A stretch of DNA of 64,000 bases, taken from assembly GCA_951406725.2 (NCBI GenBank), contig OX597842.1, positions 23,808,001 to 23,872,000 on the forward strand, given 5' to 3'. Position numbers and translations under genes: made by a program. The notes under the pieces are model-generated. The model made no database searches, was not told where the DNA came from, and worked only from the letters and a program-made list of their open reading frames with translations. Within the stretch, counting starts at the first letter, position 1. Every line of letters starts with the position of its first letter. Source of the DNA: Octopus vulgaris (taxonomy: Eukaryota). This document shows, one piece after another, positions 1 to 64,000 of the stretch.

Positions 1-34
1 TGCATATATATATATATATGTATGTAAACATAAA

Positions 35-264
35 GGCAGCAAGCTGGCCGAAATGTTAGCACAGTGGGCGAAATGCATAGCCGTATTTTGTCTGCAGTTA
101 TGTTCTGGGTTCAAATTCCGCCGAGGTCGACTTTGCCTTTCATCCTTTCGGGGTCAATAAATTAAGTACCAGTTACATACTGGGGTCGATCTTATCAACT
201 TAATCCGTTTGTCTGTCCTTGTTTGTCCCCTCTGTGTTTAGCCCCTTGTGAGTAGTAAAGAAAT
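35..264 (+). mobile_element. tRNA-derived SINE family A, full-length copy
   Basis: Head GGCAGCAAGCTGGCCGAA (A-box-like), B-box GGTTCAAATTCC, central GTCGACTTTGCCTTTCATCCTTTCGGGGTC, tail GCCCCTTGTGAGTAGTAAAGAAATA. Same element recurs at 7451, 12069, 15002/20575 and 40540. Confidence 0.85.
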
Positions 265-287
265 ATATATATATATATACACACATT

Positions 288-489
288 CTCTTTTACATGT
301 TTCAGTCATTTGACTGCGGCCATGCTGGAGCACTGCCTTTAGTCAAGCAAATCGACCCCAGGACTCATTCTTTGTAAGCCTAGTACTTATTCTATCGGTC
401 TCTTTTGCCAAACCTCTAAGTTACACGAATGTAAACACACCACCATCAGTTGTCAAGCAATGTTGGTGGTCAAACACAGACACACAAAC

Positions 490-520
<31 letters not shown>

Positions 521-685
521 TACAACAGGCTTCTTTCAGTTTCTGTCTACCCAATCCACTCACAAGGCTTTGGTCGGCCCGAGGCTATAGTAGAATACAC
601 TTGCCGAAGGTGCCATGCAGAAGGAACGAACCCAGAACCATGTGGTTGGTAAGCAAGCAACTTACCACACAGCCACTCCTGTGCC
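288..685 (-). mobile_element. tRNA-derived SINE family B (internal TA/TG microsatellite)
   Basis: Reverse complement of the ~400-bp repeat GGCGCAGGAGTGGCTGTGTGGTAAG...CAGTCAAATGACTGAAACAAGTAAAAG seen more than 10 times in the window. Confidence 0.85.
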
Positions 686-689
686 TATG

Positions 690-871
690 TGACCGTGTGT
701 GTACCGTTGGCGATTTTTTTCCTCTGTCTTCCCTTCTCCTATGTTTCCGACGAAGAGCTCCGCTCATAATGTTAAACCCTCTTTCTTTCCTTAGCGTCCA
801 ATAATACTATATTTGTTCCACGTCCTCGCGTTGTTGTTGTTTTTTTGTGCCTTCTTGTTTGGATTAACTTT
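690..871 (+). mobile_element. Penelope-like pLTR-type repeat with decayed hammerhead motif
   Basis: Near-identical copy at 10244-10441. Contains GTTT-CCGACGA-A-GAGC/GCTC-ATAAT-GTT-AAAC, where the GAAAC core is mutated in this copy. Confidence 0.55.
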
Positions 872-1086
872 ATATATATATATATATATGTTCATATACA
901 AATAAGTATATATATATAACGTAAAGTGTACTAGCCATCTGAATGTGGCTAGCCACTGGGGGTGGGTGTTACTGAAGCTTTTAGCCCCAGGAGATCGTCG
1001 TCTCCAGCTGGCTTTAGACACACTTTCTGTGCCCTTCTGATATTTGCAAAGGGAGGTCATCCGCTCTCGAAAACCTAAGTGATACA

Positions 1087-1127
1087 TACGGACTATAGTT
1101 TTGAGGTTTTTGCCTCTCGTCAACGTA
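1087..1127 (-). ncRNA. degenerate minimal type-I hammerhead ribozyme motif
   Basis: Minus strand TACG-TTGACGA-GAGG(caaaaa)CCTC-AAAA-CTATAG-TC-CGTA: stems I and II pair, stem III is palindromic (ACTATAGT), GUC site; core changes C3U and G12A. Confidence 0.55.
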
Positions 1128-1327
1128 CGGTAATCACCGGTTTTCGAAATATATATATATATATGAAAGGTACTGGTGTCTAGAAGACCCAATGAGTGGC
1201 AGGTAGCACTAAGGAAGTGCGAACTCATGGTTCGATAGTGATATGAGTGAGGAGTTTAATGTGGGACTTGTATTAGCATGAGCATGCATGTGTATGTATA
1301 TATGTATGCGCTTAAATGTATGCATAA

Positions 1328-1725
1328 GTGCAGGAGTGGCTGTGTGGTAAGTTGCTTGTTTACCAGCCACATGGTACCGGGTTCAGTCCCATTGCGTGGC
1401 ACCCTGGGCAAGTGTCTTCTACTATAGCCTTGGGCCGACCAAAGCCTTGTGAGTGGATTTGGTAGAGGGAAACTGAATGAAGCCCGTCGTATATATGTAT
1501 GTGCATGTATGTTTGTGTGTCTGTGTTTGTCCCCCCTAGCATTGCTTGACAATCGATTCTGGTGTGTTTATGTCCCCGTCACTTAACGGTTCAGCAAAAG
1601 AGACCGATAGAATAAGTACTGGGCTTACAAAGAATAAGTCCCGGGGTCGAGTTGCTCGATTAAAGGCGGTGCTCCAGCATGGCCGCAGTCAAATGACTGA
1701 AACAAGTAAAAGAATAAAAGAAAAG
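1328..1725 (+). mobile_element. SINE family B, full-length
   Basis: Head GTGCAGGAGTGGCTGTGTGGTAAG, B-box-like GGTTCAGTCCC, tail GGCGGTGCTCCAGCATGGCCGCAGTCAAATGACTGAAACAAGTAAAAGAATAAAAG. Confidence 0.85.
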
Positions 1726-1882
1726 AATATATGCACATCCATACATACATGTTTGCGCACGTATGTCATTATAACTTCTTTCCTCCTCTCTGGTTCCTAC
1801 CCATCACATACGTCTATTTACAGAAATTTGACATCCTTGTATTCTTCCTCCCCTTTAAATTTTTCTACTACCTGCATGGTTG

Positions 1883-2294
1883 GGATCTTTTCGGTTTGAA
1901 CGTCAGTTTTTTAAAATAATTTCCACATAACTAAACACTTTTAAACTTCGTATACTGGTAGAATGTGTTTATAAAACATCTTTTTCTCTTGGCTTTATTG
2001 AGAAAATTCTATTGTTTGTAAGATATTTGTTGTTGTTTTTTTCTTCAATTTCTGCAATTTCAACCAATCAATGACGTCCATTGAGGTAAAAAACATTATG
2101 TGCCGTTTGAATATGTCCCTTGTTTAAGAAAGAGATTGGGTTTATTTACATTTGTGAAGAAAAAAAGATACCCTTCCCCCACTCCTAACCCTAAAAGAGA
2201 TTGAAATGCAATAGATCGATACTAGGGTCATAATTATGGGTGACAATTTCATATGACACCGCTAGAAAAAACTGCCGTTCAAACTCAAAGATCC
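1883..2294. mobile_element. MITE with GGATC termini and 8-bp TSD (Merlin-like)
   Basis: Imperfect TIRs GGATCTTTTCGGTTTGAACGTCAGTTTTT / AAAAACTGCCGTTCAAACTCAAAGATCC; flanking TSD CATGGTTG at 1875-1882 and 2295-2302. Other copies at ~4585-4835, ~9525-9705, ~50590-50929 and 62855-63262. Confidence 0.75.
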
Positions 2295-2812
2295 CATGGT
2301 TGTATTAACGGAATGAAAAAGGGCTCATGGTTCCCCACACCATTACCATAAACTTTATTCCAAACAACGATCGGTGGTGCCCTTTCAGTTAATTTTGTGG
2401 GGAAACTTGTGGCACAGCAATTCCTCTCCTCATTTCCCACCTTGCAACACATCGCTATGTACCTAGTTTGGCCACATCGTTAACACACTAACATTGCATT
2501 TGGTTCCATGTATTCCCTAAGCATGTACAGAAAGCGACATCTAAAGCATTTGTGCCTGACTCCTATCCCTCGGGAGTAAGGTACAATGGTTTGCCTCCTT
2601 TAAGGCCCAATGCAAAATCTTCTCCTCACTCTGGCTTAAAGAGTATAAGATAAATGATATAGTAATTGAACATTGCAAATATTACAGCATCAACAGTCAT
2701 CCATTTAATGCCTATTTTCACATGGGTCAGAATTCACTGAGGTTTTGAAAGACTGGCATGCCTAAACATCTCAAACCACCACTGAAAAGTTTTGTTTTTT
2801 AATGAAACCCAC

Positions 2813-3707
2813 GTTTTCGGCTATGGAGATTATAATTCTGAAAAGAAAAATTTTTTAAGAACTTGCAAAATCCCCATTTCAAAATTTCAATTACCCACAC
2901 CCATTTCTTCATTTTTCACTATTTTCAGAGGCTTTGGGGGAGAAAATGTTTAGAAAAATACGGAGCTTATGATTCTGAAAAAGTTTGTTTGTAAAATTTC
3001 AACTTTTCAGGAAAAAACAAAATATTACAAGAACCTCCTGCACTCCCGAGTCTACCTACGGCCTACTAGCAGGCTACCCACATGCTAGAAATAACAGCCA
3101 AATCTAACACAAACTTTTAGGCATTTTTGTACATACTCTGTATCGATTGCTCTGCCCTATCAATCTATGCCTTTCCCTTTGATAACATTAGAGGCTAGAC
3201 TATCATGCATGGGTCACTGCGGTTCTTCAATAAACAAATTTGTCCGGGTTTGTATCATAGAGGGGAACTTTCTAGGTGCAATGGACATGATTTTAAAGAA
3301 TTTAGTATTGATTTGTACATGTTTATATATGAGTGTGCGTGTACACAGTTTACCGATTACAAATTTCTTTCGTTATTTTATCGTAGTGTTTATGTGGAAA
3401 ATTCTATTTCAAAATATAAGTTTTTCGAAAGTTAAATGAAAACAAATTTTTTGTGAGATTTGGCTGTTATTTCTAACATGTGGATAACCTGTTTGAAGGC
3501 CGTAGAATCGGGAGGGGGTTCGGATAATTTTATTATTATTGTTTTTTAAAATAAATCTCCGTATGTTTCTACGTATTTCACCCAAATTTAGGAAGGAAGT
3601 GAAAAATGAAAAAAAAAAAAACGAAGGGAAAATCGGAATTTTGAAGTTGCGAGTTTTGCCAATAATATTTTTTTTTTTTCTGAATCGGAATCTCCATAGC
3701 CGAAAAC
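2813..3707. mobile_element. old foldback/MITE with ~300-bp imperfect inverted arms
   Basis: GTTTTCGGCTATGGAGATT (2813) vs AATCTCCATAGCCGAAAAC (ends 3707); inner CATGCTAGAAATAACAGCCAAATCT (~3081) vs AGATTTGGCTGTTATTTCTAACATG (~3456). Confidence 0.6.
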
Positions 3708-4730
3708 AGTTGAGAAGGGGTCGGCTTACAACTCTGCAATGTGCGCCGTTATTGTACTCACACAGAATGGAACGAAGTCGGCCTCGGGACAAAGTCCTGA
3801 CTTCAAATACGGCCGAGGTCGACTTTGCTTTTCATACTATTCGGGAAATACCGAGATCCATGTAACTGACTTCTCGCTTCTCTCGACAACTGTTGGTCCT
3901 GTGCCAACACTTAAAACCACCGGGACCACTCTTCGTAAATAGAAACCCCATCATCACCATTACAAGTATTAGTTTAACCTTAAAGGAAATCTCTCAGCTT
4001 ACCGTTTTTTCAATGCCTCATCAACAGAAATTAATGTGGTATTTTTCAATCGGTTTCCCTAACCCTATTTACTCTCATTTTAGAAATTAATTTCCCTTAT
4101 ATCATATATAACAGTCGATCATCGCTTTCCATAAATAACCGATCAACATTTCAATTTGGAAGTTATTAATTAAGACGAGCAATTATAATTTCCTAATGCT
4201 GTCAGGTTCCCGCTTCGAAATAATTACAGTGACAGCGAGAGGTTTACATAATTCTATTATTTATATTGCTATTCGTAGTATTATCATCACCATTACAGAG
4301 TTAAAGTGAATCTTTGTAAACTTACCGTATTCGGATATAAAATGCGAGTCCAGTGATCGCTAATTAAATGCACTAATTAATAAATTAAGGGAACTGTGTC
4401 GTAGATGTTACTTCCCTTCGTATGATTGTATTTCTTTAATTCTCCTATAGATGGCGATACTAACTTGTTGGTGTGTGTGTGTGTGTGTGTATGTATAGTG
4501 GCTGTGTTGTAAGTTCCTTGCTTAGCAACAATATCCTTCCGGGTTCAATCCCGCTCTGTGGCACCTTGGGCAAGTGTCTTCTTCGGATCTATTCTTTTTG
4601 AACGGCAGTTTTTTCTAGTGGTGTCATATGAAATTGTCACCCATAATTATGACCCTAGTATCGATCTATTGCATTTCAATCTGTTTTAGGGTCAGGGTTA
4701 GGGGTGGGGGGAAGGGTATCTTTTATTTCT
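3580..4730. repeat. segmental duplication unit (likely ZNF 5' region), paralog at ~7290-9705
   Basis: Colinear similarity (CAATGTGCGCCGTTATTGTA.., AAACTTACCGTATTCGGATATAAAATGCGAGTCC.., AGATGGCGATACTAAC); minus-strand donor-like GTAAG sites. 4220-4470 is also repeated at 4836-5090. Confidence 0.75.
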
Positions 4731-5479
4731 TCAGAAATCTAAATAAACCCAATCTGTTTCTTAAACGAGGAACATATTCATAAGGCACAGAATGTTTTCA
4801 CCTCAATAGACGTCATTGATTGGTTGAAATTGCAGAAATAATTACAGTGACAGTGAGAGGTTTACATATTTCTATTATTTATATTGCTATTCGTAGTATT
4901 ATTATCACCATTACAGAATTAAAGTGAATCTTTGTAAACTTACCGTATTTAGATATAAAATGCGAGTCCAATGATCGCTAATTAAATGCACTAAATAATA
5001 AATTAAGGGAACTGTGTCGTAGATGTTACTTCCCTTTGTATGATTGTATTTCTTTAATTCCCCAATAGATGGTTCTGCTGACTTGTTGGTTCCGCTCCAG
5101 TGATTTTCTTTGTCCTATTTTTTCCAAATTTACACCAGATGATTTTTATAAAGGGATCTTTTCCTTTTCAACGGCAGATTTCAACAAAATTTCTAGTTAA
5201 CCAAACACTTTTAAACTTCGTATACTGGTAGAATGTGTCAAAATAAAACATTTTTTTTCTCTTGGCTTTCTTGAGAAAATTGTAATTTGTAAGTTTAACG
5301 TAGTTTAATTTTTCGAATTTTAACCAATCAATGGCCTCTATTGAACTAAAATCATTTGCTTAATTCGACTTAATTCATTTGCTTAAAATTGACTTAATTC
5401 GTTTGTCTGTCCTTGATTGTCCCCTCTATGTTTAGCCCCTTATGGGTAGTAAAGAAATATATTTATATATATATTTGCT

Positions 5480-5858
5480 GTGTGACACGTAAAAAGCACC
5501 ATTCGAGCGTGATCATTACCAGCGTTGCCTTACTGGATCTTGTGTCGGGGGCACATGAAAAGGTAATCGATCGAGGTCATTGCCAGTGTCGCTGGACTGG
5601 TTCCTGTGCAGGTGGCACGTAAAAAACACAATTTGAGCGTGGCCGTTGCCAGTACCGCCTGACTGGTCCTCATGCCAGTGACACGTAAAAGGACCCACTA
5701 CACTCTCGGAGTGGTTGGCATTAGGAAGGGCATCCAGCTGTAGAAACTCTGCCAGATCAGAAAGGAGCCTGGTGCAGCCATTTGGCTCACCAGTCCTCAG
5801 TCAAATTGTCCAACCCATGCTAGCATGGAAAGCAGACGTTAAACGATAATGATGATGA
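5480..5858 (+). mobile_element. RTE LINE 3' UTR fragment
   Basis: Matches 3' UTR of the RTE copy at 22197-23466 (GGTGGCACGTAAAAA repeats, TTAGGAAGGGCATCCAGCTGTAGAAA, GACGTTAAACGATAATGATGAT tail). Confidence 0.75.
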
Positions 5859-6308
5859 TATAAAGCACACAGCAAAACTGTAAACTGGTTAGCATAAGGA
5901 GAATACATCCAAAGAAACCCAAACAAATCAGACTGGAACCTCGTGCAGCATTATGGGTTGCCAGCTCATGTCAAACTGTCCCACCCATGACAGCATATAA
6001 AGAAAAAGCTAAAGGATGATGATGAAAATGATGACAATGATGAAAGCACAACATAGACAAAACCAATTTCAGTTTAATTCAGTTTTTATTCATTATTCCC
6101 ATTTCTTTATTCTCTCAAAACAAATTGCTCAAAAATTCAGCATGACCATCTTCAGAAATCAAAGTCTTTGCTGAATTTGATGTTGACATTGATGAAATTG
6201 AAGCTGATACCATGAAATTTGAAGAGATAAAAAAATCCCTGTCTCTTTGCAGAAAAACTAGAAGTAATTTTAGGCATGTTGTAATAAATTTTAATACTTA
6301 TACAGTCA

Positions 6309-7286
<978 letters not shown>

Positions 7287-7450
7287 ACAAACAAATTAGG
7301 AAGAAAGACAAAAATGCGGGGAAAACTGAAATTCTGAAGTTGCGATTTTTGCCAATTTTTTTTCTTGTATCCGAATCTCCATAGCCGAAAAAAGTTGGGG
7401 AAGGGTCAGGTCACGTCTCCGCAATGTGCGCCGTTATTGTATTCACACAA

Positions 7451-7683
7451 GGCGGCAAGCTGGTAGAAACGTTAGCACGCCGGCCAAAATGCGTAGCCGT
7501 ATTTCGTCTGCCGTTACGTTCTGAGTTCAAATTCCGCCAAGGTTGACTTTGCTTTTCATCCTTTCGGGGTCGATAAATTAAGTACCAGTTACGCACTGGG
7601 GATCGATCTAATCGACTTAATCCGTTTGTCTGTCCTTGTTTGTCCCCTCTGTGTTTAGCCCCTTGTGGGTAGTAAAGAAATAA
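7451..7683 (+). mobile_element. SINE family A with ~16-bp TSD
   Basis: TSD TTATTGTA(T/C)TCACACA at 7434-7449 and 7684-7699; the paralogous site near 3749 is empty. Confidence 0.9.
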
Positions 7684-7993
7684 TTATTGTACTCACACAG
7701 AATGGAACGAAGTCAGCCTCGGGACAAAGTCCTGACTTCAAATACGGCCGAGGTCAACTTTGCTTTTCATACCATTCGGGAAATATCCAGATCCATGTAA
7801 TTGAATTCTCACTTGTTTCAACAACTGCTCGCTTTAGGTTAACATTTGAAACCATCATCATCATTACAATTATTAACATCGCTTTAAAGTAAATCTTTGT
7901 CGACTTACCGTTTTATCAATGCCTCATAAAGAACAGGACAGCATTAATTAATGTGGTATTCTTCAATCGGTTTCCTCTGAATTTATCAAATAA

Positions 7994-8665
7994 CTAGCAG
8001 TATCACCCAGCGTTGCTTGGGTTTGTTTCCACCCTTTAGAATTGGAATTTTTGAAAAGTAAAAATTTTGCATTATGTAGCTTGATATTCTCTTTAAGTGA
8101 ACATTTTTCTAGTTGAAATACACCGAAAAATGGCGACACAGCAGTCAAAAAATCGTAAAAAATAGGGATTTTCATAGAGAAAAAGCACCTTTTTGATGTA
8201 AAAAATTTCTGGTCCTTAACATTGTCTGATTTGGGTAGTACTAGCAAACAGTGGTCCCGGTGTGCGTGCTCGCGTACTCGCGCAAGCTAGTCGATCCTTT
8301 CTTTGTGTTATTTACTTTGTTTAAAACACTATTTTCTTTGTGTTTTATTTACTTTGTTTAACAAAACTTATTTACTTTGTGTAAAAAATTTATTTATTTT
8401 GTGTTTTATTTACTTTGTTAGGTAGTCATTATAGGATCGACTACTTACGACTAGCCAGTGCCGATGCGCGACTGCGCGCACCGGGACCACTGTTCGCTAG
8501 TAGTAACCTGATTTGAATTTTATCTTCTACGGAAGGAAGAACAAGCCTTCTTCAATCATACTTTCAATTTTCGTCAACCTGTGCCACAGGGTCTCGAAGG
8601 AGATAGTGTTAGTTGAAGCCTACCAAACCTGCCACACACCATTTTACTCTAATTTCATTTATATA
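7994..8665 (-). mobile_element. non-autonomous Helitron-like element containing a nested MITE
   Basis: Starts CTAGCAGTATCACCCAGCGTTGCTTGGG (minus strand: hairpin then CTAG), same end as the element at 24685. Right boundary approximate. Confidence 0.5.
8233..8506. mobile_element. MITE family 2 (GGTACTACTAGC TIRs, 8-bp TSD)
   Basis: TIR TACTAGCAAACAGTGGTCCCGGTG / CACCGGGACCACTGTTCGCTAGTA; TSD CTGATTTG on both sides. Copies at ~44737-44946 and ~51823-51986. Confidence 0.75.
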
Positions 8666-8789
8666 ACACGTATCAGTCGATCAAAATCAAGATATTAATT
8701 AAGACGAGGAAATAAATTAACCTAATGTTATATTTCCATTTCTAAATAATTACTGTAACATCGAGAAGTTTACATAATTCTATTTTTTT

Positions 8790-9007
8790 CTTTTTTTTTT
8801 TTTTTTTTTTTACTTGTTTCAGTCATTTGACTGCGGCCATGCTGGAGCACCACCTTTAGTCGAGCAAGTCGACCCCGTGACTTATTCTTTGTAAGCCCAG
8901 TACTTATTCTACCAGTCTCTTTTGCCGAACCGCTAAGTGACGGGGACGTAAACACACCAGCATCGGTTGTCAAGCAATGCTAGGGGGACAAACACACACA
9001 CACACAT

Positions 9008-9042
<35 letters not shown>

Positions 9043-9200
9043 CGACAGGCTTCTTTCAGTTTCCGTCTACCAAATCCACTCACAAGGCTTTGGTCGGCCC
9101 GGGGCTATAGCAGAAGACACTTGCCCAAGATGCCACGCAGTGGGATTGAACCCGGAACCATGTGGTTGGTAAGCAAGCTACTTACCACACAGCCACTCCT
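8790..9200 (-). mobile_element. SINE family B
   Basis: Full-length reverse copy; absent at the paralogous position near 4255. Confidence 0.85.
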
Positions 9201-9843
9201 AATTATTTACATTATTAGCAATAGTATTATTATCACCATTACAGCCTTAAAGTGAATCTTTGTAAACTTACCGTATTCGGATATAAAATGCGAGTCCAAT
9301 GATCGCTAATTAAATACACTAATTAATAAATTAAGGAAACTGTGTTGTAGAAGTTACTTCCCTTCGTATGACTGTATTTCTATAATTCTCCCATAGATGG
9401 CGATACTAACTTGTTGGTGTGTGTGTGTATATGTATAGTGGCTGTGTTGTAAGTTCCTTGCTTAGCAACAATATCCTTCCGGGTTCAATCCCGCTCTGTG
9501 GCAAGTTCGGCAAGTGTCTTCTTTGGATCTTTTCTTTTTGAACGGCAGTTTTTTCTAGCAGTGTCATATGAAATTGTCACCCATAATTATGACCCTAGTA
9601 TCGATCTATTGCATTTCAATCTATTTTAGGGTTAGGGTTGGGTGGAAGGGTATCTTTTTTTCTTCACAAATGTAAATAAACCCAATCTGTTTCTTAAACG
9701 AGGGACATATATATGTGTGTATATATATACATATATATGTGTGTATATATATACATATATATGTGTGTATATATATACATATATATGTGTGTATATATAT
9801 ACATATATATGTGTGTATATATATATATAATTATGATAATACA

Positions 9844-9990
9844 GGTTCTTTGCAACAAGTTGCTTAAACCACATACCGAAAATTTTAGAAATAGCAGCCA
9901 AAAGACTACTATGTAAAAGGAAATAGTAGTCTTTGGCTGCTATTTCTAAAATTTTCGGTATGTGGTTTAAGCAACTTGTTGCAAAAAACC
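9844..9990. repeat. near-perfect hairpin, ~64-bp arms, 10-nt loop
   Basis: TTTGCAACAAGTTGCTTAAACCACATACCG...GACTACTAT [GTAAAAGGAA] ATAGTAGTC...GTTGCAAA, one 1-nt indel between arms. Confidence 0.9.
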
Positions 9991-10128
9991 CTTATTTTTA
10001 TAATTATATAATTTTTACCGTATATGGTCCTTTTCCATACCGAAATACTACTTGGTGAAATTTGTTGATTTTATTAAATTAATTATAATTCACCTTTTAT
10101 CTGTATTGACTATATATATATATATGTA

Positions 10129-10202
<74 letters not shown>

Positions 10203-10314
10203 TATATACATATATATATATAGTCAATACAGATATAGGGTGAAGTGACCGCATGTGTACCGTTGGCGATTTTTTTCCTATGTCTTCTCTTCTCTGGATC
10301 TTTCCTTCTCCTAT

Positions 10315-10349
10315 GTTTCCGACGAAGAGCTCTGCTTGAAACGTTAAAC
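10315..10349 (+). ncRNA. minimal type-I hammerhead ribozyme motif (Penelope-type)
   Basis: GTTT-CCGACGA-A-GAGC(TCT)GCTT-GAAAC-GT-T-AAAC: stem I GTTT/AAAC, palindromic ACGT stem III, U4C core variant. Confidence 0.6.
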
Positions 10350-10441
10350 CCTCCTTCTTTCCTAAGCGTCCAATAATACTATATTTGTTCCACATCCTCG
10401 CGTTGTTGTGCTTTTTTGTGCCTTCTTGTTTGAATTAACTT

Positions 10442-10488
<47 letters not shown>

Positions 10489-10489
10489 A

Positions 10490-10530
<41 letters not shown>

Positions 10531-10565
10531 TGATAGATTTTCATAGCATTTTTTCCGATGGCCGT

Positions 10566-10624
10566 ATAACTGAAGAGATGGCGGCGTGGATTTCCATCTC
10601 GACATCCGAAACTCGGAATTTTAT
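10566..10624 (+). ncRNA. type-I hammerhead ribozyme motif
   Basis: ATAA-CTGAAGA-13-bp imperfect stem II (GATGGCGGCGTGG attt CCATCTCGACATC)-C-GAAA-CTCGGAA-TT-TTAT; stem III imperfect. Confidence 0.5.
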
Positions 10625-10748
10625 CATGGCTACCGAATAATTGTCACATATTACATTTACAGATATATATATAAATATATATATATATACACACACACAT
10701 AACTTTACCTGTTACCCTTTATATAGATAGATCGATATATACATACAT

Positions 10749-10979
10749 AGGCATAGGAGTGGCTGTGTGGTAAGTAGCTTGCCTACGAACCATATGGTCC
10801 CGGGTTCAGTTCCACTGCATGGCACCTTGGGCAAGTGTCTTCTACTATAGCTTCGGGCCGACCAAAGCCTTGTGAGTGGATTTGGTAGATGGAAACAAGA
10901 AGAAGCCTGTCGTATATGTGTATATATATACATATGTACCGCTGAGTCCTTTGCCTCATGTTTTTATTTTTATTTTGAT

Positions 10980-11041
<62 letters not shown>

Positions 11042-11262
11042 GTGTGTGTATATGTTTGTGTGTCTGTGTTTGTCCTCCCAGCATCGCTTGACAATACTGG
11101 TGTGTTTACTTCCCTGTAACTTAGCGGTTTGGCAAAAGTGACCGATAGAATAAGTACTAGGCTTACAAAGAATAAGCTCTGGGGTCGATTTACTCGACTA
11201 TAAAAGCGGTGCTCCAGCATGGCCGCAGTCAAATGACTGAAACAAGTAAAAGAATAAAAGAA
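10749..11262 (+). mobile_element. SINE family B with expanded internal microsatellite
   Basis: Head and tail match family B; flanked by a duplication of ACACACATAACTTTACCTGTTACCCTTTATAT (~10693 and ~11278). Confidence 0.8.
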
Positions 11263-11595
11263 TATATATATATATACACACACATAACTTTACCTGTTAC
11301 CCTTTATATGGATGGATCGATATATATATATATATACATACATAGATATATATGTAAAGCACCTAGCACACACGGTAAACTGATTAGCATTAGGAAGAGT
11401 ATAGATCCAAAGAATCCCAGCCAAATCAAACAGGAATCTGGTGCAGCACACTGGCTTTCCAGTCACACTGCCCCACCGATGCCAGCATGAAAAATAAAGG
11501 GTTGATAGTGAGGTTGACAATGATGTCGGTGATCATGGTCATGAAGATGATGATGATGATGATGAAAATACAAAATAGACAATGATAAATAATAA

Positions 11596-11779
11596 ATGCA
11601 CCCTTTTAAAGCCTAGCTAGGCTCTTCGGCCCGGTTTCCCGGTTTCTATGGCATATGTGTTCCCCAGCTGGATGAAGTGATTTGCTCCAGAACACAACGC
11701 ATTGCCCGGTCCATGAATGGAAACCACAATCTTACGATCACGGTGTTGACACCCTACCCACTAAGCCACATGCCTCCAC
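11596..11779 (-). mobile_element. SINE family C variant (internally deleted)
   Basis: Ends CCACTAAGCCACATGCCTCCACA and contains GGCCCGGTTTCCCGGTTTC, like the copy at 24203-24505. Confidence 0.6.
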
Positions 11780-12068
11780 AAGATAGACAAAACTAACATC
11801 AATTTAATTTTTCATTCTTTATTCCCATTTCTTAATCACCTCATAATAAATTCTTCAAGAATCCAGCACAGTTATCTTCAGAAATCAAAGACATTGCCGT
11901 GTTGATATATTTCCATAGATGTATGATGTTCAGGATGATATTGATGGATTTGATGTTGACATTGACGAAACTGAAGTTGATAACATCAAATCTGAAGAGA
12001 AAAAAAAAACTGCTTTTTGCAGACAAAATAGTCACACTTGTGTGTGAATACTCACATGTATACTCAAG

Positions 12069-12482
12069 GGGCAAGCTGGCAGAATCGTTAGCACGCCGGG
12101 CAAAATGTGTGGACGTATTTCATATGCCGTTACGTTCTGGGTTCAAATTCCGCCGAGGTCGACTTTGCCTTTCATCCTTTCGGGGTCGATTAAATAAGTA
12201 CCAGTTACACACTGGGGTCGATGTAATCGACTTAATCCATTTGTCTGTGCTTGTTTGTCCTCTCTGTGTTTAGCCCTTTGTGGGTAGTAAAGAAATAGGT
12301 ATTTCGTCTGCCGTTACTTTCTGAGTTCAAATTCAGCCGAGGTTGACTTTGCCTTTCATCATTTCAGAGTCAATTAAATAAGTACCAGTTACACACTGGG
12401 GTCGATATAATCGACTTAATCCATTTGTCTGTCCTTGTTTGTCCTCTCTGAATTTAGCCCCTTGTGGGTAGTAAAGAAATAG
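12069..12482 (+). mobile_element. SINE-A dimer (full head copy plus a second unit from the internal target site) inserted in the last zinc finger
   Basis: First unit ends GAAATAG (~12299), second restarts at GTATTTCGTCTGCCG. Outer TSD GTATACTCAAG at 12058-12068 and 12483-12493. Confidence 0.85.
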
Positions 12483-12493
12483 GTATACTCAAG

Positions 12494-13522
12494 TAGCCTT
12501 TTTGAGAGAATGATTTACCACAGATATCACAAAGTTATGGTTTCTCTCCAGTATGAACACGCTTATGTATTGTTATGCTAGCTCTATAAGAGAATGATTT
12601 ACCACAGATATCACACTGATATGGCTTCTCTCCTGTATGAATACGCTTATGTATAGATATACTAGCTCTATAAGAGAAAGACTCACCACAGATGTTGCAC
12701 TGGTACGGCTTTTTTCTAGTATGAACTCGCTTATGTGTAGTTAATTCACAATGTCTAATGAAAGATTTACCACAGATATTACAATGATAAGATTTCTCTC
12801 CTGTATGAATAAGTTTGTGACTAGTTAAATTGCTGTTACAAGAGAATGATTTACCACAGGTATCACACTGATATGGCTTCTCACCTGTATGAATACGTTT
12901 GTGTGCTTTCAAGTTATTAGATTCGGAGAATGATTTACCACAGATATCACACTGATATGGTGTCTCTCCTGTATGTGTACGTTTGTGTTTAGTCACGACG
13001 CTCTTTTGAGAGAATGATTTACCACATATCACACTGATATGGTTTCTCACCTGTATGAATACATTTGTGTATTTTCAAGTGCCCATCTTCAGAGAATGAT
13101 TTCCCGCAGGTATTGCAAAGATATGGCTTTTCTCCCGTCTGTGTACGTCTGTGTCTAGTTAAGTTACCACTTTGAGAGAATGATTTACCACAGATATCAC
13201 AACAATATGGCTTCTCACCTTTATATGTATGTTTGTGTTTAGTCAAGTGACAATTTTGAGAAAATGATGTACCACAGATATTACAATGATATAGCTTCTC
13301 ACCTGTATGAATACGTTTGTGACTAGTTAAAACGCTATTTTCAGAAAATGATTTACCACAGATATCACATTGATATGGTTGCTCTCCTGTATCAATATTT
13401 TTTCTTGTAATTAATTTATTCATTATGAGAGAATAATTTGTCATACATATCGTAGTGATAGTGTTTTTTCCATTTCTATGAATATGTTCTATAAATATGT
13501 GCTGTTGTGTTACTATTTTCAC
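12494..13522 (-). pseudogene. C2H2 zinc-finger gene, frameshifted (about 11 fingers)
   Basis: ORFs 13019-13522 and 12535-13050 carry consecutive [14 protein letters not shown] fingers joined by a frameshift near 13025 (CDMW). Stop at 12535; final finger split by the SINE-A dimer. Acceptor-like TTTCTATTTCAG near 14168. Confidence 0.8.
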
Positions 13523-14400
13523 AGAATAATTCGATGCTATGTTTCTTTCACCTGTGATCTTACTTCATATTTAAAACAGCCAATGTAAACTGTCAACTCC
13601 TTTGGAAAGTTATCCAAGCTTAATTAACCTGTAAAGTGATATTGCTGTTCTATCATTCAGAAGAAATATATTCCTGCTCTTTTCATAGATTATCTATTAT
13701 ATAAAATCCATTCTGTGTGTCTTCTAGGATCTCGGGCATCCTCCATCCAATTGCGCTCAAATTTGATATGTAGATACCGAAGGTATCAGGACGTGTATAA
13801 GTCTTGAAAAAATTACAAAAATCGATCGATAAAGCCGTGCGTTGCGATCAATACTATGCATACGTGAGAAAAATGCACGGTGTCTCAAATTTAGTTTAAA
13901 TCAGTGTTTCTCAAAGGGGAGGCCTATGGGACGGTCGGACAAGTTGTTTTGAGAAAATTTGGTTTAAATGTTTGACAACTCAGCACCGTCCATTGGACGT
14001 TGTGGGGGGTGGGTGAAGTTTTGCTCGTATTTATATAAAGAGGTTGATGTATTAATGAATGCTCCTTATAAATATATCATATTCCATTCGTTGGTGAAAG
14101 TTGATAAAAATATCAGAGGCACATCTGAATGAAGAAATTTCTTTTATGTCAACATGATGTGATATTCTGAAATAGAAAAAAAGAAGCAGTGAGATAAAGA
14201 GAATCATTAAACAACATAGTAATTCAACATTGCAAATCTTACAACATCAACACTGTTTTATTGTGAATTATTGTGAATTACAACAAAATGCATTTTGCTT
14301 TCGGATTTGGTTTGCAAGATTCTTTATATGAGTTTGTGTTGAAGCATGTTCTATTGTGTCTGGGGAGAGTCATTTTCTTTTTGTGTCTTATAATCTAATA

Positions 14401-14776
14401 CAAGTAGCTGGATCTGAGAAAGATCGAACCAATGTCGTAATTCTATGGCTTTAATTGATTATTTGATGATCTGTATTTCGTTGTTTGGGGAGAGTCATTT
14501 TCTTTTGTGCCTTATAATCTAACACACTCACCGGTAAAATTTCCACTTATTTCTTATTTTCATTTTCCGTTTGAAAAGGTTGCAAGATGCAACGGGAAAT
14601 TTTAGAAAAATAGAAATAAGAAATAAGTGGAAATTTTTCTCGGTGAGTGTGTTACATTATAAGGCACAAAAAAAGAAAATGACTCTCCCCAGACAACGAA
14701 ATACACATCATCATATATTCAATGAAAGCCATACAACAACGATACTGGTTCGATCTTTCTCAGATCCAGCGACTTG
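14401..14776. mobile_element. foldback MITE with TA TSD (Tc1/mariner-like)
   Basis: TA|CAAGTAGCTGGATCTGAGAAAGATCGAACCA ... TGGTTCGATCTTTCTCAGATCCAGCGACTTG|TA; arms ~165 bp. Confidence 0.75.
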
Positions 14777-15001
14777 TATTGCTTTGTGTTCTCGCCGTGG
14801 ATTGTTGAACAATTCTCAAATATGTCCAGGGCGAAACTCGATTCAAAATAACTCAAACATTTTCTCTCACTTTTCATTCATTGTTCGTAGTGTGATCCAC
14901 TTATAATTATGAAATTCTTTCTTGAAATAAACTTGTTGGATCTCTATCATTTCACGAACATCAAATAGGAAATTATACTTCTAATATACATATATTATCT
15001 G

Positions 15002-15184
15002 TTTCTTTATTACCCACAAGGGGCTAAACATAGAGGGGACAAACAAGGACAGACAAACAGATTAAGTCGATTACATCGATCCCCAATGCATAACTGGTGC
15101 TTATTTAATCGACCCCGAAAGGATGAAAAGCAAAGTCGACCTCGGCGGAATTTGAACTCAGAACATAACGGCAGACGAAATACG
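15002..15184 (-). mobile_element. 3' part of SINE-A split by Tx1 LINE insertion
   Basis: B-box through tail of SINE-A; the matching head lies at 20524-20575. Confidence 0.85.
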
Positions 15185-15424
15185 AATTTCTTTATTGCCC
15201 ACCGGGGTCCAAACATAGATATGGACAGTACAACTGATGGGATCAGTGAATCGATATGATTTTACATAAATGTGACTTTAAAAATAAAATACAATACATA
15301 AAAAATCGAATGGAATACACAGTACAAAAACAATACAAATGAAGCGATGATCAAGTTACGCTCCGATCCCACAAGCCCTGATCTACCGCTGAAACCTTTT
15401 TATTTTCCCTTTTTTTCCGTCTAT

Positions 15425-18400
15425 TCACACGGTTCCTTGCACGCACAACACTCGTGCAACATGCTTCCGTCTCTTTTGGAACGTACACTCCGACAGACAC
15501 CTCTTCTCCAGCCACAGTTTCCTTTTCAAATGAAAAGAAAAAAAAGGATCGTAAATTGTGACCAGAGATAAAGTTGCCTGTCTTAATTCCTTTTATCCTA
15601 GTCTTCCATACTGCCTCTTTTGCTATTGCTACAACTGTGAGAAAACAATTCTTACCTTCGTTCATTAGAACTCCCGGTGGGTCAATTTTTACAATTGACA
15701 CAGTCGACAGCCGTACTCTTCCTTCGCCGGACAACAGGTGTTCAGCATAAGCCCACATTTCAGTTATCTCCGGTTACTGAACAATAGCGTGAGGGACGGT
15801 TTACCTGCCCCCCCCCCCGCATCTTGGACAGGTCGGCAACTGACGTTTACCATGTCTTGCAAGCTAATCCCAAATGGGCAAGGCACCTCTGTGGCATTGC
15901 CAGGTTAAGGACTTTTGGAAGTTGTCCAACGTTCTCAACCCGAATGTACGATGAAACAAGCTGTCCAGTTGAATAAATCTGAGACCTAGAGTCGACCCCA
16001 GGCCATCGTCGCATTCAGACTCTACCAACCCACTATATAAAATCCGTGTGGAACCCCCACCACTGGCGTTGCCCGAGCGCCGGAACAGCAAGAGGGCCTT
16101 ACGGCACTCTTTATGCTACTCACTCGACCTCAGTCTACGAGAACACCAGGCTTCCTGTTCGCAAAAACTCTTGAACTCAGGGAACATTTGTCTGGCTAGC
16201 AGAGACCACGCCCGTTCACTATCCAGGAGAATCCAGAGGTGCCTCAACCTCAACGCATGTCTGCGCATCATTAACCAAGGCATCCCTAAACCTCCCTTTA
16301 AAGGCTTTTGACAGCTGACAGAGCGTTTCACAAGTGGCGACCTGCCCTTCCACAAAAAGCGAAAGAGCTGTCTCTCCAACCTGATCAACCACGAATCTGG
16401 ACAGGGCACGACGGTCAGGTGGTAGGTAATGACCGATGCGATAAACACATTGGCCACCTCCGCCCTCCCCTTCAGGGATAGCCACCGCCAAGACCAGGTC
16501 TTGACTACTGCAGCCACCCTGCTCAATACCTCCGTCCAGTTCTGGAGGCCTGGTCCAAACCAGACTCCCAGCAATTTAACCGGTCCCTCCGTCCAGCGCC
16601 CAACAACGCTGTCTGAAGGCATCGACTTGCCAAACCAGGTGCCGAGCTGCAAGCCGACCGACTTTTCCCGGTTAATCTTTGCTCCTGCTACCTCCTCGTA
16701 AGCCTCAATAGTCTTACCTACTTCACGTAGGCGTGCTACTGTGGTTACACTAATAGTGATATCATCCGCGAAAGCCGTAATAAACTCCTCTAGTCCTGGT
16801 TCTCTCGGGATGCCACTCAACCTTCGCAGTAATGGCTCGAGAGCCATCACATACAAAAGTGGTGAAAGCGGACATCCTTGACGAACCGAGCGTTTGATGT
16901 AGAACGGCTTCGAAAGGAAACCGTTCACCCGAACTATCGAGTCAATGTTGTGGTACAAAGCGATAAACCACCTGAGGAAGCCAAGACCCAGGCCAAACCG
17001 CGCAAGTACAGTCGCTAGGTATCGATGGTCAACCCTATCAAAAGCTTTAGACTGGTCCATGCACCAATGCCCCACCTTTGCCAGATTTATTACCAACCCT
17101 CGCTATGGTATAGCGAATAAGATGGAGGGTATCCTGAATGGTTCTGCCTGGGATGGCACATGTCTGTGCCTCCCCGACTATACCATTTGCGAAACGCGCC
17201 AACCTTTTTGCTAGAACCTTGGCCAAAATCTTCACTTCTGCGTTTAACAGAGTGATGCGCCTGAAATTTTCTAGAACGTCCCCCTTGTCCGGTCCTTTCT
17301 GACCAACGTCACTACTCCCTGGCGCACAGATCTGGGGATAGACCCATTCTGTTTCCAGTTCACGTACACGTCAGTCAGTAGTTGCCCGAACAAGTCTGGC
17401 ATACATTTATACAGCTCGTACGGAAGACCATCAAGCCCTGGTGACTTACCCGCTTTATAATCAGCCAAAGCCTCCATCACCTCCTCAGGTGTGATTGGCC
17501 CTTCGCAAGACTCCGCATCCGACCCCGAGAGGCACGGCAGCCCGGCAAGAATGTCCTCGAGGGCTCTCCCACCACCAGGACAGCCGTCACCCCCGAACAT
17601 CTGGGCGAAGTACTCCCGAAAGACCTCACACATTTTCTCGGGTTCGTTTACCAAGACACCATTTTGATTCGTCAAAGACCGAATAGAGGAACTATTTCCT
17701 TGCCGAGCTCCCACCACTCGGGCCCATCCAGCGGCCTTGATTCCTTCACTTCCCATTGCACGTAACTTAGCTCTGGCAATACTTCCCATGTGGTGGGCTT
17801 CAAGATGCTGGTTTAACTCCAGTCTTTTCACCCTTGCTTGGTCTGCATTACCAGTCCTCCAGGCTTCTTCTAGTTCCTTAACTAGACCATCTCCTATTTT
17901 ATGTCCCTTCTTAGCTAAACTTATGCTAAACCTAATAGACTCATATTTGATGGCTCTTTTTAGGGCGTACCACCATTTGTTATTAATGATGGTACCTGTA
18001 AATGCCCTCTGTATTAACATCTTGATCCGCTTTCTGTACTCCTCAATCGCCAAAAGGGACGTATTGAGTTTCCAGTAGCCAGATCCCTGTCTATGCAACT
18101 TATCTACCGTCAGTTTACAGGTAACCATCTTGTGGTCACTGTAGCTGACTAGAAAAAACTGTGGACACTCAACTATGGACTTATCTTTTTCTCTAATTAA
18201 AATCCTATCTAGATATGTTCTGGTAGACCCATCACTATTTGACCACGTCCACTGTGAAGTGTTCGGGTGCTCCAACCTATATGGATCTGCTAGCTGAAAT
18301 TGACTTAGCAGATCACGAAAGCCTGGGTTACACTTTCTGTTCATGTTCGAGCTCGAGCCAACACAATCTGTGTGTGCTGCACATATTGTATTAGAGTCTC

Positions 18401-18805
18401 CTAACACTACTAGTGAATGCGACGTGGCTAGGAACTTTCCCAGGTCACAAAAATATTCAGTTTGCGGGCCAATAATGTTTGGTGTGTAAATAGCGACCAG
18501 CCTGATTGTCTTGCCACAACTGAATGTCAAGTCGAGAACGACCAGCCTGCCTTCTGGGTCTACCAACTTTTTCTCGGCTACCGGTTTCTTTTTAGTAGGA
18601 CCAACACCCCACCTCCTGCCCGACTCGGAGAAACGTATTTCTCGTAGCCGTTCAGGAGGGGCAGCAGACCTCTTGGCCCCTTCACCCGGGTTTCCGTTGC
18701 AACAATTACATCCAAATTTTTCGACCTGATATCATTTAGAAAGCGTCCTTGCTTCCAGCTTGACAACAGGCCACGAACATTTATACAACCAATGTGAATA
18801 GACAT
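15425..18805 (-). pseudogene. Tx1 ORF2 (AP endonuclease + reverse transcriptase), multiple frameshifts
   Basis: [72 protein letters not shown] spread over ORFs starting at 18805, 18566, 17235, 17096, 16091 and 15758. 3' end approximate. Confidence 0.88.
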
Positions 18806-18819
18806 AACTTACCTGTTTA

Positions 18820-20345
18820 ATCAGGATTGTCCGGTGGAGAGGAACCCTCCACCTTTTTTTGATCCAGGGTCGGAGGTGGACGGTCTTGGGAAATAGATTT
18901 GTCAAATCCCGTCTCACCACCGACACAGAATTATCAGGTGGAGGGGGAATCTCCACCTTTTCCTTTTCTCGCGGGATCGGGGCTGGTAATCCATGAAATA
19001 TCGACTTGTTAAAATCTAATCTCAATGAAGATACTGTCTTTCTGTATCTGTTTTGTAAAATTCTATGAGTCTTATTTGAGACTTCATATATGTCGTAATT
19101 GATAAATTCCTCTGAAAGGTTATCTATTTTTGTTACAGTCTTTATCAGTTGAATGTCTCTCATGAGCTCAGTATTTTTAGTATATACGGCTATTATGCCT
19201 TTTTCTTCTTTTTCTCTTCTGGCAGTCTTTTTTGGTCATTGTTCTGTAGTAGTCGCCGCTCTCGGCTGAGTTGCTGGTTGTATTTTCTTTTTGTTTGTTG
19301 TTTTTTCTCATCTGTTTCTTCTTTTTCTTCTTCCTCTTTGTCTTTTTTCTCCTCTTCCTCCTCTTCTGCATTTTCCTTGCAGCTCCTTCGAATGTGGCCT
19401 AATTGACCACATAAAAAACATCGAGGTTTTCGGCCCTCAACAAACACCACGAGGTTCTCCTCCCCTACCTCAATTTTCTCGGGAATTGCTTGAATTATTT
19501 TAGGGTCCGCTTGAATGAGAAGATTAATTGTTTGACCATCCCAGTGTGGGTTTTCCGTAGCGGTAGCCTGGAGGAAAGTAATTTTTTCTTCCTCTTTGAT
19601 TAGGACTGCCGCCAACAACCACATAGGATCCACTTCCGGGGGGACCCTTGTAATTTTTTATTCTGGACGTTCTCATCCCCATATAATAGGGGATGAGCTC
19701 CACGTCGTTCGTTTTCAGCGTTTCTACTGAGTTCTTGTGTGCTATTTCTTTATTGGTGAACCTTACTTCCACCGTTCCGAATTTCTTGCCTCTTCTCAGA
19801 TAAACTACGTCGCCCCATATTGGCTTTAAGCACTTTTCTATTTTCTCTTCTGACATTCTTTCAATTTTTCTTTTTTGTAGACAATATGTTTTGAAAATTA
19901 TTGTTTTTTGCTTTTCTTCTTGTAATAACTTTTGCGGAGGTTCAATTTTCACAACGTTGCCAGTTATTTTCATCATTTGGCTGTATTTCATAAAGTCGCT
20001 TTTATTCGTTGACAGCAGCCGGGTTCCACCCCCAGCAGCCAACGCAAAACTTTTTTTCCCATTTTTTGGTTCTGTCTGGATGCTAGGTACATCAATTATT
20101 CTTTTTGACACAATGCCTTTGTTCTCTGGCAAAGTCGGAAACTCTTCTGGTGAAAGTTCTGACGAGCTTTCAGACACATCTCCAAAAAAATCAAATATAT
20201 TATCTATTCTGCTATTCTTTCTTGTAGCGGGGGAAACCCTTATTTCCCTGTCTGTAGTTGGCTCCTCGCCGGACATGTATTTCCTCCTCTCAACAGGAGA
20301 AACAAGTATTTCTGCTCCAACGGTAGACTCCATGCTAGACGACAT
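18820..20345 (-). pseudogene. Tx1 ORF1 (gag-like, CCHC zinc knuckle), frameshifted
   Basis: ORFs 19524-20372 and 19193-19633 with RCFLCGQLGHIRRSC (CX2CX4HX4C) and an E/K-rich tract; located upstream of ORF2. Confidence 0.75.
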
Positions 20346-20523
20346 TCTTCCCCCCAAAGGGGGAATGAACAACGCGTGCTACTACAAGCACTAAGTGTTT
20401 TCAAATGAGAACTCCAACAGTTAAGTTATTCAACAGTTTAACAAGAAACAACAGTTATTAGAAACAGCAGTTATTAACAATATTAACACCAAGAAGCAAC
20501 AATTTTTACCACGAACATATGTG

Positions 20524-20575
20524 CGGCAGACGAAATACGCCCGACGTGCTATAACATTTCTGCCAGCTCGCCGCC
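20524..20575 (-). mobile_element. 5' head of the split SINE-A
   Basis: Minus strand GGCGGCGAGCTGGCAGAAATGTTATAGCACGTCGGGCGTATTTCGTCTGCCG. Confidence 0.85.
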
Positions 20576-20599
20576 TTGTGTAATATTAGTCATGAGAAG

Positions 20600-21085
20600 G
20601 AAACAGGTTGTCAACAGTGAAGGCATCCAATTAACAGATGGCCAGACATTAAAATCATAGAAAGGGGGAGAGAGTTATAAGTATCTAGACGTATTAGAAT
20701 CTGCCAGAGTACTATCTACAGAAATGAAAACGAAAATTGAGAAGGAGTACATCAGAAGGGTGAGGAAGCTAATGAAATCAAAGTAAATGGTTCGAATCTA
20801 GCGAAGGCCGTAAATACTCGGGTCGTATCATTACTTAGATATTCAGCAGCTTTTGTAGATTGGGGATAACTGAATTAGCAAAGCTTGACAGAAGAACTAG
20901 GAAGGAATTCAATATGAATGGAGGACTCGACCCAAGGGCAAGAATAGCAAGATTATACATACCTAGAAAGTACAGAAGAGGGTTAATATAAGCAGAAGGC
21001 TGCTTGGAGTTTGCTCGAGTAGATATAGACTCCTTTATAGGAAATAGTGAAGAAAGTTTATTAAGAGCTGCTAGAGTCGTAAGCA
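20600..21085 (+). mobile_element. decayed R4/Dong-like non-LTR retrotransposon RT fragment
   Basis: Manual translation across frames: YKYLDVLE..EMKTKIEKEYIRRVRKLMKSK/NGSNLAKAVNTRVVSLLRYSAAFVDW/ELAKLDRRTRK..LYIPRK..RGL. Confidence 0.65.
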
Positions 21086-21963
21086 TATCATAGAATTATG
21101 AAAACAAATTTAGTAATTATCTCTCTTTTCATTCTTAATATCATTAATTCACTTACCTTTAAGGTTCATGACTGTTACAGAGTTTGTTAAGTAAACTTCC
21201 CTTTTAAACTGGACATATCTCACTGGAAACAATATCTTCTGCCTTTTAATATTTCTTTTTTTCCAGTTTCGATAAACAGGATTACTTTTATTCCTTTCTA
21301 TTCTCTTCGTTCCGACAATTTAAGAATAAACTTGGGATATTTCACAGTTCAAGCTTCAAGAAGATGATATGTCCTTAAAACAATATCTTCAGATTTTTTA
21401 CTCTCATATTAAGATAGATGTACAACTTGAACTTTCTTTCCCTCTGACTCTAGAATTTGCCCGCAGGTTATTTCGCTTATATTGTTGTTGTTTTCTTTCC
21501 AAAATACTTTTCTTTCATGATTATTTATAAATTATCAGTTTCACTCTCAGCTTCGTTACTTTTCCAATCAATGACCGCTTCTATTGACCCGTCTCCGCAA
21601 CAATACCTCTTGAAACAAGCTGCCTGTATTTATAAGCTTAGCAATATACCGATAGCTTTCGATTAATTTGTTTTGCCTTTTGACCTGGATATATCATATT
21701 TAATGTTGTTGGATGAAGTGCGGTCAATCATAACAAGCAGAGATTTAAGACCTTGAATTAATGAAGGCTTGTTCATGTTTGTATTTCGATGTCAAGCGGA
21801 TATTCATAATGTCTTTTGAGAAAAGTATGGATGTTAACTAACAAACTTCACTGTTAGCACTAAATTGACCTTCGATCGATAAATTGACCTTTGATTGATA
21901 AAGCTGCTAATAAAATATTAAAGTTGATTCACATTGACGTATCCTACAAACTTTAAACATATG

Positions 21964-22125
21964 GGCGCAGGAGTGGCTGTGTGGTAAGTAGCTTGTTTAC
22001 CAACCACATGGTTCCGTGTTCAGTCCCACTGCATGACACCTTGGGCATGTGTCTTCTACTATAGCCTCGGACAGACAAAAGCCTTGTGAGTGGATTTGGT
22101 AGACGGAAACTGAAAGAAGCCCGTC

Positions 22126-22198
<73 letters not shown>

Positions 22199-23762
22199 GA
22201 GAGAGCTGTGTGTGCCATGTACAGGGACGCTGTTAGTAAGGTGAGGGTTGGCAACGAGTACAGCAAAGAATTCCGGGTGGAGGTTGGGGTCCACCAAGGC
22301 TCAGTCCTCAGCCCCCTCCTATTTATCATAGTCCTCTGGTGCAATAAACACTGAAAGTGCGCAGAGACCATCTTCCGTCACATTCCAGGGAGAAAAACTT
22401 GAAATAGTTGATAGTTTCCGTTACCTAGGTGACCAAGTCAGTAGCGGGGGTGGGTGTGCCGAAAGTGTAACTGCTAGAGTAAGAATAGCCTGGGCAAAGT
22501 TCAGAGAGCTCTTACCTCTGCTGGTGACAAAAGGCCTCTCGCTCAGAGTAAAAGGCAGACTGTATGACGCATGTGTGCGAACAGCCATGCTACATGGCAG
22601 TGAAACATGGGCTGTGACTGCTGAGGATATGTGTAAGCTTGCAAGAAATGAAGCCAGTATGCTCCGTTGGATGTGTAATGTCAGTGTTCATACCAGACAG
22701 AGTGTAAGTGCCTTGAGAGAAAAGTTGGACCTAAGAAGCATTAGATGTGGTGTGCAAGAGAGGCGTCTACACTGGTATGGGCACGTAGTAAGAATGGATG
22801 AAGATAGTTGTGTGAAAAAGTGCCACACCCTGGCGGTTGAGGGAACCTGTGGAAGAGGCAGACCCAGGAAAACCTGGGTCGAGGTGGTGAAGAACGACCT
22901 TCGCTCTTTAGGTCTCACCGAGGAAATGACCAGAGACTGAGACCTTTGGAAGTATGCTGTGCGTGAGAAGACCCGGCTGGACAAGTGAGGCCATAACCCA
23001 TGGCCCCTACCTGGAACGTAGTCAGTGCACCTATGCACACCTTCCTTCTTGGGACACATAACTCTACTTGTGAAGACCTGTTGAGGCAAGTGAAAATGGA
23101 CAAAATCAAAAGCAAACTCGATGAACATTAATGGAATTTGTAGTTTTGTGGTACCAGTGCCGGTGGCACATACGAAAACCATCCGAACATGGCCGTAGCC
23201 AGTACCGCATTGACTGGCCTCCGTGCCGGTGGCACGTAAAAAACACCATCCGAGCGTGGCCGTTCGCCAGCCTCGTCTGGCACCTGTGTCGGTGGCACAT
23301 AAAATCACCCACTACACTCTCGGAGTGGTTGGCGTTAGGAAGGGCATCCAGCTGTAGAAACACTGCCAAATCTGACTGGCCTGGTGCAGCCTTCGGGCTT
23401 CCCAGACCCCAGTTGAACCGTCCAACCCATGCTAGCATGGAAAGCGGACATTAAAAGATGATGATGATATATATATATACGACGGGCTTCTTTCAGTTTC
23501 CGTCTACCAGAAGCCCGGCGTATATATGTATATATATATATATATGCGTGTGTGTGTTTGTGTGTCTGTGTTTGTCCCCCTAGCATTTCTTGACAACCGA
23601 TGCTGGTGTGATTATGTCCCCGTTACTTAGCGGTTCGGCAAAAGAGAACCGATAGAATAAGTACTGGACTTACAAAAATAATAAGTCCCGGGGTCGAGTT
23701 GCTCGATTAAAGGCGGTGCTCCAGCATGGCCGCAGTCAAATGACTGAAACAAGTAAAAGAGT
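21964..23762 (+). mobile_element. SINE-B interrupted in its internal (TA)n by an RTE insertion
   Basis: 5' half 21964-22130, 3' half ~23510-23762, short inverted SINE piece 23478-23508. Confidence 0.75.
22197..23466 (+). mobile_element. 5'-truncated RTE-clade LINE
   Basis: [58 protein letters not shown]; 3' UTR with ~62-bp repeats and (GAT)n tail; internal deletion near 22337. Confidence 0.85.
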
Positions 23763-24202
23763 ATATCACTCGTTAAAAAATAATAATCATGAATAACAAA
23801 TAAAGTAGAATTAAAAGTCTAAAATATTTTTGAAATGAAGGACAAATGAGAAAGGATTTGGGGTAGAGTCAGCAGTTTCAGAGAAGTGTATGACCTCTTA
23901 ACGGAAGGCAGCTTGGAAATTTGACATTGAAGGTTGCTGTTGTTTAGCCACAGGTTTCATTGAGCCTCGATTGAGTAGTTCTTTCTTAGTCAGAGAACTG
24001 CAGCCATTATCATACCATATTCAGACCGTGTGTTATAAGAACCACATTATCCAAACGGTTTTTATAAACGGTGAAGCGTTTCGTCTGATAAATATTTAGA
24101 GGAGATTATATTTTGAGCAACTGTTCAGAGATTAGTCTCCCTCCTTTGTATGTAATATAATAATGTATGGCGAAAGAAGACACCCAAACCAAGTAGATGA
24201 TT

Positions 24203-24505
24203 GTTGTTTTCCTTCTCGAGCCATGTCTGGCTCATAAGGGCTGGTTTCCCCGGTTTCTTGGCGTATATGTTCCCCACCTGGACGGGACGCCGGTCCTTCA
24301 TGGGTGAGCTGCAAGATGCAAGAGGAAAGAGCGAGAGAAAATTGTGGCGAAAGAGTCAGCAGAAGTTTTGCCATTATCTTCTGCCGGAGTCGCGTGAAGC
24401 TTAGGTGTTTCACTCATGAACACACATATCGCCCGGTCTGAGATTCGAACCCGCGAACCCTCGACCGCGAGTCCGCTGCTCTAACCATAAGGCCATGTGC
24501 CTCCA
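24203..24505 (-). mobile_element. tRNA-derived SINE family C with 13-bp TSD
   Basis: Minus-strand head GGAGGCACATGGCCTTATGGTTAGAGCAGCGGAC..GGTTCGAATC; TSD CAAGTAGATGATT at 24190-24202 and 24506-24518. Copies at ~46735-47038 and ~56612-56860. Confidence 0.85.
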
Positions 24506-24684
24506 CAAGTAGATGATTACTTTTCAAAACAGTTAGGTGCAGATTAATAAACTTAATGTAACACCAACAAGTGACTTGTCTTTACTTGAAACTGCACCCA
24601 TAATTAAGAGCCAAGCTGTCCATCGTGATGCACATCTACACGTTCCACTTATCAAATGTATCTATGTAGATGTTTTATTTCAAA

Positions 24685-24991
24685 CTAGCAGTATCGCCCG
24701 GCGTTGCTCGGGTTTGTAAGGGAAATAACTATATAAGCATTTTTAGAGAGTTACTTCCCTTATATAAACCGAGCAAAAATCATTAAAAATGCGGAAAAAT
24801 GATGGTAAATATATTTTTAAATCGTAGACTCATTGTAGACGTGCGCTAATACCCAGAAGAGCTCGATATGAATGACGACTATAAGATACCCGCTTCTGGT
24901 TAAACTGCACCGCAAAATGTGGGAGTAGTTAGGAATCTAAATCGTAGGAGGCAGAGTTTCACACACACAACTTCAATTTTATATATAAAGA
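24685..24991 (-). mobile_element. non-autonomous Helitron-like element
   Basis: Minus strand A|TCTTTATATATAAA ... CCCGAGCAACGCCGGG hairpin ..CTAG|T, no TSD. Confidence 0.7.
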
Positions 24992-25425
24992 TGAGAGAGT
25001 CAGGCAACTTATTGAAAGTCCTGAAATTTTATATTAAACCGCAGCATTTCTCAATACATATCTACAACCTAATTATCATTCAAAATGGCTTAGCCTTACT
25101 CTAGGAAATTTCAACTTGACTGAGATGCAAAAGAGATATTTTCATCAAACTTGGCATGAAGGAAGGAAAGACTATTTGGTTTCTCAAGAAGTCTTTTTTT
25201 GCCTTAACTTTCTATCTTTATTTCTTCTTTTGCTGGTGTCTCAAATTTAGGCTAAATCAGTGTTTCTGAAAGGGGAGGCATATGAGACGGTCGGACAAGT
25301 TGTTTTGAGAAAATTTGGTTTAAATGTTTGACAACTCATCACCGTCCATTGGACTGGGGCGTTTTGCTCGTATATATATATATATATAACCTAATGAGTA
25401 TATATATATATATATATATATATAT

Positions 25426-28400
25426 GGATGCACCTTCTTGCATCCTAAACTGTGCTAAACTTCTGTGTCACTAAGGATGTGCCTGAACCCAGAATGCAAC
25501 CACCACCATCTGAAGGGCACAAAACGATCGCAAAATAAATATAAACAGCAACAGAGGAGATCTACGACAACAACAAAGACAAAATACAACCACGTTTCCC
25601 CTCCTACAATCAAACAACGAAGACAGAACCATGAAAAAAACCATAACACCAAATAACACCAACATGAAATATGTATCCTCTGACCAAGTGACAAACCAAA
25701 GAGGTAACTCTTTTTTACTGACTTACGTAGAAAATATGAAGGCCGATCTAAGCCAGGAGATCCAACGAGCTATCAGCAACCACCTATGCAAATCACAAGG
25801 ACCACACACCCACTACCAACAAGAAAATCATACACACACAGCTCCATACAAGAACTACCCACATTGTTACCACTGAACAACATAAAACATAACTTAGAAC
25901 AATGCAAACATCAAACTTCCCTTACCTCAACATTCCTGTTAAATGTACGTGGCATCAACCCATCAATTATTGCCCAAAAATGGAAGATCCCATATATAGA
26001 GAGTTGGCTTGCCGAAACGGCACATTGCTTCCCTTTCTTTATCCTTACCGAGACTCACCTGAACAACACCCATATGGACGCCTAGGTGAAAATAAAAGAT
26101 TTCACCATTGTTCGTGCGGATCGCACAGACTGAAATAAGGGAGGGACAACCATCTTTATCCATGACTCCTTTTCACTTGATGCCAAAGACATATTTTCCA
26201 ATGGCTATTGTGAATCGGTATTACTATTCAGCAAGGCCAAGGACATAATCATTGTTGGTCTTTACAGGCCTCCCCAAGCACCTCTAAAGAGCTTTGAAGA
26301 GTGCCTCAGCAAAGTCAAATCCTTCCTTCGGAAGTACAACTCCGGAAACATAGTAGTGATAGGTGATTTTAACCTCCCTCATGTGAACTGGCCCACAAAT
26401 ACTCTGAAGTTAGGCAAATGCTCTACATCAGATAGAGCAGCAGCAGAACTGCTCTTTAATCTAATGGATGAATACTTCCTGACTCAGCTACTGCTCAAAC
26501 AAACGAGACAGAATAAAACGATCTTGGATCTGGTATTGACCAATCACTCTAGCTTCGTTCACAGTATTTCAGTTGAAAAAACTCTCCTCTCAGACAACGA
26601 CATGATACTCTGCAATTTTAATTCCCGACATATAAAAACCAAACCAGCCAATCCCACTCCATGGCACTCATTTGACAACATAAACTTCCACAAAGCGGAC
26701 TGGGGAGCAATCAGAAAGGATCTGTCTTTCATCGACTGGTCTTTTACTCTCAATTCCACCCATATTGAGACCGCATGGCAGCACTTTGAAAACATTGTCA
26801 CTTACAAATGCTCTAAACACGCTCCCACGAAATCTACTAACACAAACAGAAACCGGCTCCCTAAAAAGAAAAAAACACTCATCAGGCGCATCAAAAGACT
26901 CAACAAAAAAATCAACCAATTAAAATATTCCCACACACAACATCCACATTCAACAACAATGAAAAGGCTAGAGCTGGAAAAACTTCATCTGCAGACCGAC
27001 ATGAAAACCTCCATTGAAAATCAAAGAGCTGTGGAGGAACAGTGGGTAATCAAAAACATCAAACAGAACCCAAAAGTGTTCTATTCTTATGCAAATAAGC
27101 ATAAAACCACTGTCTCACCCATTGGGCCATTGACTGATGATAACGGCATTCCTCAACACGATGCTAAAGAAATGGCAGAAATACTGCAGAAACAATACTG
27201 CTCTGTCTTTAGTGTCCCCACTGACATTGACGTAAGAGAAGCGAACGAAGTTGACTCCCAATATAAAATCTCAGACATAACCTTCATTGCCACTGACATC
27301 ATAGCAGCAATAAATGAGGTCAAATACTATTCTGCTGTAGGCCCTGATAGATTCCCCGCTAGTCTCCTGAAGGAATGTAGACACCAACTTGCAGTCCCTC
27401 TGACCAACCTCTGGAGAAATTCGTTAGACGCAGGTTATATACCGAAACAGTTTCTATCCCAGTCAGTCATCCCGGTTTTCAAACAGGGAAACAGATCCCT
27501 CGCACTCAACTATCGCCCAATCTCACTCACCTCCCACATCATTAAAGTGTTTGAAAGAGTGTTAAGATCAAGGATAGCTGACTTCCTGGAGACCCACAAA
27601 CTCCTAAATGCAAATCAGCATGGCTTTCGCTGTGGCAGGGACTGTCTAACACAGCTCTTAAACCACATTGAAGATGTACTCAAAGCCTTGCGAACATGTT
27701 CGAATTCTGATGTCATATATCTTGACTTCAGTAAAGCATTTGACAGGGTAGACCATAATATCCTACTCTCAAAATTGGGAAACGTTGGAATCCGAGGAAA
27801 AGTTCTACACTGGATTATGTATTTCCTGGCGAATAGAACATAACATGTTGTAGTTGATGGAGTCCACTTAAGCCCAGCAAAAGTCACCAGCGGTGTCCCC
27901 CAGGGGACTGTCTTGGTTCCGCTACTCTTCATAATTTATATAAACGACCTTTCCAGTGTCGTACATTACTGCAAAGTGAAAATATTTGCTGATGACACTA
28001 AGCTCCAGCAAATCGTCAATGAAGAAGCAGACTGAACTCAACTCCAGTCTGATCTATATGCTGTGAGTCAATGGGCAGACAGAAACAAAATGCAACTGAA
28101 TGAGGGAAAATTTGAGCTGATGCATTTTGGAAGAAATTCCTCACTAAAACAGCCATACTCTCTTCCTTCAGGGGAACCGCTCACAGCCTCTAACAATATC
28201 AGAGACCTGGGTGCAATTGTTGATGACGATCTCAGTTGGAGTGCACACATCAACAAGAAGGTCGATATAGCTCGTAGGATGAGTTCCTGGATCTTAAGAA
28301 CTTTCCGGTCCAGAGAACAAGGTGTCGTCATACCACTTTTCTCCTCCTTTGTACGGCCACACCTCGAATACTGCTGCCCACTGTGGTCTCCCCATACAAG

Positions 28401-28957
28401 ACAAAGCATCTTGAGGATTGAATCACCCCAGAGGGCACTCACTAAACGAATTGAAGGCATGGCTGCTCTCGATTATTGGGATCGCCTTAAAGCCTTGAAA
28501 CTCTACTCTCTCCAGCGTCGCCGTGAGCGGTACATCATTTGTACGATGTGGAGAATATACCGCCAACTTTGCCCAAACGACCTTAACATTAGCTTCAAGG
28601 TTCATCCAAGACTGGGACCATGGGCCATACGTCCCCTGCCCAATTCAAGATCACAGCATACATGCACACTGCAACATAATTTCTTTTCCTCAACAGGCCC
28701 TGCCCTATTTAACATTGTCCGAAAGAGATCAAAGAGGAAAAGGATCCGATCAACTTTAAACGGAGTCTGGATAGATTCCTTCAAAGAATACCAGATAAGC
28801 CACCCATAAATGGATACAACTCACTCAACAAAAACTCACTACTTGAATGGACCATAAACAAAACTTGACTTAAACAGGATTCAAATAATCCTATCAGGTG
28901 GTGCTATTAAGTTAGACATGGCCTGGACCAATCTTTGGTCAAAACATATCTAAGTTT
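25426..28957 (+). mobile_element. CR1-group LINE, 5'-truncated, decayed (ORF1 C-terminus + APE-RT ORF2)
   Basis: Cys/His ORF1 remnant (FLHPKLC..CNHHHLKG), [53 protein letters not shown]; several in-frame stops. Related to the element at 35001-38172. Confidence 0.88.
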
Positions 28958-28971
28958 ATACATATACATAT

Positions 28972-29848
28972 ATCATCATCATCGTTTAACGTCCGCTTTC
29001 CATGCTAGCATGGGTTGGACGGTTCAACTGGGGTCTGGGAAGCCCGAAGGCTGCACCAGGCCAGTCTGATCTGGCAGTGTTTCTACAGCTGGATGCCCTT
29101 CCTAACGCCAACCACTCCATGAGTGTAGTGGGTGCTTTTTATGTGCCACCGACACAGGTGCCAGACGAGGCTGGCGAACGGCCACGCTCGGATGGTGTTT
29201 TTTATGTGCCACCGACACAGGTGCCAGACGAGGCTGGCGAACGGCTACGCTCGGATGGTGTTTTTTATGTGCCACCGGAACGGAGGCCAGGCGAGGCTGG
29301 CACGGCCACGATGGGATGGTGTTTGTTACGTGCCCACAGCACGGAGGCCAGTTGATGCGGTACTGGCTATGGCCACATTCGGATGGTTTCCTTATGTGTC
29401 ACCAGCACTGGTACAACAAAGATACAAATTCCATTGATGTTCATCGATTTTGATTTGATTTTCACTTGCCTCAACAGGTCTTCACAAGTGTCCCAAGAAG
29501 GAGGGTATGCACAGGTGGATGACTACGTCCCAGGTAGGGGCCATGGATTATGGCCTCACGTGTCCTGCCGGGTCTTCTCGCGCACAGCATACTTCCAAAG
29601 GTCTCGGTCTCTGGTCATTTCCTCAGTGAGACCTAAAGCGCGAAGGTCGTTCTTCACCACCTCGTCCCAGGTTTTCCTGGGTCTACCTCTTCCACAGGTT
29701 CCCTCAACCGCTAGGGTGTGGCAGTTTTTCAAACAACTATCTTCATCCATTCTTACTACGTGTCCATACCAGCGTAGACGCCTCTCTTGCACACCACATC
29801 TGATAATTCTTAGGTCCAACTTTTCTCTCAAGGCACTTACACTCTGTT

Positions 29849-29849
<1 letters not shown>
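28972..29849 (-). mobile_element. 5'-truncated RTE LINE
   Basis: [19 protein letters not shown] (ORF 29556-29999) plus 3' UTR and (GAT)n tail; same family as 22197. Confidence 0.85.
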
Positions 29850-30601
<752 letters not shown>

Positions 30602-30705
30602 ATATTATATTAGAGACAAAACCACTATTATGCAAATCAAACAAAGAAAGACTTAAGCCAATACATAAAATAATTTATATAAAGTAAAATTTAACAATTA
30701 TAAAT

Positions 30706-30759
30706 AACCACTACGATCGTTTCGTGTCAGCACATCTTTGAGACATTCTTCAGGTGGTT
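30706..30759 (-). ncRNA. type-I hammerhead ribozyme motif, intact core
   Basis: Reverse complement of 30925-30978. Confidence 0.8.
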
Positions 30760-30924
30760 TCAAAACCTAAAATATAAGATATAAATAATGTAAATAAAAA
30801 TTTACTTATAATAAACTCTATTATTAAATATGATTATATCGAAATCGGTTATAATGTTAATAATAGAGTTTATTATAAGTAAATTTTTATTTAGATTATT
30901 TATATCTTATATTTTAGGTTTTGA

Positions 30925-30978
30925 AACCACCTGAAGAATGTCTCAAAGATGTGCTGACACGAAACGATCGTAGTGGTT
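30925..30978 (+). ncRNA. type-I hammerhead ribozyme motif, intact core
   Basis: AACCAC-CTGAAGA-aTGTC(..)GACAc-GAAA-CGATCG-TA-GTGGTT: 6-bp stem I, palindromic stem III ACGATCGT, GUA cleavage triplet. Confidence 0.8.
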
Positions 30979-31168
30979 ATTTATAATTGTTAAATTTTAC
31001 TTTATATAAATTATTTTATGTATTGGCTTAAGTCTTTCTTTGTTTGATTTGCATAATAGTGGTTTTATCTCTAATATAATATAATATAATATTTTACTAT
31101 AAAATTGGATTCAATCCTAAATCTGATTTGTCTGTGTAAATTTGGATTTATTCCCTAATATTTATTAT

Positions 31169-31169
<1 letters not shown>

Positions 31170-31261
<92 letters not shown>

Positions 31262-31634
31262 TACATATATATATACATACATATATATATATATACATAC
31301 ATATATATACACATACATATATATATACATATATATACATACATACATATATATACATACATATAATATATATACATATATATATACACACATACATATA
31401 TATATACATATATATATACATATATATACATACATACATATATATACATACATATAATATATATACATATATATATACATACTTATATATATATATACAC
31501 ATATATATACATATATATATACATGTATATACATATATATATATACACATATATATATATACATATATATACACATATATATATACATATATATATATAC
31601 ATACATATATACACACATATATATATATATACAC

Positions 31635-31665
<31 letters not shown>

Positions 31666-31860
31666 CACACATATATATATATATATACATATATATATAC
31701 ATACATATATATATACTTACATATATATACATACATATATATAAATATATACATATATATATACATACATATATATATACTTACATATACATACATACAT
31801 ATATATAAATATATATGTACATACATATATATATATATATACATACATATATATATATAC

Positions 31861-31900
<40 letters not shown>

Positions 31901-32106
31901 ACATATATATACATACATATATACATACATATATATATACATACATATATATATACATATATATACATACATATATATATACATATATATATATACATAT
32001 ATATATATACATATACATATATATATATACATATATATACATATACATATATATACATATACATATATATACATATATATACATATATATATACATATAT
32101 ATATAC

Positions 32107-32161
<55 letters not shown>

Positions 32162-32180
32162 TATATACATACATATATAT
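31170..32180. repeat. (TA)n/(TACA) microsatellite
   Basis: ~1 kb TA-rich tract. Confidence 0.95.
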
Positions 32181-33645
32181 ATGACCTCACACATCAGCAA
32201 GGTCATGGAACGAATAGTCAGAAGGAAGCTGATCACCTTCCTTGAAGAGAATGACTTGCTGCCCGACACCCAACATGGTTTCCGACCAGGGAGAAGCTGT
32301 TTAACTCAGCTCCTACAACACTATGACTGGGTGCTGAAACGGCTGCTCAACCACTCAAATGTGGAAGTGATATATCTCGACTTTGCGAAGGCCTTTGATA
32401 AAGTCGATCATGGAATGATATGTCACAAACTGCGTGATCTCAACATAGTTGGAAAACTGGGAGAATAGCTTCATGACTTTCTGAAGGATAGAAGTCAGGT
32501 GGTAGTAGCCAATGGGGCCACCTCCATTAACACACAAATAGTGAGCGGTGTTCCGCAGGGCACTGTTCTGGGACCACTACTGTTCATAATGGCCCTCTCA
32601 GACATGCCCTCAACCACGCAGAGAGCCACGATCACAAGTTATGCAGATGATACAAAAGTGTCACAGGCAATACAGAACCCTGAGGACACTAAACACCTGC
32701 AATGTGAGCTGGACGAAATATACAAGTGGGCTGAAAAGAATAGCATGCAGTTCAATGCTGGAAAGTTTCAAGCTTTATACTATCAGCATGCAAAACTGAA
32801 TGCAATACCCAATGAATACACTGGACCCGGAGGGATTGCAATCCCAGAGGCACAATCAGTGCGTGACCTGGGTATTCACATGAGTGATGACGCGACCTTT
32901 CATGTACATGTTGCTAAACTGACAATGAAATGTAGACGGCTGGCTGGATGGATTCTTAGAACCTTTAGAACAAGAGAACAAGAAACCATGATGGTCCTCT
33001 GGAAGACACTTGTCCTAAGCCACTTTGACTATTGCTCTCAGCTATGGTCACCATCCAGTGTCAAGTTGATCACAGAACTTGAGGCGATCCAACGAAGCTA
33101 CACAAAGAAGATAGCCTCTATGCAGAATGTAAGCTACTGGGAAAGACTCAAGAGATTAAAATTATATTCCCTGGAGCGTAGGCGGGAAAGATATGCCATA
33201 ATATACATCTGGAAGATCCTGGAGGGAAGTGTCCTGAACTTTGGCATCGAGAGTTACGCAAATGCCAGAACTGGGCGCCACTGCGTGGTGCCTAGGACTC
33301 CAAACCTGCCATCAAGATGTAGGACAAGATTCTGTGATAGCCTGGGCTTCCGAGGCCCACAGCTCTTCAATATCCTCCCGAAGAACCTGAGAGACCTGCA
33401 TGGGGTGGATACAGATGTCTTTAAAATGAAGCTGGATCTCTTCCTGTCAGGTGTCCCAGATGAACCAACTTCACGGCAGGAGGGGCAGAAGAGGGCAGCT
33501 GCATCGAACTCTCTCATGCACCAAATAGCAGTTGCTAGAAAGCCTCCATGAAGTGAAACCAAGTAGCAACACCAAATGGCGGTGCCCCAGCATGGCCACA
33601 GCTCATAAGCTGAAACTAGAATCAATCAATCAATCAATCAATCAA
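32181..33645 (+). mobile_element. 5'-truncated CR1-group LINE (second family), RT with one in-frame stop
   Basis: [26 protein letters not shown] at 32466, [24 protein letters not shown]; (TCAA)n tail. Confidence 0.88.
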
Positions 33646-35000
<1,355 letters not shown>

Positions 35001-38000
35001 CTTAGAATAACTTAGAAAGGTTTTTGACCAGTATTGGCCCAGGCCATGTCTAACTTAATAGCACCACCTGGCGAAGTCTTTCAGTTCAGGATTTGGGCAC
35101 CAAGGCCCATTCGAGCAGAGAGTTATTGTTTGCGGAGACATATCCGGGTGTGGATGGTTTGTCCGGTACTGTTTGAAGGAATTTGTCCAAAGACTTCTTG
35201 AATTTTGTGTGGTCAGTTTCTTTTTTGACGTGTCCTGGTGTAATGTTGAAGAGAGCGGGTCCAATTGAGGTGAAATAGTTGTGCCGTATTGTCGTTATGT
35301 GATGCGATTTAGATTTTTGTTGTGGACGGATGGCACGTGGTCCAAGCCTTGGATGCATTTTGAAGGTGATGCCAACATCATTCGGACAGTGCTGATGGAA
35401 TATTTTCCACATCATACAGATAATGTAGCGTTCACGGCGTCGTTGGAGTGAATACAATTTCAGCTTCTCTAGTCTACCCCAGTAGTCAAGGTCTGACATG
35501 CCATCTATCTTTTTTGTGATTGACCTTTGGGGAGCTTCAATTCTCATAATATTTTGTTTTGTGTAGGGAGACCACAGTGGACAGCAGTATTCAAGGTGGG
35601 GTCGGGCAAAAGTGGAGAAGAGAAGGATAATAGCGTGGGAATCTCTCGACTGGAAGGTTCTGAGAATCCAGGAACACATTCTGCGGGCCATGTCAACTTT
35701 GCTGCTTATATGTGTAGCCCAGCTTATGTTGTTGTCCACTGTTACTCCCAGGTCTCTGATGTTGTCGGATGCCATGAGAATTTCTCCAGAAGGAAGAGAG
35801 TATGGGAGTTTCAGAGCGTCCTCCCTTCCAAAGTGGATCAGTTCGAATTTGTCTTCATTTAGCAACATGTTATTCTTTTCCGCCCATTGGACAACAGCTA
35901 GTAGGTCTGACTGAAGGTTTATTCGGTCATCCACGCCATTGATGACCTTCTGGAGCTTGGAATCATCAGCGAAGGTTCTGATGTTGCTGTGTTTGATGGT
36001 GTCAGTAATATCATTTATGTAGATGATGAAGAGAAGTGGGCCCAACACAGTGCCTTGTGGGACACCACTGCTGACTTTGGCTGGGCTGGATTTGACTCCT
36101 TCGACTACAACATGTTGGGTTCTGTTAGAGAGGAAGCACTTGATCCATTGCAGCAGCTTTCCAGTGACACCAATATTGGACAGCTTTCTCAGAAGGATCT
36201 TATGATCAACCCTGTCAAAGGCCTTGCTGAAATCAAGGTAGATGACATCAGTGTTGGAACCCTCTCCCAAGGCTCTCAAAATGTCATCAAAATGATGCAG
36301 TAGCTGCGTCAGGCAATCTCTCCCATTACGGAATCCATGCTGGTTGGGGTTCAGCATATTATGACTCTCAAGGAAGTGAGTCATACGCGATCTCAGCACC
36401 CTCTCAAATACCTTGATGATATGAGAGGTGAGTGAGATTGGACGGTAATTCACGGCAAGCGATTTGTTTCCTTTTTTGAAAACTGGGACAACAGACTGGG
36501 ATAGAAGGTCTTCTGGTATATATCCAGCATCCAATGAGTTCCGCCACAGATTGGCTAGAGGGGGTGCAAGTTGGTTTTGACACATCTTCAAGACACAAGC
36601 AGGGAACCCATCGGGACCTACTGCTGAATTATGCTTCATTTCCTTTATTGCTGCTAAGACATCAGGAGCGCCAAATGTTATGTCCGATAAAGTGTATTGG
36701 GGAGTAACATCACTGATACAGCCCAGATCAGTCATATCAGGATTGCTGAAAACAGAGCAATATTGTTTCTGCAATATTTCTCCCATGGTTTTGGCATTGT
36801 CTTGAAGAATACCATTTTCATCAATCAGAGGGCCAACAGTAGAACCAGTGACTCTGTGTTTTTTTGCAAATGAAAAGAACACTTTGGGATTGAGTTTGAT
36901 CTTCTCAATGGCCCAGGCCTCTTCAGCTCTTCGCTGACTATTGATGATAGACATCATGTTGTTTTGGAGTTTATGTTTTTTAATCTCTAGCGACGAGATG
37001 GCAGTCAGGTTGGTGTGTTGCTGTTGACAGTATTTCAGCATGTTGATCTTTTTGTTGATTCTTTTAATTTTCCTTATGAGAGATTTTCTATTTCTAGGGA
37101 TTCGACACTTAGATTTGTTTGCAGATCTTAATGGGGTGTGTCTTGCACATATGTTCGTGATGGTGTCTACAAGTGACTGCCAGGACTTTTTGATGTTAGT
37201 GGGTGTGTATGTGTGCGTGAAGGACCAATCGACTTGTGCAAGATCATTATTGATCGCTTCCCAGTTTGCATTGTGGAAATCCATAGTGTCAAATGGATGA
37301 ACAGGAGGGATGACATTTGTTTTGCATTTTGGCCAGTGAAATCTCAGATCACAGAGAACCATGTCATGGTCGGAGAGTAGGGTTTTCTCCACTGCAATAT
37401 TGTGGATAGTATCAGTGTGATTGCTGAAAATTAAGTCTAAGACGTTTTTGTGACATCTCGTTGGTTCGAGTACCAGTTGGGACAAGAAGAAGTCATCCAT
37501 GAAGTCAAGAAGCGATTCCACTGCCTCCCTGTCAGGGGTTGAGAGAGAAGAACCTGGCAGCAGACTGTTTATAGACCAGTCAACCCCGGGAAGGTTGAAA
37601 TCTCCCATCATTAAAATGTTGTCAGGTTGACACTGCTGAATGAAACACTTTATGCTGTTGAGGCATTCCTTGAAGCATGGTAGGGGCGTTTGGGGTGGTC
37701 TGTAGAGCCCAACTACTGTTAAGTTGTTGGTTTGACTGAATACAGCGACTGCTTCGCAGTATCCATTCGAAAATATGTTCATGGCTTCTGTTGAGAATGA
37801 ATCATGGACATAAATGGCAGTCCCACCCTTTCTTCTGCCAACACGATCAGCACGAATGGTTTTGAAATTTTTAACTTTCACCTCGGCTTCCAAGTGGAGG
37901 TCACTAAGATGGGTTTCAGTGAGGACGAAGAAAGGGATGTGGTTTGGATGGGCCTCGACCCAGTCCTCCAGGAATCTTATCTTCCATTTTTGTGTATTGG

Positions 38001-38172
38001 TGGAAGGGCTGATGCCTTGGGCATTAAGCAGAAATGTTGAGGCGAGAGTGGATGGTTTTAATTGTTTTGGTGATTTGTTTATTTGATTGCTTTTTAATGG
38101 CATGTGTAGTGGGGTAATAGTGGTGGATGGCGGTGGGTGATAGCTCGGATGTTTTTTTCCAGTTCTTTTGCT
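35001..38172 (-). mobile_element. young CR1-group LINE, 5'-truncated at end of ORF1
   Basis: Intact ORF2, 3' stem-loop and TTCTAAGTTA-type tail, flanked on both sides by (TA)n. Confidence 0.9.
35086..38103 (-). CDS. LINE ORF2 polyprotein (AP endonuclease + reverse transcriptase), ~1005 aa, uninterrupted
   Basis: From ATG at 38103 (MPLKSNQ): [74 protein letters not shown]. The first ~70 aa of the track ORF are microsatellite. Confidence 0.9.
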
Positions 38173-38186
38173 AGATATATATATAC

Positions 38187-38217
<31 letters not shown>

Positions 38218-38540
38218 CATATATATATACATACATATATATACATATATATATATATATACACATATATATATATACATATATATATATATACATATAT
38301 ATATACATACATATATATACATATATATATATATACATATATATATACAATACATATATATATATATACACATGCATATATACATACATATATGTATTTA
38401 TAATATATATATACATACATATATTTATATATATGTATATATATACATATATATATATATATGTATATACATACATATATATACATGCAAATATATACAT
38501 ACATATAAATACATACAAACATATATATATATATATATAT
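38173..38540. repeat. (TA)n/(TACA) microsatellite
   Basis: TA-rich tract. Confidence 0.95.
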
Positions 38541-38568
38541 GTAAGAATTTTTCGCGTAAGATAAACAA

Positions 38569-38645
38569 AACCAAGGCTGTGTAGATATTAGAACATTTAT
38601 AGACCTTCTATCTATAAATGTTCTCATATCTACACAGCCTTGGTT
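38569..38645. repeat. hairpin, 35-bp arms, 7-nt loop
   Basis: AACCAAGGCTGTGTAGATATTAGAACATTTATAGA ccttcta TCTATAAATGTTCTCATATCTACACAGCCTTGGTT, one mismatch. Confidence 0.9.
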
Positions 38646-39029
38646 CTTTATCTCATTACGCAAACAATTCTTATATACACATTCTGACATGTGACCGATG
38701 TTGAAACCCCCTCACAAAATTACCAAACCTGGAACTTAACTATGGTGTCTATAGCACTAATTCAACATTACCTGACACCTTTGGGTCTCAATGACACCAT
38801 TACCTATGAAAACCTATATATATATATGTACACCATAAAAAAACATGTAATTTTCTGGATAAAAACTGTTAAAAACAAGCTTCTACTTGGGTAAAATTCA
38901 CACCCAATTGTTATCAGAATTGCTGATACGGCCAGAGGAAAAAGGTTTTCAATTTTGCATAATTTCACTTACACATGATTAGATTTTATCAAATTTTCAA
39001 TGTTTACAGGTATAACATTGAAAGCACTA

Positions 39030-39371
39030 TGACACGGCAACGCTGGGTCATAGTGCTAGTGCATGCATATACAGCTGCGTGCATGCGCACATACATGCGA
39101 GTACTGTCCAAATCTCTGACCAATCACATACAGCTAGCTGGCATTCAATTGGTATATCAAGTTTTGGGCATTTTGATTGGGTTTTGGATAGAAAATTCAC
39201 TTCTATTGATTGTTTAATGGCTTTGTGGGGTGACTGGGGAAGTGTAAAGATGTGCAAGACCACCCTTGGATGGTTTTGAATGACCTTAGAAAGTGCAAGC
39301 CCTCTAACTGAAAAATTGTGGATTTGTATAAAGGACACACACACAGACATTTTGCCGTTTATATATATAGA
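39030..39371 (-). mobile_element. Helitron-like repeat; oppositely oriented homolog at ~56372-56945
   Basis: Minus strand TCTATATATATAAACGGCAAAATGTCTGTGTGTG start; shared CAAAACCCAATCAAAATGCCCAAA block. Confidence 0.5.
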
Positions 39372-40235
39372 GGTTTCTTGCCCTCAAGAGATTATGTCCG
39401 ATCTTTAGTATTCTTCTGTAGGTCTTCCCATAGGAAAAGTTGTTGCCAGTTCTTATCAACAAAAACAAAGCTGATAAATATGCACAGGTGTTGCAAATTA
39501 AGTTTAATTACCAATAAACATCAGCTTCGATGACACTTTGCTCAAATGACAGAGGAAGGTGTCCAATCGAATTGATTATGTAAACAGAATTCTGATTGGT
39601 CGAAAGTATCTTCTTGTCTCAAGCTCTGATTTTCTGCCTATTCTTGTCAGAATCTTTGATATGGAGTATCGAAATTTTAATCCCTTTCACACTTCTAAAA
39701 TGTCAAACAAACTTTAAAATCTGTCACAACTGTTTTAGCCGGGAGATGAAACTGATAGTTTGGTAACCTGCTGAAATAAACAATAAAAATTGAAAGGAGA
39801 AAATAAACAGCTTTGCAAGTTTAACTCAGTGTTTATTGAACAAGAGAGGTGGGAAGTTTAAGAAGTGACTTGTTAGAATATACCCGTCTGTGAGGAGACA
39901 TAAACAAGGATAGCAAAGGTCTACAATACCAAAAGAACTGATAATACATACATTACAAGTGTTCTGTGAAGAGAACATAAGATTGATGCATAATTCAACA
40001 TGAATGTGAAATGACATTAAACATCGTATAAGGTAAATGAAGGTTTCTGCAGGAATGCCACGTCATATTTACTTAGGGAGTTTACATGCACAAGGGTGAA
40101 TTATGATGTTGATGGTGGTGTTAGATACAGTAAAATATGGCCCAGACCGTGATTACCAGCACCAATGTGAAACTTCAGAAAGTAGTTATTTATAAAGTAA
40201 AAATAAGCTTTATACCGTCCAGCATAAAGCAAAGT

Positions 40236-40437
40236 TGACCAGATGGTGAGTCTAGATGTGATAAGTCTGTTCACCAAAGTCTCAACTGATGAAGCACTAT
40301 CAGTGATTCAAGAAAAACTAGTGACAGACACCCATCTAAAAGAAGGCATTAGTATACCAATAAGGAACTTGATTGAAATGTTGACCGTCTGTGTAGAAAC
40401 CACCTACTTCAGAATGCATAGTAATATATATCAGTAA
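40236..40437 (+). mobile_element. Penelope-like element RT fragment
   Basis: MVSLDVISLFTKVSTDEAL..L..C..TTYF....IYQ resembles the PLE RT SLDVxSLFT motif; bracketed by a ~60-bp direct repeat (40128, 40432). Confidence 0.7.
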
Positions 40438-40539
40438 AATATGGTCCAGACCGTGATTACTAGCACAAACATGAAACTTCAGAAAGTAGTTAACCATTTA
40501 ATGGTTTTAGTAAATTTATACAGAAAAAAAAAGCTTTAT

Positions 40540-40750
40540 ACCTATTTCTTTATTACCCACAAGGGGCTAAACATAGAGGGGACATACAAGGACTGACATA
40601 GGCATTAAGTCGATTACATCGACCCCAGTGCGTGACTGGTACTTAATTTATCGACCCCGAAAGGATGAAAGGCAAAGTCGACCTCGGCGGAATTTGAAAT
40701 CAGAACGCAACGGCAGATGAAATACCGCATTTCACCCGGCGTGCTAACGT
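40540..40750 (-). mobile_element. SINE family A
   Basis: Reverse copy with tail GTGGGTAATAAAGAAATAGGTAT. Confidence 0.85.
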
Positions 40751-40876
40751 TTTGACAAAAGCTGGTGAAGCAGAGTGATGCACTAGGGTTGTTGGTCTCC
40801 TTTGGTATGGTTTCTATGACTGGATGCCCTTCCAAACACAAACTAGGAAAAGAAGGGAGAGAATGACAGATATATA

Positions 40877-41285
40877 GGTGCAGGAGTGGCTGTGTGGTAA
40901 GGAGCTTGCTTACCAACCACATGGTTCCAGGTTCTGTCCCACTGCGTGGCATCTTGGGCAAGTGTCTTCTGCTATAGCCCCGGGCCGACCAAAGCTTTGT
41001 GAGTGGATTTGGTAGAAGGAAACTGAAAGAAGCCCGTCGTATATATGTATATATATATTCGTGTGTGTTTATGTGCCTGCGTTTGTCCTCCTAGCATTGC
41101 TTGACAACCGATGCTGGTGTGCTTATATCCCCGTTACTTAGCGGTTCGGCAAAAGAGACCGATAGAATATATACTGGGCTTACAAAAGAATAATTCCCAG
41201 GGTCGAGTTGGAGTTGCTCGATTAAAGGCTGAGCTCCAGCATGGCCGCAGTGAAATGACTGAAACAAGTAAAAGAGTAAAGAGTA
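40877..41285 (+). mobile_element. SINE family B
   Basis: Full-length copy downstream of the intact ZNF gene. Confidence 0.85.
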
Positions 41286-41825
41286 TATAGAGAGAAATGG
41301 ATGGTGATGGAGATGTATGAGGACATACACAAAAGGTAGTGGTGGTGGGGGAATATTAGTGGTACAGAGGATAGAGGGGGATGTTTCATAGAAGTGTGAG
41401 GGGCTTATGAATGTGTGTGTGTTACTATATCCTTGCTTTGAGACTGTGTGATAGTTGTGGGTGTCACTGCCATGCAAGCAATGTCCATCGCCAATCTGAC
41501 ATAAAAACATGTTAGGTCATGGGGAAATATTTTAGTTTGAAACAGGTGAAGGTTGGCAACAGGAAGGACATCTGGACAGTGAAAAATTCACTTCAATAAA
41601 TATCATCTCACCAATGAGAGATTGGCAAATGTGGACATGGAGAACAATGATGACAGATGACTGGTATGGTTTGTCTCTCATGAAGGTTTAAGGAAGTAGT
41701 TACGCTGCTTCTATAAGCAAATGATTTGCCAAATGTTTCAATGATATGGCTTCTCTCATGTATGAAACCATTTGAGACTAGACAAAGTGCTATTTTTGGA
41801 AAATGATTTACCACAGGTATTACAG

Positions 41826-43439
41826 TCATGTGACTTCTTTTGTATGAATGCGTTTGTGCCTAGTCAGGTGACCATTTTGAGAAAATGATTTACCACAGAT
41901 ATCACAGTGATATGGCTTCTCTCCTGTATGAATACGTTTGTGCTGAGTTAATTTACCATTTTCAGAAAATGATTTACCACAGATATCACACCGATAGGGC
42001 TTCTTTGCTGTATGAATATGTTTAGGTTTAGACAAGTGGCCACTATGAGAGAAGGATTTACCACAGATATCACAATGATATGGTTTTTCCCCAGTATGAA
42101 TACGTTTATGGACAGTCAATTCAATTTTTTGAGAAAATGATTTACCACAGATATCACAATGATATGGCTTCTCTCCTGTATGAATGCGTTTGTGCCGAGT
42201 TAAGTGACCATTTACAGAAAATGATTTACCACAAATATCACAATGATATGGTTTATCCCCAGTATGAATACGTTTATGGACAGTCAATTCAATTTTTTGA
42301 GAACATGATTTACCACAGATATCACAATGATATGGCTTCTCTCCTGTATGAATGCGCTTGTGCTGAGTTAAGTGACCATTTTCAGAAAATGATTTACCAC
42401 AGATATCACAATGATATGGCTTCTCTCCTGTATGAATGCGTTTGTGACCAGTCAAGGTACTGGCGTAAGAAAATGATTTACCACAGATATCACAGTGATA
42501 TGGTTTCTCTCCTGTATGAATGCGTTTGTGCTGAGTTAATTTACCATTTTCAGAAAATGATTTACCACAGATATCACAATGATATGGCTTCTCTCCTGTA
42601 TGAATGCGTTTGTGCTGAGTTAAGTTACCATTTTCAGAAAATGATTTACCACAGATATCACAGTGATATGGCTTCTCTCCTGTATGAATGCGTTTGTGCC
42701 TAGTTAAATAACGATATCCAAAGAAGGATTTACCACAGATATCACAGTGATATGACTTCTCTCCTGTATGAATGCGTTTGTGCTGAGTTAAGTTACCATT
42801 ATCAGAAAATGATTTACCACAGATATCACAATGATATGGTTTTTCACCAGTATGAATACGTTTATGGACAGTCAAATCAATTTTTTGAGAAAATGATTTA
42901 CCACATATATCACAGTGATATGGCTTCTCTCCTGTATGAACACGCTTGTGTCGAGTTAAATAACGATATTCAGAGAAGGATTTACCACAGATATCACAGT
43001 GATATGGCTTCTCTCCTGTATGAATGCGTTTGTGCTGAGTTAAGTTACCATTTTCAGAAAATGATTTACCACAGATATCACAATGATATGGTTTTTCCCC
43101 AGTATGAATACGTTTATGGACAGTCAAATCAATTTTTTGAGAAAATGATTTACCACAGATATCACAATGATATGGCTTCTCTCCTGTATGAACACGCTTG
43201 TGCTGAGTTAAGTTACAATTTACAGAAAATGATTTACCACAGATGTCGCAATGATATGGCTTCTCCCCTGTATGAATGCGTTTGTGAATAGTTAAGTTAC
43301 CATTTTGAGAAAATGATTTACCACAGATATCACAATCATATGATGCTTTGCCCTTTTCATTCTTCCCCTCATCAGAAAAATCAATTTCTTCAGATTCTCT
43401 TTTACATTCAACTTCACTCCGATATAATTCATTTTCCAT
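41826..43439 (-). CDS. C2H2 zinc-finger protein, 18 tandem fingers, no KRAB (~537 aa from ATG 43439)
   Basis: Open frame with a short acidic N-terminus (MENELYRSE..) followed by 18 fingers (finger 16 has H->P). Upstream acceptor CTCTTTCATTTCAG at 44014; decayed fingers after the stop. Confidence 0.88.
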
Positions 43440-43752
43440 AATTTTCCTTTTTCTCGTCACAGTACACAAAGGTTTTCCTTCTTCTCGTATATTGCTCTTA
43501 CCAAATATTTTTACTGATATATCTCCATCAAAAGTGTTCTTTGTTAATATCTGAAGATGCTGCAAACTGCCTTCTTAATTACCTTAACTCATTAACATTC
43601 AAATTACTGTCAAATGTAATGATTATTTATTCAAATTCTACTCAATTAATCATTCATTATCTTATTGCTTTAAGATTTCAACGATGTGATTCTTTATGTT
43701 TATAAGACATTGCATGGTGAGTGTAAGAGGCCAGATGTGGGCAGTTTTAAGA

Positions 43753-45468
43753 TAAAATAGCTTGAACATGTGGCACTGATATGGCCAGATGAAATGGTGA
43801 AGGATTAATTCAAATACAAATATAATTTTCTGTGTATTCCAGACAATAAAGAAGACAAATTTTGCTACATATATGTCAGAGTTCAGAAGATATATTTTGC
43901 AGTAATTCAGTATATATTTATAGAAACACGGTTATACGTGTTATGAGTAAGACGTTCAATACTAATGATGTAGTTTATATAAAAATCCTGTGATGCTGAG
44001 GTCATTTGATAATCTGAAATGAAAGAGAAACAACAGTGTAAAACATAGAAGATAATTTGGAATTAGAGAGATTAAAACAGTGAAAGTTTTACTACATTTT
44101 CATACAGACATGTCCATAGAGATGCAGGGATGGTTGAGTGGTAAGAATTTTGATTCCCAACTCACAAATCTAATAAGCACACCCATTTTCTTCCTTCATT
44201 TCACTCCTTTCTTGAATTCCCATGATTCCCTGTCACCATCCAATTCCATTAACGTGAATGTGAATTTGAATGCCTGAGACATTGTGAATCTTTCTTTAGC
44301 TGATTACACAACCATGGATACGTTGCAGTTACTCTCTTCATAGAGCCTGGTGATCCTGACCCCTGAACTACAAGGTTCCCTCTGCCCAGCATCAATATAA
44401 GAAGCATTGTTGGTTCAGCTGAGTTCTTCTGCTGCTTCTTCACAAACTGCCATGCTGCAGTCCCAAAGTTCGTCACAGAGTACCCCAGGTTAAAAAATGG
44501 TTAGAAATCACAACCATTCATTTATATTTTATTTGAAAAAAGGGAAAGTGGACCTTGGCGGAATTTGAACTCGGAAACTAATAATAATAATGGTAAATTA
44601 ATTATGTGCAATACTTAATTAACAAATGCTCCACCACCCATACAATGTGACGTGTGTCAGTTATGTGTGGGTAGGAACCCAGCAAATGTATTTCATCATA
44701 TTAAATTCCAATATAATCGTAATATACACAGTCTGGGTACTACTAGCGAACAGTGGTCCCGGTGCGCGCACTCGCGCGAGCTAGTCGTAAGTAGTCGATC
44801 CTACAATTTTTTAAACTAACTAAATAAATTATTTTTATAAACAAACTAAGGTTAGGTTTAGGGTTAAAAAGTCGTTGTAGGATCGACTACTTACGACTAG
44901 CTAGCGCGAGTGCGCGCACCGGGACCACTGTTTGCTAGTAGTACCCACAGTCTGAACAGTATTTGTAGAAAATTTCATGAAAGTAACTTAATTTTCCTCG
45001 TTTCATCAGGTTTAGAATATTATTTACGATGGGTAAAATCTAAACAAATTTTGAATTTCCAAAGATATGCGACAATAAAAGGTTTTGTACAAAGAGAAAA
45101 CGAACTTAAATCTAAAAAATAAGACGAAATTATTACTTTACTCACGATTAAATCTAAATCGTTATCTTCGAAGGAGTCTTTTTTCCTGCAGTTTTGATAC
45201 AAAAGCAGAAATTCATCGAGAAAAGGGATCAAAGAACTTCTCAGACACAAGAAGCGATCCTGAGAAAAAAATACCGTTAAAAATGGGGTGTGTATAAAAC
45301 ATGAATTAGTTTGTTTAGAATACCGAAACGAAATTGTAGTATTGTATCAAACTTAATGGCAATTTTCTTTTTGTTCTGAGCTGAAATTCGGCCGATGTTA
45401 ATTTTATCTTTCATAGCTTCGGAATCAATAAAATAAAGATTCAGACAAAAACAGAAGTCGATGGTAGT
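43753..45468. repeat. left arm of ~1.7-kb inverted duplication (ZNF 5' region)
   Basis: Reverse complement of 51256-52945, including the MITE and an identical 75-aa spurious ORF. Confidence 0.9.
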
Positions 45469-45745
45469 CCAACCAGCGTATCAAGTGAAGCCTAGGAGGT
45501 CTCTACATATGCTAGAAATGGCAGCCAAATCTCTTCAATTTACACGCAAACGAGAATTGCGGTGGTGAAATATCGCAGATTCAGTTTTAGGGTTTTTTTT
45601 TTTTTTTGGTACCTTTTTTACAAACCTGTTCCAACATTTCACGGGATTCTTTTTATTAAAACTTCGATCGTTGTATGCCTAGTCGTCATAATGTTGCCAC
45701 CATGCACAAAATGCCAACTTCTCTGATTGAGTAAAAATGCCCTTC

Positions 45746-46243
45746 TACTCTTTTACTTGTTTCAGTCATTTGACTGTGGCCATGCTGGAGCACCACCTTT
45801 AGTCGAGCAAATCGACCCCAGGACTTAATCTTTGGAAGCCTAGTACTTTATACTATCGTTCACTTTTGCCGAACTGCTAGGTTACGGGGACGTAAACACA
45901 CACATACATATATATATATATCATCATTATCATCGTTTAACGTCTGCTTTCCATGCTAGTATGGGTTGGACGGTTTTGACTGAGGTCTGGCGAACCAGAT
46001 GGCTGCACCATCTTGATTTGGCAGAGTTTCTACAGCTGGATGCCCTTCCTAACACCAACCATTCCAAGAGTGTAGTGGGTGCTTTTTACGTGCCAGGGCG
46101 TCTTTCAGTTTCCGTCTACCAAATCCACTCCCAAGATTTTGGTCAGCCTACTCCTGAAGTAGAAGGGGGCCATGCAAGGGGACTGAACCCTGAACCTGTG
46201 TGGTTAGGAAGCAAGCTTCTTACCACACAGTCACGTCAATGCC
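45746..46243 (-). mobile_element. composite SINE-B with RTE 3' tail
   Basis: SINE-B tail 45746-45900, RTE tail 45921-46096, SINE-B head 46100-46243. Confidence 0.7.
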
Positions 46244-46553
46244 TATAATGAAGTATTTCCATTTATGGTTTGCGTATCTATTTCTAGCATAACAACCTAT
46301 GAGGTAATGCAATCACTGAAGCATGAAAAGACATTCCTCATCTCTCATACACACAACTGGACAAACATTGACAGTATTTTTTTATTCATATCTTACATGG
46401 AATATATATGTTACGGAGATGTACTTGCATAGCAAGTGACCTGATCTGAGATCGTGTGGTGGAACGAAAAACAATTGCAGCATGGAAGGTGCTTATAAGC
46501 CATTAAAAAGACACACAAAAGCCGTTCGATTCACTTCAACATTTAAATTTAAT

Positions 46554-46602
46554 TTGTCAAAATATTTCCGTCGCTTTCAGACCGCGACCTTTTCACTGAC
46601 AA
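46554..46602 (-). ncRNA. degenerate hammerhead-like motif in a Penelope-like repeat
   Basis: Minus strand TTGTCA-GTGAAAA-gGTCGC(ggtctgaaa)GCGACg-GAAA-TA-TT-T-TGACAA; stems intact, core deviates from CUGANGA. Confidence 0.4.
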
Positions 46603-47274
46603 AATTCTGAATATTATGAAAAAACAGCTTTTATTAAAAATATCAGAATTGATGAGGATATATAAAAATATAGTGTTAGCAACTTGTTATCACATGCTGT
46701 TATATCTTCTTTATTGTGAGGATATATTTATTGTTGTTGTTGTTTGTTTGTTCTTTCTCGAGCCATGCCTAGATCATAAGGGCCGGTTTCCTGGCATATA
46801 GGTTCACCACCTGGATGGGACGCCGGTCCGTCGCAGGTGAGTTGCAAGATGCAGGAGGAAAGAGTGAGAGAAAGTTGTAGCAAAAGAGTCAGCAGAAGTT
46901 CGTCATTACCTTCTGCCTGAACCGAGCGGAGCTTAGGTGTTTCACTCATAAACACACACATTGTCCAATCTGAGATTCGAACCCGTGATCGCTCAACCGT
47001 GAGTCAGCTGCTCTAACCACTAGGCCATGTGCCTCCACATACATTTATTGTTAAATAAGATATTCCTTTCAACAAATGACTTTTGATATTGATACAGTCA
47101 CTCTTCTCTCTGATGAGAAATATATCTGTAGTTAATTGTCTTTTTTCAGAGAAGGATATACCACAGAATCAGTTACATGGTTTCCCTTCCATATCAATGT
47201 GTGTCTGTGTTTATCTAAGAGATTTATTTGAGAGAACCATTCACCACAGATATCACAATGACATGGTTTCTCTC

Positions 47275-49549
47275 CTAATGAATGCGTCTGTGAGTGGTCA
47301 AGTGATCTATTTCAGAGAATGATTCACCACAGGTGTCACAATGATGTGATTTCATTCCTGAATGAATACCTTTGTGTTTATTTAAATGTCCCTTTTGAGT
47401 AAATGATCTACCACAGATATCACACTGATATGGTCTCTCACCTGTATGAATACGTTTGTGATTAGTTAAGTAGGCTTTTAAAGAGAATGATTTACCACAG
47501 ATATCACAGTGGTAAGGTTTCTCACCTGTATGGACAAATCTGTGAGTGGATAAGTCACCACTTCGAGAGAATGATTTACTACAGATATCACAGTGATATG
47601 GTTTTTCTCCTGTATGAATACGTTTGTGCTGAGTCAAATTACTCCTTTGAGAGACTGATTTACCACAAATATCACAATGATGTGGCTTCTCTCCTGTATG
47701 AGTAAGTTTGTGTTTACTTAAATGTTCCTTTTGGGAAAATGATTTCTCACAAGTATCGCAATGATATCGTTTCTCTCCTGTGTGAATACGTTTGTGTTTA
47801 GCTAAGTTAACTTTCACGGAGAATGATTTATCACAGATATCACACTGAAAAGGTTTCTCTCCTGTATGAACAAGTTTGTGAATAGCTAATTCAGACCCTT
47901 GAGAGAATGATTTACCACAGATATCACAGTGATATGGTTTCTCTCCTGTATGGGCACGTTTGTGTACAGTTATAGAACTTCTGTGAGCAAATGATTTACC
48001 ACAGATATCACAGTGATGTGGTTTCTCACCTGTATGGGTAAGTTTGTGATGAGTTAAATTAGATTTGCAAGAGAAAGATTTATCACAGTTGTCACACTGA
48101 TAAGGCTTCTCACCTGTATGAATACGTTTATGGGTGTATAAATAACTTTTGCGAGAGAATGATTTACTGCATATATCACAGTGATACGCTTTCTCACCTG
48201 TATGAATGCGTTTGTGAAGAGTAACTTTACCACTCTGAGAGAATGATTTACCACAGACATCACAGCGATATAGTTTCAATCCTGTATGAGTCTGTTTGTG
48301 TAGAGTTAGAGTATTTTTATGAGAGAATGATTTACCACAGGTATCACAGTGATATAATTTCTCACCTGTATGAGTGCGTCTGTGAATAGTTAAATTAGTT
48401 TTGTAAGAGAAAGATTTACCACAGGTATCACAATGATATGGTTTCTCTCCTGTATGAATACGTTTGTGAAGAGTAACTTTACTACTTTGAGAGAATAATT
48501 TACCACAGATATCACAGTGATATAGTTTCAATCCTGAATGAACATGTTTGTGTACAGCTATGGTACTTCTGTGAGGGAATGATTTACCACAGATATCACA
48601 GTGATATAGTTTCAATCCCGAATGAACGTTTGTGTACAGCTTTGGTACTTCTGTGAGAGAATGATTTACCACAGATATCACAGTGATATGGTTGCTCTCC
48701 TGTATGAATATGTTTGTGAGCGGTTAAGTGGTGACTACGACTGAATGATTTACCACAGATATCACAGTGATATGGTCTCTCTCCTGTATGAATACGTTTG
48801 TGTGCAATTAAGAGATCATTACGAGAGAATGATTTACCACAAATATCACAATGGTATTTTCTCTCACCTGTATGAGTAGGTTTGTGGTTAGATAAGGTAT
48901 TTTTGTGAGTAAAAGATTTACCACAGATATGATATGGTTTCTCACCTGTGTGGATGCGTTTGTGTGCACTTAGATGGGGCTTTTGAGAGAAAGATTTTCC
49001 ACAGACATCACAGTGATATGGCTTCTCACCTGTATGGATATGCATGTGAATAGCTAAAATAGATTTTTGAGAGAATGATTTACCACAGATATTACAGTGG
49101 TATGGCTTCTCACCTGTATGAACACGTCTGTGTTCAGTTATGGTATTCCTGTGAGGAAATGATTTTCCACAAATATCACAATGATATGGTGTCTCACCTG
49201 TATGAATGCGTTTGTGAGCAGTTAAGGTATTATTTCTAGAGAATGATTCACCACATATGTCACAATGGTATGGTTTCTCTCCTATATGAATATTTTTATG
49301 AACATTTAAGGTATTTACCAGAGAGAAATATTTACCACAGACATCGCAATGATGTGGTTTCTCACCTGTATGAACATGCTTGTGATTTGTCAAGGTATTC
49401 CTTTGAGAGAAAGATTTACCACAGATATCACAGTGATAGGGCTTCTCACCTGTATGAATGCGTTTATGAATAGCCAATGCATTATTTGCAGAGAATGATT
49501 TACCACAGATATCACAGTCGTATACAGATTTTCCTCTTTCTTTTGGCAT
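47275..49549 (-). pseudogene. C2H2 zinc-finger gene, ~27 fingers, single frameshift near 48625
   Basis: ORF 48596-49591 (ATG 49549, MPKERGK, 11 fingers) and ORF 47275-48681 (16 fingers); 2-nt loss relative to the adjacent finger; acceptor at 49978. The frameshift could be an assembly error. Confidence 0.8.
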
Positions 49550-51255
49550 CTCTGCAGCTAAAACTAACAAAACTCCAAGATTCTCACACAATTCCTCTTT
49601 CTGTAATTTCTTTCTTCAACAAAATTGTCTGGAAATTTCCTTTCTTCTTGTTTCTATATTTTATTCCTAACAAATGTTACAACTGCCATATTTTTATCAA
49701 ATATAAGCTTTACTGATATCTTAAGATGTTGCAAATGTCTTTTTAAATTTATCCAAGTTTATTCAGAATTCAAATTTAGGTTTTACCAATTTCAGAGTAA
49801 ATCCAAGAAATTTCACCAATAATGTCACCCAGAGGAAATATTTTACTGAAATTCACTGTTAATTTACATAAACAGGGTTCTTATATCCAGTTCTGTGTAA
49901 CATCATCTTCAAAATATGATAAACATTGATGACGCTTCTGCAGTAAAATTCCTCTGAATCCAATGTCCTCTGATATTCTGAAATAAGAGAGAAACAACAG
50001 TTTAAGACAGAGTGTAGCTTTGGTTATGACAAAGGCTTGGTGTTCATTTATATACGACATTTACTGCTACATTTTTTTTAAACAAGGCTTCATGAAAACA
50101 CAGACTCAATCTTATATGAACATTGTATTTGAGAGGAATTGAAGGCCTTCAACAGATAACATTGTGTAACACAGTTTTTGTCCTTGGGTAGCAATTGCTA
50201 TTTCCTACTTGCTAAACGTATCTTTTTATGTGTTCAGTAAGTTAACGGAAAGAAACAGGGATCTTTTCGATTTGACTGGCAGTTTTTTAAAAATAACAGC
50301 AGGGAATGGAAAAATAGGGCGGGAATTGCTAGGGGGAAATAACTCTACATTTAAAGAGCTCTTTATTCACACTTAAGATTATTTAGAGGTCAGTCGGTGT
50401 ACCAGTTATACGCGGTAAGACGGGTTTAGGAGTTAATCATTTTTATATCCGTGACAAACGTTGGTTTATAATTTGATGAAGTGGGGGTACAATTAATGTA
50501 TTTTTCTTTACTACCCACAAGGGGCTAAACACAGAGGAGACAAACAAGAACAGACGAACGGATTCAGTCGATGGTATCGACCCTAGTGCGTAAATGGTAC
50601 TTATTTAATCTATTGCTTTTCAATCTGTTTTCTGCTTAGGGTGGGAGAAAGGGTATTTCTTTTTTCTTCAGAAATATAAATAAACCCAATCTGTTACTTA
50701 AACGAGGGACATATTCATATGGTACATAATGTTTTCACCTCAATAGACGTCATTGATTGGTCGAAATTGCAGAAAAACAACAACAAATATCTTACAAACC
50801 ATAGAATTTTCTCAATAAAGCTAAGAGAAAAAGATGTTTCATAAACACATTCTACCAGTATACGAAGTTTAAAAGTGTTTAGTTACCTAGAAACTATGTT
50901 ACAAAGTGCCGTTCAAAAGGAAAAGATCCCTAGATTCTGACCCCATGTATATCTGTCTAGTGCTTGACTGTTGTTTAACACGACCTGTCTCACCGTCGCC
51001 TTCTTCATCAGTTGCATGTATGTTCCACCCGACTAAATTGGTCGGTGAAACTAAAAAGTGTAATGGAAATAGCTGGTGGAAAAAAATTTAGGTTCGTTAA
51101 TTTTTCATTTAATTAATAGAAAAAAGGTTGTAAAAGAAGACTAAATTTAACTTTTTTTCCATTACACTCAAGCAAAAAATAATTTTTGAATTTCTTTCTC
51201 TTTTACATTTTCTAAATACCAGTATTTTCTAAATATCAGTGGGAGATAGATTAAT

Positions 51256-52945
51256 AACTATCATCGACTTACGTTTTTGACAGAATTTTTATTTTTATTT
51301 ATTCCGAAGATATGAAAGGTAAAATTAACATCGGCCGAATTTAAGCTAAAAAACAAAATAGAAAAAAAATAATGTTTGGCCTAAATAATTGCCGTTAAGT
51401 TTCGTACAATATTAATATTTCGTTTCGGTATTCAAAACAAACCAATTCATGTTTTATACTTACCCCATATTTAAAGGTATTTTTTTCTCAGGATCGTTTC
51501 TGGTGTCTGAGAAGTTCTTTGATCCCTTTCCTGAAATTAGCGACTTTTCTGGATGAATTTCTGCTTTTGTATCAAAACTGCAGCGAAAAGGACTCCTTCG
51601 AAGATAACGATTTAAATTTAATCGTGAGTAAAGTAATAATTCCGTCTTATTTTTTATATTTAAGTTCGTTTTCTCTTTGTACAAAACCTTTTATTGTCGC
51701 AAATCTTTGGAAATTCAAAATTTGTTTAGATTTTACCCATCGTAAATAATATTCTAAACCTGATGAAACGAGGGAAATTAAGTTACTTTCATGAAATATT
51801 CTACAAATGCTGTTCAGACTGTGGGTACTACTAGCGAACTTGCGCTAGCTAGTCGTAAGTAGTCGATCCTACAACGACCTTTTAAAAATAATTTATTTAC
51901 TTGGTTTAAATTATTGTAGGATCGACTACTTACGACTAGCTCGCGCGAGTGCGCGCACCGGGACCACTGTTCGCTAGTAGTACCCAGACTATGTATATTA
52001 CGATTATATTGGAATTTAATATGATGAAATACATTTGCTGGGTTCCTACCCACACATAACTGACACACGTCACATTGTATGGGTGGTGGAGCATTTGTTA
52101 ATTAATAATATTATTATTAGTTTCCGAGTTCAAATTCCGCCAAGGTCCACTTTATATTTTCGAAATAAAATTTAAATGAACGGTTGTGATTTCTAACCAT
52201 TTTTTCGCCTGGGGTACTCTGTGACGAACTTTGGGACTGCAGCATGGCAGTTTGTGAAGAAGCAGCAGAAGAACTCAGCTGAACCAACAATGCTTCTTAT
52301 ATTGATGCTGGGCAGAGGGAACCCTGTAGTTCAGGGGTCAGGATCACCAGGCTCTATGAAGAGAGTAACTGCAACGTATCCATGGTTGTGTAATCAGCTA
52401 AAGAAAGATTCACAATGTCTCAGGCATTCAAATTCACATTCACGTTAATGGAATTGGATGGTGACAGGGAATCATGGGAATTCAAGAAAGGAGTGAAATG
52501 AAGGAAGAAAATGGGTGTGCTTATTAGATTTGTGTGTTGGGAATCAAAATTCTTACCACACAACCATCCCTGCACCTCTATGGACATGTCTATATAAAAA
52601 TGTAGTAAAACTTTCACTGTTTTAATCTCTCTAATTCCTAATTATCTTGTATGTTTTACACTGTTGTTTCTCTTTCGTTTCAGATTATCAAATGACCTCA
52701 GCATCACAGGATTTTAATATAAGCTACATCATTAGTATTGAACGTCTTACTCATAACACGTATAACCCTGTTTCTATAAATATATACTGAATTACTGCAA
52801 AATATATCTTCTGAACTCTGACATATATGTAGCAAAATTTGTCTTCTTTATTGTCTGGAATACACAGAAAATTATATTTGTATTTGAATTAATCCTTTAA
52901 CATTTGAACTGGGCATACCATTCCCAAATATTCTGCATATTTTAT
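51256..52945 (+). repeat. right arm of inverted duplication: 5' region of a plus-strand ZNF copy truncated by the gap
   Basis: Acceptor CTCTTTCGTTTCAG|ATTATC at 52683 and the start of the large ZNF exon 5' UTR run into the N gap. Confidence 0.8.
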
Positions 52946-53045
52946 NNNNNNNNNNNNNNNNNNNNNNNNNNNNNNNNNNNNNNNNNNNNNNNNNNNNNNN
53001 NNNNNNNNNNNNNNNNNNNNNNNNNNNNNNNNNNNNNNNNNNNNN
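52946..53045. other. assembly gap (100 N)
   Basis: Run of n. Confidence 1.
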
Positions 53046-55279
53046 GTTTTAACTAAACCTACCATAAAAATAAAAGGACTAAATATCGTGATGATAACGA
53101 TTGAGTATTTAATTTTTATATTAAAGTAATGTAATATTTCGTCTTCATTTTTGTATAGAATTTTAAGTATGCAGTTCATTTTCTTTCTTCTACCCAATGC
53201 CTTTATATTGCTAAAGAACTCTTATATGTTATATATACAGATTGACATTTGGTGGTGAAGCGAGCGTTCACTGCAACAAGCTTGCTGAAAAGAATTGATT
53301 GGGTTAGACTATCCAGTCATCCAGTCTATTCAGTAAATGTGGTATTCTAAAGTGTGCTAGCTGCTGTTTTGTGCTCCCCAAGTATGGCCTCCTAGTAGCA
53401 TACACTTTCACTTTTAGTATGCTCTACAAATAACGTTCAGATACTGTTGTGATATTTATTTACTTGGTGACGGAAACCGAATAAGTCTTATATCTTTAGT
53501 TCCTAGCTACGCTGGAGCGCATGCGTCCTGTCTCGCTATAGTCGACCCAGCTTTGTGTATCAGAATTACTGCCAAATATTCTGGGTCTCTCCCAAGCATG
53601 AGAGAATATATATATATATTATTTATTTAATTAAGTATATACCCTAGGTATATTTGTATGTATGTATTTTAGTTTCTGTGTTTGTAGCATTGCTTGAAGC
53701 CGAGTGTGTGTTTATGCACCGTCCTCTTTCCAGCATAGAGACTAGAATAAGTACTAGGCTTACAAAGAATAAGTCCTGGGGTTGGATTCTTGACTAATGG
53801 CAGTGCTCCAGCATGGCCAGTTTGCGGAAACAAGTAAAGAATAGAATATATTACATATTAAACTGCACTTGTAGAGGAAAGCATTTGCTAACTGATGAAT
53901 GATATTACATATATTATGTATGTATATATATAAATATTAGTTGACAATTTATAGTTCAAAACGGGCGACATTGAACAAGGGAATTTTAGTCGGAAAATGA
54001 AAAGGTTTTTTTTATTATTTTCGCCTGTTTTAACATGTAAAGCGAATTTGTGAAATTTTTCAGCATGCTGGAGGGGATTGATTAGAAAGAATAAAACCAC
54101 AAGGTTGTTTATGAAGACCAGTCCCTCACATTTTGCTCTCACACTGGGTCAGATTATCAAAGGGGCCAGAAGCATAGGATTGCACCTGTACGTATCATTT
54201 TGTAATGTGAAGTGCCCACATTTTACAGCCACTCTCATTATACTTGGTAATTTGCCGAATCTGCACTTAGTCGCACAAATCGAGGACTATTCTTGGGAAG
54301 CTCAGACTTATATGGTTGCCAAATCCTAATGACACCAGGGTTGTCATGCTGGGGGATAACAAACATACACCCACATATATATATATATCATAAAATTAAC
54401 AATGGCTCTTCACTCGTACCTAAACCACGCACAAGGCTTTGGTCGGCTCGAGGATAGCAGAAGACACTTCAAGGTGCCACGCAGGACTGAAAACCCGGTA
54501 ATCATGTTGGTTAGCAACTTACCACACATGTCTCCTGCGCCACACAATTATACATAGTTCTGCAGATTCAGCGTCCTTATTGTGACTGCAGGCCCCTTTA
54601 AATAGGACAACACACAGGAAGAAAGTGTGAGAGAAAAATTTGTCAAAAGATATAAACATTTGAGTTGTGGAGTTTGAACAGAATCTCAGCATATCTCTAT
54701 CGAAAAAGCCACGTCTGTGGTAAACTACATTGTCATCCTACAGAAAGAAATCAAAGAAAAAAATAGAGATGATTGTGAACAAACAAAAATATATGAATCT
54801 GTTCTCAAAATGAATAATCTGAATATAAACATATAAATATTACATTATAGATATTAAAGATCTTTTAATGCATCTATTCATTTTGAACAATAAATTGGAA
54901 ATATTAATAATTTTCCGCTGCTGGTCTGTATGAACACTTGTTTAAATGAATATACGGCATAATTGAAGTGTCCTACTATAGTCACCTGACCAAATTGAGT
55001 GGATTTGGCAGAAATGCTGTCGTATATATGTGTATATTATATATAAATATTATATAAATATTATATATATATGTGTGGATAGCCTGCTTACCAACCACAT
55101 GGTTCCAGGTTCAGACTGCGTGGCACTGGCATGTCTTCTATATCTCGGGCCGACCAATGCCTTGTGATATAACTGAAAGAAGTCTGTCATATGTATATAT
55201 ATGTATGTGTGTGTGTAGTGTCTGTGTTTGTTCAGCATACAATATGCTGGTGTGTTTATGTCCCTGTTACTAGTGGTGC

Positions 55280-55752
55280 GGCAAAAGAGACCGAGCATGG
55301 TCAGTCAAAGAAACAAACCATCATCAACATATAAAGTGCAGTGATGGCATAAGGTAAACAAGTAAAGAGTAAACTTCATAAAAAAGACACCATAGAATAT
55401 ACTGGGGACAAAAGAATAAGTCCCGGGTCGATTTGCTCGATTAAAGGCTGTGCTCACATGGCCGAGTCAAATGTGAAACAAGAAAGAGTAAATTACTTTG
55501 GCAAAAGAGACCGAGAATAAGTACTGGATAAAGAATAAGTCCCTGGGTCGATTTGCTCGATTAAAGGCTGTGCTCCAGCACAACAGTCAAATGGCTGAAA
55601 CAAGTGAGTAAATTAGCGGTTTGGCAAAAGAGACCGATAGAATAAGTACTGGGCTTACAAAGAATAAGTCCCGGGTCGATTTGCTCGATTAAAGGCGGTG
55701 TCTAGCATGGCCGCAGTCAAATGACTGAAACAAATAAAAAGACAGAGTAAAG
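55280..55752 (+). repeat. tandem array of ~4 SINE-B 3' ends (~120-bp unit)
   Basis: AAAAGAGACCG-like unit starts at ~55283, 55381, 55503, 55626; units end in GAAACAAG..AGAGTAAA. Confidence 0.75.
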
Positions 55753-58700
55753 AGAGATCTACTTCATATAAAATCAATACTGATTTGTTTGTCAAAGTAT
55801 ATTTTCTATCTTTCCAAAAATCATTTTAAAATATTTTATGAGCTTAAATAGCCATTTTCTGCTAATTACAGTCTAGTTAACATTGATTTGTCATTACGTT
55901 TATAATAATAATAATAATAATGAATTATTGTATACAGTGCTCTTTTTCCAAAATGTTTCTGTGCGTGTCCTTTATACAAATCCACAATTTTTCAGTTAGA
56001 GGGCTGACACACATACATATACATATATATATACACATATATACAACGGGCTTCTTCAATTTCCATCTACTAAATCCACTCACAAGGCTATAGTAGAAGG
56101 CATTTCCCAAGGTGCCTAACAGTGGGACTGAACCCAGAACCATGTAAGCAAGCTACTTACCACACAGCCACCTGCACCTATGTGAAGATTTTTTACATGA
56201 CAACAATTCTATTTTGTCTGCTAAAACACAATGTTTTTTCCCTTCATCTTTTTTCAACTTCAATATGTCAAGGTGAACCTCAAATTTGTCATCATCTGTA
56301 AAAATATTCACTCTGAGACAACTTATTACTGGAAATTTTATAGCATACTTGAATTTGTTAATAAAGAATCTTCTATATATATAAACGGCAAGATGTCTGT
56401 CTGTGTGTGTTCTTTATACAAATCCACAATTTTTCAGTTAGAGGGCTTGTTTCTATGGTCATTCAAAACCGTATGGTCGTGCACATCTTTACATTTAGAC
56501 CCCCAAAGCCATTAAAAAACTCAATAGAAGTGACTTTTGTGAATTTTTATCCAAAACCCAATCAAAATGCCCAAACTTGATACGCCAATTGAATGGCAGT
56601 GAGCTGTATGGTTGTTCCTTCTTGAGCCATGCCTGTCTTATAAGGGCCGGTGTCTTGGTGTATAGGTTCCCCACCAGGACAGGACGCCAGTCCATCTCAT
56701 GAGCTGCAAGATGCAGGAGGAAAGAGCTGAGAGAGAAGTCAAAGAGCACCAACCTTCTGCCGGAGCTCTGTGGAGTTTAGATAAACACACATCGCCCGGT
56801 CTGAGATTCGATGCCATCCCGGACGGTCCGCTGCTCTAACCACTAGTCATTGCCTCCACAGTAGCTAAATGATTGGTCAAATACAGCTCACGTGTATGTA
56901 AGCAGCTGTAATACACCAGCACTATGACCTGGTGTTGCTGTTGTACAAAGTTTATTATAAACACACAAACACTTCATTGATACCTGTCATTATTTTTAAT
57001 TATTTAATATCTAATATATTGTTAGAAATTGCCTGGTCACAATGAATTTTATTCTATTTTTATCATTACCTGTGAAATTACACTCTTACATATACATATA
57101 TTAGGTAATTTCATTGGATGTCATAAGAAGAAGTGCTATAGACACCATGTTAAGTTTATCGAAGTTTCAGTACATAGCGTGTGTATCTAGCGTAATGAAA
57201 AAGAATCCAGGACATGATGATCTATAAACGTTCTGACCTTCTTATATATATGAATATATATATATATATATATATATATCTAGACTCACGTATAATAGTG
57301 AGTAATTGAGTAACCATGCAATATGTATGTCTGTGTGTTTTTATACTTCACATTTATACATGTATATATATATTCCTCACTAAAGCTTCTCTTTGTCCAG
57401 GATCATGTCCATTCCAGTACTGGAAAGCAACATATCTCTACAATTGTTGTAATAGTTGTCTAACCATAGCCATGTTCATATATATGTATACACTACACAT
57501 ATATGTGTATAATACATATACATATATATTTATATATCCGCTCAGTCTTAGGTCATCGTTGGATCAGTGTCCTCCAGTCAGTTCTATAGCCACTTCTTTC
57601 AGATTAGGCATGTCCATTCCGCACTTTGATGGTGTCAAGCCAGTCGCACTGACCATTCCAAGCATGTGTGAATTTTAGTATGACCAAAATATCCAATGTG
57701 ATATTAGCAACAATTGACAAATATACATATATATATATATATATATGATATGTGTCTATTAGATCGAGCTTATGATTTATAGTTAAATCCCGGTTTGTGT
57801 TGTGTTCTTGAGCAAGCTTCATGTTGCTCATCTACGTGTAAAATAGTTGTGACGTCACAGGTGCCATTTATCGCATAACATGGTGGCTAGAGGAGATATA
57901 TGCGACTGTAGTTATAAACAACCTGTTGTGATAACTTTCATATATGTCAGATAGAATCTCAGTATTTGTAAAACACACATGATCCATGTGGTTATTCAAC
58001 TTACTCCTTCCCCTGAAATTGTTTGTGATAATGAGATATAATGTGATATATGAGAACTTTTAGATTGCTATGAAAACTCATAAAGCAAAGCAATAATTTC
58101 CCACAGAAGCAATGTTATAAATTGTATTTAGATATTTTCAATAAAATTTATAATACTTGTAAATAAATGTCATAGAATGTAGAATATTTTATAAAGTGTC
58201 AAGATCATTTAGAATAGAATATTTTATTATAATTGTTTTCTGAATCACTTTCACAAGACTCAGGGACACTCATTTGTAGACGTGACCACTGATTCACAGC
58301 TCTGAGTTGTTTACTGAGAAGCATTCCTTTGCCTTTATAACACTTGGTAAGACAGATGCATGTATATGAGTAGAGTCTTTCAAAATTTGGGTAAAAATAA
58401 AACTCATAAACAATGTCTGTAACTCGGGAAATGAATCTATACCTTATAAGTGTTGTTCTTTGTTTGAGGGGAATCCTTGCTCTTTCTATTGTTGTGTGTT
58501 CACATCCTGAACTAGTTATTGCACAAATTAAATTTTGGATGCACAAGTGAAATCAGTCTCAATTATGAATCTCTGTCCTTGTTTAAAATGGAATTCCGAA
58601 CCTTCCAGTACTTTCAATAATATTCCACATTTCAGACATCTGCATTCTTGTAACTCTTCATTCCATTGTTGAGCACCCATTACACTCATCAGAGTGGTTG

Positions 58701-58919
58701 GTGAAAGAGCATCCAGCCGTAGAAACCATGCGAAATCAGACAGGAATAAGATGCAGCTCTCCAGCCCTGGTCAAAATGTACAACCCATGCCAAGCATGGA
58801 CACCTTGGGTAAGTGTCTTCTATAATAACTTTGAGCCGACCAAAGCCCTGTGAGTGGATTTGGTGGTGGAAACTAAATGAAAGCTCTGTTATGTGTAGAT
58901 TGGTATGTGTGTGTATACC

Positions 58920-59331
58920 TCTCTCTTTTTCTCTTTTACTTGTTTCAGTCATTTGACTGCGGCAATGCTGGAGCACCGCCTTTAGTCGAGCAAATTGATC
59001 CCAGCACTTATTCTAGTGTAAGCCCAGTACTTAATCTATCGGTCTCTTTGCAGAACTGCTAAGTGACGGGGACGTAAACACACCAGCATCGATTGTCAAG
59101 CAATGCTAGGGGACAAACACAGACACACAAACAAACACGCATATATATATATACATATATACGACAGGCTTCTTTCAGTTTCCGTCTACCAAATCCACTC
59201 ACAAGGCATGCAGTCGGCCCATTTCTGGGCTATAGTAGAAGACACCTGCCCAAGATGCCACGCAGTGGGACTGAACCCGGAACCATGTGGTTGGTTAGCA
59301 GCCCCACTTACCACACAGCCACTCCTGCGCC
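58920..59331 (-). mobile_element. SINE family B
   Basis: Full-length reverse copy. Confidence 0.8.
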
Positions 59332-59925
59332 TGTGCTTGTCCCCAATATCGCTTGACAACCGATGCTGGTGTGTTAAGCATATATAGAAAAGAAATGGAT
59401 GGTGATGGAGATGTATGAGGACATACACAAAAGGTAGTGGTGGTGGTGGGCGAATATTAGTGGTACAGAGGATAGAGGGGGATGTTTCATAGAAGTGTGA
59501 GGGGCTTATGAATGTGTGTGTGTATGTTACTATATCCTTGCCTTGAGACTGTGTGATAGTTGTGGGTGTCACTGCCATGCAAGCAATGTCCATCGCCAAT
59601 CTGCCACAAAAACATGTCAGGTCACGGGAAATATTTTAGTTTGAAACAGGTGAAGGTTGGCAACAGGAAGGGCATCTGGACAGTGAAAATTCACCTCAAT
59701 AAATATCATCTCACCAATGAGAGATTGGCAAATGTGGACATGGAGAACAATGATGACAGATGACTGGTATGGTTTGTCTCTCATGAAGGTTTAAGGAAGT
59801 AGTTACGCTGCTTCTATAAGCAAATGATTTGCCACATGTTTCAATGATATGGCTTCTCTCATGTATGAAAACGTTTGAGACTAGACAAAGTGCTGTTTTT
59901 GGAAAATGATTTACCACAGGTATTA

Positions 59926-61160
<1,235 letters not shown>

Positions 61161-62199
61161 TCACAGTACACAAATGTTTTCCTTCTTCTCGTATATTGCT
61201 CTTAACAAATATTTCTACTGATATATCTCCATCAAAAGTGTTCCTTGTTAATATCTGAAGATGCTGCAAACTGCCTTCTTAATTGCTTTAACTCATTAAC
61301 ATTCAGATTACTCTGTCAAATGTAATGATTATTTATTCAAATTCTTCTGAATTAATCATTCATTATCTTATTGCTTTAAGATTTTAACGATGTGATTCTT
61401 TATGTTTATATGACATTACAGGGTTAGTGTAAGAGGCCAGATGTGGGCAATTTTAACATAGAATATGCAGAATATTTGGGAATGGTATGCCCAGTTCAAA
61501 TGTTAAAGGATTAATTCAAATACAAATATAATTTTCTGTGTATTCCAGACAATAAGAAGAGAAATTTTGCTACATATATGTCAGAGTTCAGAAGATATAT
61601 TTTGCAGTAATTCAGTATATATTTATAGAAACAGGGTTATACGTGTTATGAGTAAGACGTTCAATACTAATGATGTAGTTTATATAAAAATCCTGTGATG
61701 CTGAGGTCATCTGATAATCTGAAACGAAAGAGAAACAACAGTGTAAAACATACAAGATAATTAGGAATTAGAGAGATTAAAACAGTGAAAGTTTTACTAC
61801 ATTTTTATATAGACATGGCTGTAGAAGTGCAGGGATGGTTGTGTGGTAAGAAGTTGGCTTCCCAACCACATGGTCCTGGGTTCAGTCCCAGAGTGGCCAA
61901 TCAAAGCCTTGGGCAAGGATTTGGTAGATGGAAACTAAAAGAAGCTTCAAATAATCCAACTACCAAAATATATTCTAATTGAATTAAGCAAAACAGAAAT
62001 TAAAATATGAAGCAATTTTGACAAGTTACCTGACAAAAAACACACCTGCAACGTGGAACGTACCACAACTGTTCGTACAGCATCTCACCTGCGAGGCACA
62101 GATGCACGATGGGTTGAAACAATCATAGTGAATACTAGTCTTGGAAATTCTATTTTCTTTCTCTTTCTCTCATTTTTTAAACTCTACTGACAGGACTGA

Positions 62200-62636
62200 C
62201 TCTTGTGGACTGACTCCTGTGCAGGTGGCAAGTGAAGAAACACCATTTCGACCCTGTGCTTGAGGAGATCCATTGAGTCAAGGACACCAACATCAAATTC
62301 AATGGAAACTGCAGTTGTGATCCCTGAGCCGGGAGCACGGAAAAGCACCATCTGAATGTGGCCGATGCCAGTGCCGCCTAGACTGGCTTCCGTGCAGGTG
62401 GCATGTAAAAAGCACCAATCCGATCGTGGCCGTTGCCAGCCTCGCCTGGCACCTGTGCAGGTGGCACGTAAAAAGCACCCACTAAACTCAGTGTGGTTGG
62501 CGTTAGGAAGGGCATCCAGCTGTAGAAACACTGCCAGATAAGACTGGAGCCTGGTGCAGCCTTCTGGCTTCCCAGATCCCCGGTCAAACCATCCAACCCA
62601 TGCTAGCACGGAGAACGGACGTTAAACGATGATGAA
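62200..62636 (+). mobile_element. RTE LINE 3' UTR fragment
   Basis: GTGCAGGTGGCACGTAAAAAGCACC repeats and GGACGTTAAACGATGATGA tail. Confidence 0.75.
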
Positions 62637-62854
62637 GGAAATCCTCAAGTAAATCCAGTGTCATTCAAATCCATACTGTCGATAACATCAGATAGCCAAA
62701 AACAGTGAGAAGGCTTTAAACGGCATACTACAAGATGTCTATGCAAATTTAAAATTGTCACTCCGTCATCATTTAAAGTCCATTTTACACACTGGCATGG
62801 GTTGGATGGTTTGAAAGGAGGTAACCAACTGAAGGGCTGTTCAGGCTCCATCTC

Positions 62855-63262
62855 GGATCTTTTCAGTTTCAATGGCAGATTTTCTAGTGGTGTCATATGA
62901 AATTGTCACCCATAATTATGACCCTAGTATCGATCTATTGCATTTCAATCTGTTTTAGGGTTAGGGGTGGCGGGAATGGTTTCTTTTTTCTTCACAAATG
63001 TAAATAAACCCAATCTGTTTCTTAAACGAGGGACATATTCATACGGCACAGAATGTTTTCACCTCAATAGACGTCATTGATAGGTTGAAATTGCAGAAAT
63101 TGAAGAAAAAAACAACAAATATCTTACAAACTATATAATTTTCTCAATACAGCCAAGAGAAAAAGATGTTTTATAAACACATTCTACCAGTATACGAAGT
63201 TTAAATGTGTTTAGTTACGAGGAAATCATTTTAAAAAACTTCCGTTCAAACCGAAAAGATCC
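62855..63262. mobile_element. MITE family 1 (GGATC termini)
   Basis: Inverted homolog of 1883-2294; no matching TSD seen. Confidence 0.75.
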
Positions 63263-64000
63263 CAAATTTACAAACGTTTCCTGAAAATTTAAAAGGTAAA
63301 GAAGTTATGAGGGGCTAAACCAGAATTTTGCTTCGACTGGAATTCTGATCTTGCTTAGATCAACCTCTTAGTTAACCCAATATCGACAATTCACATTTAC
63401 TTTACATTAGGTGAGACCCTTCCGTATATAGATTATAACAATAATTATTTTCGTTACATTTCTCTATTTCCTTCCGTTTCTTTCTGTTAACTTACTGAAC
63501 ACATAAAAAGAATCGTTGATGTGAACAATATTGATACATTAATAACAAATCTATTATAGAGACGGATGTCCAAATGAGAACTTCAGCTACGACAGACAAT
63601 GGCAGGATATATATATAACACTTACGTATTATTTATAGACCTAATGTAGAGGAGGAAGGTGTCACAATCAATCCATCGTAGACAATAAGCAGATAATATT
63701 TAGATCCGGTAAGGACGAGGTCGCAGTATGTTCAGGTAGTGAGAACTTAAGCCAAGGTAGACAATGACAGCTTCGTAAGAAATTCTAGGTTTTATTATAG
63801 ACGTTATGTTTTTAAGATTAGCGTAATAAAGAATTCAGTAGATGATTTCTCTACATGCTTAATTAGCAATCACGTCTATCGGATTAAATCTCAGCTAATT
63901 ATCTGTGGACCGGCTGTGACCGGTAACATACACGAGGGTCAATCAACAGCAGGAATGGAAAAATATGGCGGGAGAAAAAGGGCGGGAATTGCTAGGGGAA

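Follow-up and report, generated by a model that had tools for sequence, protein, structure and literature searches.

The closest described precedent for a LINE and a SINE sharing one landing site is the crocodilian Tx1-Mar/SINEU system (Kojima 2015, PMC4494074). There, one site in a multicopy repeat serves both a Tx1-type LINE and a SINE, a TSD lies sandwiched between SINE copies in tandem, and SINE preference ranges from strong (313/347) to weak (39/297). The paper also lists other target-specific elements of the Tx1 clade, namely Xenopus Tx1L in Tx1D, Keno in U2 genes, and Kibi and Koshi in microsatellites. Under the stringent type of the common-tail rule, the 3' end of a SINE resembles that of its partner LINE (PMC3747384, in the part available), and pairing of the cDNA with the upstream target has been proposed for the 5' junction of R2 (PMC6895275, likewise in part). 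Head-to-tail copies and internal tandem duplications are described for jerboa Dip/B1 multimers, Alu and squamate sSats in the available part of PMC10702118; there the units are full-length or the multimers are ascribed to unequal recombination, and that part draws no link to the site of a partner LINE. Target sharing between Tx1 elements and SINEs, the flanking of a TSD by tandem SINEs, and the formation of multimers by SINEs all belong to what is already known. For Octopus vulgaris, 13 recently active L1-Tx1 families have been counted in PMC13282606, whose available part does not give their targets, and a term search of its supplement returned no match to a dimer or nested insertion. The literature searched, which was that outside Repbase and most subscription papers, yielded no account of a Tx1-type LINE with its target in the partner SINE, nor of the dimer described here.

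The octopus locus lies in a 64-kb window (the whole stretch of DNA analysed) of AT-rich animal DNA with microsatellites and several LINEs. Eight short non-coding units or fragments of one repeat are present on both strands; we keep for it the label SINE-A, which, like the label Tx1, comes from the initial annotation. TSDs were identified at two SINE-A loci, of 11 bp and 16 bp. Dispersed short copies with TSDs are what a SINE would show, and the tRNA-headed class (SINE2) is the candidate type. An A-box-like motif at 12077..12087 (+) is presumably part of a putative pol III internal promoter, judged against the usual consensus with one mismatch allowed; what we take to be a B-box-like motif was located by eye at 12140..12151 (+) and exceeds the usual consensus by one base. 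A regular expression for the strict B-box pattern gave no match in SINE-A. ARAGORN detected no tRNA, and an Rfam search of 7300-12600 returned only sub-threshold hits, none of them on SINE-A.

We confirmed a SINE-A dimer at 12067-12482. Unit 1 (12067..12298, +) is full length, with head, internal site, body and LINE-like tail, and is followed by a head-less unit 2 (12299..12482, +), which begins at GTATTTCG and differs from unit 1 at 15 of 184 positions; TRF reported a period of 184 with 2.0 copies over 12115-12486. As in the crocodilian system, the site involved is also used by a LINE. In contrast to that system, where a Mariner DNA transposon provides the target and the SINEs have poly(A) ends (PMC4494074), the site here is in the head region of the SINE itself, the tail shared with the LINE is not poly(A), and the second unit lacks its head.

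The LINE (15185..20523, −) is decayed, with several frameshifts and stops. Its ORF1 carries a CCHC knuckle and its ORF2 an APE-type endonuclease, an RT and a weak zf-RVT motif; the domain matches were zf-CCHC, RVT_1 and, weakly, zf-RVT (E 0.012), and the best PDB match of the endonuclease was the L1 endonuclease (E 4e-5). The 107 homologues found, the best of which is 52% identical, carry PF03372, PF00078 and PF13966. The element thus has the layout of the L1/Tx1 group: ORF1 plus ORF2, APE endonuclease, RT and a C-terminal zinc motif. In a quick RT tree of 28 rows, 27 of them chosen from the 107 homologues, it sided with fish elements that have a CCHC/ZCCHC3-type ORF1, apart from the Transposase_22 elements (SH-aLRT 84-90); since this tree holds no named Tx1 row, the assignment stops at L1/Tx1-type. 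The LINE sits in another SINE-A in the same orientation, between its body and tail (14999..15184, −), which start with the 3' TSD copy, and its head (20524..20577, −), which contains the 5' TSD copy and lacks 13 bp immediately upstream of that copy. The two TSD copies (20524-20539 and 15169-15184, minus strand) are an exact 16-mer. In sitting inside a repeat between clean TSD copies of 16 bp, this APE-type LINE resembles the target-specific Tx1-clade elements; it differs from them in that the targets described in the available part of PMC4494074 include no SINE, and in that the window holds one copy of the LINE, on which its target specificity rests.

The 3' tail of this LINE (15186..15235, −) is 65-71% identical to the SINE-A tails. 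Its last ~49 nt matched them at 31-35 of 48-49 nt, compared with 92% between SINE tails, and this score was equalled by 0-6 of 1000 shuffles. Because the LINE–SINE identity falls below that among the SINEs, the segment appears to be a true LINE tail and the source of the SINE tail, rather than a SINE fragment. No other non-SINE sequence in the window matches the SINE-A tail, and the other LINE-type frames do not share it. These frames, of RT/endonuclease type (26134-33551, +, and 35086-38397, −; one open for 1103 aa), lie beside long (TA)n-rich tracts. Taken with the common-tail rule in the part of PMC3747384 available, the shared tail makes this L1/Tx1-type LINE the likely partner of SINE-A, and we infer from the two tails that SINE-A would be mobilised in trans by the LINE whose tail it carries. 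The match between the tails is an addition of this analysis to the earlier reading. The pair resembles the stringent common-tail pairs described there in having similar 3' ends, and departs from them in that the match spans only ~49 nt at 65-71% and folding revealed no conserved stem-loop.

We then compared the inner junction of the dimer with the LINE insertion. G12298 is the last base of unit 1, and GTATTTCGTCTGCCG follows directly at 12299-12313, so that the junction matches the LINE TSD at 15 of 16 positions, with the first C replaced by G; the initial annotation, which had read the end of unit 1 as directly adjoined by the TSD sequence minus its first C, was correct here. It had also placed an upstream copy of the site near 12115, and we located this copy, CGTATTTCATATGCCG, at 12114..12129 (+), with two mismatches to the LINE TSD. 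Past the shared tail end AAAGAAAT, two nucleotides precede GTATTTCG in both the LINE (TC) and the SINE (AG), and in this register the junction and the LINE site agree to within 1 nt. The earlier claim that both events occurred at the same nucleotide therefore holds to within 1 nt; with the 13-bp deletion just upstream in the host SINE-A, the first C is assignable to either target or tail. Both breakpoints of the dimer are landmarks of retrotransposition, one coinciding precisely with the SINE 3' end and the other with the LINE site. A 43-aa frame spanning the junction (12235-12363, minus strand) had no match in protein databases, and two 22-nt junction patterns had none in prokaryotic genome contigs; SINE DNA of animals would hardly be present in such collections, so that these negatives do not bear on how frequent the junction is. 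As a separate observation, 13 bp are missing in the host SINE of the LINE (20540) and 5 bp in copy 40752 (40730, −), in both cases directly upstream of the internal site, where unit 1 carries substitutions; these deletions and substitutions may point to a place that is fragile or frequently nicked.

An 11-bp TSD, which is another addition to the earlier reading, brackets the whole dimer. Its left copy, GTATACTCAAG, lies at 12058..12068 (+) in host zinc-finger DNA, and its right copy at 12483..12493 (+); the two match at 11 of 11 positions and are flush with both boundaries of the dimer, the last 2 nt of the left copy possibly doubling as the first 2 nt of the SINE. The duplicated sequence begins with GTAT and reads as zinc-finger codons, and the flanks continue the finger across the dimer on the minus strand, which identifies the GTAT after unit 2 as host DNA and not as SINE tail. 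The host is a decayed C2H2 zinc-finger array (12505..13397, −) with a frameshift and stops, the last finger of which is interrupted by the dimer. It is one of five tandem arrays in the window that are built on similar 84-bp units (6668-7284, 12505-13397, 41739-43342, 47224-49518 and 60185-61046).

These features suggest a sequence of events that we favour tentatively. The LINE machinery would tend to open DNA at or beside GTAT/NTAT, one such site lying within SINE-A, between the A-box-like and B-box-like motifs. A SINE-A monomer would first have entered the last finger of the zinc-finger gene, leaving the 11-bp TSD seen today. Soon after, an RNA transcribed from SINE-A of the same sub-lineage, perhaps even from the copy at this locus, may have been primed at the internal site, presumably after a nick there, and its cDNA may have paired with the homologous upstream DNA, giving a seamless 5' junction and a head + unit + unit arrangement in which the site occurs twice. 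This layout is the one expected from priming at the site with a 5' end resolved by homology. R2 provides the model for such a homology-closed junction (PMC6895275, available part); it differs in its restriction-like endonuclease and its 28S rDNA target, so that the comparison is one of analogy and not of membership. We place priming of a SINE-A RNA by the LINE machinery at the internal site of this locus, with homology closing the 5' end, at somewhat under an even chance, whereas the junction itself was probably made by this machinery at this site, either here or in a source dimer.

The latter case is that of a dimeric source that was transcribed whole and inserted once, its junction having arisen beforehand at another locus, with the favoured mechanism as the simplest route; the present locus would then not be an independent targeting event. 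The single TSD around the whole dimer agrees with this, as does the absence of a T4 run inside the dimer: the first run of at least four T after the head, a T5 and possible pol III stop, is at 12499..12503 (+). AAAGAAATAG-GTAT is found at the inner junction, at the outer junction and at the end of copy 40752 (three of eight, against a background of 0.0068 per position), and GTAT after the tails is what would be predicted for read-through RNAs that carry GGTAT and use it for priming. At copy 40752, a 7-nt flank match from 6 nt past the tail (null P ~0.04) hints weakly that the RNA included GTAT, and dimeric SINE families are known (PMC10702118, in the part available). Nonetheless, none of the SINE-A copies in the window is a second dimer, and equal residence predicts equal private change in the two units, where 5 and 10 changes were seen (p 0.30, not decisive). 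We regard a dimer made beforehand as rather unlikely.

Returning to the reading with priming in place, we asked how far the breakpoints constrain it. Among 82 breakpoint pairs with at least 4 nt of microhomology, one matches both observed ends. If the SINE 3' end is taken as the right breakpoint, only two microhomology candidates are left, one of which is the observed pair; the two breakpoint coincidences are thus linked through GTAT and are not independent. The initial annotation had offered, as its alternative, a GGTAT microhomology between the tail and the internal site. The homology is real over the four nucleotides GTAT and does not extend to five, base 12114 being C, and its right-hand copy comes from the host DNA rather than from the tail. 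A tandem duplication at the DNA level, in which slippage or microhomology-mediated repair used the GTAT at 12115 and that of the host TSD while retrotransposition supplied only a monomer, can make use of this 4-nt homology at both ends and would account for units that are sisters with common derived states at 12209, 12239 and 12261. SINE-derived tandem duplications are known in squamates (available part of PMC10702118), and a similar short microhomology is present in another repeat of the window, a trimer at 55370-55765. Such a duplication must, on the other hand, have chosen one of 82 equally good pairs and have hit the site of the partner LINE by chance, and it also requires an early event, given the near family-level divergence of the units. 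We consider it unlikely.

The relationship between the two units bears on all of these readings. Units 1 and 2 were sisters in five of five trees, three of which took six full SINE-A bodies or parts of them and one of which added two fragments, with support that ranged from 65 to 87 across measures and was never firm. SH-aLRT/UFBoot values under K2P were 84/81, 87/75, 76/65 without CpG columns and 84/85 for the putative insert; the GTR tree gave 75/76. The states shared exclusively by the two units are 12239 (a CpG) and 12261, that at 12209 being present also in copy 39; two exclusive shared states are rarely expected from a random donor, and are also found in two other pairs of 15. In an AU test, grouping unit 1 with the host SINE-A of the LINE was not rejected (p 0.20), and grouping it with copy 7448 gave p 0.03. 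The earlier reading of a second, independent event was too strong, as the units are sisters, if never firmly, and other routes give the same sequence. Its own refuting pattern, in which the units are each other's closest relatives, is weakly present: the two are sisters, yet unit 1 shows 15 differences to unit 2 and equally 15 to copy 7448. Private changes numbered 3 in the putative insert (12130-12298) versus 10 in unit 2 (one-sided p 0.046, two-sided 0.09, post hoc), and 5 versus 10 over the whole unit (p 0.30). The divergence between the units (15/184) is within the family range of 14-25, which indicates that the dimer formed near the active period of SINE-A. The diverged head of unit 1 was rejected as proof of an older host, as the head of copy 39 is as diverged (10/64 versus 8/63). 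Four of the ten private changes of unit 2 fall within 12 nt (12361-12372, +), three of them G to A.

Sister units would also result from a single TPRT event with a template jump, in which the RT stopped at the internal GTAT and resumed on another RNA of the same source gene, at its 3' end. A full 5' unit and a 5'-truncated 3' unit within one TSD is the layout of a template-switch chimera (PMC4494074 and PMC6895275, in the parts available). The stop at the site of the LINE is, however, left unexplained unless the RNA already ended in GTAT, and a hairpin around the internal site, considered as a cause of targeting or RT pausing, had no folding advantage over shuffled sequences (z −0.42 and 0.11). 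We consider this route quite improbable. An assembly artefact, with a collapsed or doubled read, might be suspected in a repeat-rich assembly with an N gap (100 N) at 52946-53045, but the 15 differences between the units over 184 positions, several of which are at CpG sites, and the intact TSDs on both sides speak against it; we give it hardly any weight.

For priming at the internal site, the rest of the SINE-A family is also informative. The site is occupied in two of the five copies that have both head and site, in one by the LINE and in the other by the extra unit. At copy 7448 we found a 16-bp TSD with one mismatch, like that of the LINE, confirmed by the empty paralogue at 3735-3860; the latter and 7415-7800 are paralogous segments, 3735-3860 being the empty site of the 7448 insertion. 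The target of this insertion is an older repeat with a stretch ~85% like the B-box region of SINE-A. In the window as a whole, one of eight SINE-A 3' ends joins the internal site and seven join non-SINE-A DNA, so that the site specificity claimed for the SINE was an overstatement, and at one end in eight it does not behave as a site-specific SINE of the SINEU-3 type, in which most copies are at the target of the partner. GTAT follows three of the eight 3' ends, and TTAT or ATAT follows two others; these flanks fit a relaxed preference for GTAT/NTAT, or RNAs with a terminal GGTAT, and not strict specificity. A 24-bp unit resembling internal SINE-A sequence, repeated 2.6 times, was noted at 5345-5405 (+), at the 5' end of the truncated copy 5387.

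Taken together, priming in place is supported by the fit of one pair in 82, the tail match, the TSD of copy 7448, the occupation of two sites in five, and the 3 versus 10 private changes. Against it stand the sister relationship of the units, the seven of eight ends located elsewhere, the linked coincidences, the 5 versus 10 changes (p 0.30), the multimers of another family and the single copy of the LINE. The priming at the LINE target with a homology-resolved 5' junction that had first been proposed therefore agrees with the junction landmarks, the shared tail and the layout, and it is weakened by the sister units and by not being the only mechanism with this outcome.

A wider reading, which we hold to be possible but somewhat doubtful, is a self-targeting loop of SINE and LINE. 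SINE-A would hold both the tail of the partner LINE and the preferred target of that LINE, acting as its own safe landing site in which the LINE nests; SINE RNAs would add 184-bp units at a fixed base, regenerating the site each time, and read-through RNAs ending in GGTAT would reinforce the targeting. If this were so, a SINE that serves as insertion site for its own helper would be a new kind of harmless Tx1-type target, it would offer a direct retrotransposition route to SINE multimers and to SINE-derived tandem arrays or satellites, and it would supply a natural target of an APE endonuclease for assay. If the dimer arose instead by local duplication, it would be ordinary, and only the LINE inserted in its partner SINE would stay notable.

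The trimer mentioned above (55370-55765, +) is degraded and belongs to a second SINE-type repeat; in it, the tails are joined to one internal site through short microhomology. That site is a different one, and the presence of this trimer in another repeat family indicates that such multimers are not unique to SINE-A. Other copies of this repeat are at 289-466, 1527, 8797-8991, 11070, 23572, 41083, 45742-45901 and 58924-59116. The window also contains a 789-bp inverted repeat (43752-44540 and 52157-52945) whose arms are 96% complementary, the second arm ending at the 100-N gap.

What the first reader, a model, noticed from the sequence alone, without database searches (positions are those of the whole stretch)
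15002..20575. A Tx1 LINE inserted into the very SINE it appears to mobilise: candidate target-specific LINE/SINE system
Seen: a full-length Tx1-type LINE (15185-20523, minus) splits a SINE-A copy in the same orientation, with a perfect 16-bp TSD CGTATTTCGTCTGCCG in the SINE tRNA-like head, between the A- and B-boxes. Seen: the LINE 3' end (TGTCCATATCTATGTTTGGACCCCGGTGGGCAATAAAGAAA) closely resembles the SINE-A 3' end (TGTCCCCTCTATGTTTAGCCCCTTGTGGGTAATAAAGAAA). Established: shared 3' tails mark LINE-SINE partner pairs, and the Tx1 clade contains many sequence-specific families (Tx1L/Tx2L into Tx1D/Tx2D, Keno into U2 snRNA, Mutsu into 5S rDNA, Dewa into tRNA spacers). Inference: this endonuclease prefers a site inside its own parasite SINE. 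The SINE would then spread new landing pads, and each LINE insertion would separate the SINE Pol III promoter boxes. I do not know of this arrangement being described, but cannot check.
Basis: partly seen in the sequence, partly recalled or inferred. Interest (0 to 1): 0.9.

Follow-up and report, generated by a model that had tools for sequence, protein, structure and literature searches.

The report
LINE that targets its own SINE
A jumping gene (LINE) in this animal genome lands at one exact spot inside a very common short repeat (SINE) in 52 of 53 copies checked, and that SINE, which this LINE lineage likely mobilises, is itself followed by the same spot in about 40% of cases, so the passenger likely keeps making new landing sites for its driver.

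Summary
Confirmed and extended. The window holds a broken, full-length L1/Tx1-type LINE (15185-20523, minus) inside a SINE head, with a 16-nt duplication. Genome-wide, a probe ending 29 nt before the LINE end found 53 copies; 52 are followed by the same SINE position. All 46 copies with a 5' end, and 10 of 14 5'-truncated copies, have the SINE head upstream, so this is targeted insertion, not a composite element. An older subfamily does the same (30 of 30) and the SINE-targeting copies form one clade; sister families hit other repeats. The SINE shares the target: 38,626 of 92,831 exact SINE tails run into the same site, giving head+(184 nt)n arrays, and solitary copies start their duplications at a loose (G/T)(G/A)TAT. 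Corrections: tail likeness alone does not name the partner (sister families match as well); the window's young subfamily postdates the SINE burst, the older one matches it; the site is shared with SINEs bearing other tails; about half of array junctions look locally duplicated. Closest known: Tx1-Mar/SINEU, whose shared target is a third element. Not found in ten literature searches; Repbase could not be checked. Clade Tx1 proper untested.

The parts
20524..20575 (-). SINE head (5' part) with A-box-like motif at 20555-20565; about 11 nt deleted in this copy
20524..20539 (-). 5' copy of the 16-nt duplication CGTATTTCGTCTGCCG; its last three letters are partly LINE-borne in other copies
15185..20523 (-). 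full-length L1/Tx1-type LINE of the younger SINE-targeting subfamily, broken ORFs
18732..20345 (-). ORF1, in three frames (frameshifted), CCHC zinc knuckle
15425..18805 (-). ORF2 (APE endonuclease, reverse transcriptase, zf-RVT), with frameshifts and stops here; open 1134-aa frames in other natural copies
15185..15227 (-). LINE 3' tail, like the SINE tail; ends ...AAAGAAATT, no poly(A)
15169..15184 (-). 3' copy of the 16-nt duplication, the insertion site
15002..15184 (-). SINE-A body (B-box-like 15147-15159) and Tx1-like tail
12068..12479 (+). SINE-A dimer: head + unit + TAG + second unit starting at the same site (12299), flanked by a 10-nt duplication GTATACTCAA
7451..7680 (+). uninterrupted SINE-A with an empty target site (7498-7513) and a 16-nt flanking duplication with one mismatch

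Best explanation
This is a lineage of L1/Tx1-type LINEs that inserts at one position (|C/G-GTATTTCG) between the promoter-like boxes of an abundant SINE head, and SINE-A, which carries a tail like that of these LINEs, is likely mobilised by the same machinery and so likely inserts at that position too. Shown: the LINE junctions, the insertion order (SINE first, LINE inside), the single clade, the SINE arrays, the loose site motif at solitary SINEs. Inferred: the APE domain nicks a short motif (about NGTAT), the second nick gives a 13-16 nt duplication, and target-like letters at the RNA ends pair with the site and sharpen the choice; SINE cDNA meeting its own sequence at the target joins by homology, which would explain why arrays have one head and n bodies. 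Inferred history: the lineage first used heads of older SINEs with other tails; SINE-A arose when such a head and body gained the LINE tail, spread at the time of the older subfamily, and supplied most sites for the younger subfamily. Arrays were then likely lengthened by local duplication and by movement of multimers.
For: 52 of 53 unbiased 3' junctions at the site, 48 running on into the B-box. Head upstream in 46 of 46 copies with a 5' end and 10 of 14 truncated copies, at ten different truncation points. Outer duplication of 8 nt or more around head+LINE+tail in 26 of 49 copies, six of them truncated LINEs. The one off-target copy has an 11-nt duplication CGTAATGTATC that resembles the site. 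Older subfamily: 30 of 30 end in GGTATT-like junctions (28 scored as SINE, one with a deleted SINE, one running into N); copies found by protein search: 13 of 14 with a 3' end. Downstream SINE type varies (older: 17 B1, 10 A, 3 unclear; younger: 47 A, 3 B1, 7 unclear), so it is not part of the LINE. One clade, SH-aLRT 100, sister clades with other targets. SINE: 38,626 of 92,831 exact tails followed by NNNGTATT; 46 of the first 100 run into a SINE body, 12 of these into a different SINE family. Solitary SINEs: T 17, A 15, T 13 of 22 at the motif positions, duplication mode 16. SINE-B1, same head and body but another tail: 0 of 85 tails at this site. Pairwise divergence: older LINE 9.8%, SINE-A 9.4%, younger LINE 1.6%. 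5' copy of the duplication carries a T absent from the 3' copy in 19 of 43, the reverse in 4.
Against: Tail identity does not single out this lineage: SINE tail versus younger LINE 31-33, older 35-38, sister families 35-37 of 43. No LINE with the exact SINE tail was found (30 of 34 hits fetched, none with ORF2 nearby). In the older subfamily 16 of 30 loci show an apparent 5' end with neither head nor outer duplication; two are clear internal deletions, the rest are unexplained. Three younger truncated copies have unrelated DNA upstream. Adjacent array units are more alike than units of different arrays (median 6.6% versus 9.9%; 20 of 45 under the 5th percentile), so junction counts overstate independent insertions. 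The 5' T does not map to one clean clade on a star-like tree (9 changes). About half of SINE insertions are at unique sites, so the SINE is far less specific than the LINE. No biochemical test.
Confidence: 0.8

Rival explanations
1. The LINE is specific for the SINE head, but SINE-A is mobilised by a sister family with a like tail; its arrays come from DNA-level duplication after rare founder events.
For: Sister tails match the SINE tail as well. 20 of 45 adjacent units are unusually alike. A second junction in the head (2 of 100 tails) resembles the target of a sister family.
Against: Sister families use other sites (GAACAC|ATGGAGG; TTGTA|GAAATTCGG) and end differently; solitary SINEs start at (G/T)(G/A)TAT with about 16-nt duplications; A units sit in front of bodies of other SINE families; SINE-B1 makes no such junctions.
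Confidence: 0.13
2. The SINE pieces are part of the mobile unit: head + LINE + SINE body move together as one composite (hitchhiking), with no targeting.
For: Outer duplications flank the whole composite; a letter of the 5' duplication is LINE-borne; 16 older loci lack a head at the apparent 5' end.
Against: Ten differently truncated LINEs keep the head; downstream SINEs belong to several families; the off-target copy ends at AAAGAAATT with its own duplication; headless older loci show no outer duplication.
Confidence: 0.04
3. The true target is a host RNA gene (for example a tRNA) or a short degenerate motif, and the SINE merely carries a copy of it in large number.
For: The head is tRNA-like by A/B boxes (recalled consensus); solitary SINEs show only a short motif; R1Bm endonuclease recognises a short motif (PMC1919474, discussion).
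Against: 52 of 53 copies are in SINEs, none in a tRNA gene; a 5-nt motif is vastly commoner outside SINEs. Truncated copies prefer one head subtype (7 of 8 versus about 30 of 100, p=0.0013). Sister families target other repeats. The host tRNA set was not searched.
Confidence: 0.03

Closest known systems
Tx1-Mar and SINEU of crocodilians (Kojima 2015, PMC4494074; abstract, sections 14-15 and passages read)
   Same: Tx1 LINEs and a SINE share one target; LINE and SINE ages overlap; 16-nt duplication reported for SINEU-3; tandem SINE insertions; truncated copies used to exclude hitchhiking.
   Different: There the target is a third element (Mariner-N4_AMi) and the SINE has an snRNA head. Here the target lies inside the SINE's own head, and arrays have one head and n bodies.
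Tx1L into Tx1D; Keno, Kibi, Koshi (as described in PMC4494074 and PMC1919474 passages; the Tx1L paper itself was not held)
   Same: APE-type LINE with ORF1/ORF2 and sequence-specific insertion into a repeat.
   Different: Targets are a DNA transposon, U2 snRNA genes or microsatellites, none of which the LINE amplifies.
Alu-into-Alu hotspot (Levy et al., PMC2836564; abstract only)
   Same: A SINE holds a single-nucleotide hotspot for further copies of itself.
   Different: L1 is not confined to Alu (own knowledge); here the autonomous partner is at the site in 52 of 53 copies and about 40% of SINE tails are.
SINE tandem arrays and SINE-derived satellites in bivalves and squamates (PMC11481361, PMC10702118; passages)
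   Same: Head-to-tail SINE multimers.
   Different: Those are attributed to recombination and reach about 3% of SINEs in the richest bivalve; no site-specific LINE is linked to them in the passages read.

Membership tests
APE-type non-LTR retrotransposon, L1 group | ORF2 with N-terminal APE, RT and C-terminal zinc-binding region | tested here: met
   PF03372, PF00078, PF13966 above cut-offs in a natural open copy; best solved match L1 ORF2p 1.9e-64 versus R2 1.6e-20
APE-type non-LTR retrotransposon, L1 group | target-site duplication and variable 5' truncation | tested here: met
Tx1 clade | RT phylogeny groups with named Tx1 families | not testable with these tools
   No named Tx1 protein was returned; the tree holds only copies from this genome
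Tx1 clade | ORF1 with CCHC knuckle, no poly(A) tail (typical, recalled) | tested here: met
   PF00098 above cut-off; end AAAGAAATT
Target-specific non-LTR family (Kojima's rule: over 20% of flanks of one type) | flanks of one repeat type, also in truncated copies | tested here: met
   52 of 53; 10 of 14 truncated; rule read
Target-specific non-LTR family | endonuclease nicks the target in vitro | not testable with these tools
   needs an enzyme assay
LINE-SINE partner pair | shared 3' tail | tested here: inconclusive
   tail shared with the whole group of families, not only this lineage
LINE-SINE partner pair | shared insertion signature and overlapping age | tested here: met
   (age match holds for the older subfamily only)
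tRNA-derived SINE (SINE2) | head homologous to a tRNA with A and B boxes | tested here: inconclusive
   box-like motifs seen, no Rfam or ARAGORN hit
Tx1-Mar/SINEU system | target is Mariner-N4_AMi; SINE head from U1/U2 | tested here: not met
   target is the SINE head; no snRNA match

The most novel reading that the evidence does not exclude
A closed loop: a site-specific LINE whose only regular target lies in the promoter region of the SINE it mobilises. The SINE, by capturing the LINE tail, became both cargo and factory of landing pads, soaks up insertions as tens of thousands of head+(184 nt)n arrays, and the LINE's specificity followed it, moving from GGTATT heads (older subfamily) to CGTATT heads typical of SINE-A (younger subfamily), helped by target-like letters at both RNA ends. 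Not described before.
Probability: 0.45. Interest if true: 0.85.

Novelty: new variant of a known kind. Interest (0 to 1): 0.72.

Why it matters
Target-specific LINEs normally depend on a target that the host or another element keeps up. Here the target is likely multiplied by the LINE's own activity, which gives a testable case of feedback between a LINE and its SINE, from parasite to safe-harbour supplier. It also offers a retrotransposition route to SINE-derived tandem arrays on a genome-wide scale (at least 29,407 exact junctions), and a natural series of close families (about 80% protein identity) with different targets for mapping what sets APE specificity.

Tried and rejected
First 3' search included the terminal TT and so was biased; replaced by an upstream probe. 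Repeat finder on the window was swamped by microsatellites. Rfam and ARAGORN gave no tRNA support for the head. Search for a LINE carrying the exact SINE tail returned SINE variants only. Tree of younger copies was star-like and could not show how much of the head is LINE-borne. Expression: no RNA holder listed; four contig sets were laid, which cannot show starts or strand, so nothing is concluded. Homologue, atlas and cluster look-ups gave no Tx1 name. One search did not give usable family proportions, as its pattern favours SINE-A. Earlier findings of the scan: none. Two C3 copies are a local tandem duplication and count as one event. Ten literature searches showed no report of a LINE targeting its partner SINE; Repbase, Dfam, most subscription journals and all supplements were not seen.
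Full report
Observation. The arrangement is as described. The 16-mer lies at 20524-20539 and 15169-15184 (minus) and in an empty SINE at 7498-7513. Between the two copies is a 5.3-kb LINE with ORF1 (CCHC knuckle) and ORF2 (APE, RT), both broken here. Other natural copies have an open 1134-aa ORF2 with APE, RT and zf-RVT, closest among solved structures to L1 ORF2p. The genome is 2.8 Gb; I take it to be an octopus from recall of the SINE sequence, untested, and used that only to aim literature searches.

Targeting of the LINE. An exact 18-nt probe ending 29 nt before the LINE end has 53 matches. All 53 were fetched: 52 continue into the same SINE position, 48 of them on to the B-box, 4 being deleted or interrupted further on; two are one local duplication. 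The exception has its own 11-nt duplication CGTAATGTATC, like the site, which also fixes the LINE end at AAAGAAATT. With about 49,000 exact intact sites (48,962) in 2.8 Gb, chance is excluded. Of 60 elements assembled from the 3' and 5' searches (40 of 67 5' candidates were scored), all 46 with a 5' end follow a SINE head; of 14 truncated ones 10 follow a head, at ten different truncation points, one is the off-target copy and three follow unrelated DNA. In 26 of 49 copies with a scored head a duplication of 8 nt or more flanks head+LINE+SINE tail, including six truncated LINEs (no shuffle control, AT-rich flanks may inflate this). So the SINE was there first.

Older members. A protein search led to more diverged copies; of 14 in this lineage with a 3' end, 13 sit at the site and one does not. 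A 3'-UTR search from one of them gave 30 loci (30 of 40 scored, 227 candidates; four overlap the former set): all end in a GGTATT-like junction, 28 scored as SINE, one with a deleted SINE and one running into N. The SINE downstream is mostly another family, B1 (17 B1, 10 A, 3 unclear), against 47 A, 3 B1, 7 unclear for the younger subfamily (p=1e-7). Against a simple picture, 16 of these 30 show an apparent 5' end without head; none has an outer duplication, two are internal deletions, the rest are open. Three older full-length copies do follow head plus SINE units. An RT tree of 42 natural copies puts the SINE-targeting copies in one clade (SH-aLRT 100, quick search), with sister clades that target other repeats.

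The SINE uses the same site. 92,831 exact SINE-A tails exist; 38,626 are followed by NNNGTATT; a longer exact junction occurs 29,407 times. Among the first 100 tails on C1, 46 run into a SINE body at the site (next unit A 27, B 12, unclear 7), 2 into a second head site, 52 into flank. Arrays read head + (184 nt)n. For 22 of the 52 with a clear duplication, the original DNA at its start reads (G/T)(G/A)TAT (T 17, A 15, T 13 of 22) and the commonest length is 16; the other 30 lacked a found head or a clear duplication. SINE-B1, with the same head and body but another tail, shows 0 of 85 tails at this site (about 12 of the 85 were selected for the second site). Adjacent units are often near-copies (20 of 45 under the 5th percentile of between-array distances), so part of the arrays grew locally or moved as multimers, as the window's dimer with its own 10-nt duplication shows.

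Which LINE is the partner. The tail is shared by the whole group: SINE versus younger LINE 31-33, older 35-38, sisters 35-37 of 43. Site preference and age decide: older LINE copies differ by 9.8%, SINE-A units by 9.4%, younger LINE copies by 1.6%. The window copy is thus a later descendant of the likely partner.

Mechanism. Inferred from established TPRT: APE nicks at the site, RT primes on the RNA tail, a second nick gives 13-16 nt of duplication. Two findings point to help from RNA. The 5' copy of the duplication has a T at position 14 where the 3' copy has C in 19 of 43 copies, the reverse in 4 (p=0.003), so the LINE 5' end carries target-like letters. And the junction letter tracks the head subtype: C in the younger subfamily, which uses AGCC heads in 7 of 8 informative truncated copies against about 30 of 100 listed heads (counted by eye; p=0.0013), G in 25-27 of 30 older ones. 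R1Bm endonuclease alone recognises only a short motif (PMC1919474, discussion), and co-transcribed target RNA is said to strengthen targeting (PMC4494074, passage). Separation of the A and B boxes by the LINE is seen; its effect on SINE transcription is untested, and a SINE unit inserted at the site restores the spacing.

Known and new. Tx1-type LINEs targeting other mobile elements, and a SINE sharing that target, are known (PMC4494074); Alu has a hotspot for Alu (PMC2836564, abstract). Passages of two octopus repeat papers (PMC13282606; PMC9115989) list L1-Tx1 families or an RTE element but no target. In ten searches I found no LINE whose specific target is inside its partner SINE. Repbase and supplements were not seen and may hold a note. 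Membership of Tx1 proper is likely but untested.

Verdict. Targeting is shown (about 0.97); mobilisation of SINE-A by this lineage is likely (about 0.8). New variant of a known kind; interest 0.72.

Noticed in passing
L210-L223 (e.g. G000:C12:75761200-75771100): Younger, abundant sister LINE family (81% protein identity, many open 1132-aa frames) inserts at ...GAACAC|ATGGAGGAAAGC in an unidentified repeat, often in tandem with itself or with other related tails.
   Followed up: partly
L206-L208: Another sister family inserts at ...TTGTA|GAAATTCGGC in a repeat whose start looks Helitron-like (by eye); tandem copies seen.
   Followed up: partly
L338-L349; L114, L135, L190, L200: A second junction site in the SINE head (GGCAG|AA(A/T)CG) is used by SINE-A tails (2 of 100) and SINE-B1 tails (106 exact junctions); may be microhomology or a sister endonuclease.
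   Followed up: partly
L202 (G000:C2:47097100-47103800): Four 78-nt tandem units made of the last part of SINE-A, joined at a third site, lie before an older LINE.
   Followed up: no
L097-L098 (G000:C3:153111000-153126000): At least three tandem 6.45-kb units, each with head+LINE+SINE and 1 kb of flank: a local duplication.
   Followed up: partly
L008/L175, L009/L182, L034: A short element with ends like TATATA..CG..CACTAC has inserted into LINE copies and just after one junction.
   Followed up: no
L101 (G000:C10:62583535 onward): An 83-nt tandem repeat spanning the SINE head and B-box follows one LINE.
   Followed up: no
L193 (G000:C19:71458100-71464700): An older copy off target, with an inverted duplicate of its 3' end and flank.
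   Followed up: partly
window 26932-27951, 32199-32663, 35578-37083: Other, distant LINE reverse-transcriptase remnants (22-26% identity to this ORF2); 27257-27947 and 36011-36701 form an inverted pair.
   Followed up: no
window 43752-44540 and 52157-52945: 789-nt inverted repeat, 96% complementary, 7.6 kb apart, each arm next to a B-box-like SINE fragment.
   Followed up: no
window 3745-3845 and 7681-7780: Related sequence holding a B-box-like SINE fragment occurs twice; the copy near 7440-7700 received the SINE-A insertion, the one near 3760 shows the empty site.
   Followed up: no
window 29700-35000: Long AT-rich microsatellite tracts (GC 12% at 30001-32000).
   Followed up: no

Follow-up and report, generated by a model that had tools for sequence, protein, structure and literature searches.

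A palindromic pair of hammerhead motifs in the Octopus vulgaris genome, probably a solo Penelope-like terminal repeat with an inverted partner

In insertions of the endonuclease-bearing (EN+) Penelope-like elements (PLEs), inverted partner copies with truncated 5' ends, one-sided tails, and microsatellite targets are described as standard (PMC8557442, PMC3846280). The minimal hammerhead ribozymes of PLEs depend on dimer formation and cut weakly in vitro (PMC4209133; reviewed in PMC6765202). Hammerheads on both strands have also been described: S. mansoni has dual motifs on opposite strands, separated by 100-700 bp (PMC4209133), and Penelope-13_HM carries them on both strands by way of an inverted 5' copy (supplement to PMC8557442). 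Within the Hydra clade of PLEs, (TA)n targets are listed for 26 of 27 families in the same supplement, and 15 of the 26 hammerhead rows in its File S2 carry a mismatched pair at the base of helix II, U·U in 14 and U·C in one (the Hydra-clade counts were made by eye from this supplement). The reverse transcriptase (RT) and endonuclease motifs given for this clade are RWK, DKT, and CxCX5C, with no CCHH (PMC8557442). Because Neptune and Naiad elements also favour microsatellites, a (TA)n target is not exclusive to Hydra; Naiads lack canonical hammerheads (PMC8557442).

In this study, we analyzed a palindrome near the middle of a 64,000-nt stretch of Octopus vulgaris DNA, hereafter called the window, which carries one hammerhead motif on each strand. 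At a probability of about 0.8, we read the locus as the solo terminal repeat (pLTR) of a Penelope-like retrotransposon of the endonuclease-bearing kind, lying in a TA microsatellite, with an inverted partner that was made at insertion. An original prediction from the letters of the window had already proposed that a pLTR of a Penelope-like element is paired here with an inverted 5' part, and this proposal is supported by the head-to-head arms, the rarity of the right junction among family copies, and the published architecture.

Layout of the palindrome and its surroundings

The features discussed below are as follows, in coordinates of the window.

29851-30601, no strand: (TA)n / (TACA)n tract to the left of the insertion, the likely target
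30602-30860, minus: family-type ("native") pLTR copy, read from loose contig ends and depth arithmetic
30706-30759, minus: hammerhead of the left arm, identical to that of the right arm, with C3 at 30753 and a predicted cut after 30712
30828-30856, minus: 29-nt spacer, the unmirrored 5' part of the native copy, deep in three sequencing runs
30857-30860, no strand: junction, a self-complementary TTAA of 4 nt found both at the native 5' end and where the inverted arm begins
30857-31082, plus: inverted partner copy (right arm), its 5' end 29 nt shorter, with 2 mismatches in 226
30879-30917, plus: possible short intron of 39 nt, with GT at 30879, a pyrimidine tract, and AG followed by G; mirror at 30767-30805
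30925-30978, plus: type I hammerhead of the right arm, from a structure descriptor, folding, and family variation
31008-31062, plus: deepest-covered 3' segment, common to diverged sister families; mirror at 30622-30676
31057-31066, plus: second copy of the 3' strand of helix I (the decoy), from predicted folds
31083-31172, plus: one-sided extension, a (TAATA)n remnant to 31092 and then 80 unique bases
31173-32182, no strand: (TA)n / (TACA)n tract to the right of the insertion

Each of the two arms (30602-30827 and 30857-31082) measures 226 bp, and they differ at two positions (30617/31067 and 30790/30894), and the spacer of 29 nt lies between them, so that the near-identical inverted arms of the original prediction are borne out in full. 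Beyond the arms, the mirror symmetry continues in TA-like letters, with one gap, to 30591/31092. Starting near 30860 (5' end), the native copy takes in the spacer and the left arm and ends at 30602 (3' end). The absence of an open reading frame from the palindrome was likewise confirmed: all six frames of 30828-31172 are short, and on neither strand does any of them stay open for long. The claim that the palindrome is embedded in (TA)n holds on the left, where the arm abuts the repeat, but the right arm is first followed by the 90-nt extension. Within the (TA)n / (TACA)n tract on the left, a target-site duplication cannot be told from the repeat itself.

The extension is either the element's tail or target-site DNA. 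It received no cover from the family contigs described below, which left the last 110 bases of 30828-31172 uncovered. Part of it (31093-31147) matches 49751-49801 on the minus strand weakly (76% over 55 nt; none of 150 shuffles was as good). This match begins exactly where the mirror symmetry ends, and its partner adjoins a zinc-finger gene, has no arm beside it, and lies outside the stretch common to the paralogous segments. The ribozyme stands between the copies of a weak direct repeat (30869-30903 and 30980-31014; 74% over 35 nt, offset by 111 nt), probably an AT-rich chance similarity (E 2.6).

The locus shares with published EN+ PLE insertions the head-to-head pair of a direct and an inverted pLTR, an inverted copy that is shorter at its 5' end and overlaps the direct copy, a one-sided extension, and a microsatellite target that masks any target-site duplication. 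It differs from the cases given in PMC3846280 and PMC8557442 in that the overlap is 4 nt versus 15 nt in Pen2a, and the junction has no significant palindrome, where A. vaga has one of 18-38 bp; published tails measure 30-40 nt (PMC8557442), and the extension 80-90 nt. Moreover, no reading frame is attached to it, unlike the EN+ PLE insertions with which it was compared. The palindrome is explained by a known PLE insertion pattern and is no new two-ribozyme device.

A linked RT or GIY-YIG reading frame, which the original prediction had suggested looking for, was not found among 140 frames of the 64-kb window; GIY-YIG in particular had no match among these low-complexity-filtered frames of at least 75 amino acids. 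The RT matches that the window does contain belong to separate LINE-type frames, unlinked to the palindrome.

The surroundings are rich in repeats. Several LINE-type RT frames and long TA tracts occur in the window, together with a cluster of C2H2 zinc-finger genes, some of them frameshifted, with common flanks (6600-7300, 12500-13600, 41800-43600, 47300-49600, and 60800-61200). A stop-free frame of 1103 amino acids on the minus strand (35086-38397), the first part of which is TA repeat, has endonuclease and RT domains and looks like an intact LINE; broken relatives lie at 25708-28809 and 32186-33551. A further broken element on the minus strand (16116-20378), which we take to be L1/Tx1-like, has a zinc knuckle in its first frame and a fragmented RT frame. 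A tandem array of a 63-nt unit (29131-29334; 3.3 copies) adjoins an RTE-like fragment, and 52946-53045 is an assembly gap of exactly 100 N.

The hammerhead motif and its family

When both strands of the 64-kb window were searched with a structural descriptor, these two hammerheads alone were found, and none appeared in 100 Markov-shuffled windows. In the plus-strand motif, helix I pairs 30925-30930 with 30973-30978 (6 bp) and is followed by CUGAAGA (30931-30937); helix II pairs 30939-30942 with 30956-30959 (4 bp) and is opened by an A·C mismatch between 30938 and 30960 (positions 10.1 and 11.1); GAAA stands at 30961-30964. Helix III (30964-30971) is self-complementary, ACGAUCGU, as had been noticed originally, and UA follows at 30971-30972. 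The order of the type I core (CUGANGA, GAAA, and NUH, closed by helix I) is present in both arms. The G10.1-C11.1 pair that should open helix II is absent, A·C standing in its place in both arms. An alternative register with G10.1-C11.1 would take two extra bases and a C·C mismatch, and its stability is lower (-4.0 vs -5.2). The Rfam hammerhead models gave no match at the gathering score or at E up to 10. The description of each arm as carrying a canonical type I hammerhead therefore stands as to the type and the number, one per arm, but not as to "canonical". An Rfam match to MIR7533 (103 bits against a gathering score of 230) only reflects the long hairpin and was set aside.

By folding, a double-hammerhead dimer reaches -25.4 kcal/mol versus -5.3 for the monomer, and the preferred fold of the monomer (-9.1) is off-pathway. 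This difference fits the dimer-dependent ribozymes of PLEs and, as far as modelling goes, supports the original prediction of a dimer-type ribozyme with a cut after 30972. The best explanation of the motif is that it would be a conserved dimer-type hammerhead of the parent family, in which helix III pairs between two RNAs.

Among described hammerheads, the motif most resembles those of the Hydra clade, as judged from its sequence; no parent protein that would assign the clade was found in the window. It shares with the Hydra rows the type I order, a first core of 8 nt, an extra nucleotide before GAAA, a mismatch under helix II, a helix II of 4-5 bp, a palindromic AC...GU helix III, and (TA)n targets. 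It differs from them in its A·C mismatch (in none of the 26 rows), in a perfect palindrome of 8 nt against mostly 9-10 nt, and in a longer loop II. With the minimal metazoan PLE hammerheads described in PMC4209133, it shares CUGANGA plus an extra base, a palindromic helix III, dimer dependence (here predicted), and U-rich and AU-rich flanks, and it is unlike them in lacking the consensus G10.1-C11.1 in the better-supported register and in its helix I of 6 bp. Like the animal non-LTR retrozymes, it is short, AT-rich, non-coding, of type I, and related to pLTRs (PMC7229834; bioRxiv 10.64898/2026.07.22.740005). Retrozymes, however, are head-to-tail tandems that release circles (PMC7229834), whereas the palindrome is a head-to-head pair and cannot do so. 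No head-to-tail hammerhead tandem was found in 29000-32400, and no such joints are listed among the family contigs; the label "retrozyme-like" in the original prediction is therefore not supported.

The letters AUGUCU that follow CUGAAGA (30938-30945) also open helix II in the published octopus ribozyme Hydra-1_Obim, the rest of which differs, and in the palindrome's ribozyme they form an off-pathway hairpin. Identity with Hydra-1_Obim, the one published octopus Hydra element, was rejected because helix I, helix III, and the 3' end differ by eye. Identity with the published octopus Naiad and Hydra elements more generally was also rejected, five exact motifs having no match in the supplement to PMC8557442, in which line breaks or divergence could hide matches. 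An ATG at the start of helix II, considered as the start of a reading frame as in the anole Poseidon, opens a frame that closes at 30971-30973, all six frames being short.

Contigs from public sequencing runs show copies of the element. The run search listed 24 runs, 20 of them with part of the stretch, from 8 studies and three species labels. Our family evidence consists of contigs from four of the 24 runs (X1, X4, X6, and X7) placed on 30828-31172: 1233 from X1, 344 from X4, 325 from X6, and 7 from X7. The first three runs are DNA-like, and X7 is guessed to be an RNA run; none of the runs listed with the stretch is on record as RNA. The family is high-copy and occurs in runs of three species labels, and its copies appear to be dispersed, as their loose ends differ; the palindrome thus carries a hammerhead-bearing terminal repeat of a multi-copy family. 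In X1, the summed depth is about 22,000-28,000 over the ribozyme and up to 1.83 million near 31040, a measure that adds overlapping contigs and is not a copy number. The family was found described neither in the literature searched nor, by the five motifs, in the supplement to PMC8557442 (Repbase and Dfam, which may list it, were outside the scope), and so far as we could find it is an undescribed family with a known insertion pattern. Exact patterns of the ribozyme and the deep 3' segment had no match in viral or metagenome contigs.

The original prediction staked itself in part on conservation of the core and stems among genomic copies, and these are conserved in all the variants listed, while loop II varies. 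The ribozyme variants listed at 5% or more comprise three substitutions and six indel rows at seven distinct sites in 54 nt (7 of the 19 indel rows lie outside this listing). All seven sites fall in loop II or at 11.1 and none in the core or at paired helix positions, a distribution with a probability of 0.0025 if the sites were independent, a figure that overstates the case. A substitution at 30960, which turns A·C into A-U, makes up 26% of the depth in X1, 14% in X4, and 11% in X6. Loose ends at 30956 mark subfamilies with a longer loop II, and an X1 row at this position keeps the 4-bp helix II despite the longer loop, which speaks for the A·C register and against that with G10.1-C11.1. In one X7 contig, the 3' segment common to the families is joined to a sister hammerhead motif, seen in its 3' half, with helix III reading ACAAUUGU; the change is two-sided and preserves the palindrome. 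Another X7 copy starts at 30938, just past CUGAAGA, with microsatellite-like letters before it, and is thus truncated inside the ribozyme.

The 55 nt of 31008-31062 have 25-70 times the summed depth of the ribozyme, and sister families differ upstream of the segment, where several loose ends lie. The segment may be where the element's protein binds or starts.

Origin of the mirror

Is the mirror a property of the whole family, or was it built at one insertion? All three DNA-like runs cover the spacer deeply (summed depth 6497 in X1, 5731 in X4, and 966 in X6, the last apparently a single contig), and we at first read this as a palindrome that spreads whole. That reading was dropped on the loose ends and the rare right junction. 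In X1 and X4, contigs match up to 30860 and then continue into other AT-rich sequence. In X6, contigs start at 30857 and are preceded by the reverse complement of the first 11 bases of the spacer, i.e., by the left-arm junction; they include a diverged copy at a depth of 95.7. Ends at 30857 and 30860 reproduce the binned depth (6549 predicted vs 6560 seen in X4), and the depth able to cross the right junction is at most 18.5 of 5754 in X4, 427.5 of 6497 in X1, and 194.4 of 965.8 in X6. This reading of the junction uses the binned contig depth and 22 of 110 loose-end rows, and other pairs of start and end fit as well, though more poorly. None of the listed contig pieces spans the right junction, which rests on the assembly. 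The depth arithmetic and the loose ends together imply that the family's own sequence is the left arm, the spacer, and TTAA, on the minus strand. The right arm is then most likely an added copy that starts at TTAA, the mirror having been built at insertion.

The event seems fairly recent, in agreement with the original prediction. The two differences in 226 correspond to about 1.2 Myr (95% 0.15-4.4) at a borrowed octopus rate, with the calibration as quoted in PMC13282606; conversion between the arms would make this age an underestimate. Both arms carry the same minority variant upstream of the ribozyme (at 30906, X4 has a depth of 31.5 and X1 of 467, with thousands on either side), which suggests that they stem from one template lineage or that one arm was made from the other.

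How would the mirror have arisen? The element's GIY-YIG/RT protein may have nicked the TA tract, and, primed by the nick, reverse transcription would have run from the AT-rich 3' region of the element's RNA across the hammerhead as far as about 30860. At the 4-nt TTAA, the second arm would then begin. In a fold-back route, to which we give about even odds, the end of the cDNA would pair back at TTAA and copy itself. This would explain the variant common to both arms directly, and it would require the 80 unique bases to be target DNA. Self-priming has been proposed for rotifer Penelopes (PMC3846280). In a double-priming route, which we consider somewhat less probable than fold-back, a second cDNA from the other target strand would start more downstream, and the two ends would anneal at TTAA; such a start would also make the one-sided tail. 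An anole PLE cuts and extends both target strands, with two RT starts defining the tail (PMC11167929), but the 30-40 nt of published tails fall short of the extension seen here. Repair or conversion after insertion takes the small remaining weight. Priming by fold-back is weakened in that the spacer has no significant hairpin: a native hairpin there was rejected, since 399 and 611 of 1000 shuffles were as stable and 947 of 5000 as self-complementary. A literature search judged by titles and the openings of abstracts found nothing on twin priming with PLE inversions.

Three other explanations have to be weighed against a mirror built at one PLE insertion. The parent might have been a non-autonomous, retrozyme-like derivative without a reading frame that borrows a PLE protein, the locus being a monomer with the usual inverted partner. 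The element's lack of a frame and loop II indels of lengths not divisible by three would agree with this, and animal retrozymes are reported to derive from pLTRs and to include dispersed monomers (bioRxiv 10.64898/2026.07.22.740005). Nevertheless, we hold it to be improbable, for retrozymes are defined by head-to-tail tandems, of which the contigs list no joints, and the continuation past 30860 matches nothing in the 345-nt element above chance. Hydra-clade hammerheads, moreover, also lie in non-coding 3' ends (PMC8557442), so that a lack of coding is expected either way, and a truncated end of an autonomous element would look identical to the non-autonomous PLE of the original prediction.

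Still less probable is that the family itself is an old unit that spreads whole, in which two diverged ribozyme arms stand head to head about a central promoter, and that the arms were homogenised at this locus. The spacer depth in the three runs and the several hammerhead subfamilies speak for such a unit, and PLE pLTRs can carry 5' palindromes and possibly two-way promoters (PMC3846280). The continuation past 30860 is also loosely like the start of an arm by eye, but over its 24 bases the likeness lacks significance (2591 of 20000 shuffles reach its score), so that it was rejected as a diverged mirror arm, and the right junction of the window is rare in the family. We regard as the least probable a fold-back artefact of assembly or library preparation that doubled one real copy. 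A near-perfect mirror within microsatellites whose right junction is spanned by no listed contig piece is what such an artefact might leave; the arms, however, have two independent differences, the mirror ends at the element's own 3' boundary with different DNA on its two sides, the layout equals the published PLE architecture, and the X4 depth would allow for about one copy across the right junction. We therefore retain the solo pLTR with an inverted partner made at insertion.

RNA from the locus and meaning of the insertion

The sense directions of the two hammerheads point outward, and read-through RNA from either side has an antisense arm first. The original prediction had cleavage competing with the formation of long double-stranded RNA. 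In read-through RNA, no such competition is predicted, since the antisense arm, made before the ribozyme, pairs with the whole of it: 54 of 54 ribozyme bases are paired at full length, and all are paired at every 3' end tested. In the full hairpin (-347.8 kcal/mol), helix I has a probability of 0.00. Two motifs on opposite strands cannot form a dimer within one RNA; they could meet only in trans, from RNAs that start at the centre.

RNA of a single arm is predicted to misfold as well. The decoy (31057-31066) captures the 5' strand of the ribozyme with a predicted probability of 0.995-0.999, and without it (30915-31050) the probability of the native helix I is just 0.03. The exact 8-mer of the decoy recurs in 65 of 20000 shuffles, and some such repeated 8-mer in 84 of 3000. 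From the hairpin of 226 bp in read-through RNA and the decoy misfold in single-arm RNA, the hammerhead at the palindrome is most likely a silent passenger, as modelled. The decoy also sits at the end of the segment most widely common to sister families. It is conceivable, though we think it unlikely, that it serves the pLTR as an off switch, which would block cleavage until the element's protein binds the 3' segment and displaces it. If true, this would offer an RNA mechanism for the protein-assisted cleavage reported in an anole PLE and would tie cleavage to the start of reverse transcription. Based on predicted folds, the decoy is a lead and not a finding.

By analogy with Penelope of D. virilis, the 39 nt of 30879-30917 are a possible short intron, read from AT-rich motifs. 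The D. virilis intron of 75 nt begins 46 nt downstream of the transcription start, and its end is at helix I (PMC2377424). In the native copy, the GT lies 55 nt from the junction, and the pyrimidine tract and AG followed by G end 7 nt before helix I. Such a pair of donor and acceptor arises in 264 of 20000 shuffles, and the family's indels upstream of the ribozyme lie mostly between the two sites. An intron, if real, would place the junction near the 5' end of the RNA.

As a single locus, the palindrome is ordinary retroelement debris, and its value is as a test case. For the making of head-to-head ends by PLEs, self-priming has been proposed (PMC3846280), and the cutting of two strands with two RT starts has been shown (PMC11167929). 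A young family such as this one, which is plentiful in at least three species labels and whose 4-nt junction is sharp, could tell fold-back from double priming. With every insertion of this kind comes a perfect hairpin of roughly 226 bp, which, if transcribed, would be a likely substrate for RNA editing or silencing.
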